DNA from: Psammoneis japonica
Taxonomy: Eukaryota
Assembly (NCBI GenBank): GCA_008632985.1
Contig: QPGO01000326.1
Coordinates: 1-53,583, forward strand
Length of the DNA stretch: 53,583 bases
Direction of reading: 5' to 3'
In this document: one piece after another, positions 1-53,583 of the stretch
How the letters are laid out: the number at the start of each line of letters is the position of its first letter
Position numbering within the stretch: position 1 is the stretch's first letter
Made by a program: the position numbers and the translations under genes
The notes under the pieces: generated by a model
Databases searched by the model: none
Told to the model about the DNA's origin: nothing
The model's input: the letters and a program-made list of their open reading frames with translations, nothing else

Positions 1-2050
1 AAGTGCAAGTCAAAGCAGCAACAGCAGCTTTAGATCTGCTCTGCTGTGAGGTGCTTTTTTGTGGGAGGAGAGTGTTGCCACACCAGCAGTGGCTGCTTTG
101 GCAACATGAGTGGTTTCAGTGGCAGCATGAGCTGCAGCAGATGCCAAGGCAGCAGTGGCAGTTTCAGCAGTGTGAGGAAAAGCAGATGTTTGTTCCCCAG
201 CCAGACTTTTTTCTGAGCTCAAGCCAACTTGCCACAAATGGCACATGCTGTTTGGCACCCATTTCTTCAGCATTGAATTCCTTTTGCAGCAGAGTTGTGA
301 GATGCTGGTGTTGGCAAAGCCTGTGGCCTCTCTGTCCATCATTTTTGGTGCACTTTTGCAGCAAAATTCTCAGCCAGTCGCAAATGAAAAAATGTTCAAA
401 AACAAAAGAACAGACCAGCCGCCAATGATGGGATTTCGACCGCAGACAGCCCACATTGGGTGTGGAGAGGTGGCCACTCTTCTTGGCCACTCACTGGAAC
501 TTTGAGCTTTTGCCTCTTGCTTGATGATCAACAACTGAGCTGAAGATCTGCGTGCGCCCATTTGGAAGTGTTTTTCCGACAAATGGACAAAAGCCCATTT
601 GGCGCCTTCTCATCCTGGGCCTGGTTGTCCCATTCTTGTACGCTGCATTTTCAGTCAATCACATCATGTCTTGAGTGAATTGTGACTCAGCAATCCCCCC
701 ATTGTGACGCATCAACACTTGACGAAAACTTCAACTTTCTGATCATTCCACCTCAGCAACACACAGCATCGCCGCGTCATGGGATCTTGGTGTGCGTGCT
801 TCGCTTTTGCTTTCACGTCGCTGGCTGGCTCTTGCTCGTTCATCGCTTGTTGCTGGTGCTGTTGTTGTTTGCATGTTTGATGTTTCGGATGGGTGAAATC
901 TGTGCATGCTACGAGAGCATGCAACATGTTTGCAGCACTGTTGATTGCCAATTCTAAATGGCTTGTTGTGGCATGAATGGTGTGCTGTGGCAGTGTGGTG
1001 AATTCACACCAACACACACACCGGTGAGAACAAGATCTGGTGCAAAACAAGAAAACCCTGCTTTTCTCTCGTGCACCACAACGTGTGAGCGACGCGCCCA
1101 CGGAGACCATTTTTCACGCGATGTTTTCTTCCCTCACAGCAGTGCTCTTGCTCTCTTGTCTTTTGTCTCTCAGGTTGACGAGCAGCGGACATTGGTGTCA
1201 GAGAAGCAGGGGGGGGCAAATTCTGGCGCTCCAATGGAAACCGGTTGACACGCGAGAGCCGAGCATGGAATCGATGTTGCAGCCATTGTTGGGTGGAAGG
1301 GCGATGATGGGAGTTCGTGGAGAGTCATCCCTTGCTTCAGAGTTTCTTCAAACAAAATGTCTTCCACTGTTGACTCAAAGTCTGGACCAAAACATTCAAA
1401 ATCCGGTGGATCAGCAACTCCAACATTGTCGGTCAAGCGTGCCGTCGCATTGGTTGGGCCAACGAGCAAGAGATTCGGGTCCAGCAAAGGCGGCGTTTGC
1501 AGACCATCATTTGGTGTGGAAGCCAAGCAATGCAAAGGATCCATGGTGGGGATGCTTTCCCACAAATGGTCTGGAACCGAGTGACTTGACAGTCCACCAC
1601 CATCTTGAGCAGCAAGAAATGCATTCTCCAATGGACCCCTCCTGAACAAATTGTTTTTGCATTCATTTGGCAGTGCCAGAAGGAAATTGGGCTTCACTTC
1701 TTTCAGAACCCGAACAGTCAGTTCATCTGGTGGATGGCAATTGGAAACATTCGGATTCCTGTGGCACGTGGCATCGCGACCCTTCTTGCAGCTCGGTCCC
1801 CTCACGCACCATGGACACATTTTTGTCCCGAAGTCAACTCAAGTTGGCACGTTCTTTCGCATTTCTTCACTCTCGTTGAACAGACAACACGCGCATCTAA
1901 ATGTTGCTTCTTCCTGTTGATGGGCATGATTCGCAAACCCATTCCAGCAAGTCGGCATGTTCTGTTGAAACATGTTTGACTTTTAGGAAGACGGCAAGAG
2001 TGCTCCTTTGTGCCCATGCCCATTTTGACAAAGAGCAGAGCCACAACACT
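1..2050. other. TpA-depleted degenerate (repeat-like) domain
   Basis: TA nearly absent and TG/CA abundant; many overlapping Cys/His-rich, Tyr-poor ORFs with no recognisable family. Edges approximate. Confidence 0.65.
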
Positions 2051-2518
2051 GAGAGCAAGAGTTGTAAAGTTGTAATGAGATGCAGCAATGTCGTGCTGAG
2101 ATGCAGCATGTCGTGCTTCTTGAAAAGGATCGACAATGGAAAAGCGAAAACAATTTTCGAAAGATTGGCGCGGCAATTTCCATTTGTCACATCTACGGAA
2201 ATTTTGCACGAAGGGGGGGCATGTCGCATGTGCCAAAATACGGCCGAAATTCGTGGGGGGGGGGGGCTCAAGTAAATGCAGCGCCCCCCCGCAAAATCGG
2301 GCCTGGTGTTCGGATTTGTTGCACCTGAAAATGTCGTCTGACCTTGGGGGTTCGCTTTGTCAGCTCGAATCTTCACGAAGAAATTTTTGTGTGCGACCAA
2401 CCATCGCATAAAAAATGACACATCTATGGCAGTGCTGACGCGTTCCAGGTCTAGGTGGGACCTCGCACTACTGAACTGTGACATCGATAGTTTTTTGAAT
2501 CACGTCGTATGTCGCGCA

Positions 2519-2532
2519 CGTAGATTTCTACG
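2519..2532. promoter_or_regulatory. Palindromic motif CGTAGA-TT-TCTACG
   Basis: Extends to CACGTAGATTTCTACGTG (2517-2534); same motif at 2759-2772 and 24728-24741. Function inferred only. Confidence 0.35.
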
Positions 2533-2758
2533 TGATTTTTTCGACATTTTGTGCCATTTTACGGTACGATCCGTCCAACAACTTTTGACATTTTTTGTTA
2601 CAGCGCGATTCTATAATGTCTTAAGAATCGCGTAGGGCAGGCGTATTTGCAAAAACGTCGAGTTGCAAGAGGCATAATTGTACCACAAACTTGGCCGTTT
2701 ATTTGATGTTGAAGATAAATATATATATTCATTAAATTCTCGTACTACGGAGCTCGTA

Positions 2759-2772
2759 CGTAGAATTCTACG
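2759..2772. promoter_or_regulatory. Perfect palindrome CGTAGAATTCTACG upstream of the LRR gene
   Basis: About 90 bp 5' of ATG 2864; recurs elsewhere in the window. Confidence 0.35.
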
Positions 2773-2863
2773 GGCCCAATGTCACACGGAGTCCCACCTA
2801 GGGCTGGAACGCGTCTGCTCGCAATGAAAAGACTACGTAGCTAGAGTTGGTTTAAGAAACAAA

Positions 2864-5854
2864 ATGATGCATTCAAAGCCCTTGCACAGCAGAACTGACG
2901 ATGACGATGATCGGAAACCTCCGGCAATCCCTGCTGGTGGACACCTGGACGGCAGGGAATCGGAGAGAGACGATCATCATGTTCGAGCAAAATTTCCTGA
3001 ATCTTTGGCCCATCGAACAAACACCAATTCTCGTGATGGATTTCCGGGCCAACTTGGTGTTTTGGGAGAAAAGAGGTGTCTCGCAGGCCACAGAAAAAAT
3101 GACAAGAATGTGATGCCGGGTGCTGTGGCCGTTGGTCCTACAGACTTTGTTCGTTCACATGTGATTTCTGTTGTGGATGAAGGCTGTCCTTCTTTGACGG
3201 TGCCAAAACACCGCTGCATTGCACACGAGAAGCAACACATGCACCAAGGCATGCAATGCTCATCCCAAGATGCTCTGCCCGAAGACAAGGCAGGAGGAGT
3301 CTGCAGGCATCACCCGAGCATGGAAGAGAGGAAAGCAGCGGAGGAGGTGCCACACAGGGAAGGAAAGCGGCGGAGGAGGTGCCACACAGGGAAGGAAGCT
3401 CGTCCTGTGGCGTGATCGACACGGCTCGGGCGACTGGGGAGGTCATCAAATCGAAAACAGACGTGACTTCATCAGTCGAGCTTGCGTCTGGACCACATCT
3501 TGTGACAAGAACTGAAACCAAGGACAGCATTCCCAAACATCTCTCTGCTTCCATTGGCGATGAAGGACTGGCTGTAGCGGCGGAGGTCATTCGTGGAGGA
3601 GAGGACCTTGAAGCCCAGGTGCAAGCTCGAGTCCACCAAGAAAGACATGAAATTGTGTCTGAAGTCCAGAAACAGATCATGGAGCAAGCCAAGCCAGCCG
3701 AGCTTGTGGTGATCGAAAAGTCTGACGACAATGCGACCTCATGCTGCAGCAGGCGGAGGAAATGGATAGCCCTGATGGGACTTCTCGCCACAATCGCGAT
3801 TGTTGTTAGTCTTGTTGTCATCCTGCTTCCATCTGATTCAGATTCCGATCCCGATCCCGATCCCGATCCAGATGCTGATCCTGATCCTGATCCGATCATA
3901 AGCAGTTGTACGTTGTGTGAAGATGGGTTTGCCCCAGAAGACCTAGATGCTCTTATTCTGGGAGAAGGTGGTGTTACCTTCACGGACTTCAACGAGACAC
4001 TGGGGCAATTCATTGCCACCAGTGAAGCCTGTTTGCAGGGACAAGCCCAGGCTTGGCGATGCTGTGGTTGCCCTACCCTACCTAATCTCCCGAGTGTTCA
4101 TGCAACTTGTGCAATATGCATGAATGGGTCTATCCCCTTGGAGACGCCCCACCTTCTTGTTGACAACAAATCATGTTCCGAATGGAATGTGTACATGGCG
4201 CATACTCCGTCAGATTCACCCAAATGCAATGCGCTAAGAGCCGACTTGTGGGACGTCATTGACCAATGCACGTGCATCGAGGATAAGACGTTTCTCCAAT
4301 ATATATCTCACGAACTCTTTCCTTTGTCTGGAGATGCGCTATTGGAGGACGGAACGCCACAGAATACTGCGTTGAATTGGCTTGCCGCCGAAGATCCCGC
4401 CAGCCTCTCTATCGAAACCACCGTAAAGGAAATTCAAGAGCGTTACGCTCTTGCTGTATTATACTATGCCACAGAAGGCACGGCGTGGGATGATGACTAC
4501 TCATTTCTTTCGAGCGAAAATGTATGTATGTGGAACGATGGAAGCAGCGGCGTTTTTTGCGCTGGCAACGTTGTTGAACGAATCAGTTTATGTAAGTCTT
4601 TGAAATGCAACGACGGCTTCGAGAAGCTTGGTGTTTCTAACAAAGATTACTGATATATGATCAAACCTTTCACAGATTCAAACAGCTTGCATGGAAAGCT
4701 CCCTCTTGAAATCAGCGTCTTATCACAGCTGAAGTCCATTGCGATATGGAGCAACGATCTCATCGGCACTATCCCTGAAGCATTTGGTGGCCTTACAAAG
4801 CTTGAGACGTTCGATGTCGATTTCAACTCAATGACTGGGTCATTACCGGCTTCGCTACTTGGAATCCAGAGTCTCCAATCGGTGTTGCTTGCCGAAAATC
4901 AGTTTTCTGGGTCATTGCCATCCGTTTTTGGAAAGTCTCTGTCCGATTTAACATTTACGGGTAACCGACTGAATGGCAAGCTACCACAATCTATCGGTGA
5001 CTTGAGCAGTCTGTGGTATCTTGACCTGTCATCTAATGACTTCTCTGGCCCTCTGCCATCCGAAATCGGAAATCTGCTGGAGTTGTATTCGCTTGATCTC
5101 GATGGTAACTCCTTTAGTGGTACGATTCCTCCGTCGGTTGGGACCCTGCCTTGGTTGAGCTATGTTTCTTTGGCCGGAAATGATTTGACAGGGGAGATTC
5201 CTCCTTTTATTTCGGAACACCTAGATGCTGTGTCGCTTGCGGAGAATCAACTGGACGGTACACTCGAGAGCTTCTTCACCTCGACGAACCCAGCTTCATT
5301 GAGGTTAATTAATTTCTCAGCGAATAAGTTGTCGGGTAGTCTTCCTGAGGCTATCGGCAGTTTCTTGCAGCTTGAAGAGTTAAACCTTGACAAAAATTTG
5401 TTTACTGGTGCCATCCCATCAACGTTGGGGAACCTTGAGAACGCTGGATTAGTTTGGCTCAACGATGCCGGGTTCACAGGTTCGATTCCAACTGAACTTG
5501 GACACCTTGGAAAGCTCAGCAGCCTTGATTTGGCACAAAACGACTTTACTGGGTCATTTCCTTCCGTGGTGGCGAATCTACAGAATCTCGGTAGGTAACC
5601 GTTCCGGACTGTGACCAACTGAGGCTGGAATTGTAGTGCTTGTTTTTCCTGCAATATCTCACGCTATTGCATTTGTGTCATTTCGCGCAGAGACGCTCTA
5701 TATTCACGGTAATGCTTTTACCAACGACTTCGAGGAAACCTTTTGCATGCGAGGCAACTTGATTGATACCCTCTCTTCTAATTGTCTCGATGATGCAGTG
5801 GATTGCTCGTGCTGCTCTTACTGTTGTGATGCTCTCGGAAACAATTGCGTGTAA
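2864..5854 (+). CDS. Leucine-rich-repeat receptor-like membrane protein (diatom type); 5' part frameshifted, possibly a pseudogene
   Basis: PGAVAV motif, TM helix (WIALMGLLATIAIVVSLVVILL), PQNTALNWLA...QERYALAVLYYAT cap, plant-type LxxLxLxxNxLxGxIP repeats, Cys-rich C-terminus. In-frame GT-AG introns 4592-4675 and 5591-5690; stop 5852-5854. Frame broken by a 32-bp duplication at 3329-3392. Confidence 0.88.
3329..3392 (+). repeat. 32-bp tandem duplication
   Basis: AGGAAAGCAGCGGAGGAGGTGCCACACAGGGA followed by AGGAAAGCGGCGGAGGAGGTGCCACACAGGGA (one CA/CG difference). Confidence 0.95.
3835..3894 (+). repeat. Hexamer repeat encoding a (Asp-Pro)n stalk
   Basis: GATCCC/GATCCT units encoding DSDSDPDPDPDPDADPDPDP right after the TM helix. 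Confidence 0.9.
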
Positions 5855-6122
5855 CAGTGCTTCAGCACGGCGAGTTCCTTTCGACTGTGAAACCTTTGAG
5901 TGTCTTCCATTTCTTGTTTGTTGTTCATGTCTACACAATCTGCTTCAACTGAATATAACCTTACATTTGCTCTCAAAGTTGCAATGCTTTCGGAAACAAT
6001 TGCGTGGAACAGTGATTCAGCACCGCGAGATACATTCGACTGTGTCGCCTTTGAGTGTCTTCCATTTTTTTGTTTTGTTCATGTCTGCACAATCTACATC
6101 AACTGAAGTTAACCTTACATTT
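5829..6122 (+). repeat. Diverged tandem duplication of the LRR gene 3' end/3'UTR (period about 155 bp)
   Basis: 5829-5968 aligns to 5984-6122 (TCGGAAACAATTGCGTG...TTTGAGTGTCTTCCATTT...AACCTTACATTT). Confidence 0.9.
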
Positions 6123-6684
6123 TTGAGACAAGGACATGCACTTTCCGACAGGGCCAGCGTCCCGTCGAGAAACAAAGGTGTTGCTTGCATAAGCTCTATT
6201 AATTCAATCTGTAAATTGACGGTGCAACTGTATTCATTCCACGCTTGGCCCTTTCATAGCACTGTGCATTACAACGAGACTGTTGAGCTAGCTAGTAGAA
6301 GCAGCTGCCGGCTGTGGATTTTACACCAACAAGTTTTTGAGGCCACGAATGAGAACAGTTTGAGCCAGTAGCACTGATGGACACTGCAATTTTTCTCTTT
6401 CTCTCCCAAACACCCAGAGAGCGGACAGCGCAAAACGAAACGCGATTGCCATATCGATTGACAATAATGAGCCAAGACCTTCTTGTAGCATTGAGCCGGA
6501 ACAGGCAAACAACACCTTACTCGAGGCCGTGTTATTTTATCGCCATCCTTTACGTGAATCTAGCAAGCAGGAATAACGTTGTTCTCTGCGTCACTGCTTC
6601 AAGCGACCTAACCCAAACCTTGTTTTGCAATGGTAAAAGGACTTGACATTTGACATAATATATTCTTGTGAAACCGAATGGATA

Positions 6685-7521
6685 CTAAAGAACCTCTGCT
6701 TCAACTACCACATCTTCCTCGGAATAGTGGCGCTGTCCCAAGCCAAACAGTGCCTCGATTTCTTGCTCGATAAAGAGCGCTTCTTCCACTCGCTTCAGTC
6801 CAGTAAGCAACTTTTTGTGGACTCCACTATTCCCATCGACCGCATGAACTTCAAACGTAATTGTATCTTGCTTCTTCTTATGCTCCACATTTCTCTTGCA
6901 GCAAATTTCATTCACTCCAATCAATGAAGTGATCTCTGGCTTGCTAAACAAAGCCAACGGACGATGCTCAATCGTAACCTCGCTTTGAGTGACGCGAATG
7001 TACGTCGTGTTTAGATGTATTTGTGCAACAAGGTACAAAAGAAAGAGTCCAACGGCATCATGAAGAAGTGCAAATATCACAGCTTCATATTCACCATTTG
7101 CAAAGGCAATACAATTCCACGTCACCATGAAGCCATTCCAAAAGATGGCAAATAGCGTCAACCCACCGTTTGCGTCCGATCTCCATTTCCGTTCCAGCAG
7201 TAGAATACCCTTTTTATTTTCCACCACCATGTTGTCAGGAATATCGACATGCCCTTGAACCTTTAGATATGCCGGTCTGTAGTTTGGAATTCCATCCACT
7301 GGTGCTTCCAAGACGGCAATGGACTGTCCTTGGGTTGACGTTGGTACACGGTTTGACATGTAAGTGGGAGGTGTTGCCACCGTTCGAGTAGCTGGCGTTT
7401 GACTGGAAACCACCAGTTGAGCCGTAGCTTCTGCTTGGGACGCAACAGCTGTAGCTATGGGCTGTTCTTCGTCAACATGAGTAGAGACGGGAACGTACTT
7501 GGTATCTCCTTTTATCGTCAT
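6685..7521 (-). CDS. Hypothetical membrane protein (2 predicted TM helices)
   Basis: Intronless ORF from ATG 7521 (MTIKGDTKY), normal composition; hydrophobic LTLFAIFWNGFMVTW and AVGLFLLYLVA segments; C-terminal EEALFIEQEIE. Confidence 0.8.
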   Translation of the reverse strand: MTIKGDTKYVPVSTHVDEEQPIATAVASQAEATAQLVVSSQTPATRTVATPPTYMSNRVPTSTQGQSIAVLEAPVDGIPNYRPAYLKVQGHVDIPDNMVVENKKGILLLERKWRSDANGGLTLFAIFWNGFMVTWNCIAFANGEYEAVIFALLHDAVGLFLLYLVAQIHLNTTYIRVTQSEVTIEHRPLALFSKPEITSLIGVNEICCKRNVEHKKKQDTITFEVHAVDGNSGVHKKLLTGLKRVEEALFIEQEIEALFGLGQRHYSEEDVVVEAEVL

Positions 7522-7699
7522 GGTGGACTGCAAAGTGTACCCCCAACGTCAACAGGAAATAACCGCCGTGACTCGACGCTTGACGACGACGACTCGGTTA
7601 GGAATGGCGCTACGAGAGCCAATCAGAATTGAGCATTTGGGATTTCTACTTAGGGGAGACCCTCGGAAAGTCGAGGACTTTCCGACTAATTAATTAACA

Positions 7700-10020
7700 C
7701 TTTTTTGGAAAATCACGCAATCACTTAGGGACGAGGAGGTTGAGACAACTCTCCAAAAGCAGACACAAGAATCAGAATGATGCGGAGACCGACTGTCATC
7801 TTCCTTTCGCGCCACGGAAAATCACAACAACACAGACTTCTCACGCGATGAGAAAAATTCTCTCACAAAAAAAACCCACGAGAGAGAAAAGTACAATCTC
7901 TACTGGTGCTTCGATGATGACGGACGTAACGGAAGAATCTGCTCCAACAAAAGAGGCCGAAGAGCGGCAGCTGCATCCTTTCTTTAGAAACATGGGCATT
8001 CAATCCCAGAAACGCAAAGGCTCCGTCAAAGCGAGCAAAAGCCAAGCGCACACACGCCAGAAGTGGACGCATCAGAGCGATTTTAGTGGGCGCAAGGTGG
8101 CAAGAGTAGACGACGGAATGAAGAAATGCAAGAGATGTGAGAGAGGTCCCACATGTCATCATGGCCATGATCCCACACGCAAATTTTCAAAAAGGCACTC
8201 GCAAGTGAACGTCACCAAAGCTGCCATGGATGCAGAGCGACGCGATGAAGAGCTGCACGAAATGAACAACACGATTCCAGCTGCCCCAGTTGAGGGAGTT
8301 TCGACCACACAAGACCATTTTGGAACACAGAGACCTGAAGCTCGCGTCACATTGCCTCCTCCAGGTGTTTCCAATGTTTGCAAGCCGGTGAATTTGGGGG
8401 TGGCTGGTGCTGCAGGCCCCGTGGAGTACACGGATGATGCTTGCAAGGCGGCCGCCATTACAAAATTTTCGGTTGAGACTTTGAAACAAGAGATTCGAGC
8501 GAGAGTAAAACAATGCGAGAACTCCGAGGAGAGGACGAAGTGCCCGGCTGCAGCAAGTGCTCTCATCAGCCATCTGTTGGACTCTGTCAAGCCCAGATTC
8601 GAGCAAGGCAGCAACAAGCATCCTGCCCAAAGAGACAGCAGTCAAGAAGGTAGATGTTGTCATTGCTGGGCATGTTTTGTGCATGAGTTTTTGATTCACT
8701 GTTTTATTTCAACACGCTGCCGATTCCCACACTCCAACAGCATCAACAACCTTTGTTTTTAGCCGGGTTCGCAAGAGTTGCAGCAGTCGCAACAACAGCA
8801 GTGGTCACAAGAGTTGCAGCAGTGGTTGTAAGAGCTGAAGCAGCCGTCGTTCTTGCGTGCCCTGTGGAACACGCTGTCAATGACTGAAGTCAGAAACAAT
8901 GCCACAGAGATGAGCTCTGGGACAAAAGCAACGTTTGCAGTGCAACAGAACCACGACCAGCTGCTCCAACACCGTAGACTCCCATGCTCCTGCACAACTG
9001 ATCCAGTGCCACCTGCTCCCTGTGCCACCCAGCTGCAAAACTTTGACAATCCAAACCACCTTTGAGGGCAGGTGAACCCCATCGCAACGGAGATTCGGGT
9101 CTGCGGCGGTTGAAGGCACTCCCGTCCTTGGAAGCACCAGTCAACGCCTTGCCGGGGAGCAACCCCTTGGCTCTCGTCGGCCATCTCAACATTCAAAGGT
9201 GGGGCCACATGAACATCATTGCAGAAAAAAATCACCGAGGCGCTGCTGCAGTCAGCAACCTCGGCAGTGGCCCGTGTCATTCAAAGACGAGGGCAACCTC
9301 GTCTGCCGCTCATGCGTGGACTTTTCCAGCCAAAGTGGTAGATTGCAGGTAAAAAAACGACACAAACCGCACCCACAATCAATGCATGGCCATCAATCTC
9401 TTCAAGCAGCGTGTCAATGGCACCTGAGGCAGCGCCGCAAGCAGCGATGCTGCAAAAATCCTGAAACGCCACCCCGATGACTGGCAAACCCTCATTGACG
9501 ACTGGAGAAGAGTCGACTGGAACCACAACGAAAGCACACGAGACACCATTAATGCTCAATGCTTAAAGGAGGGCTCTTCAATCTGTCAAGAACGAACAGA
9601 AATTGCAACGCAAGAGTGAGAGACGAGTTCTAAAAATGGCAAAAGCACCAAGTGCCAACGCATTTCTTGTCCATTTTTCACGTTTTTCACACCTCTCTTT
9701 TCGTGTGTTCGTTTGTCAGAGAGAGTTTTAATGCGTGCTTTGTTGTCACGGCAGCATCACAAGTGACAGCGACAATTTCAACTGCCGGCTCTTGCAGCTG
9801 TCATGGTCGATTTTTTGTTTGGTGTCGGAGGGAAACTCCTGAATTGCGCAGATTTCTATGTAAAATTCACACTGGGGATACTTCAACACTACAATGTCTC
9901 ATCGGTGTCACCACGCCAAATTACTTCAACATGCGAGCACCCGGAGATCTGACACATCGGGTGGTGAAAAGGGAGAAAGAAGTGAGGATCGCTCTTCAAA
10001 CCACTTCCGCAATTTAGATC
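7700..10020. other. Moderately TpA-depleted degenerate region (decayed TE or gene)
   Basis: Few TA, CpG largely kept; Tyr-poor ORF 7740-8762 and short tandem repeats near 8770-8850; family not recognised. Confidence 0.5.
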
Positions 10021-10334
10021 AAGCTCGCTGCCCTCGCAACCCCTTCCTCTCTCCTTCCTTTCTCTCCTCTTCCTCATTCTTTCTCCTCTCCCCTCCCCCC
10101 CTCTCGTGGAGTCACTAACCCCCCAAAATCCTCGGTAGGCTCTGGTCACGACCTACCTCCAACCCGACCGCGCCGTGAACATTGAATCGTGCGAAAGAAG
10201 CGCACGCGCGACCTTCGAAACGTGACTGAACCTCCAAAGAATGACGTCATCGACCAGTCAGCGATGGATGCGTGCATGTTGAATGTGCATGGATCATCTT
10301 GAATCTGCGTTTTCCTTTATTGTGACAATGGACA

Positions 10335-11279
10335 ATGGCGACAAAGCCTGCGTCAACGCAAAAGCACCATCATGGCCAAACGGATCATGATCCGAGCATT
10401 AACGTCTCGGCTTTCAATGGTCGGTCAGAGAAGCTTACGACAACGAAAGGTAGCGGATCTGAGATTCTTGCTCAAGTCGAGCAGGGAAAGCCAAGTGCGA
10501 CACATGCGAGAAAGCAATCTAAGAGAAACCCACCCAAGGACGATCTGTTGCGGTCGTTTGCCAATTTGGATCACAATCGTGGGGTTCGTACAGGATTTCC
10601 CGAAGCTGTCTTTGCCGAGGGCAAGACGGCAAAACAAGTCGCGGCAATTCTGGACGACATGGCACATCATGTCAACATCTCCATCCGTGACGACAAGACG
10701 AACGAGACAAGAACCAACATGATTGTAGCCACAAGAGTTGATCCAGTTCAATGGGAAGAAATAAGAAAAATACCGCTTAAAAACGGAAAAGCCACCTATC
10801 ATGAAGTGTCACGCATTGTATCCATGAAGGCGTCCGCTCTTGAATCTTTCGAAAATAACGCCGAGAAGGACGACTCGCAGGACCAACCGACCATCGTTGT
10901 TGCATGCGCAGGAACCACGGATATGCCGGTTGCCGAAGAAGCAGCCGTCACATTGGAATTGGCCGGTTGTAATGTTGACAGAGTGTACGATGTCGGCGTT
11001 GCCGGCCTTCACCGAATCCTTGGGGCTCTTCCAAGGTTACAAGATCCATCTGTGAAATGCGTCATTGTATGTGCCGGCATGGATGGTGCCCTTCCCAGCG
11101 TCGTGGGTGGTCTTGTGAGTGTGCCTGTCATTGCTGCTCCCACTTCGATTGGGTACGGTGCAGCCTTTGGAGGAGTGAGCGCTTTGCTAACCATGTTGAA
11201 TAGCTGTGCTCCTGGCGTTGGGGTTGTCAACATTGATAATGGCTTTGGTGCAGCTGCGCTGGCGTTCAAGATGATTTGA
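10335..11279 (+). CDS. larB: Nickel-pincer cofactor biosynthesis protein LarB (PurE/AIR-carboxylase-like; CpmA family)
   Basis: Motifs LDHNRGVRTGFPEAVFAEGKT, AGTTDMPVAEEA, DVGVAGLHR, AGMDGALPSVVGGL, PTSIGYGA, MLNSCAPGVGVVNIDNGFGAA; intact and intronless. Confidence 0.93.
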   Translation: MATKPASTQKHHHGQTDHDPSINVSAFNGRSEKLTTTKGSGSEILAQVEQGKPSATHARKQSKRNPPKDDLLRSFANLDHNRGVRTGFPEAVFAEGKTAKQVAAILDDMAHHVNISIRDDKTNETRTNMIVATRVDPVQWEEIRKIPLKNGKATYHEVSRIVSMKASALESFENNAEKDDSQDQPTIVVACAGTTDMPVAEEAAVTLELAGCNVDRVYDVGVAGLHRILGALPRLQDPSVKCVIVCAGMDGALPSVVGGLVSVPVIAAPTSIGYGAAFGGVSALLTMLNSCAPGVGVVNIDNGFGAAALAFKMI

Positions 11280-11578
11280 TTCTCATACTTTTAAGTTGCA
11301 CGGTAGATTGGATGGTATGGAAAACGGCGAATGGATCCTTGCTTTGCCATAAGGGACGACAGACGCCCACTCCCAACACTTTAATCAGTATATAGAATAC
11401 ATAGAAAATGGGCGTCGCATCATTTACGGTTAATTTCCTTCTCTGTTCGAGAAATATTAAAACTCAGGATCAGGCCTCTTTCGCCACGTGACACGACGAT
11501 GTTTACCGTCACTCTCTGTTTTTAGTCTCTAATGTTTCAGGTCGCTACGCCGTTGTCTCGGCCCGCTTTCGAACACTT

Positions 11579-13010
11579 TTAGAGCTCGTCTTGCTCCCAG
11601 TTCTCGTCTCCATATCTTGGCCCTTGCCACCGTGTGTGAATAAATGGGTTTTCAAACCTTCCCCAATTCTCAAATTCCCACCACTGTTTCTCGGGAGAAA
11701 CGCCCAGACGGTGCCACTACATAGCAGAAGTTTGAGAAAGTAAATTAGCGTGCATAATACGCCCCACCGGACAAAAAGACATGATTCCTGCACGTACCTG
11801 CGTAAATGTGCTTTTGCTTCCCGAATTACCGGACAGGCAGCATGAAGAGCCATATTGGGATTGGGCTGGTATTCAAAGTACAACAAATCTCCCGGATTGG
11901 GTTGAAAGCGCATGGGATTATTCCCATACGGAAACACAGTGCCACCACCCTCCTCTGCGGTTTCACAGTAAATCAAAGTCGTAGCCACTCGGTCTCCCAA
12001 CTTGTATCCACTCCCGTCCGTGTGGGGTTTGTACTCGTAGCCCTTGATGTAGTGTAAAAAGTTAATGGGTTCTTGTCCTTCGTACGGAACGCGCTTTTGC
12101 AAAAGCTCACTCGCCACGTCAAACGTAGCGGCAGCCGTGCGACTGTAAATGTCGTCGGTATCCCAGTCGATAAACTGCGTAGCGAAGAAAAACAAAACCA
12201 CAACATATGAGTAACAACTACAATAGTGAGACTGACTGGTCTCTTCTTTCTCTGACGCACCACGTTATCCGTAAGGGTCTCGCGACTTTCACTCGTTTCA
12301 GTCTTTCCAACGCCACCGACCGTTGCTATTGACAGATTCTCCTTGACGTCCTTCATGAGATCAGCGCAGCCTTCTTGAGAAACAAAGCCACGAATGGTGG
12401 CAACTTTTGGTTCCTCTCGCAAAATTTCGATAGTGTGTCCCAATTTGCTCTGGATTTCTCGGAGCGCTTCCGCCGGAGCCTGGTGATTGCACAGACTCCA
12501 ATAGGTCTGTGTATCCCAGAGCCGATGAAATGCCCCTTTCACAAATCCTATGGGCATTCCCCCAAAGGTATGCTCCGACAAACAATTTTCAAAGGAAGAA
12601 TCATCTTTCAGTTCCTGACTGACGCAACGGTGAGCAGCGGCAGAAAGCTCTACCTGCAAATCGTTGGTATCGTAAAGAACAATGCCACCATTTTCGTTGC
12701 TATCGTCCAGCACGAGCACTGCATATCGCTGAGTTCCTGGTGGAAGTGTTTCCGAGTACGGCTCATTATCATCATCATGACTCTTCCGTAGTTTCACCGC
12801 AGCTTCTTCAAAGGAGGCTTTTCTGCCAATCGAAAACGTCAAGGTATCACCCGCAGGAATAGTTGCCTCTTGCGGTTCCATCAGTTCCACCGAATGAGAG
12901 AGTCTATTCGATACAACTAGCTCGGCGGCGAGAGAAGCTTGGAAACAAGCGAACAACAACAGCGCCGCCGTCATTCTTTGCGACGGCGGTCTCGTCATGG
13001 TTGATGGCAT
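11579..13010 (-). CDS. ER-resident prolyl 4-hydroxylase-like 2OG-Fe(II) oxygenase
   Basis: Signal peptide (LLLFACFQASLA); YEYKPHTD, RVATTLIY, GGGTVFP, LHAACPV motifs; introns 12175-12260 and 11717-11797; last exon ends WEQDEL-stop. One G is missing near 11821 (restoring it gives GSKSTFTQ|W). Confidence 0.82.
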
Positions 13011-16000
13011 TTTTTGCACCTCTGCCAGGAAGCGCTCCACTCCCCAGCGTTCATTAGATAGAAGGTCTTCGTAAATGGATACTTTAATATGATGTAGAAT
13101 CTTTATCTGGAACGCTGGGGAGTGAAAAGAGCGTGGGGCGCGATCGCTTGAAAACAAAAGACACCGGAGCTCGAAGCTCGTGGCTGGCCGTCACCTCTGA
13201 ACTGCCGTCAAAACGGGTGGATGGAGGATTCCATTCACCATCGACCATTTGGGTGCCCCTGGCTACTTCGCTCACCGCCTCCTGTTCGGCGCCGACCAAG
13301 AACATCCGATCCCAGCCCCACCAGCTCCTCCCCCCTGGACCACCGAAACCTCCTTCCCCAACACCCCGCCGCCCACGCTGCACATGTCTGTGCCCAATCA
13401 TCGCCATCGGCCATCATCCCCGCCGCCACCGCCACTTGGCAAAACATCACAGCTGAATGATTTGGCTTGGCCTGTCATGCTTCCACTCCATCACAGTGGG
13501 GTCTTCAGAGCCCAAGCCTTGCCATCACCAAATCAATCGCTGGCCAACTGACCGCCTGCTCCACCAAACTGCAATCCGCCATCCCAACTCTCTAACCCCA
13601 GCTCGAAATCCATCGCCTTTCCCACCTGTGTGACTCAGTTCCACCCTTGATCTGCTTCTGCCCATCCCCCGCACCACTGGGTGATGTTGCACGTGAACTC
13701 CTCACGCATGCGTGCCACCAGGCAGCTCCCCTGACCATCAAAAAAGAGCGCCTGCACAAGTCTGCTGCGAAAGCCCAAAGTTTTTCCACTTGTGGACAGC
13801 AGGGGTTTCCTTTGTTTGGCATGTTCCAATGTGGTTTGGGGGGGGGGGTTCACCTGAGGTGGGTCAATTGCAGCAGCGCAGGCTGTGGGAGTGCTCAAAA
13901 AGGACCGCGATTTCCCCCATTGTTGTCCAGGAAGCAACTCATCTGGCCTGCTCCAAGATGTTGCCATCACCCTTTCAACCCCAGAGTGTTGCCATCTCTG
14001 GCAAAGTCAGGTCTGAGATTGTTCTTGTTGCCTTCATCTGCTTTGGCGGTGCCACACAATGTGCCACAGAGCAGAAAATGTGCAAATGGCAACCAGGAGC
14101 AGATTGCACATTCTGATGGCAGAGTGGTCGTGGCACAAGCCCACATGCTTTTGATGTGAAAATCACCTGGTTGTTCTTGCAAATGAAATTTCTCCATGTT
14201 TCACAAATCAACTCAGTTTTGCTGGGCTCTTTCATCCATTCTCTTGCTGCCAGACAGCGCAAGCACCTCCTCATGCAATCTCGGACGGCGACACCAAGAA
14301 TGCCCAGGAGCGGCCTCTCCTCCAACGCACATCTTGGAGACCTGGCAAATCTGAAATTGTCTTTTGTTTTTCTGGAGCAAACCAAGTCAACATTCACAGT
14401 GAGGGGGTGCTCTGCATTGTGCTCACAATGTGGTTTTTCTCCTTCATCCACATTGCATGAGGTGTGCAAATGTTTGCCAGCACACTGATCAAAAGCATGG
14501 GGCTTCTTTTCTTTGCACACCACCACCACAAATTCTTTTGTGAGGGCCACACTTTAAATGCTGAGTGCACTTCATTGCATGTTGGCAACGGTGTTTGTGC
14601 ATGGAACATGAGTGCTCTTCATGGATCCACCAGCTCCGCCCCCCCCCAAGGATTTGATGTTTCAAGTGTGGGTCATCTTTGCTGCTGGAACACTTTTGTG
14701 TGTGCACTTGCTTGTTTTCTGTTGTGTGTGTCTGGTCATTTCCCAGCAATGCCAGCAAAAAGAAGGTGGCCATGCTGCAAAGAAAAGGACATTTGTTGAG
14801 AGAACAGTTGGCTGTGGCACAATGGAGTGTGGCAGAGGATGACAAAAGCGAAGCTTGGAGCATGTTAAAATGCACTGGCCATCAATGTGAAGCAACACTC
14901 ATTGCCCCTCCCAGTGCACACAATGGCAAGAGAACCAACAGTTTCTTTTTGCAAGCACCAACCATCATTGTTGCCTGTGGGTTGTCCTTGGCACACTCAC
15001 CAGAGCTGCTCTCCACTGGAGCAATTTCACAAAAAGACAATTGCAATGACAACTGCACATGCAATCATCAAGAAACCATGCTTTTGAGGACAATGGTGAG
15101 AAGAAGTGGCTGCAGAATTGATGGCACAAGGACACCACCAGAGAGCTGTGTTTGCTTTCCATCTTCTGGTCTGCAAAAGCAACCATCATGGTGGGGGATG
15201 TGGAGCCATTTGCAATTTCTTTGCAGCTGCAACTGCACATGCTGCCACCTGGTGGAGCACCCTCAAGGCACTGCAAATGAAAAGATTTGCAGGCATCAGG
15301 GCATCTGTCTGGGGAATTGACAATGACGACATGAGTGGGAATGTTGTTGCAGGAGGGAGGGCAGTCAACTTGAGTCTTGCAGAGAGCAACTGGAAAAGGG
15401 CTTGGAAGCCCAGCTGGAACCACACGAGCATTGTTGGATGGATGTTCCGTGGCAGTCTTTAGATGACAAGTGGCAGCTGGCTGCCACAAAGGGCAGTGTT
15501 GCCTTGTGGGGCACAAAGAAGAACAACCCAACCTTCTGGCAGATGGTTTCACAAGTTGCTTCAAAGCAGTCAATTGGGCCAGCTTCTGGGAACAAAAAGA
15601 CACAGCTGGCGGCCACTTTCAGCAAGCTTGGGCATTTGAGCAGGAGTGGGCGAAGGAGCTGTCATCAGAGAAAGGACACAGAGTGATGCTGGAGCACTTG
15701 AGCATGGTCCTGGGACACACTTTCTCACCAGCAAGTTCACATTTCACACCACTGCCCAAGCACCTGTTCTTGTTGGTGTCCCTCCCTGACAATTTGCTCA
15801 CCTCACAACAAGAGCCAGAGGCCAACACAATGTTGCCACAGTGACCCTCCAGGCTGCAGATGTGATGGCAGAGAGCTTCATCTTCATGGGCATGCAAGAT
15901 GGCGACAGGCACTCTGCAGCTGCACACAGGCATCACACATGCCCACCAGCTGTTGCGTCACTCTGTGTGGCACTCTGCTGACAGCCCCCATTTTCACATG

Positions 16001-16072
16001 TTTGACACAAATGACAACGGCAAATGAGCCATGAGAACAGCTGCTGCTCTTGCTGCTCCAACACACAGCTGC

Positions 16073-16074
<2 letters not shown>

Positions 16075-16123
<49 letters not shown>

Positions 16124-16143
16124 AAGAGAGAGAGAGAGAGAGA
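16075..16143. repeat. (GA)n microsatellite
   Basis: Nearly pure GA run. Confidence 0.97.
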
Positions 16144-17565
16144 TGTCATTTGTTCAAGAGAGAGAAGCAAAACAACATCAAACTCCTCATCTGCTTTAGT
16201 CAGCAAGCCAGATCTCCTTGAGTGATTCATTGAGATGATGTCACCACAGAGCTCCACTCATTCTGCTGAGGGGTCTGCAATGTGTGAGATGGCCGAGTCA
16301 TGCAAGAAGCAAACAATGATTGCATTTCTTCCATGGCCCTGCTTGTCTCACTGTTTCTGAAAGCAGCAAAAATCACAAACCAGCAACCTCAAAACATGGC
16401 CTTCAAGGCCTTCAATTTCTTCCTCACAACTGTTCTTGTGACTTCCAGCACTTTTTGCTTCTGTCCCAGCACACACTCTCTGCACTTCACCACTCAATGA
16501 CAGTTGATCATGTGGGACAATGACAGTTGCAAGAGCACCAAGAGAAGGACATGGTTGAAATCTGACAATGAGAACACAAGGGGTGGATGCAAAAAGAACA
16601 GTCCGTGTCCACTCTGGGGCCAGGGTTGGGACTCAACTGGGCTCTGGAACAAAACCTCAAATGGAAAACTTGGGGACAAATGTGCTGTTCCAGGCCTCAG
16701 CTGGAATGTTTTGTTGCTGCAACTTTTGCACAAATTGGGTTGTGGCAAGTCATCACAAATCAATCTGTTGTTGCAGGTTTTTGTCTTCTTGCACTCCAAA
16801 CTCAAGCACAGGCTTTGACTTGGAACAACCAAAGAGACCGTGGCATTGTTCTTGGCTCAGCCACTGCACCCAACAAGTCCTTGACCGGCTCTGCCCACTG
16901 ATGATGTTTGTTGCTCCATCATTTGCCTGGAAGTGCTTGTGCATGATTGTGCACCACTGCCTCATTTTTGCTGAGCTTGTGAGCAGCAAACTTGCTCTCC
17001 CCATCTTGGCTCTGAAAACAGGCCCATGAAAAAGTGTGCCCATCAAAAGCTGATGATGGCAGTTGTCATGTTGCTTCAATGCCTTTTGATGATGGCAGCC
17101 TCTGAATGCAGCACAACATGTTGGCCTGTGTTGCTCACATGTGACTTCTCTTGTCACTGTGTGATGTTTGTGGACAGCTTCTTGTGTGGGGCACTTTGTG
17201 ATGCTCTCACCTCCTCTTGCCTGCAAAATGCAAAACAACACATGCTTTTCTTGATTTGTTGGAACCAGGACTGCTGAATGTGTGAGATGATGAGGCTCAC
17301 TTGCGCCGACCAGTTTTTCCACCACAAACAATGCAGCAGGTCAAAAATCCCTCAGATGCAAAGAAGAGAGCATTTTTTGAGAGAAGTTCCTTTCAACGGA
17401 TGTTTGTGACGCGGTGAACGCAACAGCAGACATGCACACCGTACAGAGAACCGTGCGAGCTGGCGGGCGGCCTTTTTTCGTCAAGCCTTGTTGATGCGAT
17501 GCCGCCTGCATGCCGTGCTCCAGTGTGTTGTTGCTTGTCTCGTCATTTTGGAATTTTGCAACACC

Positions 17566-18344
17566 ATGGCTGACAACGAGAACAATGATGGCACGGCTGC
17601 TCCCAATGAAGTCGCCGCCGCCGCCGCCACAAACACAACCGCATGGTCATCTCCCATGTGCATGCGTGTTTGTGTCATTCCAAGCAAAGAAATGTTCCCT
17701 TGTGATTTTTTTGAGTGCAGCACAGTCGATCACATGAAATTCGGCAGCAAAGCACTGCTTCACAACGGCGCTCTTGTCCACTTTGACACAACAAAATGCC
17801 CGCCTGCTCCCCCTGGAATCAAGGGTTGTTCCAAATGTGACACAACCTGTCATCGCCTCGTTTAAGACATTTGCTCATTGGCGGCCCAGGGTGGGTTTGA
17901 GATCGTGGCAAATGGCGGTGGCCGCATCTTGTGCTCATTCTACAAGATCCACCGTCCCGACAGTGCACGCCAAGTGTCGCACCGCAGGCCTCGGAGTCGC
18001 AAAAGCACAAGAGCCCGGGGCTGGAAGTGCATGTGTGGTTGGGGCCTTGCAGTTCGTTGCAACTCCTTTGGGTGCTTCTTCAAGTGTGACACCAGTCAAG
18101 GCATCCATTGCAACCATCTCAAGCGTCCTCTACAAGAAATTGTCGCAATGAAAACACGTGTCCCTGCTGTCGGTCCCCAAAACATTCGCCATGTGTTGGG
18201 CCCCAAGTTGGACACACTGCACTCGCTTTGTGAATCGCAAGACATTGAGCGGGTGGAAATGCCGGACTTGAAAACCCTTGTCAAGTCTGTGGACGATCTC
18301 ATTTCAGAAATCCAGGGCAAACTGGATGATCTTGAGCCGTCCTT

Positions 18345-18375
<31 letters not shown>

Positions 18376-18501
18376 CAACAACACAACAACATCCACAAAA
18401 TGGCAGCAGCAACAGTCAACCTCAACCACAGTGGTGCCCATTCGCACACGGATGACATCCGCGTGTTTGCATGCACAGCAGGTCAGAGCTGTCCAAGGTG
18501 A
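17566..18501 (+). pseudogene. FAR1/MULE-like (WRKY-GCM1 zinc-finger) domain pseudogene with polyQ
   Basis: ORFs 17488-17865 and 17878-18501 share a frame, split by TAA 17863-17865; GGFEIV...ILC...RKSTR...KCMCGW...HCNH resembles the FAR1 DNA-binding domain; CAG/CAA run near 18346-18382. Confidence 0.45.
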
Positions 18502-20888
18502 ACAGCATGCAGCACTCTCTCATTGAACAGAGCTGCAATCCACACAACATGAACAAAGCGTCATTTCCACTCGCAGCACAATGCTGCACCTCTGTGCAGG
18601 CCTGCTGCATCATGAATCTGTGACTCGAGCCTCTCTGCTGCACTCTGGCAAGAGCTCTGTAAAGTCGCATGCATTGTGCACACTCACAGTTGCAATTGGC
18701 ATTTGCGCTTCATCGTCCTCGGAGGCTTCGGTGAACTCACGTGAGAAATGTGGATTCCGACTGGCAGGGAATTCCAGACCTCAGGTCACCAATTGCAGAC
18801 CTCCCAAGCCGGGAGTGGTCACCAATGATCCCGACAACAGCAAGCAGCACCAAGAATCGCAAGCAATGTGCGCCATTGTTGGTTCACCTGAGCAGTTAGT
18901 TTCCATTGCTGTTGACATCACCTTTGTGCTTTCCATCACTTCACCCACATCCATGTGTCTGCAAACTGCTTGGCCCTCTTTTTACAAATTCCAAAGTGCT
19001 TGCTGAGCACTGCATCTTCCCCAGTTGTGAGCGGCCCAATTGTCTGCACTGGGCTGTTGCAAGAGATTCTTGATTCCCCACTTTGTCAAGAGCTTCTTTG
19101 TTCTCATGGCTTCCAACAATCCTGGGCCAAGTGTGTGCATTGTTCCAAACTGCTTTGGTGCTGGCCAGTGTTTTGTTGGTGGAGCAGCACAGGCAGTTGT
19201 GGAAGCCTTGATTGGCACACCCATGAGTTTTGTCACAAAGGTCTTGTGTCTGACTCAGCAAACATGATGACATGCAAGTGAGATTCCAGCACAGCCTGCA
19301 CTTTCCTTTGCGGAAGAGCTGGGAGAGATTGTGGGCTTGTTTTCTTCCAAAATTGCAGCTGCGCTCTCCCCACAGGCATTTGTGATCCATTTGCAACTCT
19401 TGGGTGGCTGACCAGCCCCCTCCTTTGTTGCCTCTGCACTCTCCTGTTGCCAGCAATGATGCAAAGAGAAATTGTCATTGCAAGCAAACACCAAAACTTG
19501 CACCAAAACAGTGAAGAACTCCACTGGGATCCTTCTTCTTGTTTGTTCTTGGGACACTTGCACAAAGGGACTTGTTTGTGAGCATGAGATGACTCACATT
19601 GATGCAGAGATGATGTTGTGAGCATGGCTCATTTGGCTGTCAAAACACTTTTGTGCACACATGCTCCTGCAATGATGGCTTGCATCTTTCCTGCCAGCAA
19701 CACACTCAAAAGAAAAGCAACGGCTTTCTGGGTCAGGCAGTGGAGGGGGAGAGCAAAACATGGCACACAGCTGCATCGTGGTTTTGAGCAAAGGAGGGAA
19801 GATGCTTGGGGACAATGAATCCTAGATCCCAAATGCCTGGTGTCTGAAAGTGGAAGGCCGGACTCCATTTCAGTGGGTGACTGAATTTTTTGATGGAAAG
19901 AAAGCTGGATTGCGGCGATCGCATCAAATCTGTCATTTGCAAAAATCTTGCACCCCTCTCTCCACAGGGCAGGGCACCAGTGCAAACATCAGTGCATTCA
20001 TGTGATGACAGGTGCTTCTCCTCAAAATCAGGTGTGGACCACAGTTTGTGTCATGATTGCAGCGCCGTTGCTGGGCTGGGTGTCATGGCACAACAAGGTG
20101 CGGGGAATGATGAGAGTGGCCACAATGATGAGCCCCCCCGGCATGTCGCACTTGCTGTCCAGAATGTGCAGTTCTTGTTGCATTTGGTTTGGAAGGAGGA
20201 AGGATGTGGGTCACATGACACCAATGTCAGTTGATCCAAAACATCTCTCCCAGGCCCTCCAATCTGCACAGAATTTGTTGATGGGTTGCCGCGGTGGCAT
20301 GCTGGGTCAACTCCATTTTTTTTGTCAGCCCTTCTCTGGTGGAGAATGCTGCCACCTGGGAAAGAACCTGTTGCTGGCATTGCTCCACAGGGAGCACAGT
20401 CCAGAGAGAGAGTTTTAGGCCGATCTGCAAACGACATTTTAAAGACATTGCACAGCGGCACCCCCAGCCCAGCGGCGCGCGAGGACTGTTGTGGCGGTCT
20501 CAGCTTCTCTGTCTCTCTGTGTGTTGCAAGAGAAAAATTGCGCCCTCTGCTGGTGGTGGTCAGAGAAGAAAAGGAGCACCGTTGACCTCTCTGCTGGGGC
20601 CCAGCTGCTCTAGAGAGTGAGAGCTGCTCTACTCTACTAGCAGCTGGCTGCTCTAGAGCAGTAGAGAGTGCCAGCAGATGCGTGCGGATGCGCCCAACTA
20701 AAAAATTGGAGGCGGATTCAGCCGTGCCATCTTACGCCCCTACGTCACGATCCACGATTGAATCTCCCCAAGAATATTTTGCAAAAAAAGGAAAAAAGTG
20801 GGTTCGCACAATCTATTTTGGCTTGACGCCTCCTTTTCGCTGTTCTCGACATACAAGTATTGCTTCTTCTCAACAGCATGGCAAGATA

Positions 20889-22049
20889 ATGCTGTTATCA
20901 CTGTATTTAGGTTTCTTGTTCATGTTGCAGGTCGCCACTCCTGTCTCGGCCTTTTTGCAAATAGGTGTTGCTCGCACAGTAAGTTTGTGCACTGCATTGC
21001 ATCATGATCGTCGAGCTCTTGGCCTGGACGCCGCGGCTCGACAGGGCATGGGGTACGAGGGTGAAAGTGGCGATCCCAACACTCTAACTACCAATCCTGA
21101 GCGGCCCGTTGTCGTATTTGGTGGCGGGGGAAAGACGGGCCGAATCATTACACAGATATTGGCCGATCAGAAGCATCACGTCAGGGCGGTGACTCGAACG
21201 AAAGAAAAGAAAAAATTACTCGAATCGGCCGTTCCCAACCCTGCTTCGCCGTACTTGTCGTACGCTGTCGCAGATGTTACAATTTATGATGACGTCCTTA
21301 GTGTGTTGCAACAAGGAGCGGCCGGGGTTATTTGGGCCGCCACTTGTTCAGGAAAGAAAAAGGGCGGCGGAGATGCTGCCGAGGTGGATTTCATGGGAGC
21401 CTTCCACGCCGCCAAGGCGTGTTTGGCATGTTGTGTTCCAAAACTAGCCTTTATTAGTGCTGGATGTGTTACGCGCCCCAACTCACTCGGTTCCAAGGCA
21501 GTAAACTTTCTGACACATTGGACCTACGGTGACACCCCTTGGGTTGACGCAAAGGTGGCGGGTGAAACAGCCGTCCGAGACTTGTATAGGGCAAGCAGCA
21601 ACAAAAAGAGCAATGAGAATACCGCCTATGTGATAATTCGACCGGCGGCAGCTCTTTCCGACAAAGCGCCGAATCCGGTGAAAGAGTTGCTTGTTATGCA
21701 AGGTGATGTCTACTCGTCGGCAGAGACCATTTCTCGTACCAATGTCGCCAACCTCGTTATCAGCGCTTTATTCAAAGGTAAAGCGACTGACTTTGTTACT
21801 TTTGAAGTGGCCCCTGCAGCTCACCTGTACAAGAATGATGAAGGGAACTTGTTCGATTTGTTGAATCTTCCCACGAGGCACCAAACGGCCATTCCAGACT
21901 TGCCCAAATCACTCGTGCATGCCAACGCTCTAACCTACTCGGAACTCTTGGATGGACTCGTGACGGATGAGGATATGCAGAATCAATACAGTTCCATCGT
22001 CAGTGACTATCGTGGAGAAGGAGTTCCGTCAGTGCAAGAATTCGCATGA
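20889..22049 (+). CDS. Plastid-targeted NAD(P)-binding Rossmann-fold protein (atypical SDR/TIC62-like)
   Basis: Signal peptide ending VSA-F; VVVFGGGGKTG, AYVIIRP, ISRTNVA motifs; intact ORF. Confidence 0.85.
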   Translation: MLLSLYLGFLFMLQVATPVSAFLQIGVARTVSLCTALHHDRRALGLDAAARQGMGYEGESGDPNTLTTNPERPVVVFGGGGKTGRIITQILADQKHHVRAVTRTKEKKKLLESAVPNPASPYLSYAVADVTIYDDVLSVLQQGAAGVIWAATCSGKKKGGGDAAEVDFMGAFHAAKACLACCVPKLAFISAGCVTRPNSLGSKAVNFLTHWTYGDTPWVDAKVAGETAVRDLYRASSNKKSNENTAYVIIRPAAALSDKAPNPVKELLVMQGDVYSSAETISRTNVANLVISALFKGKATDFVTFEVAPAAHLYKNDEGNLFDLLNLPTRHQTAIPDLPKSLVHANALTYSELLDGLVTDEDMQNQYSSIVSDYRGEGVPSVQEFA

Positions 22050-22190
22050 CTATTTAAGAATCACAGGCAAAACTAGCAATAGCTCTCTAATAGATTACTC
22101 ACGCTTTTACGAAATCATGACATAAACTGGTAAACAAGCACATTTCTTTGTTTCGATTCTGAGAGATTGAGTGGAACATACTTTTTTTGG

Positions 22191-24366
22191 CTAATGCTGA
22201 TGTTCTCCTTCCACCCACCGTGTCTTGATGTTGCGGACTGCGTTATCGAAAATTTCAGCCAAAACTTCGAACGGATTTCTCTTAGAAGACTTTTGCATCT
22301 TTTCTTTATCATATCTTCTGCTGCGCTAGCTCCTAGCTCTCGCATCAACGTTTTACCAGAAAGAAAGCTAAAGAAGTTGTATCCCAATAGAAGCTGGGCC
22401 GTAATCATTGCCCCATTCATTGCACCCGCCCACCCGGCAAAACACACATCCTGGCCGGTGAAGTAAAGACCTGGAATGGCGCAATCGGGTCGAATGATTT
22501 GAGACGTCAAGCGACGTGGACTGTGTCGGAGCCCAAGCGTCACCATGCGGTGCGTATAGTCGAGCAACGAGAGAGGCGTGCCAATTTCAACCACGTCACA
22601 TGCGGCTCGAGATGTGGAAAGCAACGCAGCAGCCCGCGCATCATTTTCCGCTCCACCAGCTTCTTCGCGGCTTCGTACTCTGCCTCTCGCACGGGCCTCA
22701 CCTTTCCCGCATGTGGTTTTGCTCCCATGAAATATGCATCTTGATTCACAAACTTTTCAAAGTCTTCTGTTTTGCTTCTGCAAAGATAATCACTGTCGTT
22801 TTACCTGGCATTGTCATGTTGGAATAGAAAGGATCTTTGGCCGTGACAAAGACCCACCCCATGGACACATCCAAAACGTTCGGGTCCAACAAGGTATCGC
22901 GATAATAATCTTGTATAAAAGTTGCGTTCATATTTCGGCTTGTCTCATTCCACGGCAGATAGTAGAAGCTGCTGGAGCGCAGACCCAGCTCCTCGGCTGA
23001 AGCATTCAAGCCAACAAATCCAAAGCAGTGACTGATGCCCCTTCACCCGCGGCCTTGACTCTTCATATAGTTTCCGCAAAGGAGCTTGCGGGCCCTGTAC
23101 CAAGGTTTGAGGAAGGAGGTGTTCCAGTGTATTGTCCATACCCGCGTCACTCACAATGCCGCGTTTGGCATAGAGACATCACCGCCGAGTTGGACTCCCA
23201 CTGCCTTACCATTTTCAATCAAGATTTCCCGTACAGGAGCCTTGACCAAAACGTCTCCTCCTCCATTGCGAATGGTTGGTACCAAACCACGAGCCAACTG
23301 TGCCGGGCCCGACTCTGGATAGTAGCAACCCTCAATGACGTGTCCCATGACGGCTGCCTGCATGGCAAACGAGCCATCGCCCAAGGATTCTCCCAAGTCA
23401 CCTGCAAAGAGAGAAAGGACCGTATGTAACCGCCCATCCATTGTGAGAGGTAACAGAATCTCTTCGGTTGACCTGGAAGCGGTATGAATGTAGCTGCTGC
23501 ACAAGATTTGGCTCAAGATCCACTGGAGCCATCGAGGGCAAATCTTGATGGCTGAAAAGATACCCGATTGCCACTTTGCCTTTTCCATGTAAGATAGAAA
23601 CGTGTCAATCGCATCTGTTTCATTGGTAAAGACCGACAATAATTCTTGGCGGTTCTTTCCATCCTTCTCGAACGTGCAGTATTGGGAGATTTCCAACAGC
23701 CAAATCGTGGGAGCAGCATTCGGCGTGGTCGGCGGTTGTACAATTGCCAGAGCGGATAAACCGCAGTGGTGGGTCCGTCGGAGAAGCCACCATTTCGTAC
23801 ATGGGCTTCACGAGTGGCAAGTTGGCAATGTAATGCAAGCCTGGAACGAATTCGTACCCCTGGATTGTGAATTCGTGCTGCAAACCACCGGCTGTGTAGT
23901 GTTGTTCCAAAACTAGAGAGCTTTGATTGAATTTCGCCAGACAAGCTGCAAGCCAAAGACCACCAATACCACTTCCCACAACGATGAAGTCATATTCGGT
24001 TGAACTCTTATCATAGGTTGAGGTTGGAACTCGCTTTCTGGAATAGGCTCTGTGCAAGAGATCCGCATCGTGTACTTTCCAAGGATTCTTTGGAGGTCTT
24101 GCTTTTGTTGGAGGCGTTTCTGACACTGCGCTCCTGATGGATCCTTTATTCGCAACATCCGAAATTTGCTCTGGCTGAGATACCGGCAAAGCTCGCAAAG
24201 TAATTGGACAAAAGACGTGATGCATGGGTCTTGACATGGACTTGTGAAACGAGGTCGCTGATGTTCTTGCAAAAGCAAGGGACGTTCTGGGAGACACAAA
24301 AGAGGGAGGCCCAGCCACTGCATTAGTCGCTAGTAGCAGCCATAGAGAGAACGCAACAAGCATCAT
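22191..24366 (-). CDS. FAD-dependent oxidoreductase, retinol saturase/phytoene desaturase/CrtISO superfamily (several apparent 1-nt indels)
   Basis: Signal peptide; YDFIVVGSGIGGL, VLEQHYTAGG, PGLHYI, YYPESG, IPGLYFTGQDV..GWAGAMNG; homology continues across consecutive ORF fragments; 3' end approximate. Confidence 0.8.
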
Positions 24367-24727
24367 GTTGTGAATATTGTCATGACATCTATCGAGTGCA
24401 CAATTGTGTGTGTGTTTTTGTGTGCAAAACGCGAGAAACAAAGAAAAAAGGATGAGAACCCTATTCCCGCTCTTCGCGCGACTCATCCTTCTTCGATCTC
24501 ATTCATCGTGAAACTCAAAGGAATGTTTCCATGCTTTCCACTGTGCATGCACGGACGCTTCAACCACACGTTTTCATGGTGATGATTGCGATATAGGCTA
24601 GCGACGAAGCACCATCATGGTGACAAAAGGATGTCGCGACCGACGACGGATGAAATACCGTTATGGACTTTGGGCGTATGTGCGCTTTGGGTCTTCTTAC
24701 GTGACCGACGCACGCACGGACGTGACG

Positions 24728-24741
24728 CGTAGATTTCTACG
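24728..24741. promoter_or_regulatory. Palindromic motif CGTAGA-TT-TCTACG in a divergent intergenic region
   Basis: Identical to 2519-2532; lies between divergent starts at 24366 and 25164. Confidence 0.35.
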
Positions 24742-25163
24742 CACGGCGTCTGGTACGACGAAGTTGGTAGAGAAAGCTCATCACACGACATGTCGTCTGA
24801 TGCAATCAAAATACACGCAATGGCAAAGCAGACGCATACTACATGACCTCTCGAAGAGTGTATATGAAAAATGCCATGATCGAAAAAATGCGCTCATGGG
24901 TGGCTTGATTGTCATGGAGTCAAAAACATGCCGATTTGTACGGAGCCAACGCAGGTTGACGATCGCTGGTACTGAAGCTACATGGTTTCTACATACGCGA
25001 TGTGGCCGTGGAATTCAAACAAGTCAATTTTCCCGCGCCGCCAGACAAAATCGCACAGAACACGACCCAACATCATCAACCGATCGATCGCTGCAGCATT
25101 GCTTTTGTCGACGAGAGAACAACATATTCCTGTTTGCCGCCGTGACGACCTTGCGTCTTTGCA

Positions 25164-28100
25164 ATGAGCGGCCGAGCGTACGCGGAGAGCCAGGGTCTTC
25201 CGTATTTTGAAGGCTTTACGTCTTCGGAAGACGAAGCCGAGAACGAAGAATCCGCCGTCGTTCGACAAAAGAGTTCTCTCAAGAAGAAATCTTCAAAGCT
25301 CGTGAGCAATACGTCACCACGATGTCGTCACAATCCGACGACTACCCACCGCCAAGTGTCTCGGACAAGAACAAGAAGAAACGCAAGGCACGAAAAAGAG
25401 TACCATCTCGCCGTGATGATGGAAGCCTGGGCGGGTACGAGGATGACTCTTTTTCCGCGGTAGAACATCGAAATAGCAATTCCTTCAGGAGGAAAAAACC
25501 GGCTCTTTACAAGCGTCCTCCCGCCATTCGAATCAATTTGTCCAATACGCAAAGCAACGACCAGTTGCCGGGTTGGCGTACCCAAAAGCAACTCTTGCAA
25601 GTTGCTCGAGCGCACGGTGGCATGGCGATTCAATACCGCGTGGGCTATGCCACCAAACCAATCAAGGATCACAATGCTGGTGCTGCTGCTACACTCGGAA
25701 AGATTCAAACGGGCGAACTCGTGGTGCAAAGCCGTTTTACGTGTGCCTCGGGAAACCATGGAGGTTCCACATTTCGTTTTGCAAATTGGAAGCTACCGGG
25801 CAACCTCCGGCTCACCACCAAGGCCAAACGACAACACGTGTCTATTTATAAAGACACGAGACCAAGGTTGTACAGCGCCAGCTTGTCGGAAACGTCTAAT
25901 CCAATCATTGTGTTGGAACCGAGATTAAGCGAAAAGGATCGACGCATGGTGAAGCGCTTTCTTATCCAGGCTGTATCCGGATCGACGCCTGTCGAGTTTT
26001 TCAAAGACTTGGATACAAGCAACGATGACAATGCTCGAGAGCAGGATGTACGAAACGAATCTCATGTCTTGTCCTTTGTCGAGGGCGATTCCTTTGAGAC
26101 GCAACGCGTCCGTAATACCCAAGACCAAGAGTCATCCTCTGTGGACGAGTCGCTGTCGGACGAGGACGGTAGTAGCACCGCCAATGTTTCATCCGACAAT
26201 GACGCAGTCGCGTTTGACAATGAGTCAATGGACGAGGATGGAATGGGTAGCAATGGTATTCCTTGTGACGATGAAGCAGCTGCGTTGGACAATGAGTCAC
26301 CGTTGGAAGGAGAATCGTTTTCTACTCAAGAGGTCAAGGCTCACTCGAATGTGGAAGACACTGAGAACAACGTCTTTTGCGAAGACAGCCAAGTTGATGC
26401 GGAGGCGATCGAAAAGGACAAGGAACTACTGCCCACCAAGGAGAGCCGCCAGCTTGCAATGGCCATCCCTCGTAAAGAGACGCTCTGGAAAGAGACGCTC
26501 TGGAAAGAGACTCTACGTGTACCAGATGCGCCTCTTGACGGCAACAACGCGAACGCCAGGGATTCGCCGCAGCCTCGTGCCGTTGTAAAGAAAGACACGG
26601 AAGAGAACAGGTCAAACAAGGAGAACGAAGAACCCCTCTTGAACCCCAAGAAGCGTAAAGCGAAAGAACCGTCACCACACCCATACGGCTGGCGTCCTCG
26701 AAGGCGACGAAAGTATGGCTCTCGCCTTCACAAGAACCGCAAACAAGCCACTCTAGAATTCCAAGTTGAAAAGAAAGACGCCGCTTCGCCTCTTGTCTTT
26801 GGTTTGATTGAAGGGATTGGCGGTGGGTGCGAGGAAGCGCCTAGTATCGACAGAATTGACACACAACTGCCTCATCGGGGAAGGATTCTCGAGCTACCCG
26901 GTGATGCAATGCCGGGTCGTTGGACTGGAGCTTTGGTCAAGGCCTCGTCGGATAGCGGAATGAGCCAGCCAGTGGCATTACCATGGAGAGTACGGTGCGT
27001 GATTTGCGCGGAGTAAGAGTCTGTTTGCGCCACGACATGGCGAAAGGGCTTGACCCGTTGGATATTCAAGAAAGCAGTACAGGCACGCCGCCCGCCATTC
27101 CGCGTATCCGGGGTGGTGGAAAGGATTACAAGAAGGGGTCCACCATCCAGTTAGGTGATCTCCTTGTGAGTGCCTTCGACCCTTCACACGACCGAGCACA
27201 GAGGTTTGTACATCAAGGCGTGCTATACAATGACGAAATACACCCCATGGCAAAGGCATACATTGGCTCAATCTCGATTGTATGTTTTGACGGGTTCAAG
27301 GATTGGTCGCATGAAACAAGGGGCGGGAGCAACATTGCTAGCGCTTTTCTACAGAGTTGCTGCCAAGAAGAACTTCTTTCTGGAGGCTGCGGGCTTGTTC
27401 CCATTGCGTATCCAAGAAGTAGCACAGAGGGAAAAGACGAGTCCTGCGACACGGGAAATGTAGGTGTGTCATTGCCCTGCAGAATCGAATTCAGTGACAT
27501 ATACAAGCTGTACATTGCGAGCGACGAAGCATCAGGCTGCGTCGTCGCAATTGACGGTGAGTGAAAAAAAGCAATGGTGCAGAATCACAATATAAATTCG
27601 TCCACGGCCTCACACGTTCGTTCCTAGTCATCTTTTATTGTGCCTCAACATCCGACCATAGTTTGGATTCATCGTCTACATCAAGCTCGAAGTGGGATGT
27701 GCGCACGCTGTCAGAGGAAAGGCTCGGTTGTCACAACAAACGAATGAAGCGTGATCGCACGTCTGTTTTTGAGAGGGAAATCGAGAAGTATAGCAAGGCC
27801 AGGATTGACACTTCAACTAATAAATATCAAGGCTCGCCCAAGGGTCGATGGTCGATCAAGAGTAGTCGCAATGTTGCCGTCAATTACGAAAGAGCGAGAC
27901 CCCGTCCCAGTCGACCTTCCGCTCTATTTACTTCAAAGGTGGTGATGGAGCCAAGGAACGAAGCTCAAAGCAGTGGTGTTGATCATAGCACGCAAAGTTG
28001 TGCCAAATCACATACGACTTGTGAACCTGAGCACACGAAGGAGGAGCAAGCGAAGAACACCTCGTCTACTGAGATTGCTCGAGATTGTGGAGTAGCTTTG

Positions 28101-30020
28101 ATGACAGACCTCGCCCCGTCGGTTGCTTCCAACGCTGGACCGCCTATTCACAGCAACCCGATCCAGACTCTTGCTACAGCTGCCGACAGCCTTCACCTAT
28201 CGTACAATCGAGCAGAAGACGAACCTCTTGTCGCTTCGAATATCACTCTAAACGTTTCGAAACCCGCCGAAAAGCCGCAAACAGAGCAAGCGCCTTCAGT
28301 CGCTTCTCATATATCATCTCATGCTCACAGCGCTTCTCGCTCAAACATAAGCCTCGAGTCCACCCACACCCGGAGTAGCTCATCATCAAAGTCCAAATCT
28401 CCTTCCAACAAGACCAGAGAAGCTTCTCGTGAGAAGTCGCATACAACTTCGAACTCTTCCGCGACACATTTTGGGGTTGGCGACGCTGTCGATACGAGAG
28501 CTGGTTTAATCGAAGGGACAAAAGGCTTAGGTGGGGTAGAGGCTACCGACTTGGAGGTTCCGGGCTTTGTCACCATCCAAGGCGAAGAAGGTGCTGGTGG
28601 AATCGATAGGAAGTCCACTGTTGGTCTCGGCAAGACTGTCTTTGCCGATTCAATAGTAGAGACGATTGGACTTGGCGAGAGCTCAGGAGTCGAAAATGCT
28701 GCCAATGAAGTTGAGAGGGCGGAAGCCATTCCATGGACCACTAAGCCTGAGCGAAGAATCAGAAGCAACCAGAATGCTGGAACTGGCCTTGATTCTTCTT
28801 TCACCGTTGGGGTAGGTGAAAGTGCTGGCCTCGGAAAAGTTTCCATGGAAGTCAAGACTGCGACAACTGACGGCTCAAAGCATGCCGGTCCTGAAGGGAG
28901 GGAGAAAATCGTCGAAAACGACTCCGATGTGGCACCAAAAGGTGGTTCTTCTTCTTTCACTTCTACGAACAAGACGCTGAATGAGGGCGGCAGTGTAGGT
29001 CCTGGAAACGTTACCAAGACAACCGAGAGGGCGACGTCAAGCGGCATGACGAAAGCTTGTCCCCAGACTGATGAGGAAAAGACCATCAACAACTCCGCCG
29101 CCGTTGGATCTAGAGGTGGTCCTGTCGTTACCATTCCCTCCGAGTCCGCCAGACTAGGTGGAAATCCTGGTGTTGGTCCCGGACAAGGTACCAAGAAAAA
29201 GCAGAGGGCGACAACTCCTCAAATCGGAATAAAACGGGTCGGCTTTGCGCTCCACGATACCACGGACGTGTCAGATGAGGAACGAATTGGTGCAGCGCGT
29301 GTCACAGCTCCAGATGCTTTTGCTGAGGAAGGCTGTGTGCCGGCCAATATCTCCCAAACGCAGCAGAAGCGCCACACCGCAGCTTCTGGCACAGCTGTTG
29401 CTGGTGCTATTGCACGCGAACATGCATGCGTGCAACAATCCCAGACCGGCACTGCTTTTGTCACGCCTTTTCCACCCCACGATCAACGCCAAGTGACGGC
29501 CGAAGAAAATAGTGATTGTGTCTCTGAGAATGCTACGCCTTTTCTTTCGAAGCTAGAGAAAGCTTTGAATGATAATGGTTTTCCTAAGGATGAAATCGAC
29601 AACAAAGTAGCACACCGTTCATATTGTCGTCAAACGACATTTGATCGTAACGAGGGAAATGACAACGGCGCTCATTGTCTTGATCAGAGCAGGATCTATG
29701 GCACTGGTCCATGTGCTGGTCAGAGCTCCGCTTCTGACAGCATTCACGGATCGCTCTGCGTCTCCTCGCAAGCCGCCTCGGACGATCAGTGCAAGCTTGC
29801 CAAAGGCAGTCGGCTGCATCGCAGTAACAGGACATACTTTTCGTTTCGTGGTTGCCGGAGGCTTCTCCTTTTGCTCTTACTTACGCTGACTTTATCGGTT
29901 GTGCAAACCCCTCCCTCTGTCGCCGTGTTGGCTCCTCTGCATCCCGAATCGTTCAACGCGATTGCAGATCGTTGGCTTTCTGAACGACACGGTGGTGTTT
30001 CGTTTCTCACGTTGAATTGA
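25164..30020 (+). CDS. Large low-complexity hypothetical protein (basic NLS-like patches)
   Basis: Consecutive ORFs 25164-, 25322-, 26983- and 27561-; intron 27557-27627 (GTGAGT..CCTAG) joins the last two in frame; frame changes near 25320 and 26985; KETLW repeat. May be more than one gene; 3' end uncertain. Confidence 0.6.
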
Positions 30021-30130
30021 GTTTCGGCCGCATAAAATGGAATGAAAGGCAGGTTATGGGAATAGGAGAATTCCTTATCTTTTCCCTTACCGGATGAGGT
30101 TTCGGCTGGTGTCTTGTCCACATCTTGCCG

Positions 30131-30502
30131 TCAAAAACTGTAACTATCCGACCACTTGCTAAAATAGCTGCTCCTAGTTTTCCACTCGCTCTCTAGCCTT
30201 TGCCACTTGTTGTTTCCGAAGCGAAATATTGTTTCATCTTCTTGAGATGTCTTGAATTGCGCTGTGTGGCACCAGACTGCCTGTTCTATCCCTAGAAGCG
30301 ATTCCAGGGAATTGGGAGCGAGTGCAGATGACTTACCGATCCTCCAGTGTGTTTGAAGTACCGGAGATTTGGGGAAGAGAATCAAAAGTTATCGAGTAGA
30401 ACACTAGATTACTTCAGATAGGTTGATGACAATGCGTTTCTGGTGGTTCTTGAGGACCAAGTCTGCGGATGCCTTATCCTTCTCAGGCATTGTTGAACTC
30501 AT
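30131..30502 (-). CDS. Possible small gene divergent from the peroxiredoxin
   Basis: ATG 30502 (MSSTMPEKDKASADLVLKNHQKRIVINLSE) followed by a possible GTAATC donor, then ORF 30131-30385; splice acceptor not resolved. Confidence 0.25.
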
Positions 30503-30738
30503 CCGTGACCGACCGCATCCCGTGACTGCCACGCGTGAACTTCAACTTGAGTGACACTGCTTTCTGAGCAGTCTCTCGTAGCATCCCGTATGGATTCTAC
30601 GCAAAGGAGGCATTTTGAGATTGCGTTCTGAGTTCAGCGGGCGTTTCGCTTTCATTCCCGCCTTCTCGACCGCTCTCACAATCGAGATCTTCACGGCAAC
30701 ACCTTTCTACCTTAGCAACTGCAGCGACAACAACAACC

Positions 30739-31609
30739 ATGGGAGGACCTGGACTCAACGATACTGTAAGTCATACATGATTATAAGAATTGCGAAATCG
30801 CCTTCACGTCATTCACCTTGCTTACGATTTTCTCGTCCTGTATCTTGGCTTCACGTGATCCGTTCTCAGTTTCCGAATCTTCAAGGATCCACTCAAGATT
30901 CTGACTCGTTTGATCTTTACGAGTACATTGGGGACTCCTTTGCAATCATATTCTCGCATCCGGCGGATTACACGCCAGTCTGCACCACCGAGCTGGGTGA
31001 GGCTGCGCGTTTGGCTCCCGAATTTGAGAAGCGCGGAGTCAAGGTGGTTGGATTTCTTGCAACGATTCTTCCTCTCACAAGGGATGGGTCAAGGATATCA
31101 AGTGCGCCACTGGATCAGAAGTGACGTACCCTCTCTTTTGTGATCCAAACCGAGAGCACGCTTACGCGCTGGGCATTCTCGACGAGACCAACAAGAATGC
31201 AAAGGGCTTGCCTCTCTCGGTTCGTTCGGTCTATTTCCTTAAACCCGACAAGACGATTGCGCTCATGTTGACATATCCGGCAACCACCGGAAGGAACTTT
31301 GACGAAGTTCTCCGCTGTTTGGATTCTATTCTTCTACGTCGAAGAAACAGGTGGCGACGCCCGTGAACTGGAAACCGGGTGACGATGTCATGGTGAACTT
31401 CCCACTCTCGGATGAGCAGGCGGACGAAACCTTTGGGAAGGTGGGTCCTTCAAATTTTGGGAGTAGCTCTTCTATTTCAAATCTGTTTATAACAGCCTTT
31501 CTGTTTTTCTCGTTATCTACAGGATGGATACAGGATCGTGGATGTTCCTTCGGAAGAAGGAAAGGACCTCCCCAAGCACTACATGCGTTTTACTGCGTGC
31601 CCTAAGTAG
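30739..31609 (+). CDS. PRDX6: 1-Cys peroxiredoxin (Prx6 family)
   Basis: FSHPADYTPVCTTELG signature, YPATTGRNFDEVLR, ATPVNWKPGD; introns 30766-30869 and 31441-31522; two apparent 1-nt deletions near 31055 and 31335. Confidence 0.92.
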
Positions 31610-32323
31610 GCAGGATGGTACTTCGGGCTCATCTGAATTAGTCATCGTGCACGCATAAATCAGAGAAAGATGCTGCAAGGATGTTTATTTTGGGATATTG
31701 TTGGGGAAGGCTTTTTAGAACCAGCAACGAAAGAGATATAGAAATACGTTGAAATTAGAATACTACTAGATGTTCACAGAGCCCATGATGGACTGCTACT
31801 AATTACAGATGACTCACTGTAGCACGGTTTTACCTGGCTCATTCTTTCGTGGCACCATCAGCCTTTGAACAGGCTAAGGCAATAGCGTGACATGGAAGAA
31901 CCGCTTCTACAGAATCACGAGAGTACTCTATTGGGGCGCACGCGTATTGTGATATATATTTTTCATCTTGTTTCCTGGAAGATTCGCCAAATGCTGTTCC
32001 GCGAACAACCCGAATAGAGTGAAACTGGGGTTATCTGCGTCAAATTGCTCAGTTGAGACCATGTGCGGTAGACGTCGAAGCCACATCCTAGAGAAAAAGA
32101 AAAAAAAAACACCGAACGAGACAGAGGTAGGCAAACTTAAAGTCACACAACTTTCATGTGATATGTAGACTGTTAGCGCACTCTAGAGCATGGCAAACTA
32201 GACCTCTACTGTAGCTACTAGCTAGCTCGTAGTACGCCGCCCAGCGATCCACCCCAGCTGTGCCACTGCCAACCAAACCGGATCCTAACCTGTATCATAA
32301 ACAACGCCAACGTCTACGCCACA

Positions 32324-33530
32324 TTGACAATGCGCAGACGACTGCACATCGGTGCTGCACAAGGGTCACGGTGCTCCCGTCTCAACGCACTGCGAACAAT
32401 CATGACAGCCATCGACGACATCTTTCGACCACTCAATGCCAATGACACGGCACAACGTCAAGAACCCATCTCAGTGAAAAAATTGCGCAAAGGAGATGCA
32501 ACCTGGTCGACACAAAAGGAAGTGCTGGGGTGGCTGATCGACACCCACTCCATGACACTGCGCCTCACTGACTGTCGCCTTGCAAGACTCTGCACTGCTC
32601 TCCACCAGGACTCCCCCCACCAACATAATTGAGCTGCCACTTCTGACTGCCACCGCCTGCTTGGTGAGCTCTGCTCACTGTCAACAGCAATCCCCAGATC
32701 ACGTGGTCTGTTTTCCAAACTCCAGAAACTGCTGCGCCAAACACCACACCAGACTCCTGCACATGTCTCACACTGACCTCCATGCAATTATGGACAACTT
32801 TAGAGACCTCTGCACCACCCTTGAACTCCATCCAGCACACCTCCAAGAGCTGGTCCCGCTTGAACCCACCGGTGCATGGATGCCACGATGCTGCCGGTCA
32901 GGGTGCAGGAGGAGTGCCACTGCCCACAAATGCGCTGCCACCGTGCCACGGGCAACTAAACTCAAGTTTGGCCCTTCTGCACGGGCCCGCCGTCAAACCT
33001 CCTCCTGCCCAACAGTGTGGCAAATGCCCTTCCCAAAGGACATGACATCTGACCTTGCAACCTGCGACAACCCCACCGGAACTACAACCAACACCAATCT
33101 CAAGCTCGCAGGTGGCGTTGTGCAAACACATGCAGCCTCCAACTGTTTCGACATGCAAGAACGCACTCACCTCCAATGCACTGACAGTCCAGGGACCATG
33201 TTCTGGCAACAAAAAGGATCCTTGACTGCTGCCAAAGTTCGTGCTTCTCCACTTCATTGCCAAGCCCACCACCAACATTTTCATCAGCAACTCACGCTAC
33301 ATGACTGCCTGCCGGGCCCCCTCAACACTGCCGGCAACAATGCCTCACGCTTGCAATCCCTTGCTGACACCAAAATTTTGCGCCACTTTCACTCTTGTTG
33401 TCCCCAGAACAAACCTTGGTGCTTGTGGACCCCGCCACCCGCACTGTGTTCCTTCGTGACCTCCGTGCTGCACAAGAAGCAGTGCCCATGCAGTTGCCTC
33501 TTCACGAGCCTCCGCCGCCAACACCACACT
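32324..33530 (+). pseudogene. RT C-terminus/RNase H remnant of the YR retroelement
   Basis: EPISVKKLRKGDATWSTQKEVLGWLIDT; GCHDAAGQGAG, TNTNLKLAG, HDCLPGPLNTAGNNASR; frameshifted. Confidence 0.8.
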
Positions 33531-34520
33531 GTGGCCATCGATTGACTCCTTCGTAAAATCAACAATCCCGTCCTCCACCTCCAAGTCTGCCTCCACTGAT
33601 GCCGCATCGGCATCCTCGCACCACGTGGCCATCCCGTCCGTGGATGCACTGCTGAAATGCCTTGCTGTCTGTTGGCCAAACGTTTGCTGCAATGCGGTCC
33701 CCGGACCTGCACCTCACACCACAAGGGGGTTTTGATTTCTGACTCACCTGTCAAATCCATCATTGCAAGAAGCAAGATCCTCCGCCAGACAGAGTCAAGC
33801 CCATCCCGGTTGCCGTCCTGCATTGGGTCCTCTCCGCAGCCGCCCTTGGCCAACACCCGGGCACCCAAGTGATCACAGATGTGATTGCTCTAGCCTTTTT
33901 CTTCCTTTTGCGCCCTGGCAAATGCACTGCCATGCCTTCTGACACCACTCATTTCCAGATTGCCAATGTGCATCTCTCTGCTGGTGGTGCACATCTCAAC
34001 CTGTTTGAAGTGCCCACAGCACAGCCAATGGCCGCCACCTTCACCACCCTCACCTTCGCCGACCAAAAGAATGGTGTGCGCAGTGAAGTCACAGGTCTGG
34101 GCCTTTCTGGCCACCCCCAACTGTGCCCAGTTAAAGCAGCAACACATCGAGTGTTGCACTTGCGCGCCCACGGTGTGCTCCCGGACACCCCCCTCTCTGC
34201 ATGCTTTCATGATGGTGCATGGCACCAGGTCAGCCCAGTTGACATCACATCCATCCTCCACACTGTTGTCACTGCCCTTGGCCCCCAGAACCTTGGTTTT
34301 AACCCTTCTGATGTTTCCACACACTGCCTTTGTGCCGCCGGTGCCACAGGGGTTGCTGTGTGCCCAAGTGGACACTGACATCATCCGTCTCTTGGGACAC
34401 TGGCGCTCCGATGAAATGCTGCAATGCCTCCACCTCCAAGCAGAGCCCATCATGAGCAATTTCTCACAATGCATGCCAGCCGGTGGGAACTTTGTCCTTC
34501 ACCCCAATGACGATGTCCCA
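33530..34520 (+). pseudogene. Tyrosine recombinase remnant
   Basis: KQDPPPDRVKPIP, FFFLLRPGKCT, QKNG, CPVKA, IRLLGHWRSDEMLQCLHLQA; the catalytic Tyr position reads Cys. Confidence 0.85.
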
Positions 34521-34613
34521 CTTGCCCCCAACATGCCTCAAGCACCACAGCTCACCAGCCGGTCCCACCTCTCCCACCCAAAATTCACTTGTGCCTCCTT
34601 TGGAGGAGCTGGA

Positions 34614-35051
34614 GGCCCTTGCCATCCAGCCTGGGTTTTCTTGGGAGAGTGCAAGCCTGTGCCAGCAAAGGCCTCTCCACTCCCAGATTGGTTTGGCCCT
34701 GGTCTGGCCACTGAGTGTTGCTGCAGTGGACAAACAAGAAAAGCGGCAACAGCCACTGGCCTCAAGCAACACACCAAGCAAGATCCCCAATTCCGTTGAG
34801 CACACAAGCGACCCATGAGCTGCCTGTCCAATGAAGCTTGCTCATTCTTTTGAGACAACAACAGCAAGTCAAAGTGGGTGGCTTTTGACACTCCCACCTC
34901 TCCCGCCCTCTGGCCCTTGCCATCCAGCCTGGGTTTTCTTGGGAGAGTGCAAGCGCCTGCACCAGCAAAGCCCTCTCCACTCCTGGATTGGTTTGGTCCC
35001 AGTCCAGCTGCTGAACATTGCTGCAGTGGACAAATGAGAAAACACAGCAAC
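34614..35051 (+). repeat. Pair of about 140-bp direct repeats (34614-34750, 34912-35051) at the element 3' end
   Basis: Both start GGCCCTTGCCATCCAGCCTGGGTTTTCTTGGGAGAGTGCAAGC; mismatches are mostly TG/CA swaps. Confidence 0.9.
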
Positions 35052-35109
35052 TGGATCCCCCATGCTCCACATTGAGTTTGACGATGGTGGTGCCTGTGAC
35101 GTCAATCTA

Positions 35110-35552
35110 GAGTGCAACACACAGCCACTGACAAGAGCCAATGCATCACGGCAACGTGTTGCAGCCTTTAAATGTCACAAAGGGCATGACAAAAACAACC
35201 TTTTGTCTGCATGCACACTGCGTTGTGAATTCACAGCGGAGTGGTTCATCGCAACCATTGGGCAGGAGGCCAGGGGTTCGAAACCCTGAGTGGGAGTTGT
35301 CTGCAGCAACGTTGATCACTGTCGAACGCGCAAAACTCTGTGCAGTTCTGTGTGTTCCTTCGCACGCACCCACACTGTTCCGCCAAAACCGTGCAGTGTC
35401 AGCACACGTCAGCAAAGAGCCGCATGGACGCGTGACACATGGGGAGGAGTGCAACACACAGCTGCTGACAAGAGCTGATGCATCACGGCGACGTGTTGCA
35501 GCCTTTAAATGTCACAAAGGGCGTGACAAAAACAACCTTTTGTCTGCATGCA
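35110..35552 (+). repeat. 106-bp direct repeat pair (35110-35215, 35447-35552)
   Basis: GAGTGCAACACACAG...TTTTGTCTGCATGCA twice; differences are 2 CA/TG and 2 CA/CG. Confidence 0.92.
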
Positions 35553-36047
35553 TGCTGCAAGAGGAACATGTCCAGGGAACCAATCTCTGTCATTTGCTGG
35601 ACAAGGGAAAAAACCGGATGCTGCCAGCAGCTCTGTTTGAAGATTGTGTCATCAAATGGCTCTGGAGAACTGGTTTGCACGCACACACACACACACGAGT
35701 TGAGCATTTTTTTGTCACCTTCTCCTCAGAGTTGACCTTGCATCTGACTCGCACAATGATTGACAACATTATAGAAGTTTCTAAAACATCGTGTGCACTC
35801 TGCTGTTTGCCAAGTCAATGCACCACGCATGTCATTTTGCAGTTTTGCAGGCACAAGTCTGGATTTCATGAGTGCATTTGCAAACAATGGGAGGCTGGTG
35901 TCCGTTGACACCGGCGCCCATTTGAAAGACAGGAAACAGGGGAAAAGCCTTTTCCAGCAGTGCACTTTGCTTGCAGCATCCTCGCCAATGTCACAGTGAC
36001 CAGAAGACTGATGCCACTCCCTGGGAATGAAACAACAGGACAGACCT

Positions 36048-36243
36048 TGACAGAATGCCGAAGGTCGACAATGACAGAGGCATGAAAGACTCCCCAAAGC
36101 ACCAGGACTGTGACAACACGAGTGCCAGCAGATGAGAAAGTGAGAAGCAGATCTCAGAGAGATCTGCTTGTCTGTCCAAATGGTCCAGCCATCATCCGCA
36201 TCCAGTCTGTCCATCGTGCGACATGTGGATGAGCAGGCTGACA
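36048..36243 (-). repeat. 3' LTR
   Basis: Matches 43052-43247 with 10 transition differences. Confidence 0.96.
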
Positions 36244-36253
36244 CCCTCCCCTG
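36244..36253 (-). promoter_or_regulatory. Polypurine tract
   Basis: CAGGGGAGGG on the minus strand immediately before the 3' LTR. Confidence 0.8.
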
Positions 36254-36416
36254 ATCTGCAATGTCTCAACACAGAAAACAGGACAGATCAAACCAAAGAA
36301 CAGGGATGACACAGGGAAACAGAGAGACCAGACACAGGACACAATGAGTGTCCATGCCCAATGCGCCATCAAACAAGGGGGCAATGCGCAGCAGGGAGGC
36401 CACCGTGGAAAAAATG

Positions 36417-39400
36417 TCAACAGTGGTGTCCCATCATGCGTCGAGCGCAGCGAGCGTGTGGCACCCAGCCAAGGGCCTTGGCAAGGTCATCGCTGGGGTT
36501 GATGATGCCAGGAACATGTCTTGTGACAATCTTGCCCGCTTCCTTCCATTTTTGGATCGCAAAAAACTGGATCTCAACATGACGGGATCGCTCAGTCGGG
36601 ATCGAGTGATTGATGATCTTGATCGCCGATTCGTTGTCAATGTGCGACGGGGTTGCCTTCGTCTGAGGGAAGCCTGGATCATGTGGGATGTGATGAAGGC
36701 AAAGGACATGCTTGGCAGCAGTGCCAGCAGCACAGAATTCAGCTTCCGTAGAACTCGCAGCAGTCACCGATTGGGTCTTGCATCAAAAGGATGTGGCAGC
36801 ACCGGCTAACATGCAAGCATGGCCGGTCGCAGAGCGACGGTTGCGGAGGTCATTGCCATGTGCAGCATCCAAAAAAGCAAACAAGTTGATGATCATGTTC
36901 CCGGGAAAGGGAACGAAGGTGGTGTCGGGTCTGGAGTGAGACGTTCGAAGGGGCAGGCGGGCAGTCTTGAGTCTCGGGCAGGCTTCTTGCAATTCAATTC
37001 CCAATGCTTGGTGCGTCGAAGGTGCTTGCATGCGCCCTTGAGTGCATCACAGTGAACCAAAGCAGGACAGGCAGAGAACTTGGAGAGAGCAGTGACAGCA
37101 CAGCCAACATCCAATCAACAGACAACGTGCGCACGCAACAATTCACCAAGGAGAGTGCGGCACCCAAAGCCAGCAGCCTGTTGCAACTCCGCATGTTCCG
37201 AGGTTCCTTCAGCTGGACCAACAGCAGTGTGCAGTTCACAAACAGAGTCAACTGGAATTGGCGCAGCCTTGCAGTCATTGACGAGTTCTTCGTCTGTCGG
37301 TGTCGACCATCCATGCGAAGTACAAACCCGATCAACATGGCTGTGAACAGCAATGCCAATAGAATCATCATGTTGATGGATGTCCACACCGTTGAATTCT
37401 TCAATCATGCCAAGATGCTTGAAAGGCAGAGAAGCTTCCGATTCCAATTGAAGAGCTTCACCAATCTTGTCATGTGTCTTGATCGCAAGGGACTCTTCAG
37501 GACACGCAAGGGAGAAGTCATCAACCTGGCAGAGGAGTGAGATCTTGTGTCCCTCAAAAGCAGCGGAACAGATGCATTTGTCATGAGCAGCATTGCAAAA
37601 AAGTAGATTCACATCAGACAAAATGCTGTTGATGTGCGTCTCCCAGAGCACGCCGGCTTCTGGGTGTCCTTGAAGTGCATGTTGCATTGGAAGCACCATG
37701 GTCCTGTCCAAATCAATGCCAAACCGAGCCTTGCACCAAGTGGCATGTGCTTCATTGACAGCAACATGGACGGGGTGTGATGGTCGCGGGGAGTGTGCGT
37801 GTGCATCACGAGCGTCACCACCAAATGCAGGGTAGCTCACAGTCGCAGCAAGAGCAAAAAACATGCGTTGGATGGGTTGTTCCACACAAGAGGAGCAGGT
37901 CGAGTGAAGATGGTGGAGAATCGACGCAGCATGTGGGGATCCATCACAGCATTGTCGAGATCATCGCGTGCCATCATGCTTGAGATCACATTGCCAATGT
38001 GGACGAAGAACTGTGGCATCCTTTGGACGTTTAATGGTGCACCAAACATCCCCAACTCATGAAATTGGTCGAGTTGTTTGAATTCACCCGCATGCCATTC
38101 GGGCCAGGTGTCCAATTTCTTGAGACGATGGCGAGTGAAAGCACCTGACGCTTGTTCCTCCAGGGCAATCGCATGAGAAGAAATGGTGCAAATGTTGACC
38201 ACACCATTGTCGCAGTCGACATAAATTGGCGGAGGGACGTCATCATCGTCCACATCAGAAAAATCAATGTCAGGGTGACGGATGGCAGCAATGGCATGCA
38301 TGTCAGCAGTGGCAATTTCCGGGACATGCTCATCATCAGGGTCAGGAGTCGGTGCATGGATGTTGTGTTCCATCAGGGCACATTGGAGAGCCTGGGAGTC
38401 CAGTCGACGTTCCGGCATGAATTCGATTTCAAAGTGAGTCTTGCCTGAATCACAGACTTGTTGAAAACGTTTGACAGCCTCCTCTGCCGTGAAGACAGGA
38501 TGATCATCGATCACACGACATGCGCAACCTTGATCTTGTTGTGGGTGGCCTTCAAAGAAGAGAAAAGACGCACAGCAGGAGAACCACGCTTGACATCAGA
38601 GACAAATGCTCACCGACAGAGATCGTCCGTAGCCAAGGAAAGTCCAAACGTTGGATCAGCAAATGGTCCCTTCATCGCACGCTTGATGGTCTTGGCAAAA
38701 GGATTCCCATGAAAGTGAAACTCATCCATCGTGGATTCTTCAGTTTCGGCAGGCAAAGCCTTGCCATCTTGAGTGCGTTCCAAGTGAACCACATTCGGTG
38801 GAAGAGAGTCGTGGGGTGGATCATTCATGCCCTCATCACAACGGATGTGCTTGGCAAGCTTGATGCGCGATGTCTCAGTGTCATGCCAAAGGATGTTCTT
38901 GGCAGTGTCCGGAAGATGGCCTGAGAACATTCCCTTGCGAGAGACAGACCAAAATTTTGCTGGGCGGTGATTCGACGCACGCACCCACACTCGACAACCA
39001 AACGTACGAAAGTTCTTGAAATCACCCTTCCAACCAGCAGCGAGAGCAATCGGAGCAGCAGGTTGTCTGCGGGATGGCATGGCATTGTTGATTCAAATGA
39101 AATGATGAAAAGCACAGGGCCAGAATTTCATGGGCAAATCGGCGCCGATTGGCATCACCCGGATGGCATTGGCAACAGTCAAATGACTGCGTTCCACTGG
39201 GCCACTCTGATTTGAAGCATCTTTTCCCGCAGGACGAATTGTCATCCTCAAAGAGTTGCCGAACTTCTGGGTTTTGATGCAATTCACCCCCTTGATCCAC
39301 AAATGCATGTTCATCTGGACATTTTGGCGAGTGCTCTTCCAGAAAGTGGCGAAACCAATTCAGAGGGGTTGCCTTGGAGACCCGGGTCGCACCATGGAGA

Positions 39401-40800
39401 CGCTTCATTTTATGATCGTAGACAGTGATCCAACAAGTCTCGCCATTCAACCCAACATGGTCTTTGGTGCACTCCGAGTTCTTGGACCGCAGGCCAGAGA
39501 AAGAAAAATCAACCGTGAGGCCTTGGTGTGTTTGGGTGGCAGTAAGAGTGGTGTTCGGACCGGCAGGTTCCTTCGTCTGCTTTGCTCGCACACATGTGGG
39601 ACAAGTGTCGAGGGGAGAAGTTCCGTGGGCAAACTTGGGGACGCCATCAACATGTTCATGGGCATGACAAAGGCAGTGATCACTCGGATGACCAAGTTGC
39701 TGATGCCACAAAAGGCGTTCCATGTCGGCCTTGAGAGATTGCACAGGAACATTCTTCTCTGCATGCTTTTCAAAAGGGACATCCTGATGGACACGGGGGA
39801 TCAACTTGCGTTCAGCACGAAGAGCATCATGTTGGTGAGCATGATGCATTTCAATCATGTGCGCAGAAACCGCTTCACACTCATCGGCAAAGGAAGGGTC
39901 GCTGGTCTTGAGGTGCTCAACAGATGCATCCAATTCATTGGCAGATTCTGGGAGGATGAGAGGGTGAGCAGGACATTTGCCATTGAACAATTTCCCATGG
40001 ACAATGATGTCCTGATTCTTGCACAATCGATGTCGTGCAACAAACTTGCAGGTGCCGAGATCATGGAACTTGAGGATACAGTCAACATTGCAATCTGCAC
40101 GACAAGAACCATTTTGACGAAGGAGGAGTCGCCCATCGACCAACGTAGATTGGATCTGTGGGTGGCAGTGTGCACGGACCTCAACACAGCCGTCAGAGTT
40201 CTCTGCAGGGATGCGAAGACAGCCGAATCCAACTGGGACAGCTTGGTGGCCAAGGGCCAGATTGACGGCAAGGGGACAGGGATGGGATGGAGTGAAGTCT
40301 TGGTGTCGATGGAGGAGGTCACGGTTGCCTGTGCACGCAATGTCAGCACCAGCATCCAACTGAGCACAACGTTCATTCGGAGCAAAATTTACCCCATTGA
40401 CAGAACAAGTGGAGCGCAGCAGTTCCGGCTCAGGTGAGTGACTCGCTTGGCATGGATCGATCGGAGCAACACAGACAGAATTGACGGCAGCAAAACCGTC
40501 TTCAACAGCCATGTCATCACAGGTGAGATCAACACATTCCTCAAAATCCGGTGTTTCTGGGTCTTCCCTCCCCTGTTCCAAAGGATCCGGAGCATGAGCA
40601 GCATTGACGGTGGCTTCTTGAGGAGCAGGATCATCATCGGGTGACGTGCTGGCATCAAATGATGTCTTCGTGGAGGTGGAAGGGGTGGCATCCACATCAA
40701 TCTGTGAGGAAAGAGGCATTTCAGCGGCAGATGACGAGACGGTTAGTCCCTCTTTCAAGGTCATCCCGCTGACATCAGTCTTGTCTCGGTGAGGAGACAA
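36417..40800 (-). pseudogene. Copia pol (protease, integrase, RT, RNase H)
   Basis: AQLDAGAD; LWHQQLGHP..CPTC; DQGGEL, GPVERSH, FWPCAF, RTFGCRVWV; LQGHPEAG, QVDDF; SSTEAEF, IDNESA, RSRHVEI, NPSDDLAK; frameshifts and stops present. Confidence 0.93.
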
Positions 40801-42790
40801 CGGGCAGCATCGGAGATCCGAAACCAGCTGCGATGGCCCGATTGAAAATCCGAGGGTGGAGTGCTAGATGGAGGTGGATTTTCAGGATTGTCATGATGGG
40901 GTGGGAGTGACCCTTGGGGTCCTTGGAACTCAGAAGCATGCACAGCTGCTTCCCGTTTTAAGAATTGACAAAAATGGATGTGGAATCCCTTGATGTGCGG
41001 GTTGTTCTTCAGGACTGGACAGTCATCAAATGAATGCTCTCCAGAGCAGACAAGACATGGTTTCTTGGAGGCTTCATGCAGAGCAACTTTCAGTTTGCAG
41101 ACTGAAGCCGAACATGCATGGTGAAGAATGCGATCTTCATCCGTAGATGGGATCTCGAGTTCATGCAATTCGTCGCAAAGAGTGTCAAAGGCATCCGGAG
41201 GTGGAGACTCTGTGCCAGGATCTTCAGTGGCAGAGGCATCAACTGGTTCTTGAAGGGGCATCTCAGGGATCTGGAGAGAATTGACATTGACAGGTGTGCA
41301 TCGCGCAGCAGCATCTGCTCGATTCCATGTGCGGCATGGGTTGGATTCATCGCACGAGTGGCAAGGGATGGACTGTCCGGTTGGCGGAGGAAATCAGAGA
41401 GAGTCTCGACAATCTGTGCATCCGTGTGCTTCTTCTGCACAGCTGGAGACTTCCGTTCATCTCTGGCAGCACGTGATGAGAACTTGGAGCACTTGGCATT
41501 CTTGACAAAGACAGTCATCTCTCGTGGATCGTTCAATGTAGAGTCCGCATCAAACATGTGGGCACGTAGCTGGAGGAAATCATTGAAGATCATGTGGCAG
41601 TCCGTCAATGATTGATTGCCTTGGACAGGATGGGAATCAACAAGTCCAGCAGCATCGTGATCAAAGGCAGGATGATTCTCACAGAAAATCTGCTTGAGGG
41701 CCTTGCATCCGTTGCTGCAGCATGATGCAACAATCCGATGACATTTGCCATTCTTGGGAAACATGTCCGACTTGGAAAGGATTTTGTGGAGAGAGCTCTG
41801 AGCTTCCTTGCAGTGGACGTACATGCGTTGTGGCAAGTCATCATCCTTGCTGTTTCCGATCTCAAAACCCTTCTCACCACTGTGGTCCTTGGCAAAACAC
41901 CACAGGGGATGCATGTGGCAACCTGAATCAAAGGCATGACGTTGGAAATTTTGGCACCATGCTCGTGTCCCAGGGGAAGAGTCGTCACGACATGCAGGAG
42001 GTTCCCTGAACAACATTTTCTGGTCAGGAGTCGAGCGCATGATGAAAAGGGCACCATCATCAAGGATGACACGATCGGATGCATCAACACAGTGACGGAA
42101 TCCATGGTCGTGAGGGACGAGAGAGCTCTGAAGAGTGACTTTTCCATCTTCTTTGCGGTCGTAGCATGCACAAACATCTGGAGGAAGTGTGTTTGGATTG
42201 AAGAGATGTTTTGACGTTGCGGAGGATGCAGTGCTTCCAGATGTCTCAGCAGAAGCTGTAGAAGGCAGAGCATGACTCGATGCGCATGCATTGAGTGCAT
42301 TGACCAAGTCAGTCACAGTCAATGCAGCAGGTCCTGCAGTTTTCTGAGAAGAAGACGGAGGCTGCTGTTTCTTCTGGCAGGGTGCAAGAGAGAACTTGTT
42401 CCAATTGCGACAGTTCCATGTCATGTCCGGATCAACACATGTGTGTTGGGTGGAGATGAGAACAATCAAAGATTGCTCATTGTTCAGGAGATTTGTCTTG
42501 ATCAGCTTTGACAAGACTGGAGTCGTCAAACAGACTGGACGAATTCTTTGAGAGTCAACAAGTCGGAATGGGGCTTGATCCACAATCGTCTTGATTGATT
42601 GCATGTCTGCAGGATCAGCGGTGTAGGGTGGAAACGCTTCGTGGATGAAGCAATCACGAAGTGTGTCCGTGAAATCTTTCTTGGGTTGCGCATGCTCTGG
42701 GTCGTCAAAAAACGGGTCCAGATCAGTTGTGGAGTCCGCATGAATCGCGTTCAGGCAATTGTGCAGATGTGGTGTCGTTGCATGTGCCTT
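40761..42790 (-). pseudogene. Copia gag
   Basis: Long ORF 41090-42604 upstream of pol; zinc knuckle CLVCSGEHSFDDC near 41020-41060. Confidence 0.75.
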
Positions 42791-43040
42791 GATTCACAGC
42801 AGATCTCTGCAATGGACGACAGAGCGGGCTTTGTGGTGTCGGAAGACGCCATGGTTTTAGTGGGTGGAGCCATTTTTGGTCATGCACGCGTGGAAATCTG
42901 GTGTGTTTCTACGACCGTGAAAAATGCCGGGAAAGTGAGATAAAAAGTTGTCTGATCAGACAATGAGGCTCGCTCGATCGGCTCACAAAACAAATGGGTC
43001 GAAGCAGAAAGCTTGGCGCAGAGGTCTGTGGCACAGCGCA

Positions 43041-43051
43041 TGGCCACAACC
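43041..43051 (-). promoter_or_regulatory. Primer-binding site (mutated)
   Basis: GGTTGTGGCCA directly after the 5' LTR; resembles the GGTTATG.. half-tRNAiMet PBS of Copia with TA->TG. Confidence 0.6.
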
Positions 43052-43247
43052 TGACAGAATGCCGAAGGTCGACAATGACAGAGGTGTGAAAGACTCCCCA
43101 AAGTGCCAGGACTGTGACAACATGAGTGCCAGCAGATGAGAAAGTGAGAAGCAGATCTCAGAGAGATCTGCTCATCTGTCCAAATGGTCCAGCCATCATC
43201 CGCATCCAGTCTGTCCATCACACGACATGTGGATGAGCAGGCTGACA
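43052..43247 (-). repeat. 5' LTR
   Basis: Pairs with 36048-36243. Confidence 0.96.
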
Positions 43248-43509
43248 GACCTTGAAATGTCTTGGAATGCTTTTGCGGGTGAGGAAGATTGACTCCAACT
43301 CTCTAGCTGGCTTTGTTCATGGTGTGTCTTTGTTGCCATCTGGGCAGCACACAAGCCACAAGTGGGCTGTGCGAGGGGTGCAACAACAACAACAACAACA
43401 ACAGGTGAAAGAGCGCACAAGGCGGCGACCACACGGTTTGCCATCTTTGAGCTAAAATGCATGCACTGCTGCATGTGATGCATGCTGTGGGGAGGAATGT
43501 CAACACTGT

Positions 43510-44790
43510 TCAAAACCTCACAGCTTGGCCAGTCAGTGGCATTTCTTCCAGCAGCACTTGTCTCCAAGCATGCTCCTCAGGGCAGGCACCCAATTCCACA
43601 TCACATTCAAGTGCCAATGCTGCGGCTGTTTGCACAAGTGTGTGCCGCCACGACACCCCAACTCATTTCTCCCTCTTGATTTTTAAACAATTCCTCTTGA
43701 AACTCTGCAACCTGTTGTGAGTGTGAGGCATTGTTGTTGTTGTTGTTGTTTGCTGATGCTTTTTCAAGAATGGCAGATGTGGCTGGGAGCGCTTGCTTTT
43801 TCTTTTGCCCGTCCTCATTTGCTTTTGTCTTGGTGTTTCAGCGATTCTTTGACAAGTGAAGGAGCATTTGAGGTTGGAGTTGAAACTCAAATTTACAATG
43901 CACTCCACAATGGGGACAGGATGGAATGATGGTTGGATGACTGTGGATGCAATCCAAAGCAGACCCATGCCATTGTTGCTGTCACAGTCATTTTTGTTTT
44001 CATCCGGCCACTGACAGCACCACAAACACTGCTCCTGTGCACATTCTCGGGATGTCCAATTCAAGCACAAAATTCCAATGTGATGGGATCCTTGGCTCCA
44101 ACACTGGTGCTTCCCGTCATTTGGTTTAAATCATCTTGATTCAAATCAAAATCATCATTGTCAAATGGAGTTTTGCGCTCCTTTTCATTTTCAAATGACG
44201 GTGGTTCCTCTTCCACAACCAATTCATGCTTGGCAAAGATGGATGGCAAAAATGCATCATCTGCAGTTGATTGAAACACGTGTTTCTTGTGTTTGACTTG
44301 ATGTTTGCATCCACAAAACGAAACTCCCTGCAGGGGACATTTTCCCTTGCCACTTTGTCCACATGCTTGACAAAGCGAAAGGTTCCAACAGGACGGTGTG
44401 TGATTTTTCCAATCATCACTCAACAACAAGTCATCCTGGCTGCAGGGACAGAACTCATTTTCTTGCGGCAGTTGTGTTTGCAACACTTGAATCATTGCAT
44501 GGCACCCAAAGATGCGCAGGGTCCGATGAAAGGCATGAAGAGCCGGAGTGCACAATTGACAAAGAAATTTCAAAGGACCATTGCACACAGGACAAGTTGC
44601 CCAATTGATGCTTGGAAGGTCCAGTGGATTCAACCACAATGGTTTGATGCCCATGTGACTGCTGTCCCAATGGTCCACCAATTGGGCTCTCTTGCGAAAC
44701 TCTGTCATTGTCATGAGTTGGCTCTGCAAACCCCAGCTGAGCGCCTTGAAAACAACTGTCATCAGCAGCACTGCTGTCATCAATGGACAT
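43510..44790 (-). pseudogene. PDCD2: PDCD2 (programmed cell death 2/TSR4-like) pseudogene
   Basis: QLGFAEP; KPLWLNP..CPVC..PLKFLCQL..AFHRTLRIFGC; QLPQEN; MYND-like CQACG..FCGCKHQ; CPHCG..KFEFQLQPQML; WGVVAAHTC; EEHAWRQ; frameshifts and stops; 3' end approximate. Confidence 0.85.
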
Positions 44791-45174
44791 TTTTCTCCAC
44801 GTGTCTTCCCTCTGTTGTTGTCATTCTTGTTGCTGTTGTACCTGCCAAAAAGTTGTGAAAGAACAAAAGCTTAAAGCTGTGATGAGATCGCGACTTTTTT
44901 GTGAGGTGATTTGACACAAACTCATAACCCAACAGACACGCCCTCACAGACAGACAACAGAAGAATTCGACAATACAATGTCATACAAATTGTTTCATCA
45001 AAATGACAGGTCATTACGTCTCGCGGTAACAAAGTCATTGTATGATATGACTTTTACAAATTAATTATGCCCTGGAACCATCTTCTAGAACCTGCAGACA
45101 TTCCACGACCACTTTGTTGAACAAATCATCACAAAATCGCCCTCACAATTTGTGCAGTCGACGCCTGAATCACC

Positions 45175-45471
45175 ATGAAGACCTCTGTCTATTCTCTCTT
45201 TTTGCTCCTCCTTGCGGTATTTGCTGTCTCTTCTACGCATGCCCTCAAGCAGGAGAACAGAGGCTTGAGGCGAGGCGATGGGGACGGACGCCGCGAGAGG
45301 AAGCGTGAAGAACGCAAGGGCGCCAGGGAAGGAATGACCAGGGAAGAACGCAAAGGCGTCAGGGAAGGAGTGACGAGGGCAGAACGCTTGGCGGCTCGGG
45401 CGGCGAAAAAGGCGGCGCGTGCTGCGAAAAAGGCTGCACGGGCTGCCAAGAGGAAGCAAACGGCGCCCTAG
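45175..45471 (+). CDS. Small secreted Lys/Arg/Ala-rich protein, paralogue 1
   Basis: Signal peptide MKTSVYSLFLLLLAVFAVSSTHA, RGL motif, AARAAKK repeats. Confidence 0.85.
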   Translation: MKTSVYSLFLLLLAVFAVSSTHALKQENRGLRRGDGDGRRERKREERKGAREGMTREERKGVREGVTRAERLAARAAKKAARAAKKAARAAKRKQTAP

Positions 45472-45514
45472 AGATACTTCAAGTCGTTTTGTGGTTGAAA
45501 CATTGCCAAGAAGG

Positions 45515-46050
45515 AAAAATCATGGGTTGCAAGGACAAGAGCGACGAGAAAAGGTTATTTAGAAAGATTGTGACTGTAACTTTAGAGAGACTGCGATTTA
45601 CAATACTTCATTGTGCACTCCGTTGAAAAGATCATAGCTACTCTACGTGCTGCCGATCGTTTGCTATTTGTTGCAAGTGGATGTAAAGATCCACCACATG
45701 GCAACAAGTGTTTTTCGATTCAAAGAGACCAACGTACTTCATGGGACTGCTTCAATGACTACCCATAGGGCAAGAATCGAACGAAAAAGTGAGCATCGAC
45801 GGGACGTTTACACATCTACTTACAACACTGCGAAACTAGAAATGCCATGGGTTGTAAGGACAAGAAAAACGAGTGATTGTTCTTTGTTGTTGACTTGGGA
45901 TAGCTTGAACGTACAGTCCCGTTGAAAGGATGAAAGCTACTTTACTGAGGCTCATTCGCTCTTTGATTTGAGTGGATAATAGAATTCCAAGATATTCATG
46001 AAAAAGTGAGCATCGACAGGATGAAGACACACCCACTCCTACAGACACTC
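45515..46050 (+). repeat. Diverged tandem duplication of the downstream non-coding segment
   Basis: CATGGGTTG(C/T)AAGGACAAGA, CGTTGAAA.GAT.A.AGCTACT and AAAAAGTGAGCATCGAC each occur twice in the same order. Confidence 0.7.
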
Positions 46051-46254
46051 TCAAAGGACTCTACCCTGCCATTTCGTGATGAAGAAGAAGCCGGAAATGT
46101 CTTTTTGATGAAACAATTAGAGGTCTACTGCCAAAAATATCTTCCGAACCCATCGACATTTTCGTTGATGCCGACACGTGACTGACGGTGCGCCACTCGA
46201 CACAAACTCACAATTTCGAATTTCCAACAGTCGTTACACCGTGATACCGTCATC

Positions 46255-46571
46255 ATGAAGACCTCTGTATATTCTCTCCTTTTGATTTTCCTTGCACTTT
46301 TTGCGGCTTCTTCTACTCATGCCCTCGAGGACAACGGATCGAGGCTCATGGCGGATGCTGCTTATTCCAGAGCCGAAAAGATGGCAGAGCGCAAAGAAGG
46401 CCGCATTCGGGGAGGAATGAGGAAGGATGCACGCAAAAAGGCAATTGCTGCAAGAAAAGCTGCTCGAGCCGCACGAAGGCTGCAAGAAAGGCTGCACGGG
46501 CTGCCAAGAGAGCCGAGAAAAAGGGAAAAATGGAAAAGACCCCAGGTGATAAAGGAGAGGAACAGCCATGA
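46255..46571 (+). CDS. Small secreted Lys/Arg/Ala-rich protein, paralogue 2
   Basis: Homologous signal peptide; restoring one A near 46476 gives KAARKAARAAKRAEKK...GEEQP-stop, matching paralogue 3. Confidence 0.78.
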
Positions 46572-47292
46572 GAAGAGTGTCTGAACCAGAACGAGTCGAT
46601 CACTGTAGTGCGAGTCGCTGCCATTATGCTGGGTTTCATATTTGAAGAAGGAAAATTGAGTTACAAAGGAAAGGGCGACTGGGTTGATTCTTTCACGACG
46701 GTAACTTTATAATGAGCGACTGTTGATCTATTCTTTGGTCTTCTGTCCTCGAAAATAATAAACTTAGATGAAACCTGGAAAGGTTGCACTTTGGTTCAAA
46801 CGACTAGGGCCCTACCGAAATCAACCATGCAGCCAAACTAAGGACGTCGAGGTCGCGAGGTCGTGAAATGAGTGGTCATGAGGTTTCATCTGCTTCTCTT
46901 CTTGTTTCTGCTCCCTTTTTTAGAAGTGCCAGAAGCAGGAAAGAAAGGGTTCAAAAGATTTTTCTCTGCAATGCGTGGAGCGGCATTCGCCAATGAAATC
47001 ACGCTTCCAACGTGAAATGAAACTCGACAAAAGGTTTCAAAAGTCACATTCGCTGCATGGATGACTACTGCGGTACGTAGAATACTACATTGGTCGTTGT
47101 GTCTTGTGGCATTCACAGGTCATGACGAGAAGTGACTTTTCTGCAACAATTAACGGCGCACTTCGTTCGGAAGCACCTTCCAGAACCGTGGTGAAATTCT
47201 GAGATTCGACCAACTCACTTTTTCGTTCTCACAATTTCGATTTCCATCCAGTCGTTTCTTCATTACTGCTCTACCGCATTTGTAACATCACC

Positions 47293-47640
47293 ATGAAGAC
47301 CTCCATCTACTTTCTTCTTTGCCTCTTCCTTGCTCTGTTTGCAGTTTCTTCGACGCAAGCCCTTGAGGAGAGCGGAGCAAAACACTTGGATCGTGCCGCA
47401 AAGAGGGTGGAACGTGCCGAACGCAAACAAGGCGTCAGGGGAGGAATGACGATGGAAGAACGCAAAGCGAAACTAGCCTCCAGAAAGGCTGCACGGGCTG
47501 CCAAAAAGGCTGCAAGAAAGGCAGCTAGGAAAGCAAGTAGAAAGGCTGCACGAGCTGCCGAGAGAGCCGCGAAGAAGGCTGAGAAAAAGGCAGCCAGGAA
47601 GGATGCCCGCAAGGAAGGCGAAGAAGAATACCCTTTATGA
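47293..47640 (+). CDS. Small secreted Lys/Arg/Ala-rich protein, paralogue 3
   Basis: MKTSIYFLLCLFLALFAVSSTQA followed by many KAAR/KAAK repeats. Confidence 0.85.
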   Translation: MKTSIYFLLCLFLALFAVSSTQALEESGAKHLDRAAKRVERAERKQGVRGGMTMEERKAKLASRKAARAAKKAARKAARKASRKAARAAERAAKKAEKKAARKDARKEGEEEYPL

Positions 47641-50445
47641 GTGACTCAACCAGGACAAGCCGATTTGTGCGCTTCTCCGTTATCGAGTTGAAACTAGTAA
47701 AGAAGAAAGAACATGTGCTTGCGAGAAGACCGGGATTGGGTGTTGGGTGAACGGTCTGTAACTTTATAGTTGATTGTTTCGCACTTGTGGCGCACATTTC
47801 TCTGTAGAAAAGATCGCTGACCAAGGCGTTTTTGTATGATAGTTCGTCTTTGTCTTCATGCTAAAGGGCAACACAACGTTTCGAAACAAAAACAAACATC
47901 ACAACCATTCGTACGAGTTGACTATCGTACCGTACAAAAACCCATGACTCTAGAGAGAGCTTCTCTCTCTAGTAGCTACTACTCTAGTGCAAGACAGGGG
48001 ACACAATCTGTCGGAGGGAAGTTTCAGTCGTGATAGTCCAGTGGCGTGTTGAATCCCACGGAGAGCGAATCATCTTACGCGGAAGTTGCCCCCCAAAGAG
48101 GACGAGTCCCAGGGAGAACAATTCTGGGACAGTTGGAAGAACAGCCCTCACAGAAGAGTTCAGAATTTAGAGAAACAGCATGGTGATGCACTTTGTTGTC
48201 ATTAAGAGGCTGCAGGAGTGCCTGTCAAACAAGACAGATGAGGTGCAGTGTGTCAGCCCATTGAGGTCTCGAGCCCACAAAATTTCACGTCTCATCTCCT
48301 CGCACCTTTCTCCACTTGCTGCTTTCATTCTTTGCATGCTTTCTGTTTGGTGTTCTGTTGCTGTTGACTCTGGGTTGACCCTGCCTTGCTCCTGCTTGCA
48401 ACAATGTGTGGTGCCAGCCATGCAGCTCTGCCAATCGCCACCCTGCTGCTGCTGCTCCTCACTTGCTTTCACACTTTGTCTTGACACCCAACTGGTTGGC
48501 TGTTTTGTTTTAGAAGCACATTGTGTGCTTTGCCCACACTCTGGATGTGATGACACACCACATCAGGAGCCTGTCATTGTGTCGACCATTGTGTGTGCAC
48601 AAAAAGCTTGCACTCATTGACGCAAAAGAAGGCTGCACAAAAGCAGCAAAGAGTGCCTGGTGGCTCAACACACAAAGAGCCACACAGCACAGTGCAAGAG
48701 CTCTGTGTGCCACAGCTTTGTTCCACCTGCAAAAAGATGATGCACCCATGAGAAATTTCTGGATTTGCTTGTCTGACAAAACAAAAAGGAGCCAATTTCC
48801 TGTGGTGAGCTGCCAAACCCTTGTTTTCACAGATGTGCCAGTGTCTCTCAAGAAGACATGAGCAAGTGTGCTGATTTCATCATGGCTGTCCCACAACAAG
48901 GGTTGCAAGGATGACAGTTTCTGTGATCTTTGTTTGAACCAAGTGACTTGCTGCTTTCCCAACTTGGTGTTGATTTGGCTCCTGGATGCATTTCCAAAGA
49001 TGTGCGCGCCTTTGCTGCAGCAAAGCAGAGCATCAGCAAAGCTTGTTGGACACAAAGACACTGGCAGCATGATGCACAACAACACTGCAGTGCTCAGGTT
49101 GTGCAAGCTCCTCAAGCAACTGAATGTGGGGGGCACACAGCACTTTTGTTCCAGTGGCTTGCTTTTTCCAGAACAGCACATTGTGAATGACACAGCTCTG
49201 CCAAGTCAGCCTGCATTTGATGCACCATGATGTGCACAGAATGTCCCTCAACCATCAGCTGCTGAGGGTCTCTTTTGTCCATGAGACTGCAAGGCAGTGC
49301 ACCACTGCTGTGTCAGACTGAAGCACTTTTTGTGCTGAAAAAAAAAAAACAAAACATGGCCAAGATGTGCCACACTGCAAGACTTGTGAAGATGGCAGTG
49401 TTGTCAATGTGGGAACACTGTCCCAGAGGAGCCATGTGTTCAGATTGGGCCATTGATGCCCCCTTGCGTTTCATGCAGATGCACCCATGTGTTCTGCCTG
49501 CCAAGCCTTCTTGGTGGGTGTGTGCTGCTGTGGCTGCAGCAGCCCCTTTGCCAGAGCCACAGCACATGTTGTGTGTGTGCGGGAATTGCCCTCATTGACA
49601 ATCTGATGCATCGAACAATGTCTGCTCCACATGCACAGCAACAAGAGACAGCAACAAAACATGTGGCAGTTTGCAGACACAGTCATTGATGAGACAAACT
49701 GATTGAGTGGCAGACTCATGCGCACGCAAAAGCATGTCTTTCTTGTGTGATTTTAGATTGTTGCTTCAATTGAATGCAAAAAACAAGTTTGAGAGGAAAC
49801 TGCTGGTGGCACAGCATCCAATGGTGCATTCCTCCGAACCAGGTGAGGCACAGACAGACAAAAAAGCATGAATTTAGAATCCACTCATTTAGCTTCAAAC
49901 GATTGCTCAAATTTGGAGATTTTACTGTGATGATGAGTGGCCTCTTGCAAGCTGGCCGGCCTGCATTCATTTTAGTTTTTCCAAATTTTGAGTCAAGACA
50001 CCACACGTTTTTGCCATGCTTTGATTTTTTGTGTCTCCCACGGACAGAGACGATGTTGCATTCATCAAGATGGTGTCTTGGTGGCACCACAGCAAAATTG
50101 TCAAACATTGCAAACTCTTCACCCATCAATGAATCCACTGTCACATTTGTTGATGATCATGCTGAACAACAGGGCCATGGCAGCTGCCAAAGAAACTCAG
50201 CCAATTTTTTGTGGTCATTGTGATGCACTGGCATGGTTTCATGAAGTCATTTTGCATCACAATTCTGTGTCTGATTCAGGTGTTTCATTTCTTTCTACTT
50301 TGCTTGGGTCACCTGAGATTTCTCATGAAAAGCTTTTGAGAACTTGTGGTTTGTTGAAGGTGAAATTCCTTTGCATGATTGGAGACTTGGGCGCCATTCC
50401 AAGGTTTGAAAAAAGAGCAAAAAAGCGTGATGTGCCCCACTGCAA

Positions 50446-50727
50446 ATAGAAAAGGAGCAACCTTTGTTCATGCATTGGAGGCAGAGGACAATGTTGGCAA
50501 TGCAGCGGATGTGCTGATCCCAAGCAAACCTGCTTTTGCACTTGTTGCTTTTTTGCATCAACCAGCATCAAGTGGCTCAAGACATTGAAGCATCCAAGGC
50601 TGTCACAACAAACTTTCAAAGTCAAGTGATGGGTGTCAGCCACATCATTTGCATGATGTTGCCATGGGAAAACCCAGTCTGCCTTTTTCAAGTGTGGCTC
50701 ATCTTTGAAGTTGCATCTGCAATTTAA
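50446..50727 (+). pseudogene. Remnant of a conserved domain often found N-terminal to TPR/kinesin-light-chain-like repeats
   Basis: FCINQHQV...HIICMMLPWENPVCLFQVWLIFE resembles the recalled CINQH...PWxxPxYLxRxWCxFE motif. Confidence 0.45.
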
Positions 50728-51283
50728 AAGGGGAAAATGATGGTTGGAGCAAAAGATGTCAAGACACCATTGGTGCTCCTCTCTGCACAGGCAGCTCAGC
50801 TCTTTTTCTGTTGCTTTCTTCTTGACATGTGATTTTGACCAGTTGCTCCTCGACAAATGATTTTGACTGGTTGCATCTTTTGGACAATGATGAAAATTCA
50901 GCTCTGTTTGTGCCAACACCACTTCTCCTCTGTGACTGAATCATCCTGGATGGAAGTGACTGGTGCAGCAGCAGTGGACATGCATTGTGAGCAACAAACA
51001 ACTCTGGACCAAGCAATGCTTGATTTGACAAACAATGGGACAGCTTTGCATTCATTTTGTTGCTTGTTGCTTGTGCAGCACTCAGTCTCTGTCTGCTCTC
51101 TGGCTGGAGCAGCCACTGGAACAGAGCAGTTGTTGTTTCTCTGCCAGTGGTGTGTCCACACAGATGCCATGACACCACACATGCCATTTCTGTCTGTGCC
51201 AGAACTTGTGCTGATTCTGCAGGATGGCATGTGAGATGCCATGTTTGTTTGTGACAGTCACTTGGAACTTGTGCCACTCCAAT

Positions 51284-51355
51284 GGGTCTGTGCCCAAAAG
51301 GCAAAAGTTCAAGTTGCAAGGGTCTGTGCCTAAAAGGCAAAAGTTCAAGTTGCAA
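51284..51355 (+). repeat. 36-bp tandem duplication
   Basis: GGGTCTGTGCC(C/T)AAAAGGCAAAAGTTCAAGTTGCAA twice. Confidence 0.95.
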
Positions 51356-52766
51356 GATGCAAGGCGCCATCATCATGGGCACACAACATTGCACCACACT
51401 CTGCCCCAACCTCTTGCCAGCACACTTTCTGTCAACATTTGTCTTGAGGAAGAAGAGATGTTGTGATGGATGATCCATTTGTTCCTCTGACAAATTCTGC
51501 AAAAGAGTTGGATGCAGGAAGGTTGTTGTGTCTGCAACAATGATGATGATGGGCTTGAATTGAATGGTGCGGTGTTGAGTGGCAAGTCTGTTGCTCTGTG
51601 GGAGGCACATGATGTTGACCCTGTTGACTGTGATGCACCACTAACTTCATTTTCTGACAGGCACAAACAATGCAGAAATGATGTGGAACATGGCTCACTC
51701 TGATGCTGGAGAGCTTTTGGAGCAACACTCCTTCCCAATGCTCCTTGTCAACATGATTTTGGCAGACAATCATGAGAATTTTCACATTGGCTTGTGAGGA
51801 CTGTGAAGCTTTTTGTGGAAAGACAATCATCCAACAAATGCCCAGCTGTTTGTCTGTGGCTCCACCACCCAAGGATCATGAGAGAGCAATGACAGTCACA
51901 CCAGATTGAGCTGCAGCTTGCTGTGCAAACTTGGCACCATGCAATGGAAATGGAAGTGGCACATGCTGTGTGTCTGCAGCAGCTGGTCTTTTCTTGATGG
52001 TGTTGATGATGCATTTTTTTCTTTCACCAACAGAAAATGGCAATGGCTGACCCTGTTTCCTGAAAAGTGCCGCTGCACAGCAGCAGGTGTGTTGATGCAT
52101 GCACATGTGTTTCTTGTCTTTTCTTCCATTTCAGCTTGCCTTTGCAATTCTCCTGTGGCTCACTTGTTTTCAGCTCTTGGAGAAACTCTGCCACTGGAGT
52201 CAGTTTGGTCACACATGCTGGATGCCTGCTGTTTTGTCATGATGGTCATGCTGGCCTTTGCAATTCTTCTCTTGTGGCTTGCTTGTTCCCATCTCTTGGA
52301 GAAGCTGGAGAGATTCAGTTTGGTTGCAAACGCTGGGAGGCTGCATTGTCTTTCAGCAACAACACTCTGCCGAGTGCCAGTTCACCCACCGAGCTGACCA
52401 ATCCAAGCAAAGCCACAGGACAGCATGCTCGGGCAAGTCTGCATGCAAGACAATGTTGGTTCTTTTTGATGAAATTCAATGGGCGGGTGATGGAAGTGAG
52501 TCTGGCAACACCATGCAGCAAATGCCAAGTTGCGTGGTCACACTGAATCAGACAATGTCATGCAGCAAATGCTGAGCTGCACAGTCACACCATGTGTTGT
52601 GCATCAATCTCAAGTTTGTTGGGAAATTGGCCCTTCTTGCATCCAGGTTGGCAGCAGATGCATGGATCACTGCTTGTCCTGTGCTCGTCAATGCAGGTCA
52701 ATGGATCCTTGGTCCCAATCCTTTTGACACAGCGGCGTGCCACACTCCACACACAGCACCACATTG

Positions 52767-53583
52767 TCATGGTGCATTTGCTGCACTTCCAACACATCCA
52801 ACAATTTTGTTGATGTGGTTGACCAACATTGTGCCTGCTCTAAAGTTGCTTCTCTGTTGGAGGTCTTGCAGCATCACCAGCATCATCAGTTGTTTGTTTG
52901 AGTGGCTCCACTGCCAGCGTGGATGGTCAACTTTGAGTGAGACAGCCCCGGTCAGGCCTGGTGCTTGAGGCCTTTGCAGAGCACATCTGAGAATTTTCTT
53001 GCCTTCATCTTTTGCCCATGAGTGGTTTGGTTGAGGTGCCAGCAGAGTTGGTGAAGATCCACTGCTGACTCTCCCACAGTGGTGATGAGGAGCTGGAACC
53101 AGCAGCAACAGCAAGTTGGTCATGATTGCTCCAAACCAAGAATGTCCTGTGTCTTTGCTTGTTGTGTTCATTGACAATTGGGAGACATTTGTGCAGAAAC
53201 TCACAGAGTTTTGGGCACAGGAGATCTTCAATGCCATTTCTCTGCACTCGTTCTCAAAGTTTGACACACAAGGGGTGTCAGATGGAGTTGCAAGCCCACA
53301 TGTTGGTGTAAAATGTGCAATGTTCGTTTCACTCCATGTGCAACCAAGTGCTGTCAAATTCACTCCCACAATTTCCGTTGCAAGCACAACCCATTTTCCA
53401 GCCAAATGATTGGGGTGTTGTGCCATCATGATTCATTGTGCAGCTGCCTTTGGGAAAAAAGCTGCACTGTTCTTTACAACGAAAGTCGAGTGAACATTGA
53501 GAAATTTCCGGACTTCCATGCAACTCATGATGCTGCCGAACCATGCATTACCTCCAACCCAGCCACCTTCCTTCACACCAGCT
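52767..53583 (-). mobile_element. piggyBac-like (PGBD/IS4-fold) transposase remnant, running off the window end
   Basis: VGGNAWFGS, HSTFVVK..FFPK, AGKWVV, TCG, EFLHKCLPIVNEHNKQR match recalled diatom piggyBac-like motifs (GDAWFGS; FLYEYLPLIDEHNKQRQ); left edge approximate. Confidence 0.72.

Follow-up and report, generated by a model that had tools for sequence, protein, structure and literature searches.

TA depletion in the 5' part of an LRR receptor-like gene, a probable footprint of TpA hypermutation

Known systems and their relation to this locus

Repeat-induced point mutation (RIP) of ascomycete fungi turns the C of CpA into T, thereby producing TpA, and it depends on meiosis and on duplicated DNA. 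Its transitions depend on dinucleotide context, are confined to the repeated segment and accumulate fast compared with ordinary substitution, and RIP can damage duplicated or repeat-adjacent host genes. AID targets the initial 1-2 kb of receptor genes. TpA-specific genomic hypermutation has a single report in the literature, a 2026 preprint on a rhizarian alga, the main text of which describes a weak long-term trace. In mutation-accumulation lines of this alga, Bigelowiella natans, hypermutation of TpA to TpG or CpA proceeds ~1000-fold over background, and its target is giant-virus and virophage DNA that has integrated; the TpA-poor coding sequences, some of them host-like, show an enrichment of reverse-transcriptase and DDE Pfam domains (Mettrop et al., bioRxiv 10.64898/2026.01.13.699255, 2026, main text). 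A full-text search of the literature on TpA hypermutation returned this preprint only and, for diatoms, nothing; the main text of the preprint mentions neither diatoms nor flank context. In the text of PMC9998398, diatom DNMT4 is linked to fungal RID.

The window analysed here, a stretch of 53,583 nt, is stramenopile-like and probably from a diatom, whereas B. natans is a rhizarian. As described in the main text of the preprint for B. natans, TpA is the sole target on both strands, becoming TpG or CpA within bounded domains, and the long-term trace is TpA depletion together with CpA/TpG enrichment. The depletion is near-complete in our window (o/e 0.05), in contrast to a Rho of 0.45 given there for a B. 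natans virus region. The window has LTR retrotransposons and unnamed repeats as TA-free targets, whereas those of B. natans are viruses, none of which is recognisable here. One tract differs further from the B. natans type of target, in being ancestral host coding sequence rather than foreign or mobile DNA, and a sub-genic tract of a host gene with edges within tens of bases is not described in the preprint's main text.

The process resembles RIP in hypermutating repeated DNA by transitions in a dinucleotide context, but it runs in the opposite direction, destroying TpA and creating CpA/TpG (TA o/e 0.05, CA/TG 1.7). It shares the end products TG and CA with 5-methylcytosine CpG decay in methylated transposons, and both are present in the older TA-free domains; unlike the outcome of CpG decay, the CG density of the tract is near that of the downstream DNA. 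Deaminase-type transitions with a neighbour preference also recall ADAR and AID/APOBEC. Their substrates, however, are RNA or C in single-stranded DNA, and they work somatically or on viral intermediates, whereas the changes here are heritable, lie in genomic DNA, affect A in TpA and are strand-symmetric.

TA-free domains of the window

The same signature of TA loss extends over ~28 kb of repeat-rich domains, in which the following features were delimited:

1..1897, no strand, upstream TA-free repeat domain, 4 TA in 1897 nt
13201..20400, no strand, TA-free domain, parts also CpG-free
32401..44700, no strand, TA-free domain with a Copia element, from dinucleotide counts
36048..43247, minus strand, Copia LTR retrotransposon (RVT_2, gag_pre-integrs, SH3_retrovirus; Pfam)
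48301..53583, no strand, TA-free, CpG-poor domain, from dinucleotide counts

Comparison of the TA-free with the normal domains gave o/e values of 0.05 vs 0.54 for TA, 1.73 vs 1.10 for CA and 1.70 vs 1.17 for TG, and the difference was at most 0.13 for each of the 12 dinucleotides besides TA, CG, TG and CA. The sum of these four is ~221-269 per kb in all segments (238 in both main TA-normal domains).

The Copia element was taken as an internal reference for the proposed mutator. Its LTRs, at 36048-36243 and 43052-43247, both have zero TA, and its target duplication, GACCT, is intact. The LTR pair differs at 10 nt in 5 YpR loci (TG/CA, CG/TG), where ancestral TA and CG are indistinguishable, and at 0 of 186 positions elsewhere. 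Differences at YpR sites only, together with the intact target duplication, indicate that the sequence changed in place, after integration and far faster than by ordinary substitution. The older TA-free domains hold 6-11 CG/kb, the young Copia element 42 and the tract in the LRR gene 47, and the latter two have each lost >88% of their TA. Being TA-poor and yet CG-bearing, they indicate that TA loss and CpG decay are separable and that TA loss comes first.

Contigs of run X1, which may be the source sample and is thus not independent, repeat TA-free stretches closely (13641-16065 with 16 other letters, 16152-17386 with 3), and paralogous copies among them differ by TG<->CA doublets. Contigs lying on 1..1897 vary from the window in the same manner, at 173/174, 541/542, 569/570, 814/815 and 1326/1327.

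The LRR gene and its TA-depleted tract

The LRR gene and the DNA immediately upstream comprise:

2437..2815, no strand, high-copy element of 379 nt with ~25-28-nt terminal inverted repeats, target duplication TGCT at 2433-2436/2816-2819, 29 TA
2854..3766, plus strand, N-terminal TA-free tract of the LRR gene, flanking TA at 2853 and 3767; 913 nt, 2 TA
2864..4591, plus strand, exon 1 of the LRR receptor-like gene, ATG at 2864, frame broken by the duplication at 3329-3397
3329..3397, plus strand, tandem duplication in exon 1, period 32 nt, 2.2 copies, 97% matches
3763..3828, plus strand, predicted membrane helix WIALMGLLATIAIVVSLVVILL, read off the translation; TA back from the second helix codon
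4592..4675, plus strand, intron 1, GT..AG, 84 nt, 5 TA kept
4676..5590, plus strand, exon 2, LRR repeats (LRR_1 1.1e-32, LRR_8 4.9e-22; Pfam), TA normal
5591..5690, plus strand, intron 2, GT..AG, 100 nt, 5 TA kept
5691..5854, plus strand, exon 3, Cys-rich C-terminus, stop codon 5852-5854

The LRR receptor-like gene family is large in diatoms. The gene is a diatom-type, single-pass LRR receptor-like gene with an N-terminal domain predicted to be cytoplasmic. The pre-LRR motif PQ..AL.WL ... RYALAVLYYAT.G..W is present with the LRR repeats (alignment to P0001, P0006, P0009 and P0010), as is the N-terminal domain pattern AAEV..ED.EAQV..., basic residues and Trp, then one predicted membrane helix. 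Positions 3400-3828 are homologous to the N-terminal domain of the relatives P0009, P0010, P0012 and P0013 (HMMER, E 1.4e-5 to 9e-5), the helix at 3763-3828 aligns with a hydrophobic segment of the same four, and exon 1 shows family homology also at 4207-4545. The N-terminus 'DDDDDRKPPAIPA' of exon 1 matches that of P0010, and 'DDDD-x-KPPAIPA' is common to the P0010 N-terminus and the first 25 residues from ATG 2864. The N-terminal domain is thus common to relatives, including two short ones that consist of this domain and the membrane helix alone (P0012, 149 aa; P0013, 214 aa), indicating that the tract is genuine coding sequence of ancestral origin. Searched alone, its first half (2864-3343) found no protein homologue, and metagenome scans found no related locus, either with the extracellular part of the gene as query or with an alignment of four family N-terminal domains. 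The tract runs from 10 bp 5' of the start codon to the first membrane-helix codons, and so spans the N-terminal cytoplasmic domain. Within it, the 32-nt duplication at 3329-3397 shifts reading from ATG 2864 into the frame open over 3181-4650; with one 32-nt unit removed, the open frame of the gene is 925 codons. An in-frame ATG at 3256 is a second possible start of translation.

The original prediction counted 2 TA in 2864-3760 and 8 in 4381-4500 of the same gene, and our recount agrees; the two lie at 3139 and 3575 (897 nt, TA obs/exp 0.04). As controls we drew 700 windows, each 897 nt long and at 25-nt steps, from the TA-normal domains of the window. Their minimum was 16 TA (mean 31.1, sd 7.0) vs 2 in 2864-3760, and their maximum was 152 TG+CA (mean 127, sd 10.2) vs 159. 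The depletion therefore stands, with 2854-3766 as the better limits, TA being back at 3767. The TA-free gaps within the tract measure 286, 436 and 192 nt, and the longest gap in the normal domains is 235 nt. Per kb, the tract has 2.2 TA, 47.1 CG, 86.5 TG and 89.8 CA (79 TG and 82 CA in number). The claim that CpG is retained holds as well: 2864-3760 contains 43 CG (obs/exp 0.68), the density of 47.1 CG/kb in the tract compares with 48.1 in the adjoining downstream DNA (3767-7800), and the CG deficit in 281 tract codons is mild (41 observed vs 53 expected).

Back-translation of the tract residues with local codon usage (2000 trials) gave 25.4 TA (sd 4.1, minimum 14) vs 2 observed, and 121.5 TG+CA (maximum 143) vs 151 observed. 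By codon phase, the tract has 0/1/1 TA, whereas 6.2/9.1/12.3 are expected. Against an expectation of 27.6-31 TA, ~26-29 are missing, while TG+CA lies +30 to +32 over expectation; the net gains of CA (+15.6) and TG (+14.2) are equal, indicating that both strands were hit. Tyr was said to be absent until about 4190, and indeed the frame of ATG 2864 has 0 Tyr codons (183 codons) and the frame continuing into the LRR part has its first at 4192; the N-terminal domains of P0009, P0010, P0012 and P0013 contain 3-5 Tyr, the tract 0. The tract has 18 His codons vs 7.2 expected, an excess above the expected Tyr loss of 6.2, so that part of it is ordinary composition. Synonymous and non-synonymous outcomes were split by codon phase without a clear pattern.

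The rest of the gene keeps its silent-position TA (phases 2-3 and 3-1: 12/13, 11/17; exon 2 by codon phase 3/11/17), as do both introns, indicating that the edge is mutational. The 5' edge is also real, since 4 TA persist in the 48 nt between the 379-nt element and the start codon. Further upstream, the description of 2400-2860 as TA-rich was correct (35 TA), but the idea that this stretch was spared is weakened, because 29 of the 35 lie within the 379-nt transposon, which may postdate the mutation. The 667-nt bins of run X1 that hold this element reach a depth of ~53,000-73,000 vs ~55 for single-copy DNA; 21 contigs run loose at 2815, its end, and the short contigs of run X3 fall on this element only. 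Nine TA lie in 1898-2436 and four in 2816-2863, and since this TA-bearing DNA separates the tract from the upstream TA-free repeat, we rejected simple spreading from the latter. We likewise rejected a foreign TA-free insert, both tract ends being colinear with the family N-terminal domain. Among the 40 best-supported of 489 differences between run contigs and the window, 0 fall within 2864-3766, which says nothing either way on alleles.

Origin of the tract

The tract bears the same mark as the transposon-rich parts of the window, suggesting that a rare TA-specific DNA mutator can reach part of a host gene. We consider it likely that 2854-3766 is the footprint of DNA-level TpA to TpG/CpA hypermutation as in the transposon domains, the single changes being not directly polarised. 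The original prediction of a mutator acting within a multigene-family member apart from CpG decay agrees with what we found, namely TA loss at the nucleotide level, a TG/CA gain of equal size and CpG kept. In the mechanism that we propose, TpA would become TpG or CpA by A-to-G change on either strand, a process that would be near saturation in the transposon-derived domains and would also have struck the ~0.9 kb coding for the N-terminal cytoplasmic domain. Chemically, this may be a deamination of adenine in DNA, the proposal made for Bigelowiella natans. Silent TA are intact on both sides of the tract, which suggests a mutator aimed at a defined DNA segment rather than at a chromosome region or at general 'foreignness', and with such an aim one can test whether homology, small RNA or chromatin directs it. 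Duplication of the N-terminal module, now or once, or some other repeat-like mark on it, might be what made the tract a target. A second copy of the tract was not found in the window by blastn, purine/pyrimidine-collapsed blastn or tblastn, whose only hits were the 32-nt repeat inside the tract and noise from the two-letter alphabet, and run X1 depth is ~94 over 3336-4002 vs 78 adjoining; with this modest depth and no second copy in the window, the idea of a duplicated module is without direct support.

The patch could instead have been imported, by gene conversion or recombination with a hypermutated paralogue or pseudogene bearing the same N-terminal module, the mutator never having been at the locus. 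A patch of ~0.9 kb with sharp edges has a typical conversion length, it coincides with the module found in the short relatives P0012 and P0013, and the family is a large one; against this, the window contains no donor copy and there is no clear extra depth marking a second copy, and we regard import as unlikely. Composition alone had been named in the original prediction as the refuting alternative; it would mean a disordered, acidic, His-rich cytoplasmic tail that together with local codon preference happens to avoid TA. The tail does lack Tyr, and poly-Asp and Asp-Pro repeats are naturally TA-poor, but this account fails on the numbers and has very little probability: composition predicts ~25 TA and in no trial fewer than 14, the codon-junction phase, which depends little on the residues, has 1 TA vs 12.3 expected, TG+CA exceeds that of all control windows, and the relatives do carry Tyr in this domain. 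We likewise think it highly improbable that the 5' part is non-coding, with ATG 3775, close to the membrane helix, as the start of the gene and the tract as a transposon relic. Three overlapping open frames, including a 319-codon antisense frame at 3141-4097, and the lack of a homologue for the first half alone would fit such a relic; TGA is the sole stop in TA-free DNA, so that long open frames arise by chance. Run X2, which resembles a transcript assembly (spliced joints 11716-11798 and 12174-12261), places one contig on exon 2 (4704-4969, depth 3.4) and leaves 2669-4669 uncovered, evidence neither way. Speaking for coding sequence are the full HMMER scan, in which 3400-3828 matched four family members in their N-terminal domain, the motif shared by P0010 and the residues after ATG 2864, and the finding of no Pfam transposon domain in the tract region.

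Diversification of receptors, which the original prediction offered as a possible route, would require a mutator directed to the first kilobase of receptor genes, loosely like the somatic hypermutation of antigen receptors. The tract does start at the gene start and stop after ~0.9 kb, the gene is receptor-like, and Tyr to His/Cys recoding would alter the protein. This idea found no support and we judge it very unlikely, because the affected part lies in the cytoplasmic tail rather than on the ligand-facing LRR surface, the conversion is saturated rather than sparse, the 32-nt duplication shifts the frame within the tract, a high-copy transposon lies 48 nt 5' of the start codon, and kilobases of dead transposons bear the same signature. 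Retro-copying of edited RNA, or an error of sequencing or assembly, has scarcely any probability, although ADAR-type editing favours A after U (cited in the main text of bioRxiv 10.64898/2026.01.13.699255). TG and CA gains are equal, with both strands affected, the gene keeps its downstream introns, the Copia LTR pair changed after integration, the TA-free stretches recur in X1 contigs (with the proviso on their source given above), and the differences between paralogous copies are TG<->CA doublets. The tract looks more like collateral damage or decay than diversification; under the proposed mechanism, the outcome would be collateral damage to the gene rather than a programmed change. On this view the chemistry reported from B. 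natans recurs in an apparently different supergroup lineage, with a trace that is near-complete and sharp-edged and with one tract that takes in just one protein module of a host gene. A receptor-family gene that has been recoded, and probably inactivated, would be a cost of such a defence.

A broader reading, which we hold tentatively and find doubtful, is that a stramenopile, probably a diatom, possesses a RIP-like defence of opposite chemistry. Guided A-to-G change at TpA on both strands would saturate before one ordinary substitution occurs, keep its edges within tens of bases and recognise duplicated modules down to ~0.9 kb, so that receptor-family members sharing the N-terminal module would be recoded from Tyr to His/Cys or killed; together with Bigelowiella, this would amount to a widespread genome immunity of the SAR group (stramenopiles, alveolates, rhizarians). 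For annotation, a warning follows from TA-free DNA, which, having TGA stops only, yields long spurious open frames.

A TA-to-TG/CA footprint in one module of the LRR gene

The LRR receptor-like gene carries a tract, with limits at 2854-3766 set by the flanking TA positions, that has almost completely lost TA.

2864-4591, 4676-5590, 5691-5854: three exons of the LRR gene
3329-3397: frame-shifting 32-nt tandem duplication
2437-2815: 379-nt element with inverted-repeat ends of ~25-28 nt and target duplication TGCT

Counting confirmed the original prediction of 2 TA in 2864-3760 (at 3139 and 3575; obs/exp 0.04) versus 8 in 4381-4500, as well as the retention of CpG (43 CG, obs/exp 0.68). Tyr codons are absent from both reading frames of 2864-3760, the first appearing at 4192, where about 4190 had been predicted. 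The upstream stretch 2400-2860, described as TA-rich and spared, indeed contains 35 TA; however, 29 of these lie within the 379-nt element. As controls for 2864-3760 we used 700 segments, each of 897 nt, drawn from the TA-normal domains of the window. The controls contain at least 16 TA (mean 31.1, sd 7.0) and at most 152 TG+CA (mean 127, sd 10.2), versus 2 and 159 in 2864-3760, i.e. ~29 TA missing and ~32 TG/CA gained relative to the control means. Gaps without TA in the tract measure 286, 436 and 192 nt, the longest in normal domains being 235 nt. The TA shortage is far beyond chance.

The original prediction allowed that amino-acid or codon composition alone might account for the shortage. 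Back-translation of the Tyr-free residues that the tract encodes, using the codon usage of the window (2000 trials), predicted 25.4 TA (sd 4.1, minimum 14) where 2 are observed, and 121.5 TG+CA (maximum 143) where 151 are observed, so composition does not explain it. TA is lost in all three codon phases (expected 6.2, 9.1 and 12.3; observed 0, 1 and 1), with codon-based net gains of 15.6 CA and 14.2 TG. The tract has 18 His codons versus 7.2 expected and no Tyr codons versus 6.2 expected; the N-terminal domains of LRR-family relatives contain 3-5 Tyr (P0009, P0010, P0013), 9 (P0003) and 3 (P0006). A retrocopy of an edited mRNA is argued against by the equal gains of TG and CA and by the retained downstream introns. 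Outside the tract, TA at silent positions (phases 2-3 and 3|1, respectively) number 12 and 13 in the first and 11 and 17 in the second of the coding stretches that follow, each intron retains 5 TA, and the 48 nt upstream (2816-2863) hold 4. Since silent TA is intact beyond the tract, its edges are limits of the mutational process rather than of purifying selection. Together these data demonstrate a footprint of TA changed to TG/CA that affects both strands equally, is limited to the 0.9 kb coding for a single module of a host protein and leaves CpG untouched.

Identity of the module and the upstream element

Three frames are open over the tract, one of them antisense, hence a check on chance open frames was needed. 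A full HMMER scan with 3400-3828 detected four relatives (P0009, P0010, P0012 and P0013; E 1.4e-5 to 9e-5) whose N-terminal domain is the same as that of the gene (AAEV..ED.EAQV.., followed by basic residues, Trp and a single membrane helix), and DDDDDRKPPAIPA, directly after the ATG at 2864, matches the N-terminus of P0010. Thus, the stretch 2864-3762 represents ancestral coding sequence for the cytoplasmic domain, and this N-terminal homology led us to reject both a transposon relic and a chance open frame. The tract ends next to the start of the predicted membrane helix (3763), the next TA being in the helix's second codon. A conserved pre-LRR motif also found in diatom proteins (best named match Attheya septentrionalis, 45% over 76 residues) precedes the repeats, which are located in exon 2. 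Removing one 32-nt unit of the duplication yields 925 open codons; the present N-terminus is either disrupted, or bypassed by initiation at a later ATG, e.g. 3256.

The 379-nt element ends 48 nt before the start codon and is present at very high copy: in run X1, which may be the source sample, the 667-nt depth bins containing it reach ~53,000-73,000 versus ~55 for single-copy DNA, and 21 loose contig ends fall exactly at 2815. Within 1-20000, short contigs of sequencing run X3 map to this element only and look like small RNA. Although highly repeated, the element has normal or high TA and may be younger than the mutation. Unique DNA on both sides retains TA (9 in 1898-2436, in addition to those in 2816-2863), so the tract is no continuation of the upstream TA-free repeat. 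Further upstream, the intergenic 2215-2290 contains homopolymers (8 G, 13 G and 7 C) that may be genuine or may reflect poor assembly at this site.

TA-free domains across the window

The tract is a single instance of a much larger pattern. A 300-nt map revealed near-TA-free domains with sharp bounds, totalling ~28 kb.

1-1897: TA-free domain
13201-20400: TA-free domain
32401-44700: TA-free domain
48301-53583: TA-free domain
36048-43247, minus strand: complete Copia LTR retrotransposon (RVT_2, gag_pre-integrs, SH3_retrovirus)

Observed/expected ratios in TA-free versus normal DNA are 0.05 versus 0.54 for TA, 1.73 versus 1.10 for CA, 1.70 versus 1.17 for TG and 0.43 versus 0.98 for CG, the remaining 12 dinucleotides differing by at most 0.13. 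The sum TA+CG+TG+CA stays at ~221-269 per kb in every segment (238 in the two main TA-normal domains), as expected for transitions inside pyrimidine-purine steps. TA loss is near-complete in all domains, whereas CpG loss is uneven (6 to 47 CG/kb). In three sub-domains (14301-17400, 18901-20400 and 48301-53583) CpG too is almost gone (6-11 CG/kb), and TG and CA each reach 103-128 per kb; adjoining TA-free sub-domains retain 32-47 CG/kb, which points to two processes differing in kinetics or targets. CpG decay can be separated from TA loss, as the tract (47 CG/kb) and the young Copia (42 CG/kb) are both TA-depleted. With 4 TA per kb yet 42 CG per kb, the Copia indicates that TA loss precedes CpG decay.

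The two LTRs of a retrotransposon are identical when integrated. Those of the Copia (196 nt, with an intact 5-nt target duplication GACCT) contain no TA and are distinguished by five loci that total 10 nucleotides: three are TG/CA, one is CG/TG and one CGTG/CACA. The other 186 positions show no difference. Differences confined to such sites indicate that the change took place in genomic DNA once the element had integrated, arose separately in each LTR and outpaced ordinary substitution by far. Further run X1 contigs on 1-2000 and 8000-9500 likewise show TG<->CA doublet differences from the window.

Surviving TA rarely have a 5' A (strand-wise; 10/170 neighbours in depleted domains versus 397/1508 in normal DNA). 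ATA/TAT contexts are almost wholly lost, TTAA and CTAA survive best, and the two TA left in the tract both belong to the CTAC class. This flank bias suggests that the mutator prefers a sequence context longer than TA itself.

At 14 TA per kb, the mosaic region 7700-10320 is intermediate, and it includes patches devoid of TA at 8107-8427, 8975-9339 and 9350-9550. Its run X1 depth of ~900-1800 indicates ~20-30 copies, Pfam found no match in its open frames, and it may be a younger family, mutated only in part. Three tandem units of ~1040 nt at 45165-47514 (Ala/Lys-rich coding, cores 63-77% identical) have normal TA, indicating that tandem repeats of such age and divergence escape the mutator.

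Related systems, mechanism and neighbouring loci

Fungal RIP creates TpA; the logic of TA loss in the window is similar and the chemistry opposite. In the full-text literature, the sole description of TpA-specific hypermutation that we found is a preprint on Bigelowiella natans (Mettrop et al., bioRxiv 10.64898/2026.01.13.699255). This preprint reports that 230 of the 231 new mutations in two virus regions integrated into the genome are A->G or T->C, that these GC-biased changes are all at TpA, at ~1000 times the background rate, that 124 genomic clusters are TpA-poor and CpA+TpG-rich, and that an ADAT2-like adenine deaminase is the proposed enzyme; its text mentions neither diatoms nor flank context. 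The window is probably not from B. natans: its genes have long exons without interruption, a diatom protein is the best named match of the LRR family, the LarB-like ORF is closest to Phytophthora, the nearest Atlas clusters belong to Bacillariophyta (a weak match, 0.81), and none of the searches returned a near-identical protein.

As has been proposed for B. natans, adenine deamination on DNA could underlie the footprint. The module might have been targeted as a present or past duplicate, or imported through gene conversion from a hypermutated paralogue. Thymine modification, in place of adenine deamination, would be a possible alternative route. The original prediction also offered a route to diversifying receptor-like genes. 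This is disfavoured, and collateral damage in the LRR gene appears the better reading, because the affected part is cytoplasmic, the conversion is saturated, a frameshift is present and a transposon sits immediately upstream of the start codon.

Two further coding loci are:

11548-13190, minus strand: 2OG-Fe(II) oxygenase-domain gene (PF13640)
10326-11276: AIR-carboxylase/LarB-like ORF

The 5' end of the oxygenase gene adjoins the TA-free domain beginning at ~13200. Run X2, which behaves like a transcript assembly, has a spliced contig that confirms both introns of this gene (11717-11797 and 12175-12260, GT..AG on the minus strand). The best named relatives of the LarB-like ORF are from Phytophthora (53% identity); numerous LarB-LarC fusions of bacteria come next.

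Follow-up and report, generated by a model that had tools for sequence, protein, structure and literature searches.

A footprint of probable TpA-to-TpG/CpA hypermutation in transposon-rich DNA of a diatom

Which process strips the dinucleotide TA from long blocks of a diatom contig, while the genes between them keep a normal TA content? The question is raised by the window, the whole stretch of 53,583 nucleotides of Psammoneis japonica analyzed here, for which the original prediction proposed that a mutator converts A:T to G:C at TpA, close to saturation and on either strand, in repeats or silent DNA. This proposal is supported by protein homologues, by the family consensus of environmental copies and by the LTR pair of a retrotransposon in the window. 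The reading that we consider likely is a targeted DNA hypermutation, which converts TpA to TpG or CpA (A:T→G:C at either base pair) within transposon-rich, apparently silenced DNA, acts after integration and close to completion, and is accompanied by CpG decay and a flanking bias.

Distribution of TA along the window

Two-state segmentation yields six TA-poor segments, which together comprise 30.1 kb (56% of the window) and have observed/expected (o/e) TA values of 0.04–0.14, compared to 0.46–0.64 in normal segments. The near absence of TA from 32300–44900 and the other repeat blocks, and its normal level in genes, had thus been noted correctly. The block with nested repeats at 32324–44837 contains 50 TA in 12,514 bp (TA o/e 0.07, CG o/e 0.54, TG 1.63, CA 1.67). 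The other segments are located at 4–1983 (5 TA, TA o/e 0.04, CG o/e 0.54), 2865–3896, which is flanked by host genes (4 TA, TA o/e 0.07), 8119–9855 (14 TA, TA o/e 0.14), 13106–20609 (16 TA, TA o/e 0.04, CG o/e 0.34), and 48211–53573, where CpG decay is strongest of all (15 TA, TA o/e 0.04, CG o/e 0.15). In contrast, the normal gene-bearing DNA at 20611–32315 has 401 TA (TA o/e 0.55, CG o/e 1.01). Windows of 1 kb give TA o/e values of 0.02–0.11 over 33001–45000 and the other blocks, and 0.4–0.7 in gene stretches. The edges of the blocks are sharp, to tens of bases: on the left, 19 TA in the TA-normal DNA at 32084–32323 give way to a single TA in 32324–32700, and on the right, 0 TA in 44500–44837 are followed by 14 in 44838–45200. 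Short tandem repeats in normal DNA at 45169–47525 display no TA depletion.

With approximate block limits, TA makes up 0.33% of the dinucleotides in the blocks vs. 3.47% in normal DNA, and CG 2.56% vs. 5.90%, while TG rises to 10.64% from 7.17% and CA to 11.00% from 7.11%. Jointly TG and CA account for 21.6% of block dinucleotides vs. 14.3% in normal DNA, and these gains offset the losses of TA and CG.

The only selfish DNA positively identified among the TA-poor segments is a Copia element, and the label "transposon-rich" is partly an assumption elsewhere. When 99 ORFs from the TA-poor segments, the Copia pol region excepted, were searched with Pfam profiles, no family reached E≤0.01, and a looser scan gave PDCD2_C alone (E=0.12). 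The earlier assignments of peptide strings to a tyrosine recombinase (YR; 33911/34419), piggyBac (53179), and PDCD2 (43564/43634) were not confirmed by this search. As no Pfam family was found outside Copia pol, the claim that unrelated elements are hit rests on composition and not on identified families.

Direction and timing of the changes

The element at 36048–43247 (minus strand) is a hypermutated Ty1/Copia LTR retrotransposon that is split over several frames. It has two LTRs of 196 bp on the minus strand (left in window coordinates, 36048–36243, 0 TA and 6 CG; right, 43052–43247, 0 TA and 4 CG), a 5-bp target-site duplication, GACCT, flanking both (36043–36047 and 43248–43252), and an integrase region upstream of RVT_2, as is typical of Ty1/Copia. 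The target-site duplication indicates a genuine insertion. An ORF of 613 aa on the minus strand (39022–40863) covers the GAG-pre-integrase/integrase region (gag_pre-integrs, Pfam score just under the cut-off), and a reverse-transcriptase fragment (RVT_2) lies at 37115–37960, also on the minus strand (E=4.6e-7, just below Pfam's cut-off). The element has 35 diatom Copia homologues, with E down to 1e-106. In comparison with these homologues, the 613-aa ORF is poor in Tyr (0.16% vs. 3.4%) and rich in Cys (6.2% vs. 1.7%).

At 22 codons where the diatom homologues have a consensus Tyr, the element has no Tyr, but 10 His (CAY), 9 Cys (TGY), and 3 other residues, so that both strands are hit about equally. 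The replacement of conserved Tyr by His or Cys had been noted in the original prediction, and the peptide strings quoted in its support are all present in the window. In the same element His is retained at 22 of 24 positions, Cys at 12/13, Trp at 11/11, and Gln at 14/14; for 18 other residue types together, 394 of 514 positions are kept, compared to 0/22 for Tyr (Fisher p=6e-14). Alongside the Tyr losses, Arg is replaced by Gln, His, Cys, or a stop, which is a signature of CpG decay. Comparison with these homologues, and with the family consensus in environmental copies, indicates that the direction of change was from TA to CA or TG.

The two LTRs are 94.9% identical, and all 10 differing bases are at YpR steps with none elsewhere; they comprise four CA-vs.-TG doublets and two single CpG losses. 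Because the LTRs differ only at such steps, including the four doublets, the TA changes postdate the insertion of the element. CG ancestors of the doublets are formally possible, but the small number of single changes and the polarization of the Tyr codons argue for TA ancestry.

The original prediction had dismissed 5mC deamination and fungal RIP (repeat-targeted CpA→TpA mutation) as causes. This holds for the loss of TA, but decay of CpG to TpG/CpA co-occurs in the same DNA (CG o/e 0.15–0.71 across the TA-poor segments) and supplies about half of the TG/CA excess. CpG decay is slower than TA loss, since four of six CpG sites are intact in both LTRs and all TA are gone. As a whole explanation CpG decay is rejected, because it leaves TA loss and the Tyr→His/Cys changes unexplained.

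Comparable loci are present in independent environmental contigs, and sequence comparison indicates that the same process acted there. Among metagenome Copia loci, 5 of 79 have a TA o/e below 0.35. Copies were aligned to a family consensus, as had been proposed, and the changes were polarized by context. Locus L052 keeps 26 of 115 consensus TA, with 41 changed to CA and 41 to TG (82 of 89 changes), while four control members keep 67–82%. In locus L030, only 1 of 41 consensus TA is kept in 1266–2750 (23 TG, 16 CA; 39 of 40 changes), vs. 28 of 31 in 2751–3711, an internal boundary that could stem from chimeric metagenome assembly. In these two loci CG is kept at 66–73% where TA is kept at 2–23%. 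An equal lack of Tyr in active members would have spoken against the hypermutation, but the relatives do not show it: of 159 relatives, 142 have at least 2% Tyr and 10 have less than 1%.

The surviving TA depend on their neighbors, with R-TA-Y the worst affected and Y-TA-R the most spared. In the window, survival differs among NTAN classes (chi2=121, 9 df, with expected frequencies taken from the gene DNA of the window, which stands in for the ancestral composition of the elements), from ATAT (0/65) to TTAA (0.48). In L052 and L071 together, RTAY survives at 1/35, RTAR at 11/23, YTAY at 24/60, and YTAR at 11/20 sites (p=7e-5). The outcome at Tyr codons follows the preceding base, with 10 His and 2 Cys after a purine and 0 His and 7 Cys after a pyrimidine (p=7e-4); in the environmental copies alone this rule is marginal (p=0.058). 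The base pair that is converted thus tends to adjoin the favorable neighbor (R-T-A→R-C-A, equivalently T-A-Y→T-G-Y). A simple model of independent strands fits the window and fails for L052 and L071.

Proposed mechanism and known systems

Conversion of TpA follows integration and runs nearly to completion within silenced-looking DNA. The outcome is the erasure of Tyr codons to His or Cys, the removal of TAA and TAG stops, and the scrambling of every element inside sharp boundaries next to normal genes. The process is probably enzymatic, and the most likely step, held with about even confidence, is deamination of the A in 5'-TA-3' on either DNA strand, after which inosine would pair with C. The original prediction had put forward a TadA-like deaminase, Pol eta, and a labile adenine modification as candidate agents. 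What guides the targeting may be the silent state of the chromatin or the foreign origin of the DNA, not homology between sequences, and the hypermutation may serve as a genome defence.

No description in diatoms was known to the original prediction, and our literature searches likewise found no report of TpA hypermutation in diatoms. However, the signature has been described once in an unrelated alga, Bigelowiella natans, in a 2026 preprint reporting TpA-only T/A→C/G hypermutation of integrated viruses (Mettrop et al., bioRxiv 10.64898/2026.01.13.699255), so that this kind of process has a precedent. In two viral regions, 230 of 231 de novo mutations are reported to be A→G or T→C changes, every one of them on TpA, at a rate of ~6e-7 per site per generation vs. 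3.5e-10 elsewhere, about 1000-fold over background and in only some lines, and an adenine deaminase is proposed as the agent (Mettrop et al., 2026). Going by the preprint, the diatom process is of the same kind: A:T→G:C transitions fall on TpA alone in both and produce TpG and CpA, both are confined to discrete foreign or selfish regions with a normal adjoining genome, and both leave a lasting footprint of depleted TpA and enriched CpA and TpG, which in B. natans includes CDS with reverse-transcriptase and DDE domains (Mettrop et al., 2026). The host here is a diatom and thus a stramenopile, whereas B. natans is a chlorarachniophyte (rhizarian), and the target is an LTR retrotransposon with surrounding repeat debris instead of NCLDV and virophage insertions. 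As far as the preprint describes it, depletion in B. natans is partial (Rho 0.45 for the NCLDV region) and the rate is measured, whereas here depletion is near-complete, CpG decay co-occurs, and the rate is derived from the footprint (Mettrop et al., 2026). The R-TA-Y/Y-TA-R preference is new here; the words "flanking" and "trinucleotide" are absent from the main text of the preprint (Mettrop et al., 2026).

Like RIP in ascomycetes, the process consists of dinucleotide-specific transitions on both strands, near saturation, that are confined to selfish DNA and destroy its coding capacity. RIP is triggered by sequence duplication, with length and identity thresholds, and in fungi it is tied to cytosine-methyltransferase-like enzymes and the sexual cycle. 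Its C→T changes turn CpA into TpA and raise the TA content. Here TpA becomes CpA or TpG, and RIP as a class is rejected on this reversed direction, with TA lost and CA/TG gained. Deamination of 5mC in methylated transposons likewise generates TG and CA and is present in the same segments, but removal of TA is beyond its chemistry. If a deaminase is involved, the process would resemble APOBEC3 and ADAR/ADAT in restricting selfish or viral nucleic acids, and both ADAR and ADAT favor a U or T on the 5' side of the A that they edit. Those systems act before integration on cDNA or RNA and with strand bias, unlike the changes here, which affect double-stranded chromosomal DNA after integration and both strands about equally.

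More tentatively, TpA hypermutation might be a eukaryotic genome defence that is ancient or has been recruited more than once, that stramenopiles and rhizarians share, and that is widespread among benthic and planktonic algae in the wild. An enzyme would read a short duplex R-TA-Y in silenced chromatin and turn A:T into G:C there, as a mirror image of RIP. If so, it would be the main inactivator of new transposon insertions in diatoms, within ~1e5–1e6 generations, and spill-over past block edges would cause fast, directional change in adjoining genes.

Alternative explanations

A similarly targeted process could attack thymine, with a TET/JBP-like or other enzyme modifying T in 5'-(R)TA-3' on either strand, and the modified base (e.g., a 5-hydroxymethyluracil derivative) mispairing with G or being repaired to C. 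A→G on one strand is T→C on the other, which sequence cannot separate, and the flanking rule fits equally well as R-T-A→R-C-A. In dinoflagellates, 5-hydroxymethyluracil substitutes T preferentially in TpA and TpC. However, TC is undepleted in the blocks (6.45% vs. 6.68% in normal DNA) and the literature searches gave no evidence of such a T modification in diatoms; we consider attack on thymine rather improbable. Clearly less probable still are error-prone repair patches in heterochromatin, in which Pol eta-type synthesis (hotspot WA) would turn A:T into G:C. The changes seen are indeed A:T→G:C transitions and TA is a Pol eta hotspot, but the match to WA is poor, as AA has hardly changed: its share is 7.18% in the blocks vs. 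8.37% in normal DNA, and L052 retains AA at 0.85 vs. TA at 0.23, with AA→AG at 15 of 225 sites. Patchy synthesis should also not saturate one dinucleotide with no other changes between the LTRs.

A further alternative is that ADAR/ADAT-like enzymes, with their preference for a 5' U, edited A to I in the retrotransposon RNA before integration, and that reverse transcription made the edits permanent. UA is the context that A-to-I editors prefer (Mettrop et al., 2026), and the best-characterized target here is a retroelement. Yet LTRs copied from one template are expected to be identical under such editing, and these have opposite outcomes at four sites; the TA-poor state runs unbroken past the Copia element into its flanks, and the strands are about equally hit (10 His:9 Cys in the window, 41 CA:41 TG in L052). 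RNA editing of this kind is very unlikely, and pre-integration RNA/cDNA editing as a class (ADAR, ADAT, APOBEC) is rejected on the LTR differences and these outcomes. An artefact, in which the platform miscalled a modified base at repeat TpA as G or C and the errors became fixed in the assembly, is equally unlikely. Miscalls on opposite strands would likewise yield a random TG or CA per TA, and the accurate DNA run used as a check (X1; k-mer depth ~50, contigs up to 315 kb, library type unrecorded) possibly derives from the same sample as the assembly, so that it checks the technology only if the reads differ. Its contigs cover unique parts of the block with the same TA-poor sequence (2–8 differences per 427–968 bp), with both TA and CA/TG alleles present at some sites. 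An equally saturated signature is found in contigs of other environmental assemblies, and in another alga the preprint documents mutation directly with Illumina reads (Mettrop et al., 2026). The presence of the signature in accurate reads argues against a basecalling artefact, which the original prediction had named as a refutation and which is mostly excluded.

Among 35 analyzed differences between the window and X1 (of 40 listed out of 1134), 8 are TA↔CA/TG and 13 CG↔TG/CA; five of the eight lie at 32084–32293, on the left edge of the 32324–44837 block, as TA/CA/TG polymorphism. On the question of sequence duplication, the trigger of RIP, summed contig depth in X1 is close to the single-copy level over TA-poor 43251–45200 and 32201–33500 (54–107, vs. 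49–63 over genes), although depth does not equal copy number and ancient repeats could have drifted apart in sequence. Other copies in X1 differ from the window at 919 transition and 156 transversion places.

TA-poor DNA and the direction of change

In 1-kb windows, the observed/expected ratio (o/e) of TA is 0.02–0.11 over 33001–45000 and in four or five further stretches, and 0.4–0.7 in the gene-bearing DNA of the window; TG and CA rise to an o/e of 1.4–2.1 in the TA-poor stretches. Two-state segmentation on P(A|T) delimits six TA-poor segments: 4–1983 (5 TA; TA o/e 0.04; CG o/e 0.54), 2865–3896 (4 TA; 0.07; 0.71), 8119–9855 (14 TA; 0.14; 0.70), 13106–20609 (16 TA; 0.04; 0.34), 32324–44837 (50 TA; 0.07; 0.54), and 48211–53573 (15 TA; 0.04; 0.15). 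They total 30,130 bp, or 56% of the window, and TA o/e is 0.46–0.64 and CG o/e 0.91–1.21 in the five normal segments. Both analyses bear out the original prediction that TA is scarce in the block at 32324–44837 and in other repeat blocks, next to DNA with normal TA. The edges of this block are sharp, with 19 TA in 32084–32323 followed by one in 32324–32700 on the left, and none in 44500–44837 followed by 14 in 44838–45200 on the right. As a share of all dinucleotides, TA makes up 0.33% in the blocks vs 3.47% in normal DNA and CG 2.56% vs 5.90%, with TG at 10.64% vs 7.17% and CA at 11.00% vs 7.11%; losses and gains balance. Among stop triplets, TA-poor DNA holds 30 TAA and 34 TAG against 620 TGA, and because TAA and TAG are almost absent, long meaningless ORFs occur in every frame.

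The sole element positively identified in the TA-poor DNA is a minus-strand Ty1/Copia retrotransposon (36048–43247), with two LTRs of 196 bp each (94.9% identical), a 5-bp target-site duplication (GACCT) and, by Pfam, a gag-pre-integrase/integrase ORF (39022–40863, minus) and an RVT_2 fragment (37115–37960, minus). The 35 relatives recovered from databases are Copia elements of diatoms, those with a named source being from Cylindrotheca fusiformis, Nitzschia inconspicua, and Fragilaria crotonensis. The closest Atlas clusters of a host NAD-binding protein likewise belong mostly to Bacillariophyta (score 0.89, no more than a lead), and the background TpA frequency differs from that of Bigelowiella (see below); on these grounds the host is taken to be a diatom. 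Outside the Copia pol, a Pfam search of 99 ORFs from the TA-poor segments gave no meaningful match at E ≤ 0.01, and no terminal direct or inverted repeats were found at the block edges. The strings originally read as tyrosine recombinase, piggyBac, and PDCD2 are present in the window, but these family identities were not confirmed: a looser Pfam scan of the frames carrying them returned only PDCD2_C, at E = 0.12.

Directly to the left of the Copia element lies a very abundant short repeat (34801–36100), where the summed contig depth in X1, a sequencing run compared with the window, is 30,000–39,000 vs ~50 in unique DNA; internal direct repeats lie at 35110–35221/35447–35558 and 34614–34742/34912–35042. 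Short diverged repeats adjoining the block on the other side are free of hypermutation, namely three copies (69–82% identical, ~1.08 kb apart) of an 80–250 bp unit in TA-normal DNA at 45169–47525. A tandem duplication of ~155 bp with 84.6% identity (5813–6122), just downstream of a leucine-rich-repeat ORF (4654–5598), also has normal TA. The TA-poor segments 2865–3896 and 8119–9855 are short, lie between host genes and contain no identifiable element; long ORFs (3181–4653 and 7698–8762) extend from the short TA-poor segments into TA-normal DNA, and host exons may have been hit. A homologue search with the host gene at 27561–30020 gave no matches.

The direction of change can be read from the tyrosine codons. 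Aligned with 29 homologues, the Copia ORF contains 0.16% Tyr (3.4% in the homologues), 6.2% Cys (1.7%), and 6.7% His (4.7%). When the whole pol region was compared with its homologues by tblastn, none of the 22 codons with a consensus Tyr still encoded Tyr; 10 had become CAY (His), nine TGY (Cys), and three something else, as originally predicted for Copia. Consensus His (22/24), Cys (12/13), Trp (11/11), and Gln (14/14) codons are nearly all kept, and the difference in retention between Tyr (0/22) and 18 other residue types (394/514) is significant (p = 6e-14). Arg codons are kept in 22 of 43 cases, the remainder being mostly Gln, His, Cys, or stop, which is ordinary CpG decay. The ancestral state of the Tyr codons was therefore TA, which changed to CA or TG about equally.

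Timing and authenticity of the changes

The two LTRs of one element are identical on integration. Those of the Copia element now differ at 10 bases, every one at a pyrimidine-purine step: four adjacent doublets with CA in one LTR and TG in the other, and two single CpG losses, with no other difference across 196 bp. Neither LTR contains a TA, while both still share four intact CpG. A CA/TG doublet needs one hit per copy, on opposite strands, at an ancestral TA (or CG), and since double hits are many, single hits few and several CpG untouched, the pattern fits two classes of sites, TA being completed in both copies and CpG decaying slowly. The TpA changes thus arose after the insertion, and the outcome, CA or TG, was chosen independently at each TA. 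As background substitution is not yet visible in the LTRs, we infer a TA rate in the element at least about two orders of magnitude over background.

Editing of RNA or cDNA before integration would have given both LTRs the same outcome and is excluded by the opposite outcomes at the doublets, and a TA-free master copy, passed on by descent, is excluded by the LTR differences. The LTR doublets likewise speak against an inherited TA-free composition and against selection that removes TA from active elements, as do the disappearance of every conserved Tyr and the fact that most relatives have normal amounts of Tyr.

A sequencing artefact is largely excluded as the source of the TA-poor state. X1 has the properties of an accurate DNA run over the whole genome (k-mer depth ~50, contigs reaching 315 kb); it may be the sample from which the assembly was made, and its library type is not on record. 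Over unique parts of the block, X1 contigs show 2–8 differences per 427–968 bp from the window, where ~6% would be expected if TA were truly at normal density. Of 1134 differences, 40 were listed, and 35 of these were analysed, the five in the gene at 30944–31240 being left out. Among those listed and analysed, eight of 35 have TA in one and CA or TG in the other (five of them within 210 bp at the left edge, 32084–32293), 13 have CG vs TG or CA, and one is a TG/CA doublet. Both states thus occur in accurate reads and the block edge differs between the window and X1, and this polymorphism therefore suggests recent or continuing activity.

A second run, X2, is recorded as 'DNA?'. Its contigs skip 27555–27627, 30765–30870, and 31438–31521, each with GT..AG ends; X2 therefore behaves like RNA, and these stretches are introns of host genes. 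Its depth is very high, up to ~41,000, in the gene at ~30.9–31.6 kb. Most of the block is without X2 cover, which is not taken as a sign of silence. In the TA-poor stretch 43516–44802, a 1295-nt X2 contig matches at ~11% divergence (132 differences in 1192 aligned bases), which suggests that a relative is expressed from another place in the genome; a homologue search for such a relative with the TA-poor ORF at 44064–44870 gave no matches.

Flanking bases and environmental copies

Survival of TA in the window depends on the flanking context (chi2 = 121, 9 df). Relative to normal DNA, it is 0/65 for ATAT, 0.007 for ATAC/GTAT, 0.07 for GTAC, 0.32 for CTAA/TTAG, and 0.48 for TTAA, and in a per-strand model it rises from TA-T (0.07) over TA-C (0.23) and TA-G (0.43) to TA-A (0.64). 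The preceding base also affects the outcome at Tyr codons, with 10 His and two Cys after a purine and no His and seven Cys after a pyrimidine (p = 7e-4); the mass balance of tetranucleotides points the same way, each of the four R-TA-R classes going mainly to R-CA-R. This flanking-base signature of TpA hypermutation is newly resolved here.

Five of the 79 metagenome loci with Copia relatives have TA o/e <0.35 (the others 0.41–0.86), and here too consensus Tyr is replaced by His or Cys: L052 keeps two of 16 (five His, seven Cys) and L021 two of nine (one His, five Cys). Copies were polarised against a consensus, as had been proposed, for L052 and L030, and in both TA went to CA or TG. For L052, the ancestor was approximated by the column majority of 27 TA-normal family members; among 115 consensus TA, 26 survive, 41 have become CA, and 41 TG, with CG kept at 73% and AA at 85%, and four control members of the family keep 67–82% of consensus TA. 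In L030, one of 41 consensus TA is kept at 1266–2750 (23 TG, 16 CA) and 28 of 31 at 2751–3711. The sharp switch at ~2750 either is a true boundary within the element or results from the chimeric joining of one mutated and one unmutated copy in assembly, and under either reading L030 contains a saturated copy.

The R-TA-Y preference replicates in the partly mutated L052 and L071, with survival of 1/35 for R-TA-Y, 11/23 for R-TA-R, 24/60 for Y-TA-Y, and 11/20 for Y-TA-R (p = 7e-5); the rule for outcome direction holds less strongly in these copies (p = 0.058 by themselves, 0.016 when the window is included). Along L052, CA and TG are interspersed at random (40 runs vs 42 expected in a runs test), with no sign of strand-coherent tracts or of processive single-strand action; the sites were therefore hit singly.

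Among the 'normal' members of the L052 family, L023, L038, L064, and L037 keep TA at 0.67–0.82 vs 0.81–0.97 for TG, CA, AT, AA, and TT, their TA losses going mostly to CA or TG, which hints at low-dose exposure of many copies.

Mechanism and known systems

The data show a TpA-specific, strand-balanced, post-integration, regionally confined, and near-saturating A:T to G:C process with R-TA-Y preference, beside which a slower CpG decay runs in the TA-poor segments. The core of the original prediction, A:T to G:C change at TpA on repeat or silent DNA, was right, and the phenomenon is biologically real. Deamination of 5mC and repeat-induced point mutation (RIP) of ascomycete fungi both run in the wrong direction, as originally argued. 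The process is probably enzymatic. In the simplest chemistry, adenine in 5'-TA would be deaminated on either of the DNA strands, since the resulting inosine pairs with C; if the paired thymine were attacked instead, the sequence outcome would be the same, and sequence alone does not separate the two. Error-prone synthesis of the Pol eta type at WA could also change TpA but fits poorly, since AA is spared. Targeting appears to be regional and to follow silent chromatin or foreignness, not sequence homology; the TA-poor state reaches over stretches of near single-copy summed X1 depth, which is a weak measure.

Mutation-based defence against selfish DNA is known mainly as fungal RIP, plus APOBEC for retroelements, and both are C-to-T. 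Change from A:T to G:C at TpA is the reverse, and the accessible literature holds a single prior report, on viruses in a rhizarian alga. In that preprint on mutation-accumulation lines of Bigelowiella natans (10.64898/2026.01.13.699255), as far as its available text goes, 230 of 231 de novo mutations in integrated NCLDV and virophage were A to G or T to C, all at TpA, at ~6e-7 per site per generation vs 3.5e-10 elsewhere, and in some lines only. It also describes a genome-wide class of TpA-poor, CpA+TpG-rich windows and CDS in which reverse transcriptase and DDE domains are over-represented. Its authors propose an adenine deaminase (ADAT2 homologue) and draw a parallel with RIP; its main text contains none of the words diatom, flanking, or trinucleotide. 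In the literature searched, TpA-directed mutation of repeats is not described for diatoms: the available text on Phaeodactylum mutation accumulation reports a GC to AT-biased spectrum with no mention of TpA (PMC6604790), and that of PMC12730594 uses 'TA dinucleotides' only for target-site duplications.

The rate excess in the Copia element is in line with the ~1000-fold excess in the available Bigelowiella data. By the same text, Bigelowiella is a rhizarian whose targets are integrated viruses, whereas here an LTR retrotransposon is the target in a diatom; its background TpA is 6.0% vs 3.47% in normal DNA of the window, and here saturation is much higher, CpG decay co-occurs and the flanking-base signature is resolved. 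The diatom signature is thus a second, independent occurrence, in another eukaryotic supergroup, of a kind described once, and not categorically new. It is near-saturated on an LTR retrotransposon and over more than half of a 54-kb window and recurs in contigs of other environmental assemblies, which suggests that the process is widespread and relevant to how genomes evolve in one of the major groups of primary producers. Any candidate enzyme is constrained by the R-TA-Y preference and by an action that proceeds site by site and is balanced between the strands, and a natural enzyme making A-to-G changes in double-stranded DNA would be of interest to base editing.

For annotation, TA-poor DNA yields long spurious ORFs and Tyr-free 'proteins', because it is almost without TAA and TAG stops, and these are already in public databases. 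In an exhaustive HMMER search, 10 of 159 relatives of ≥150 aa contain <1% Tyr (P0024, P0036, P0097, P0098, P0102, P0138, P0119, P0175, P0170, and P0156), and the Tyr-poor relatives all come from environmental assemblies. Such Tyr-free Copia ORFs are annotation artefacts of TA-poor DNA, and the 'proteins' held in public collections are translations of hypermutated Copia copies.

Follow-up and report, generated by a model that had tools for sequence, protein, structure and literature searches.

Opposite CA/TG differences between the LTRs of a Ty1/copia element as a probable record of TpA hypermutation after insertion

The window (the whole 53,583-nt stretch of DNA analysed) is a mosaic in which four TA-poor blocks alternate sharply with TA-normal gene blocks, and ordinary cellular genes are confined to the TA-normal blocks. 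Taken together, the TA-poor blocks contain 83 TA dinucleotides in 27,111 bp, an observed/expected ratio (o/e) of 0.05, with CA at 1.75 and TG at 1.71; the gene blocks contain 851 in 26,472 bp, a ratio of 0.49, and there CA stands at 1.15 and TG at 1.20. CpG o/e is 0.42 in the former versus 0.95 in the latter. Depletion of TpA with enrichment of CpA and TpG is restricted to blocks of foreign or repeated DNA. (The host has a LarB-like gene whose named close relatives are diatoms only.) In the block considered here, the sequences flanking the central element have a depth 2–6 times the single-copy level, and the stretch 35171–35604 is present in very high copy.

Features of the element and of the TA-poor blocks of the window
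Feature	Position	Strand	Basis or remark
TA-poor block at the window start (fourth)	1..1897	.	TA density
TA-poor block, CpG-poor too, no recognisable protein domain (second)	13105..20415	.	TA density
TA-poor block with the element and repeat-derived flanks	32316..44838	.	edges at TA-density jumps
Target-site duplication GACCT, left copy	36043..36047	.	identical 5 bases adjoin both LTRs
3′ LTR (left; LTR1 of the earlier note), TG...CA ends, no TA, 6 CpG	36048..36243	-	alignment
Polypurine tract, minus strand reads AGGGGAGGG, adjoins 3′ LTR	36244..36252	-	sequence reading
Internal region, degenerate gag-protease-integrase-RT-RNase H frames	36244..43051	-	frameshifts and stops
Reverse transcriptase (RT), Pfam RVT_2	37316..37723	-	30.1 bits, slightly below the 31.6 cutoff
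Retroviral polymerase SH3-like domain (SH3_retrovirus)	38829..39035	-	33.4 bits, cutoff 27
GAG-pre-integrase domain (gag_pre-integrs)	39577..39729	-	28.2 bits, cutoff 28.4
5′ LTR (right; LTR2 of the earlier note), no TA, 4 CpG	43052..43247	-	alignment
Target-site duplication GACCT, right copy	43248..43252	.	matches left copy
TA-poor, CpG-poor block reaching the window end (third)	48204..53583	.	TA density

A degenerate Ty1/copia retrotransposon occupies the minus strand at 36048..43247, flanked by a 5-bp target duplication. LTRs with TG...CA ends, the length of the duplication and a polypurine tract are hallmarks of the group, and it is because this tract abuts the 3′ LTR that the orientation is read as minus. 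The domain order on that strand (gag_pre-integrs, SH3_retrovirus, RVT_2) is that of Ty1/copia, with integrase upstream of RT. Two of the three Pfam scores fall marginally below their cutoffs, as would be expected of a mutated copy; relatives of the RT match it with E values down to 1e-86. TA is rare throughout the internal region, with 29 occurrences in 6808 bp (o/e 0.07).

The two LTRs, each 196 bp, align without a gap and differ at 10 positions, all of them transitions. Eight of these form four doublets in which one LTR has CA where the other has TG. At 36081-82/43085-86 and 36100-01/43104-05 the left LTR has CA and the right TG, and at 36169-70/43173-74 and 36217-18/43221-22 the left has TG and the right CA (in LTR numbering the four are positions 34–35, 53–54, 122–123 and 170–171). 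The other two differences are single changes at CpG: 36119/43123 is CG versus TG, and at 36216/43220 the CpG starting at 36215 is CG versus CA. Four CpGs are common to both LTRs. Neither indels nor transversions occur in the alignment, no TA is found along either LTR, and the remaining 186 positions show no background difference at all. The earlier note had described the pair in these terms, and the gapless alignment reproduces its list of differences, the absence of TA and the surviving CpGs. Random placement of 10 transitions along the LTR gave four or more doublets in none of 200,000 trials, and when placement was limited to CA, TG and CG positions the frequency was 4.5e-5. The LTRs of a retrotransposon are copied from a single template and are identical at insertion. 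Since they are, the differences must have arisen after integration. That timing applies to the LTR differences; that the doublets were formerly TA would follow from models of how they arose.

The direction of change can be read from codons. Among 14 RT columns in which relatives have Tyr as the majority residue, 11 have His or Cys in the element (His 7, Cys 4, Arg 1, Phe 1, Tyr 1), whereas 29 of 31 columns conserved for His, Cys, Phe, Trp or Gln keep their residue (Fisher P=2e-8). Judged by these columns, conversion of TA to CA or TG evidently took place in the studied copy, and as both Tyr to His and Tyr to Cys are represented, both strands were targeted.

Two sister families from metagenomes show the same polarity when ancestral TA and CG sites are set by the majority of other copies. 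Majority-TA sites have become CA or TG at 26/32 in copy L060, 78/92 in L030 and 93/149 in L008 (CG was lost at 20/87, 18/107 and 31/162, respectively), and at only 2/76 and 4/92 in the little-mutated copies L007 and L034. On this comparison TA conversion is copy-specific and in some copies nearly complete, with CpG loss at 17–23%. Where L030 and L008 have both lost a TA, 10 sites are CA in both, 27 are TG in both and 22 are opposite, outcomes that are near independent between the copies. Of the 37 doublets between these two, 22 fall where the other copies have TA and none where they have CG. Doublets between hypermutated sister copies are in this way located mostly on TA, though across four sister-family pairs 9 of 104 lie on CG, 7 of them among the 23 of the L060/L029 pair, and 29 of 104 lie where other copies have mostly CA or TG.

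An internal control is provided by duplicated stretches. Two within the element's own TA-poor block share the difference spectrum of the LTRs: 35447-35558 versus 35110-35221 has five events, three doublets and two CpG singles, and 34912-35042 versus 34614-34742 has doublets as 7 of its 10 events. Doublets make up 2 of 19 events in a pair that has diverged further, 52250/52134 in another TA-poor block, and 1/22, 1/70, 0/14 and 2/49 in four duplicated pairs of the TA-normal blocks.

The conversion of TA has an apparent preference, on these sequences, for T-A-pyrimidine. The context that provides it on both strands, R-xx-Y, surrounds three of the four LTR doublets, and the enrichment of doublets there is not significant (6/14 versus 17/80, P=0.10). 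Three doublets of the older duplicate 34912/34614 have a C-xx-G context, which fits an origin from CCGG better than one from the resistant CTAG. The earlier note also held that the process was fast relative to background, and an indirect bound agrees with this: with 186 LTR positions unchanged and about 85–91% of internal TAs lost, the TA process would have run at least ~240–300 times faster than background.

CpG decay contributes besides TA loss. Its marks are the two LTR singles, the CpG deficit of the TA-poor blocks and at least five CpG to TpG or CpA changes private to the studied copy when compared with all other contigs. Given these marks, the four doublets could be methylated CpGs in which 5-methylcytosine was deaminated on the top strand in one LTR and on the bottom strand in the other, and the CG-sited doublets of the sister families would fit this. 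One reading of the cluster at 36215-20 is a CGCGCG that decayed in different ways in LTR1, LTR2 and a third copy; a joint of 43224 to 36223 within one contig suggests that another copy has LTR2's state at this last cluster. With CpG loss at ~0.2, the value given by the four intact and two single LTR sites, however, only ~0.1–0.4 CpG-derived doublets are expected, against ~2–3.5 derived from TA, and the LTR counts (4 intact, 2 single, 4 doublets) are a poor fit to a homogeneous CpG-only model (G=6.2, P=0.013). A CpG origin also requires that the LTR was nearly TA-free at insertion, or that all of its TAs were converted alike in both LTRs, and in the most TA-depleted sister pair none of the 37 doublets is on CG. 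TA-free LTRs at insertion might be conceivable if hypermutated copies remain mobilisable in trans. CpG origin for all four is improbable. The proposal of the earlier note that ancestral TA was converted independently in each LTR gains indirect support from the Tyr columns, the sister-family polarity and the misfit of the CpG-only model, and it is probable, as far as such comparisons go, that the four sites were TA. Because of CpG decay, the CG-sited sister doublets and two CA to TG changes in the interior, one of the four may have another origin.

Those two changes bear on a further possibility, that the element inserted with CA (or TG) already at these sites and one LTR moved in two steps, through a brief TA or CG intermediate that the rapid TA or CpG process carried on to the opposite dinucleotide. 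At 37538-39 and 38864-65 the window has TG and all other contigs have CA (n=8 and n=18, respectively), so the interior does contain real CA to TG double changes whose family state was not TA, and the sister doublets at sites mostly CA or TG elsewhere are in keeping with such a route. It needs an ordinary background transition to start it, of which the 186 other LTR positions have none, and scaling from the interior (at least two in 6.8 kb, a lower bound) gives ~0.1 expected in two LTRs; as the source of the doublets it is very unlikely. About equally doubtful is that the differences reflect an assembly or polishing mix-up among copies, gene conversion, or recombination joining LTRs of different elements. 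The family is of high copy number (word depth 2000–6000 on the element versus ~100 in the flanks), the best run contains just 0.50 of the sampled words, and flank contigs show a small number of letter and gap differences from the window. Against this, the intact duplication on both sides points to a single insertion, contigs bridge both junctions between LTR and flank, and the doublet spectrum recurs in the two duplicates of the same block. Gene conversion would merely shift the question to the donor copies.

The account likely to be correct as a whole is regional TpA hypermutation, together with slower CpG decay, following a Ty1/copia insertion. The element would have inserted on the minus strand with identical LTRs, after which the whole repeat-rich block would have been hypermutated regionally from TpA to TpG or CpA. 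The chemistry would be an A:T to G:C transition on either strand of the TA palindrome, with DNA adenine deamination as the simplest route, and it would have run near to completion, leaving no TA in the LTRs and the few in the 6.8-kb interior. If the two LTRs were hit independently, with choice of strand roughly random, about half of the ancestral TAs would end opposite, CA against TG, and form doublets; the remaining half, having the same reading in both LTRs, would be invisible. The slower CpG to TpG or CpA process, expected of methylated repeats, would have given the two single differences. We infer that the four LTR sites were TA and that all of the TA loss came after insertion, and an adenine deaminase would be the putative enzyme.

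A closely similar process has been reported in Bigelowiella natans, where mutation-accumulation lines gained mutations only at TpA, to TpG or CpA, in two integrated viral regions, at ~6e-7 per site per generation, a de novo rate ~1000 times background; the candidate enzyme there is an ADAT2-like adenine deaminase (Mettrop et al., bioRxiv 10.64898/2026.01.13.699255). No ADAT2-like deaminase gene is among the scanned open reading frames of the window. As that report describes it, B. natans shares with this element TpA as the sole target of hypermutation, the same products, regions of foreign origin, TpA depletion with CpA and TpG enrichment, and a rate far above background; among the low-TpA coding sequences there, reverse-transcriptase and transposase domains are over-represented, comparable with the retrotransposon here. 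The host here appears to be a diatom (a stramenopile) rather than a chlorarachniophyte, and the process affects LTR retrotransposons together with each repeat block of the window rather than, as reported there, integrated viral regions. Erasure of TA is near-complete (o/e 0.05, versus a reported 0.45 in the B. natans NCLDV region), and CpG loss accompanies it, unlike in that report. The T-A-pyrimidine preference is visible here, and the main text on B. natans has none of the words “context”, “trinucleotide” or “flanking”, nor “LTR”, “retrotransposon” or “diatom”. There, the evidence comes from mutation-accumulation lines, whereas here it comes from sequence comparison.

Fungal RIP, too, is a regional, transition-only hypermutation; it wrecks repeated or mobile DNA, and its dinucleotide signature likewise has sharp borders. 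In the accounts cited it is a C:G to T:A change, mostly at CpA, that raises TpA (PMC2621366, PMC7296669). It was rejected for these repeats: TpA is nearly absent and CpA and TpG are enriched in the repeats, and the polarity, TA to CA or TG, is the opposite one. Diatoms methylate their transposable elements, and the CpG decay of methylated elements accounts for the two LTR singles and the low CpG o/e; it is unable to remove TA or to change Tyr codons to His or Cys. Editing by APOBEC3 or ADAR resembles the present case in giving deaminase-type transition clusters in retroelements. Their action precedes or accompanies integration and affects a single strand, which would leave both LTRs with the same change. 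ADAR-type RNA editing fixed by retrotransposition was likewise rejected: the LTRs differ, and the sense strand has both TA to CA and TA to TG. ADAR does prefer a U 5′ of the edited A (stated in the Discussion of bioRxiv 10.64898/2026.01.13.699255).

TA-poor hypermutated regions inflate LTR-based ages and conceal transposable-element proteins from domain searches, and the loss of TAA and TAG stops leaves them with long spurious open reading frames. In the literature searched, mutation that removes TpA from invading DNA is known from a single report, of 2026, on two viral insertions in one chlorarachniophyte. If confirmed, the present finding would add another major lineage, and retrotransposons as targets, to the known range of the process, LTR pairs would be a simple means to show its post-integration action and to time it, and the apparent T-A-pyrimidine preference would be a constraint on any enzyme candidate. 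More likely than not, diatoms have a TpA-directed DNA-editing defence akin to that of B. natans, with near-total TpA erasure in retrotransposons and other repeats, a preference for T-A-pyrimidine and CpG-losing blocks as its targets. If true, this defence does its work before any ordinary substitution has had time to arise, and it would be widespread among the SAR lineages, opposite in direction to fungal RIP as a defence of the genome, with LTR pairs as its built-in clock.

The two LTRs that bound the element, 196 bp each, align without gaps and differ at 10 positions, all by transitions. Eight of these differences form four doublets, adjacent double differences at which one copy has CA and the other TG, and the remaining two are single differences at CpG. 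TA is absent from both LTRs, which share four intact CpGs. The earlier note, which gave the first base of each dinucleotide as its coordinate, described the pair correctly in all these respects. When ten transitions were placed randomly on the LTR, four or more doublets arose in 0 of 200,000 trials, and with placement confined to CA, TG and CG positions their frequency was 4.5 × 10−5. The same five bases, GACCT, flank the pair on both sides. Both LTRs of an element are copied from one template; the differences therefore postdate integration, as had been proposed from the sequence, and RNA editing cannot explain them. Inside each LTR there is an inverted repeat around AGATCTC...GAGATCT, found as an opposite-strand self-match, with the doublet at 36169–70 at its edge.

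The element runs right to left, because a purine run adjoins the left LTR and the reading frames are on the minus strand. The order of its Pfam domains (GAG-pre-integrase domain, retroviral SH3-like domain, RVT_2) is the Ty1/copia arrangement. Two of the three scores are slightly under the Pfam cutoffs, the frames are interrupted by shifts and stops, and this copy is dead. In the 6808 bp of its interior there are 29 TA (o/e 0.07). The window has no further copy of either the element or the LTR, and a scan with a 27-base LTR pattern gave 0 matches in genome_contigs and 0 in viral_contigs. Reverse transcriptase (RT) matches in the protein database include no copies from the same genome; the best are 51–56% identical at near lengths (47 matches), and 5 of shorter length are 48–53% identical.

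Coordinates of features in the window
Feature	Position	Strand	Remark
Left LTR	36048-36243		
Right LTR	43052-43247		
LTR doublets (left copy)	36081-82, 36100-01, 36169-70, 36217-18		CA in one LTR, TG in the other
LTR CpG single (left copy)	36119		CpG -> TpG
LTR CpG single (left copy)	36216		CpG in left LTR, CpA in right
LTR internal inverted repeat	36142-36172, 43146-43172		
Purine run	36244		adjoins left LTR
RT frame	37115-37960	minus	
Double changes in window copy	37538-39, 38864-65		window TG, other contigs CA
(CAA)n microsatellite	43372-43411		immediately right of element
TA-poor blocks	1-1897, 13105-20415, 32316-44838, 48204-53583		27,111 bp in total
Stretches with CpG almost gone too	13501-16500, 48001-53583		
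Abundant repeat, left flank of element	35171-35604		
Internal duplicates at abundant repeat	35110-35221, 35447-35558		
Two long same-frame open frames	3181-5595	plus	490 + 314 aa
Single stop between these frames	4651-4653	plus	

An account by CpG decay alone, in which the four doublet sites are decayed CpGs sharing one loss probability with the others, fits the LTR counts (4 intact, 2 single, 4 opposite doubles) poorly (G = 6.2, P = 0.013), and singles as few as those seen arose in 1.6% of simulations under it. With p ~0.2, taken from the intact and single sites, ~0.1–0.4 CpG-derived doublets are expected, and 4 are seen. (A pooled test over three duplicates gave P = 10−4 and was set aside since the ages of the pairs differ; the value for the LTRs alone is used.) Doublets derived from TA are expected at ~2–3.5, on the assumption of an ancestral TA o/e of 0.5–0.8 and ~85–93% loss per copy. 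At three of the four LTR doublets a purine precedes and a pyrimidine follows, a context in which both strands offer the preferred target; over the 14 doublets of three duplicates the enrichment of this context is not significant (6/14 versus 17/80, P = 0.10). A third LTR copy, at a contig joint in a sequencing run, reads CA-TG-TG where the window LTRs read CG-TG-CG and CA-CA-CG, and fits either ancestry. The poor fit of CpG decay alone, the number of doublets expected from TA and the context of the doublets together make it quite likely that most of the four were ancestral TA.

The polarity of the change can be read in the RT of the window copy, for which 17 of its 47 relatives were used in an alignment. 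At 14 columns where the majority has Tyr, it has His at 7, Cys at 4, and Arg, Phe and Tyr at 1 each, whereas other conserved columns are kept (His 8/8, Cys 4/5, Phe 8/9, Trp 3/3, Gln 6/6; Fisher's test P = 2 × 10−8). Majority-Arg columns are kept at 5/7, the other 2 being His or Cys, from CGN codons, and the Tyr share is 0.4% of the frame versus 4.4% in relatives. The pattern at the Tyr columns therefore implies that on both strands TA was turned into CA or TG, much more thoroughly than CpG decayed. An RT deprived of nearly all its conserved Tyr can hardly be that of an active parent. (The Cys before QVDD is not a lost catalytic Tyr: relatives carry Arg there and the change is CpG to TpG.) A basecalling artefact at modified TpA may have a part in the interior of the LTRs, although two observations argue against it: the replacement of Tyr by His or Cys is also found in independent metagenome assemblies, and short-read contigs match the flanks. 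For TA conversion as a real change in the DNA a rate can be bounded. None of the other 186 LTR positions has changed (for the pair, a 95% upper bound of 3/186), whereas 85–91% of interior TAs are gone, so that TA loss, assuming that it followed insertion, was at least about 240–300 times faster than background, in line with the earlier proposal of a fast process.

The depletion extends well beyond the element, as four TA-poor blocks with 83 TA (o/e 0.05) and o/e values of 1.75 for CA, 1.71 for TG and 0.42 for CpG. The rest of the window (26,472 bp), the TA-normal stretches between the blocks, has 851 TA (o/e 0.49), with CA at 1.15, TG at 1.20 and CpG at 0.95. Block edges are sharp: at one of them dense TA ends at 13104, after which TA occurs again only at 13264 and then at 13593. 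Ordinary cellular genes of the window are restricted to the TA-normal stretches (an LRR protein, an AIR-carboxylase/LarB-like protein, a 2OG-Fe(II) oxygenase, NAD-binding proteins and a peroxiredoxin), and the window's genes have long exons. Two long open frames at 3181–5595, the second full of leucine-rich repeats, probably make up a single LRR gene that is interrupted either by a short intron or by a stop of recent origin. Among the 120 matches listed for the LarB/AIR-carboxylase-like protein, the named relatives are all diatoms at 57–67% identity (Nitzschia, Phaeodactylum, Seminavis, Thalassiosira, Ditylum, Odontella, Attheya and Pseudo-nitzschia). Together with the long exons, this makes a diatom the most likely host.

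On the plus strand of the whole window there are 200 TAA and 234 TAG versus 1108 TGA, and TAA and TAG are almost absent from the TA-poor blocks, which therefore hold many long open frames without domain matches; a Pfam scan of 26 such frames in the blocks other than that of the element gave no match reaching its cutoff. These frames are a trap for gene callers. In two stretches CpG is almost gone too (9 CG in 15001–16500 and 8–17 per 1.5 kb from 48001), with CA and TG each at 150–207 per 1.5 kb, and these look like older repeats in which loss of TA and of CpG have both run to the end.

Doublets are also present outside the LTRs. Two other duplicates in the element's TA-poor block share the spectrum, one with 3 doublets and 2 CpG singles among 5 events, the other with 7 doublets in 10 events; a more diverged pair in a different TA-poor block has 2 in 19. 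Four duplicated pairs in TA-normal DNA have 1/22, 1/70, 0/14 and 2/49.

Related copia elements in metagenome contigs (80 loci) have TA o/e values from 0.03 to 0.82, below 0.4 in 10 of the 80. Values of 0.03–0.24 are found in L060, L052, L030, L055 and L046, from microbial-mat and other metagenomes, versus 0.6–0.8 in their sister copies within each family; uncultured organisms are therefore subject to the same TA-erasing process. In L008 depletion begins at the element's start, with 28–37 TA per kb in the flank versus 12–20 in the element. Two families were chosen by DNA similarity (10 loci around L014 and 11 around L008), and the dinucleotides of each copy were compared with the commonest in the others, a column being counted only where 4 or more other copies were present and agreement reached 60%. 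Majority-TA sites now read CA or TG at 26/32 in L060, 78/92 in L030 and 93/149 in L008, and majority-CG sites at 20/87, 18/107 and 31/162, respectively; in L034 and L007 only 4/92 and 2/76 majority-TA sites have so changed. Doublets between two mutated copies were sorted by what the other family copies read there. Because copies recur among these pairs, and because the pairs predate an LTR pair in age, the result serves as a calibration and is no proof of TA ancestry. Where L030 and L008 have both lost a majority TA, the outcomes (CA/CA 10, TG/TG 27, opposite 22) are close to independent choice. The only LTR pairs found in the metagenome loci are those of L061 (458 bp, 8 ordinary differences) and L074 (a 94-bp partial), and therefore there is no replicate of the hypermutated pair.

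Doublets between mutated sister copies, by the reading of the other family copies
Pair	Doublets	TA	CG	CA	TG	Mixed	Other
L030/L008	37	22	0	9	3	3	0
L060/L078	21	7	0	3	5	5	1
L060/L029	23	7	7	1	3	5	0
L078/L029	23	8	2	3	2	8	0

Conversion and survival of TA both indicate a preference for T-A-pyrimidine or, equivalently, for purine-T-A if thymine is attacked. In the four most mutated sister copies, conversion per strand opportunity was 76/164 and 59/117 with C and T 3′ of the adenine and 13/74 and 20/145 with A and G (pyrimidine versus purine, P = 2 × 10−15). TAs that survive in the window's TA-poor blocks are enriched in Y-TA-R (38/83 versus 144/848, P = 1.5 × 10−8) and depleted in R-TA-Y (6/83 versus 238/848, P = 10−5), accumulating in TTAA, CTAA/TTAG and CTAG.

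A share of 0.50 of the words sampled from the window occurs in one sequencing run, from which the window itself may derive. In the contigs of this run the family is high-copy: word depth is 2000–6000 on the element versus ~100 on the flanks, which suggests ~40–65 copy equivalents of the element. In the left flank one stretch, at which there are internal duplicates, has a summed word depth of ~97,000 versus ~100 in neighbouring flanks, and is part of an extremely abundant repeat. By likeness, the 5416 contigs placed divide into 1074 at 99% or above, 1163 at 95–99%, 1836 at 90–95% and 1343 below 90%. Transitions dominate the variable places (A>G 454, G>A 515, C>T 406, T>C 355), with 36–74 places for each kind of transversion. 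Among the element places listed, those where no contig has the window's letter, at least 5 are private CpG-to-TpG or CpA changes of the window copy. At two places or more it has TG versus CA in all other contigs (8 contigs at the first tabulated, 18 at the second), and therefore a family state of CA can, in rare cases, undergo a double change.

A full-text literature search found one paper on such a TpA process, a 2026 bioRxiv preprint on Bigelowiella natans, and no report of a TpA-erasing process in diatoms or on LTR elements. According to that preprint, 231 of 302 mutations in mutation-accumulation lines fell in two integrated viral regions, and of these 231, 230 changed A to G or T to C, all at TpA, at ~6 × 10−7 per site per generation. 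It describes TpA-poor clusters rich in CpA and TpG, together with a set of low-TpA genes in which reverse-transcriptase domains are overrepresented, and its authors suggest that an ADAT2-like adenine deaminase is responsible. The main text of the preprint is without the words diatom, LTR, retrotransposon, context, flanking and trinucleotide; the supplements may hold flanking bases.

The observation made on the LTR pair is real, and the reading given in the earlier note, that the four doublets were TA converted independently in each LTR after integration, is the best-supported one. On the best-supported account the pair records two repeat-directed processes, both ending in CA/TG: a fast, near-complete erasure of TpA, which would have given most or all of the four doublets, and a slower decay of CpG, which would have given the two singles. 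Erasure of TpA has already been described; what is new here is that it is met on a family of retrotransposons, in a genome that looks like a diatom's, and with a visible target preference.

Follow-up and report, generated by a model that had tools for sequence, protein, structure and literature searches.

The window, that is, the whole stretch of DNA that was analysed (53,583 nucleotides of Psammoneis japonica contig QPGO01000326.1), is a mosaic in which TA-normal gene blocks alternate with TA deserts, and a copy of the PDCD2 gene forms the right end of one desert (Table 1). Positions 43510-44790 contain 3 TA (observed/expected ratio, o/e, 0.03), whereas 92 were expected and the minimum in 2000 base shuffles was 70. 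The o/e values of CG, CA, and TG in the same region were 0.31, 1.88, and 1.73, respectively. An earlier note on this DNA had described a full-length PDCD2-like sequence that was TA-depleted, essentially Tyr-free, and disrupted. Indeed, when the copy was read in the frame of its donor, none of the 12 Tyr codons was kept and two stops were observed, at 44063 and 43840. The residues AHTC and EEHAW described in that note were also observed; the donor has VYTC and EEYAW.

Table 1 Features of the desert containing the PDCD2 copy. Positions are those of the window; C342 is the contig carrying the donor gene.
Feature	Position	Strand	Remarks
TpA-erased domain	32316-44830		TA o/e 0.04-0.10 in main parts vs 0.48-0.54 in flanking gene blocks
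Tyrosine-recombinase retroelement	32236-35042	+	5'-truncated, TA-erased; adjoins left end of duplicate; Atlas 0.96 to Tyr-recombinase cluster
Duplicated host segment	35045-45007		About 2.3 kb minus two later insertions; 3' flank, CDS, upstream
Young high-copy 450-bp repeat	35110-35560		Inserted in left part of duplicate
Duplicate, left part	35745-36050		C342 12176-11878, 81%
Copia-type LTR retrotransposon	36048-43247	-	Inserted into duplicate; LTRs 36048-36243 and 43052-43247
Duplicate, main part	43244-44896		C342 11889-10300, 82%
PDCD2/TSR4 pseudogene	43534-44790	-	Full-length copy of C342 10403-11662; several indels
Duplicate, right part	44892-45007		C342 8849-8747, 80%

An intact paralogue had been thought likely to exist elsewhere, and such a gene was found on contig C342 of the same genome, where an ORF of 419 amino acids without a stop (10403-11662) carries the PDCD2_C domain (PF04194, 87 bits, E 1e-24). 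This was the one other PDCD2 copy in the genome in a protein search with all five candidates scored, and a DNA search agreed. The donor protein shares 35-48% identity with most of the 120 homologues listed, many of which are named TSR4 or PDCD2; those listed with organism names are from diatoms. PDCD2/Tsr4 is described as a chaperone of the ribosomal protein uS5 (PMC7736825). The donor fits this family by having PDCD2_C in a full-length frame and is predicted from its sequence to share that function, while the window copy is a pseudogene. The latter is a dead, DNA-level duplicate of the C342 gene, and origin as a retrocopy is unlikely because the upstream and downstream flanks were copied too. 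The mutated target is hence a duplicate of a host gene and not viral or foreign DNA, and the claim of the note that the targeting is not specific to transposable elements was borne out.

The donor escaped mutation, its non-coding flank included. TA and CG o/e in its CDS were 0.46 and 1.11, respectively; TA at codon junctions was 0.65, compared with 0.41-0.71 in six ORFs of the window, and TA o/e reached 1.07 in the non-coding 3' flank. As a separate observation, C342 11928-12165 and 33947-34190 form an inverted 90% repeat pair with TA retained, and towards the left the window follows the second copy (C342 33947-34190) for longer, a hint that C342 was rearranged later.

Alignment with the intact paralogue, as the note had proposed, gave a clean spectrum and a spared donor. 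Positions 43244-44896 were aligned with C342, and 1572 sites were compared. The 59 TA of the donor appear in the copy as 3 TA, 26 CA, 23 TG, and 7 others, and its 88 CG as 21 CG, 30 CA, 29 TG, and 8 others; in the opposite direction, 1 TA-type and 5 CG-type differences were observed. The differences are enriched at TpA as the note had supposed: A>G was found at 55 of 119 A preceded by T versus 35 of 714 other A (Fisher P 3e-29), namely 16/285 after A, 10/228 after C, and 9/201 after G. C>T was found at 59 of 176 C before G versus 19 of 545 otherwise, and at 5 of 231 CpA. Decay of CpG is a second signature, absent from the earlier note, and accounts for 59 of the 209 substitutions compared with 55 for TpA. 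In the part of the duplicate left of the Copia element (299 sites), 22 TA-type and 12 CG-type changes were counted. Non-synonymous TA opportunities were changed at least as often as synonymous ones (28/53 and 7/25, respectively), indicating that selection was off.

The direction of change was read from the 120 homologues. The donor residue was favoured in 15 of 15 informative amino-acid changes of the TA class and in 15 of 15 of the CG class, with 12 and 17 further changes, respectively, being uninformative; among the other changes, 11 favoured the donor, 2 favoured the window, and 16 were uninformative. TA was thus lost in the copy, and the reverse, a gain of TA in the donor, was rejected because the homologues side with the donor residue.

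We also compared the window with X1, an independent DNA run. Its contigs stem from one sample, perhaps that of the assembly itself and perhaps that of a relative. The copy and the donor piece both had an X1 depth of 54-55, and neighbouring DNA had 45-60. An allele or haplotig was rejected by this equal depth and by the confinement of the C342 homology to the segment; no second copy of the gene blocks flanking the domain was found among the scored candidates (4 of 4, and the best 40 of 420). For the substitutions, an assembly artefact was rejected, since 0.69 of the sampled words recur in X1; no RNA run was listed as containing them. In its long pieces, X1 departs from the window copy at 13 positions or more; those listed include five CG-decay events, three A>G changes of another kind, a single C>T, and a single transversion. 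Where the donor has TA at 43911-43912, the window has TG and X1 has CA, a hint that mutation may be ongoing in some lines. The 1-base deletions at 43944, 44677, and 44683 and the stop at 43840 have no counterpart in X1 and are either private to the lineage of the assembly or sequencing errors; no difference is listed at the stop at 44063, and the insertion at 43612 is retained. At window position 44193, one X1 contig continues with 28 unlike letters and another runs through, possibly a polymorphic insertion.

The right edge of the erased domain lies at about 44830-44925, roughly 80-180 bases inside the end of the homology and just before the neighbouring genes. The left limit of the duplicate is less certain, since two stretches there (35045-35112, 35558-36000) correspond to a low-copy repeat, C342 33135-34190. 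The retroelement adjoining this end, which we take to be DIRS/Ngaro-like with the label resting partly on motifs, gave no recombinase or reverse transcriptase match in a Pfam search. Its relatives (on contigs C26 and C261, 77-80%) differ from it by about 10% background, and its own repeats differ at 3 of 129, indicating an older element. Next to the domain edge, 45169-47640 contain three small basic ORFs in tandem, whose N-termini are hydrophobic; the ORFs are 69-83% alike, confined to a single locus, and TA-normal. Two other deserts of the window, 13300-20400 and 48200-53583, have TA o/e of 0.01-0.08 and CG o/e down to 0.04-0.2, and look older than the desert studied.

The Copia element shows GAG-pre-integrase and RVT_2 domains, both slightly below the Pfam cut-off, and a 5-bp target duplication (36043-36047 and 43248-43252) that is single at the empty site on C342. 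Its LTRs differ at 4 CA/TG and 2 CG sites only, with 0 background differences in 196 bases, compared with 71 in 1345 gap-free sites (5.3%) in the gene pair (Fisher P 8e-5). From transversions and non-CpG C>T alone, 6.6 LTR differences would be expected (P 0.0014). The LTRs being free of background differences, Copia is much younger than the duplication. The CG o/e was 0.65 in Copia and 0.36 and 0.32 in the duplicate on either side. The 450-bp repeat is also young: comparison with 8 sister copies gave 2-3 background differences in each case.

A young 1.4-kb repeat (C342 8868-10298), whose end lies some 100 bases before the start of the intact PDCD2, allowed the process to be followed in copies of recent origin. 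It has sub-terminal inverted repeats, occurs in head-to-tail arrays on C134, C89, and C151, and is by its anatomy presumably Helentron/HINE-like. At least 27 near-full relatives were found among the best 40 of 89 candidates scored. We analysed 24 copies from 19 loci with the copy upstream of the donor as the reference, and counts were made after removal of two reference-private sites (for CG losses, one such site). Individual copies lost 0-46 of 57 TA; in total, 597 TA changes, 42 CG losses, and 20 clock changes (transversions and non-CpG C>T) were observed. The TA changes are far above background, as a relative rate only. A>G occurred at 597 of 2735 A after T, compared with 24/5328 after A, 10/4560 after C, and 5/3406 after G (39/13294 outside TpA). 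Loss of TA runs about 15 times faster than CpG decay and precedes it. At 45 of the 57 sites, TA was changed both ways in different copies, which indicates that many changes arose in place and on both strands. Adjacent changes fell on the same strand in 285 of 575 pairs (289 expected), showing no strand runs, and the 3' base had an effect (TAC 27%, TAT 26%, TAA 18%, TAG 12%). Across copies, TA changes rose with other differences (rho 0.58).

Within copies, the TA changes skew to the TA-poorer flank (rho 0.81, P 1.6e-4, n=16). All 11 copies whose flanks differ by 0.2 or more skew to the TA-poor side, whichever way along the element that side lies; a copy on C424, which falls below this threshold, skews the other way. 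Eight copies were left out of this comparison (3 with fewer than 5 changes and 5 with short flanks), and tandem copies are not independent; the 11 lie on 10 contigs and the two on C151 share changes. The reference copy is unmutated though its distance from a TA-poor block is about 175 bases.

Two further cases bear on where mutation begins and ends. An LRR-receptor-like gene at window 2854-5306 has two wholly TA-erased paralogues (on C75 and C72). It is itself mutated up to 3766 only, and homology to both paralogues extends past 5049, so that its mutation edge lies more than 1.2 kb inside the homology. Recent gene conversion of its 5' part from the erased paralogues was not supported, transversion rates being alike inside and outside; its use as a single-copy control was dropped when the two paralogues were found. 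The other case is a side observation: window 2437-2816 is a repeat of very high copy number (1419 candidates) whose terminal ends are inverted, and 29 TA are still present in it. Five sister copies, 4 of them inside deserts, differ by 3-5 TA losses. Since these 4 lie in TA-poor DNA and are yet barely mutated, unmutated copies may simply be the newest, and age is confounded with position.

We consider it likely that a TpA-specific A-to-G process works site by site on whatever sits in a silent, transposon-seeded domain, with slower decay of CpG added. The history of the locus would then be as follows. A 2.3-kb piece of the PDCD2 locus was copied at the DNA level beside the old tyrosine-recombinase retroelement and became part of a presumably silent domain, which is probably CG-methylated to judge from the CpG decay and for which old elements may have been the seeds and active genes the boundaries. 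In such domains, A is changed to G at TpA on either strand, turning TA into TG or CA, by a process that, as the young repeat family shows, acts in place and site by site and favours a pyrimidine 3' of the A. The most likely chemistry would be deamination of DNA adenine by an enzyme of the TadA/ADAT type that is brought to silent chromatin. The 450-bp repeat and Copia would have landed later in the already decaying duplicate and then been mutated themselves. For the chemistry taken by itself, adenine deamination by a TadA/ADAT-type enzyme stands at about even odds.

The earlier note had suggested that targeting follows either duplication, by homology sensing as in RIP, or spreading from the adjacent Copia block. 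Under the former, a reverse RIP or small-RNA guidance would recognise the second copy, and the donor would escape through transcription or through selection against mutated donors. Several observations fit: the right edge of the domain is near the end of the homology, like RIP edges (about 150 bp in the portion of 10.1101/344036 available to us); tandem-array copies of the 1.4-kb repeat are among the most heavily mutated, 29-46 of 57 TA being changed in 9 of 12; and two of the three LRR paralogues are wholly erased. RIP is also described as leaking into neighbours with a gradient (PMC2973834), so gradients alone cannot exclude a homology trigger on nearby transposons. However, the 3' flank and codon-junction TA of the donor are intact, where selection is weak. 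Four pairs of duplicates retain TA, namely an 848-bp 98% pair on one contig (16 of 18 kept), a tandem pair (19/20), a 90% inverted pair (19/23), and a 3.3-kb pair (113/114) that is possibly a redundant assembly. Three of the 24 copies of the 1.4-kb repeat, at least 99.5% identical to the reference and with at least 27 near-full relatives, carry 0-1 TA changes; the mutation edges run through homologous sequence; and the hypermutated NCLDV region of Bigelowiella is described as single-copy. With the donor and close duplicates unmutated and edges crossing homologous sequence, the RIP-like part of the claim was not supported in that form, and we regard homology sensing as unlikely. (The 3.3-kb pair, L051/L052 on C41 and C317, surrounds a dCMP-deaminase-type gene and is 99% identical.) Aiming by chromosomal position, rather than by sequence class or the presence of a homologue, is supported, though not proven.

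If instead Copia started the damage, the duplicate would have stayed unmutated until the insertion, from which the process then spread. Copia does adjoin the copy with both its sides mutated, and loss of TA saturates quickly enough to postdate the insertion. Nevertheless, this order of events appears improbable given the LTRs without background differences, the lower CG o/e of the duplicate, the older element at its other end, and a TA loss that stays level across the 1.6 kb adjoining the LTR (17/17, 12/13, 9/10, 7/8, 6/6, 5/5). The younger age of Copia argues against it as the origin, even though loss of TA before its arrival is unproven by age order alone. Spreading from this Copia, which was inserted much later and has lost less CG, was thus not supported as the origin; the general idea of spreading from transposon-rich DNA was, and the older tyrosine-recombinase retroelement at the left junction is a better candidate seed. 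Still less probable, in our judgement, is that a mobile unit, either the tyrosine-recombinase element or the low-copy 3'-flank repeat, had captured the gene copy as cargo, and that the copy was mutated as part of a transposon. The duplicate does begin a few bases from the 3' end of the retroelement (35042/35045), and its left part is the low-copy repeat; on the other hand, the protein and DNA searches found only one other PDCD2 copy, the relatives on C26 and C261 match up to 35032-35040 only, and self-comparison revealed neither a terminal repeat nor a target duplication flanking the 2.3-kb piece. A weightier alternative, possible though we do not prefer it, keeps the targeting and changes the chemistry: deamination of N6-methyladenine at TpA, a modified thymine with G as its partner, or a Pol-eta-type polymerase prone to errors. 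A>G is indistinguishable by sequence from T>C on the opposite strand, and A>G is slightly more frequent after A (0.45%) than after C (0.22%) or G (0.15%). Pol eta prefers WA, in contrast to the roughly 48-fold excess of TA over AA seen here. The 3' preference of TAC and TAT over TAA and TAG resembles the substrate context of TadA. No confirmation of such a preference was found in the accessible portion of PMC10661471. A PF00383 search of the genome gave 9 matches, none of which was singled out as a candidate enzyme; they include TadA-like (C38), ADAT2-like (C26), and other deaminases, labelled by motif reading and none implicated, and being of housekeeping type they leave room for another chemistry. 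One open frame (L055 313-1785, on C79) combines a deaminase domain with a 2OG-Fe(II) oxygenase and probably belongs to purine metabolism.

Beyond this locus, we tentatively propose that DNA adenine editing coupled to silent chromatin operates genome-wide in this diatom lineage, ahead of and independent of CpG decay. It would start in old transposon blocks, spread as far as sharp borders with active genes, and routinely kill host gene duplicates that land in these blocks. It would be a position-guided counterpart of RIP with reverse polarity, shared with Rhizaria and possibly ancestral to SAR. The PDCD2 pair provides a polarised, selection-free spectrum of a TpA-specific process, and the controls point to the chromosomal domain as an aiming rule that can be tested in culture. 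If true, the process sets a limit on the potential of gene duplication in diatoms, makes the dating of LTRs and pseudogenes unreliable, and points to a natural DNA adenine deaminase.

In the literature searched, mostly outside subscription journals, no report of a TpA-specific process in diatoms was found, and the one description of a natural A-to-G process specific to TpA in genomic DNA concerns viral inserts of a rhizarian alga. In Bigelowiella natans, TpA hypermutation is reported for integrated NCLDV and virophage DNA (bioRxiv 10.64898/2026.01.13.699255); an adenine deaminase is proposed there, not shown, and the aiming rule is left open in the parts of that preprint available to us, whose text does not contain the words "diatom", "pseudogene", "paralog", or "CpG". 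Common to both cases are the change of TpA to TpG or CpA on both strands and its regional character, and the Bigelowiella process, as described, can act without a second copy. Unlike in that report, the present host is a diatom, the target is a duplicate of a housekeeping gene among retrotransposons, the loss is near saturation, and CpG decay runs alongside; de novo mutations were measured in Bigelowiella, whereas here the process is read from standing sequence. This rare mutation process reaches host genes too.

CG methylation of transposons is described as DNMT5-dependent in Phaeodactylum (PMC9998398). By analogy, decay of CG-methylated transposons would account for the 59 changes of CG to TG or CA and suggests a methylated domain. 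CpG decay cannot yield the loss of TA, which in the young copies far outnumbers the loss of CG (597 and 42). A processive single-strand deaminase leaving APOBEC-like tracts would be expected to give strand-coordinated runs, which are absent here. With RIP of Neurospora and other ascomycetes, as covered in the accessible portions of 10.1101/344036 and PMC2973834, the process shares gradients into neighbours as well as transitions that are specific to a dinucleotide, fall on both strands, and ruin transposons and duplicated genes. The mutation edge lies near the end of the homology at the PDCD2 copy and far inside it at the LRR gene. RIP changes C to T mainly at CpA, creates TpA, and is triggered by homology. 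In the present case, by contrast, TpA disappears, and neither the donor nor close duplicates were mutated.
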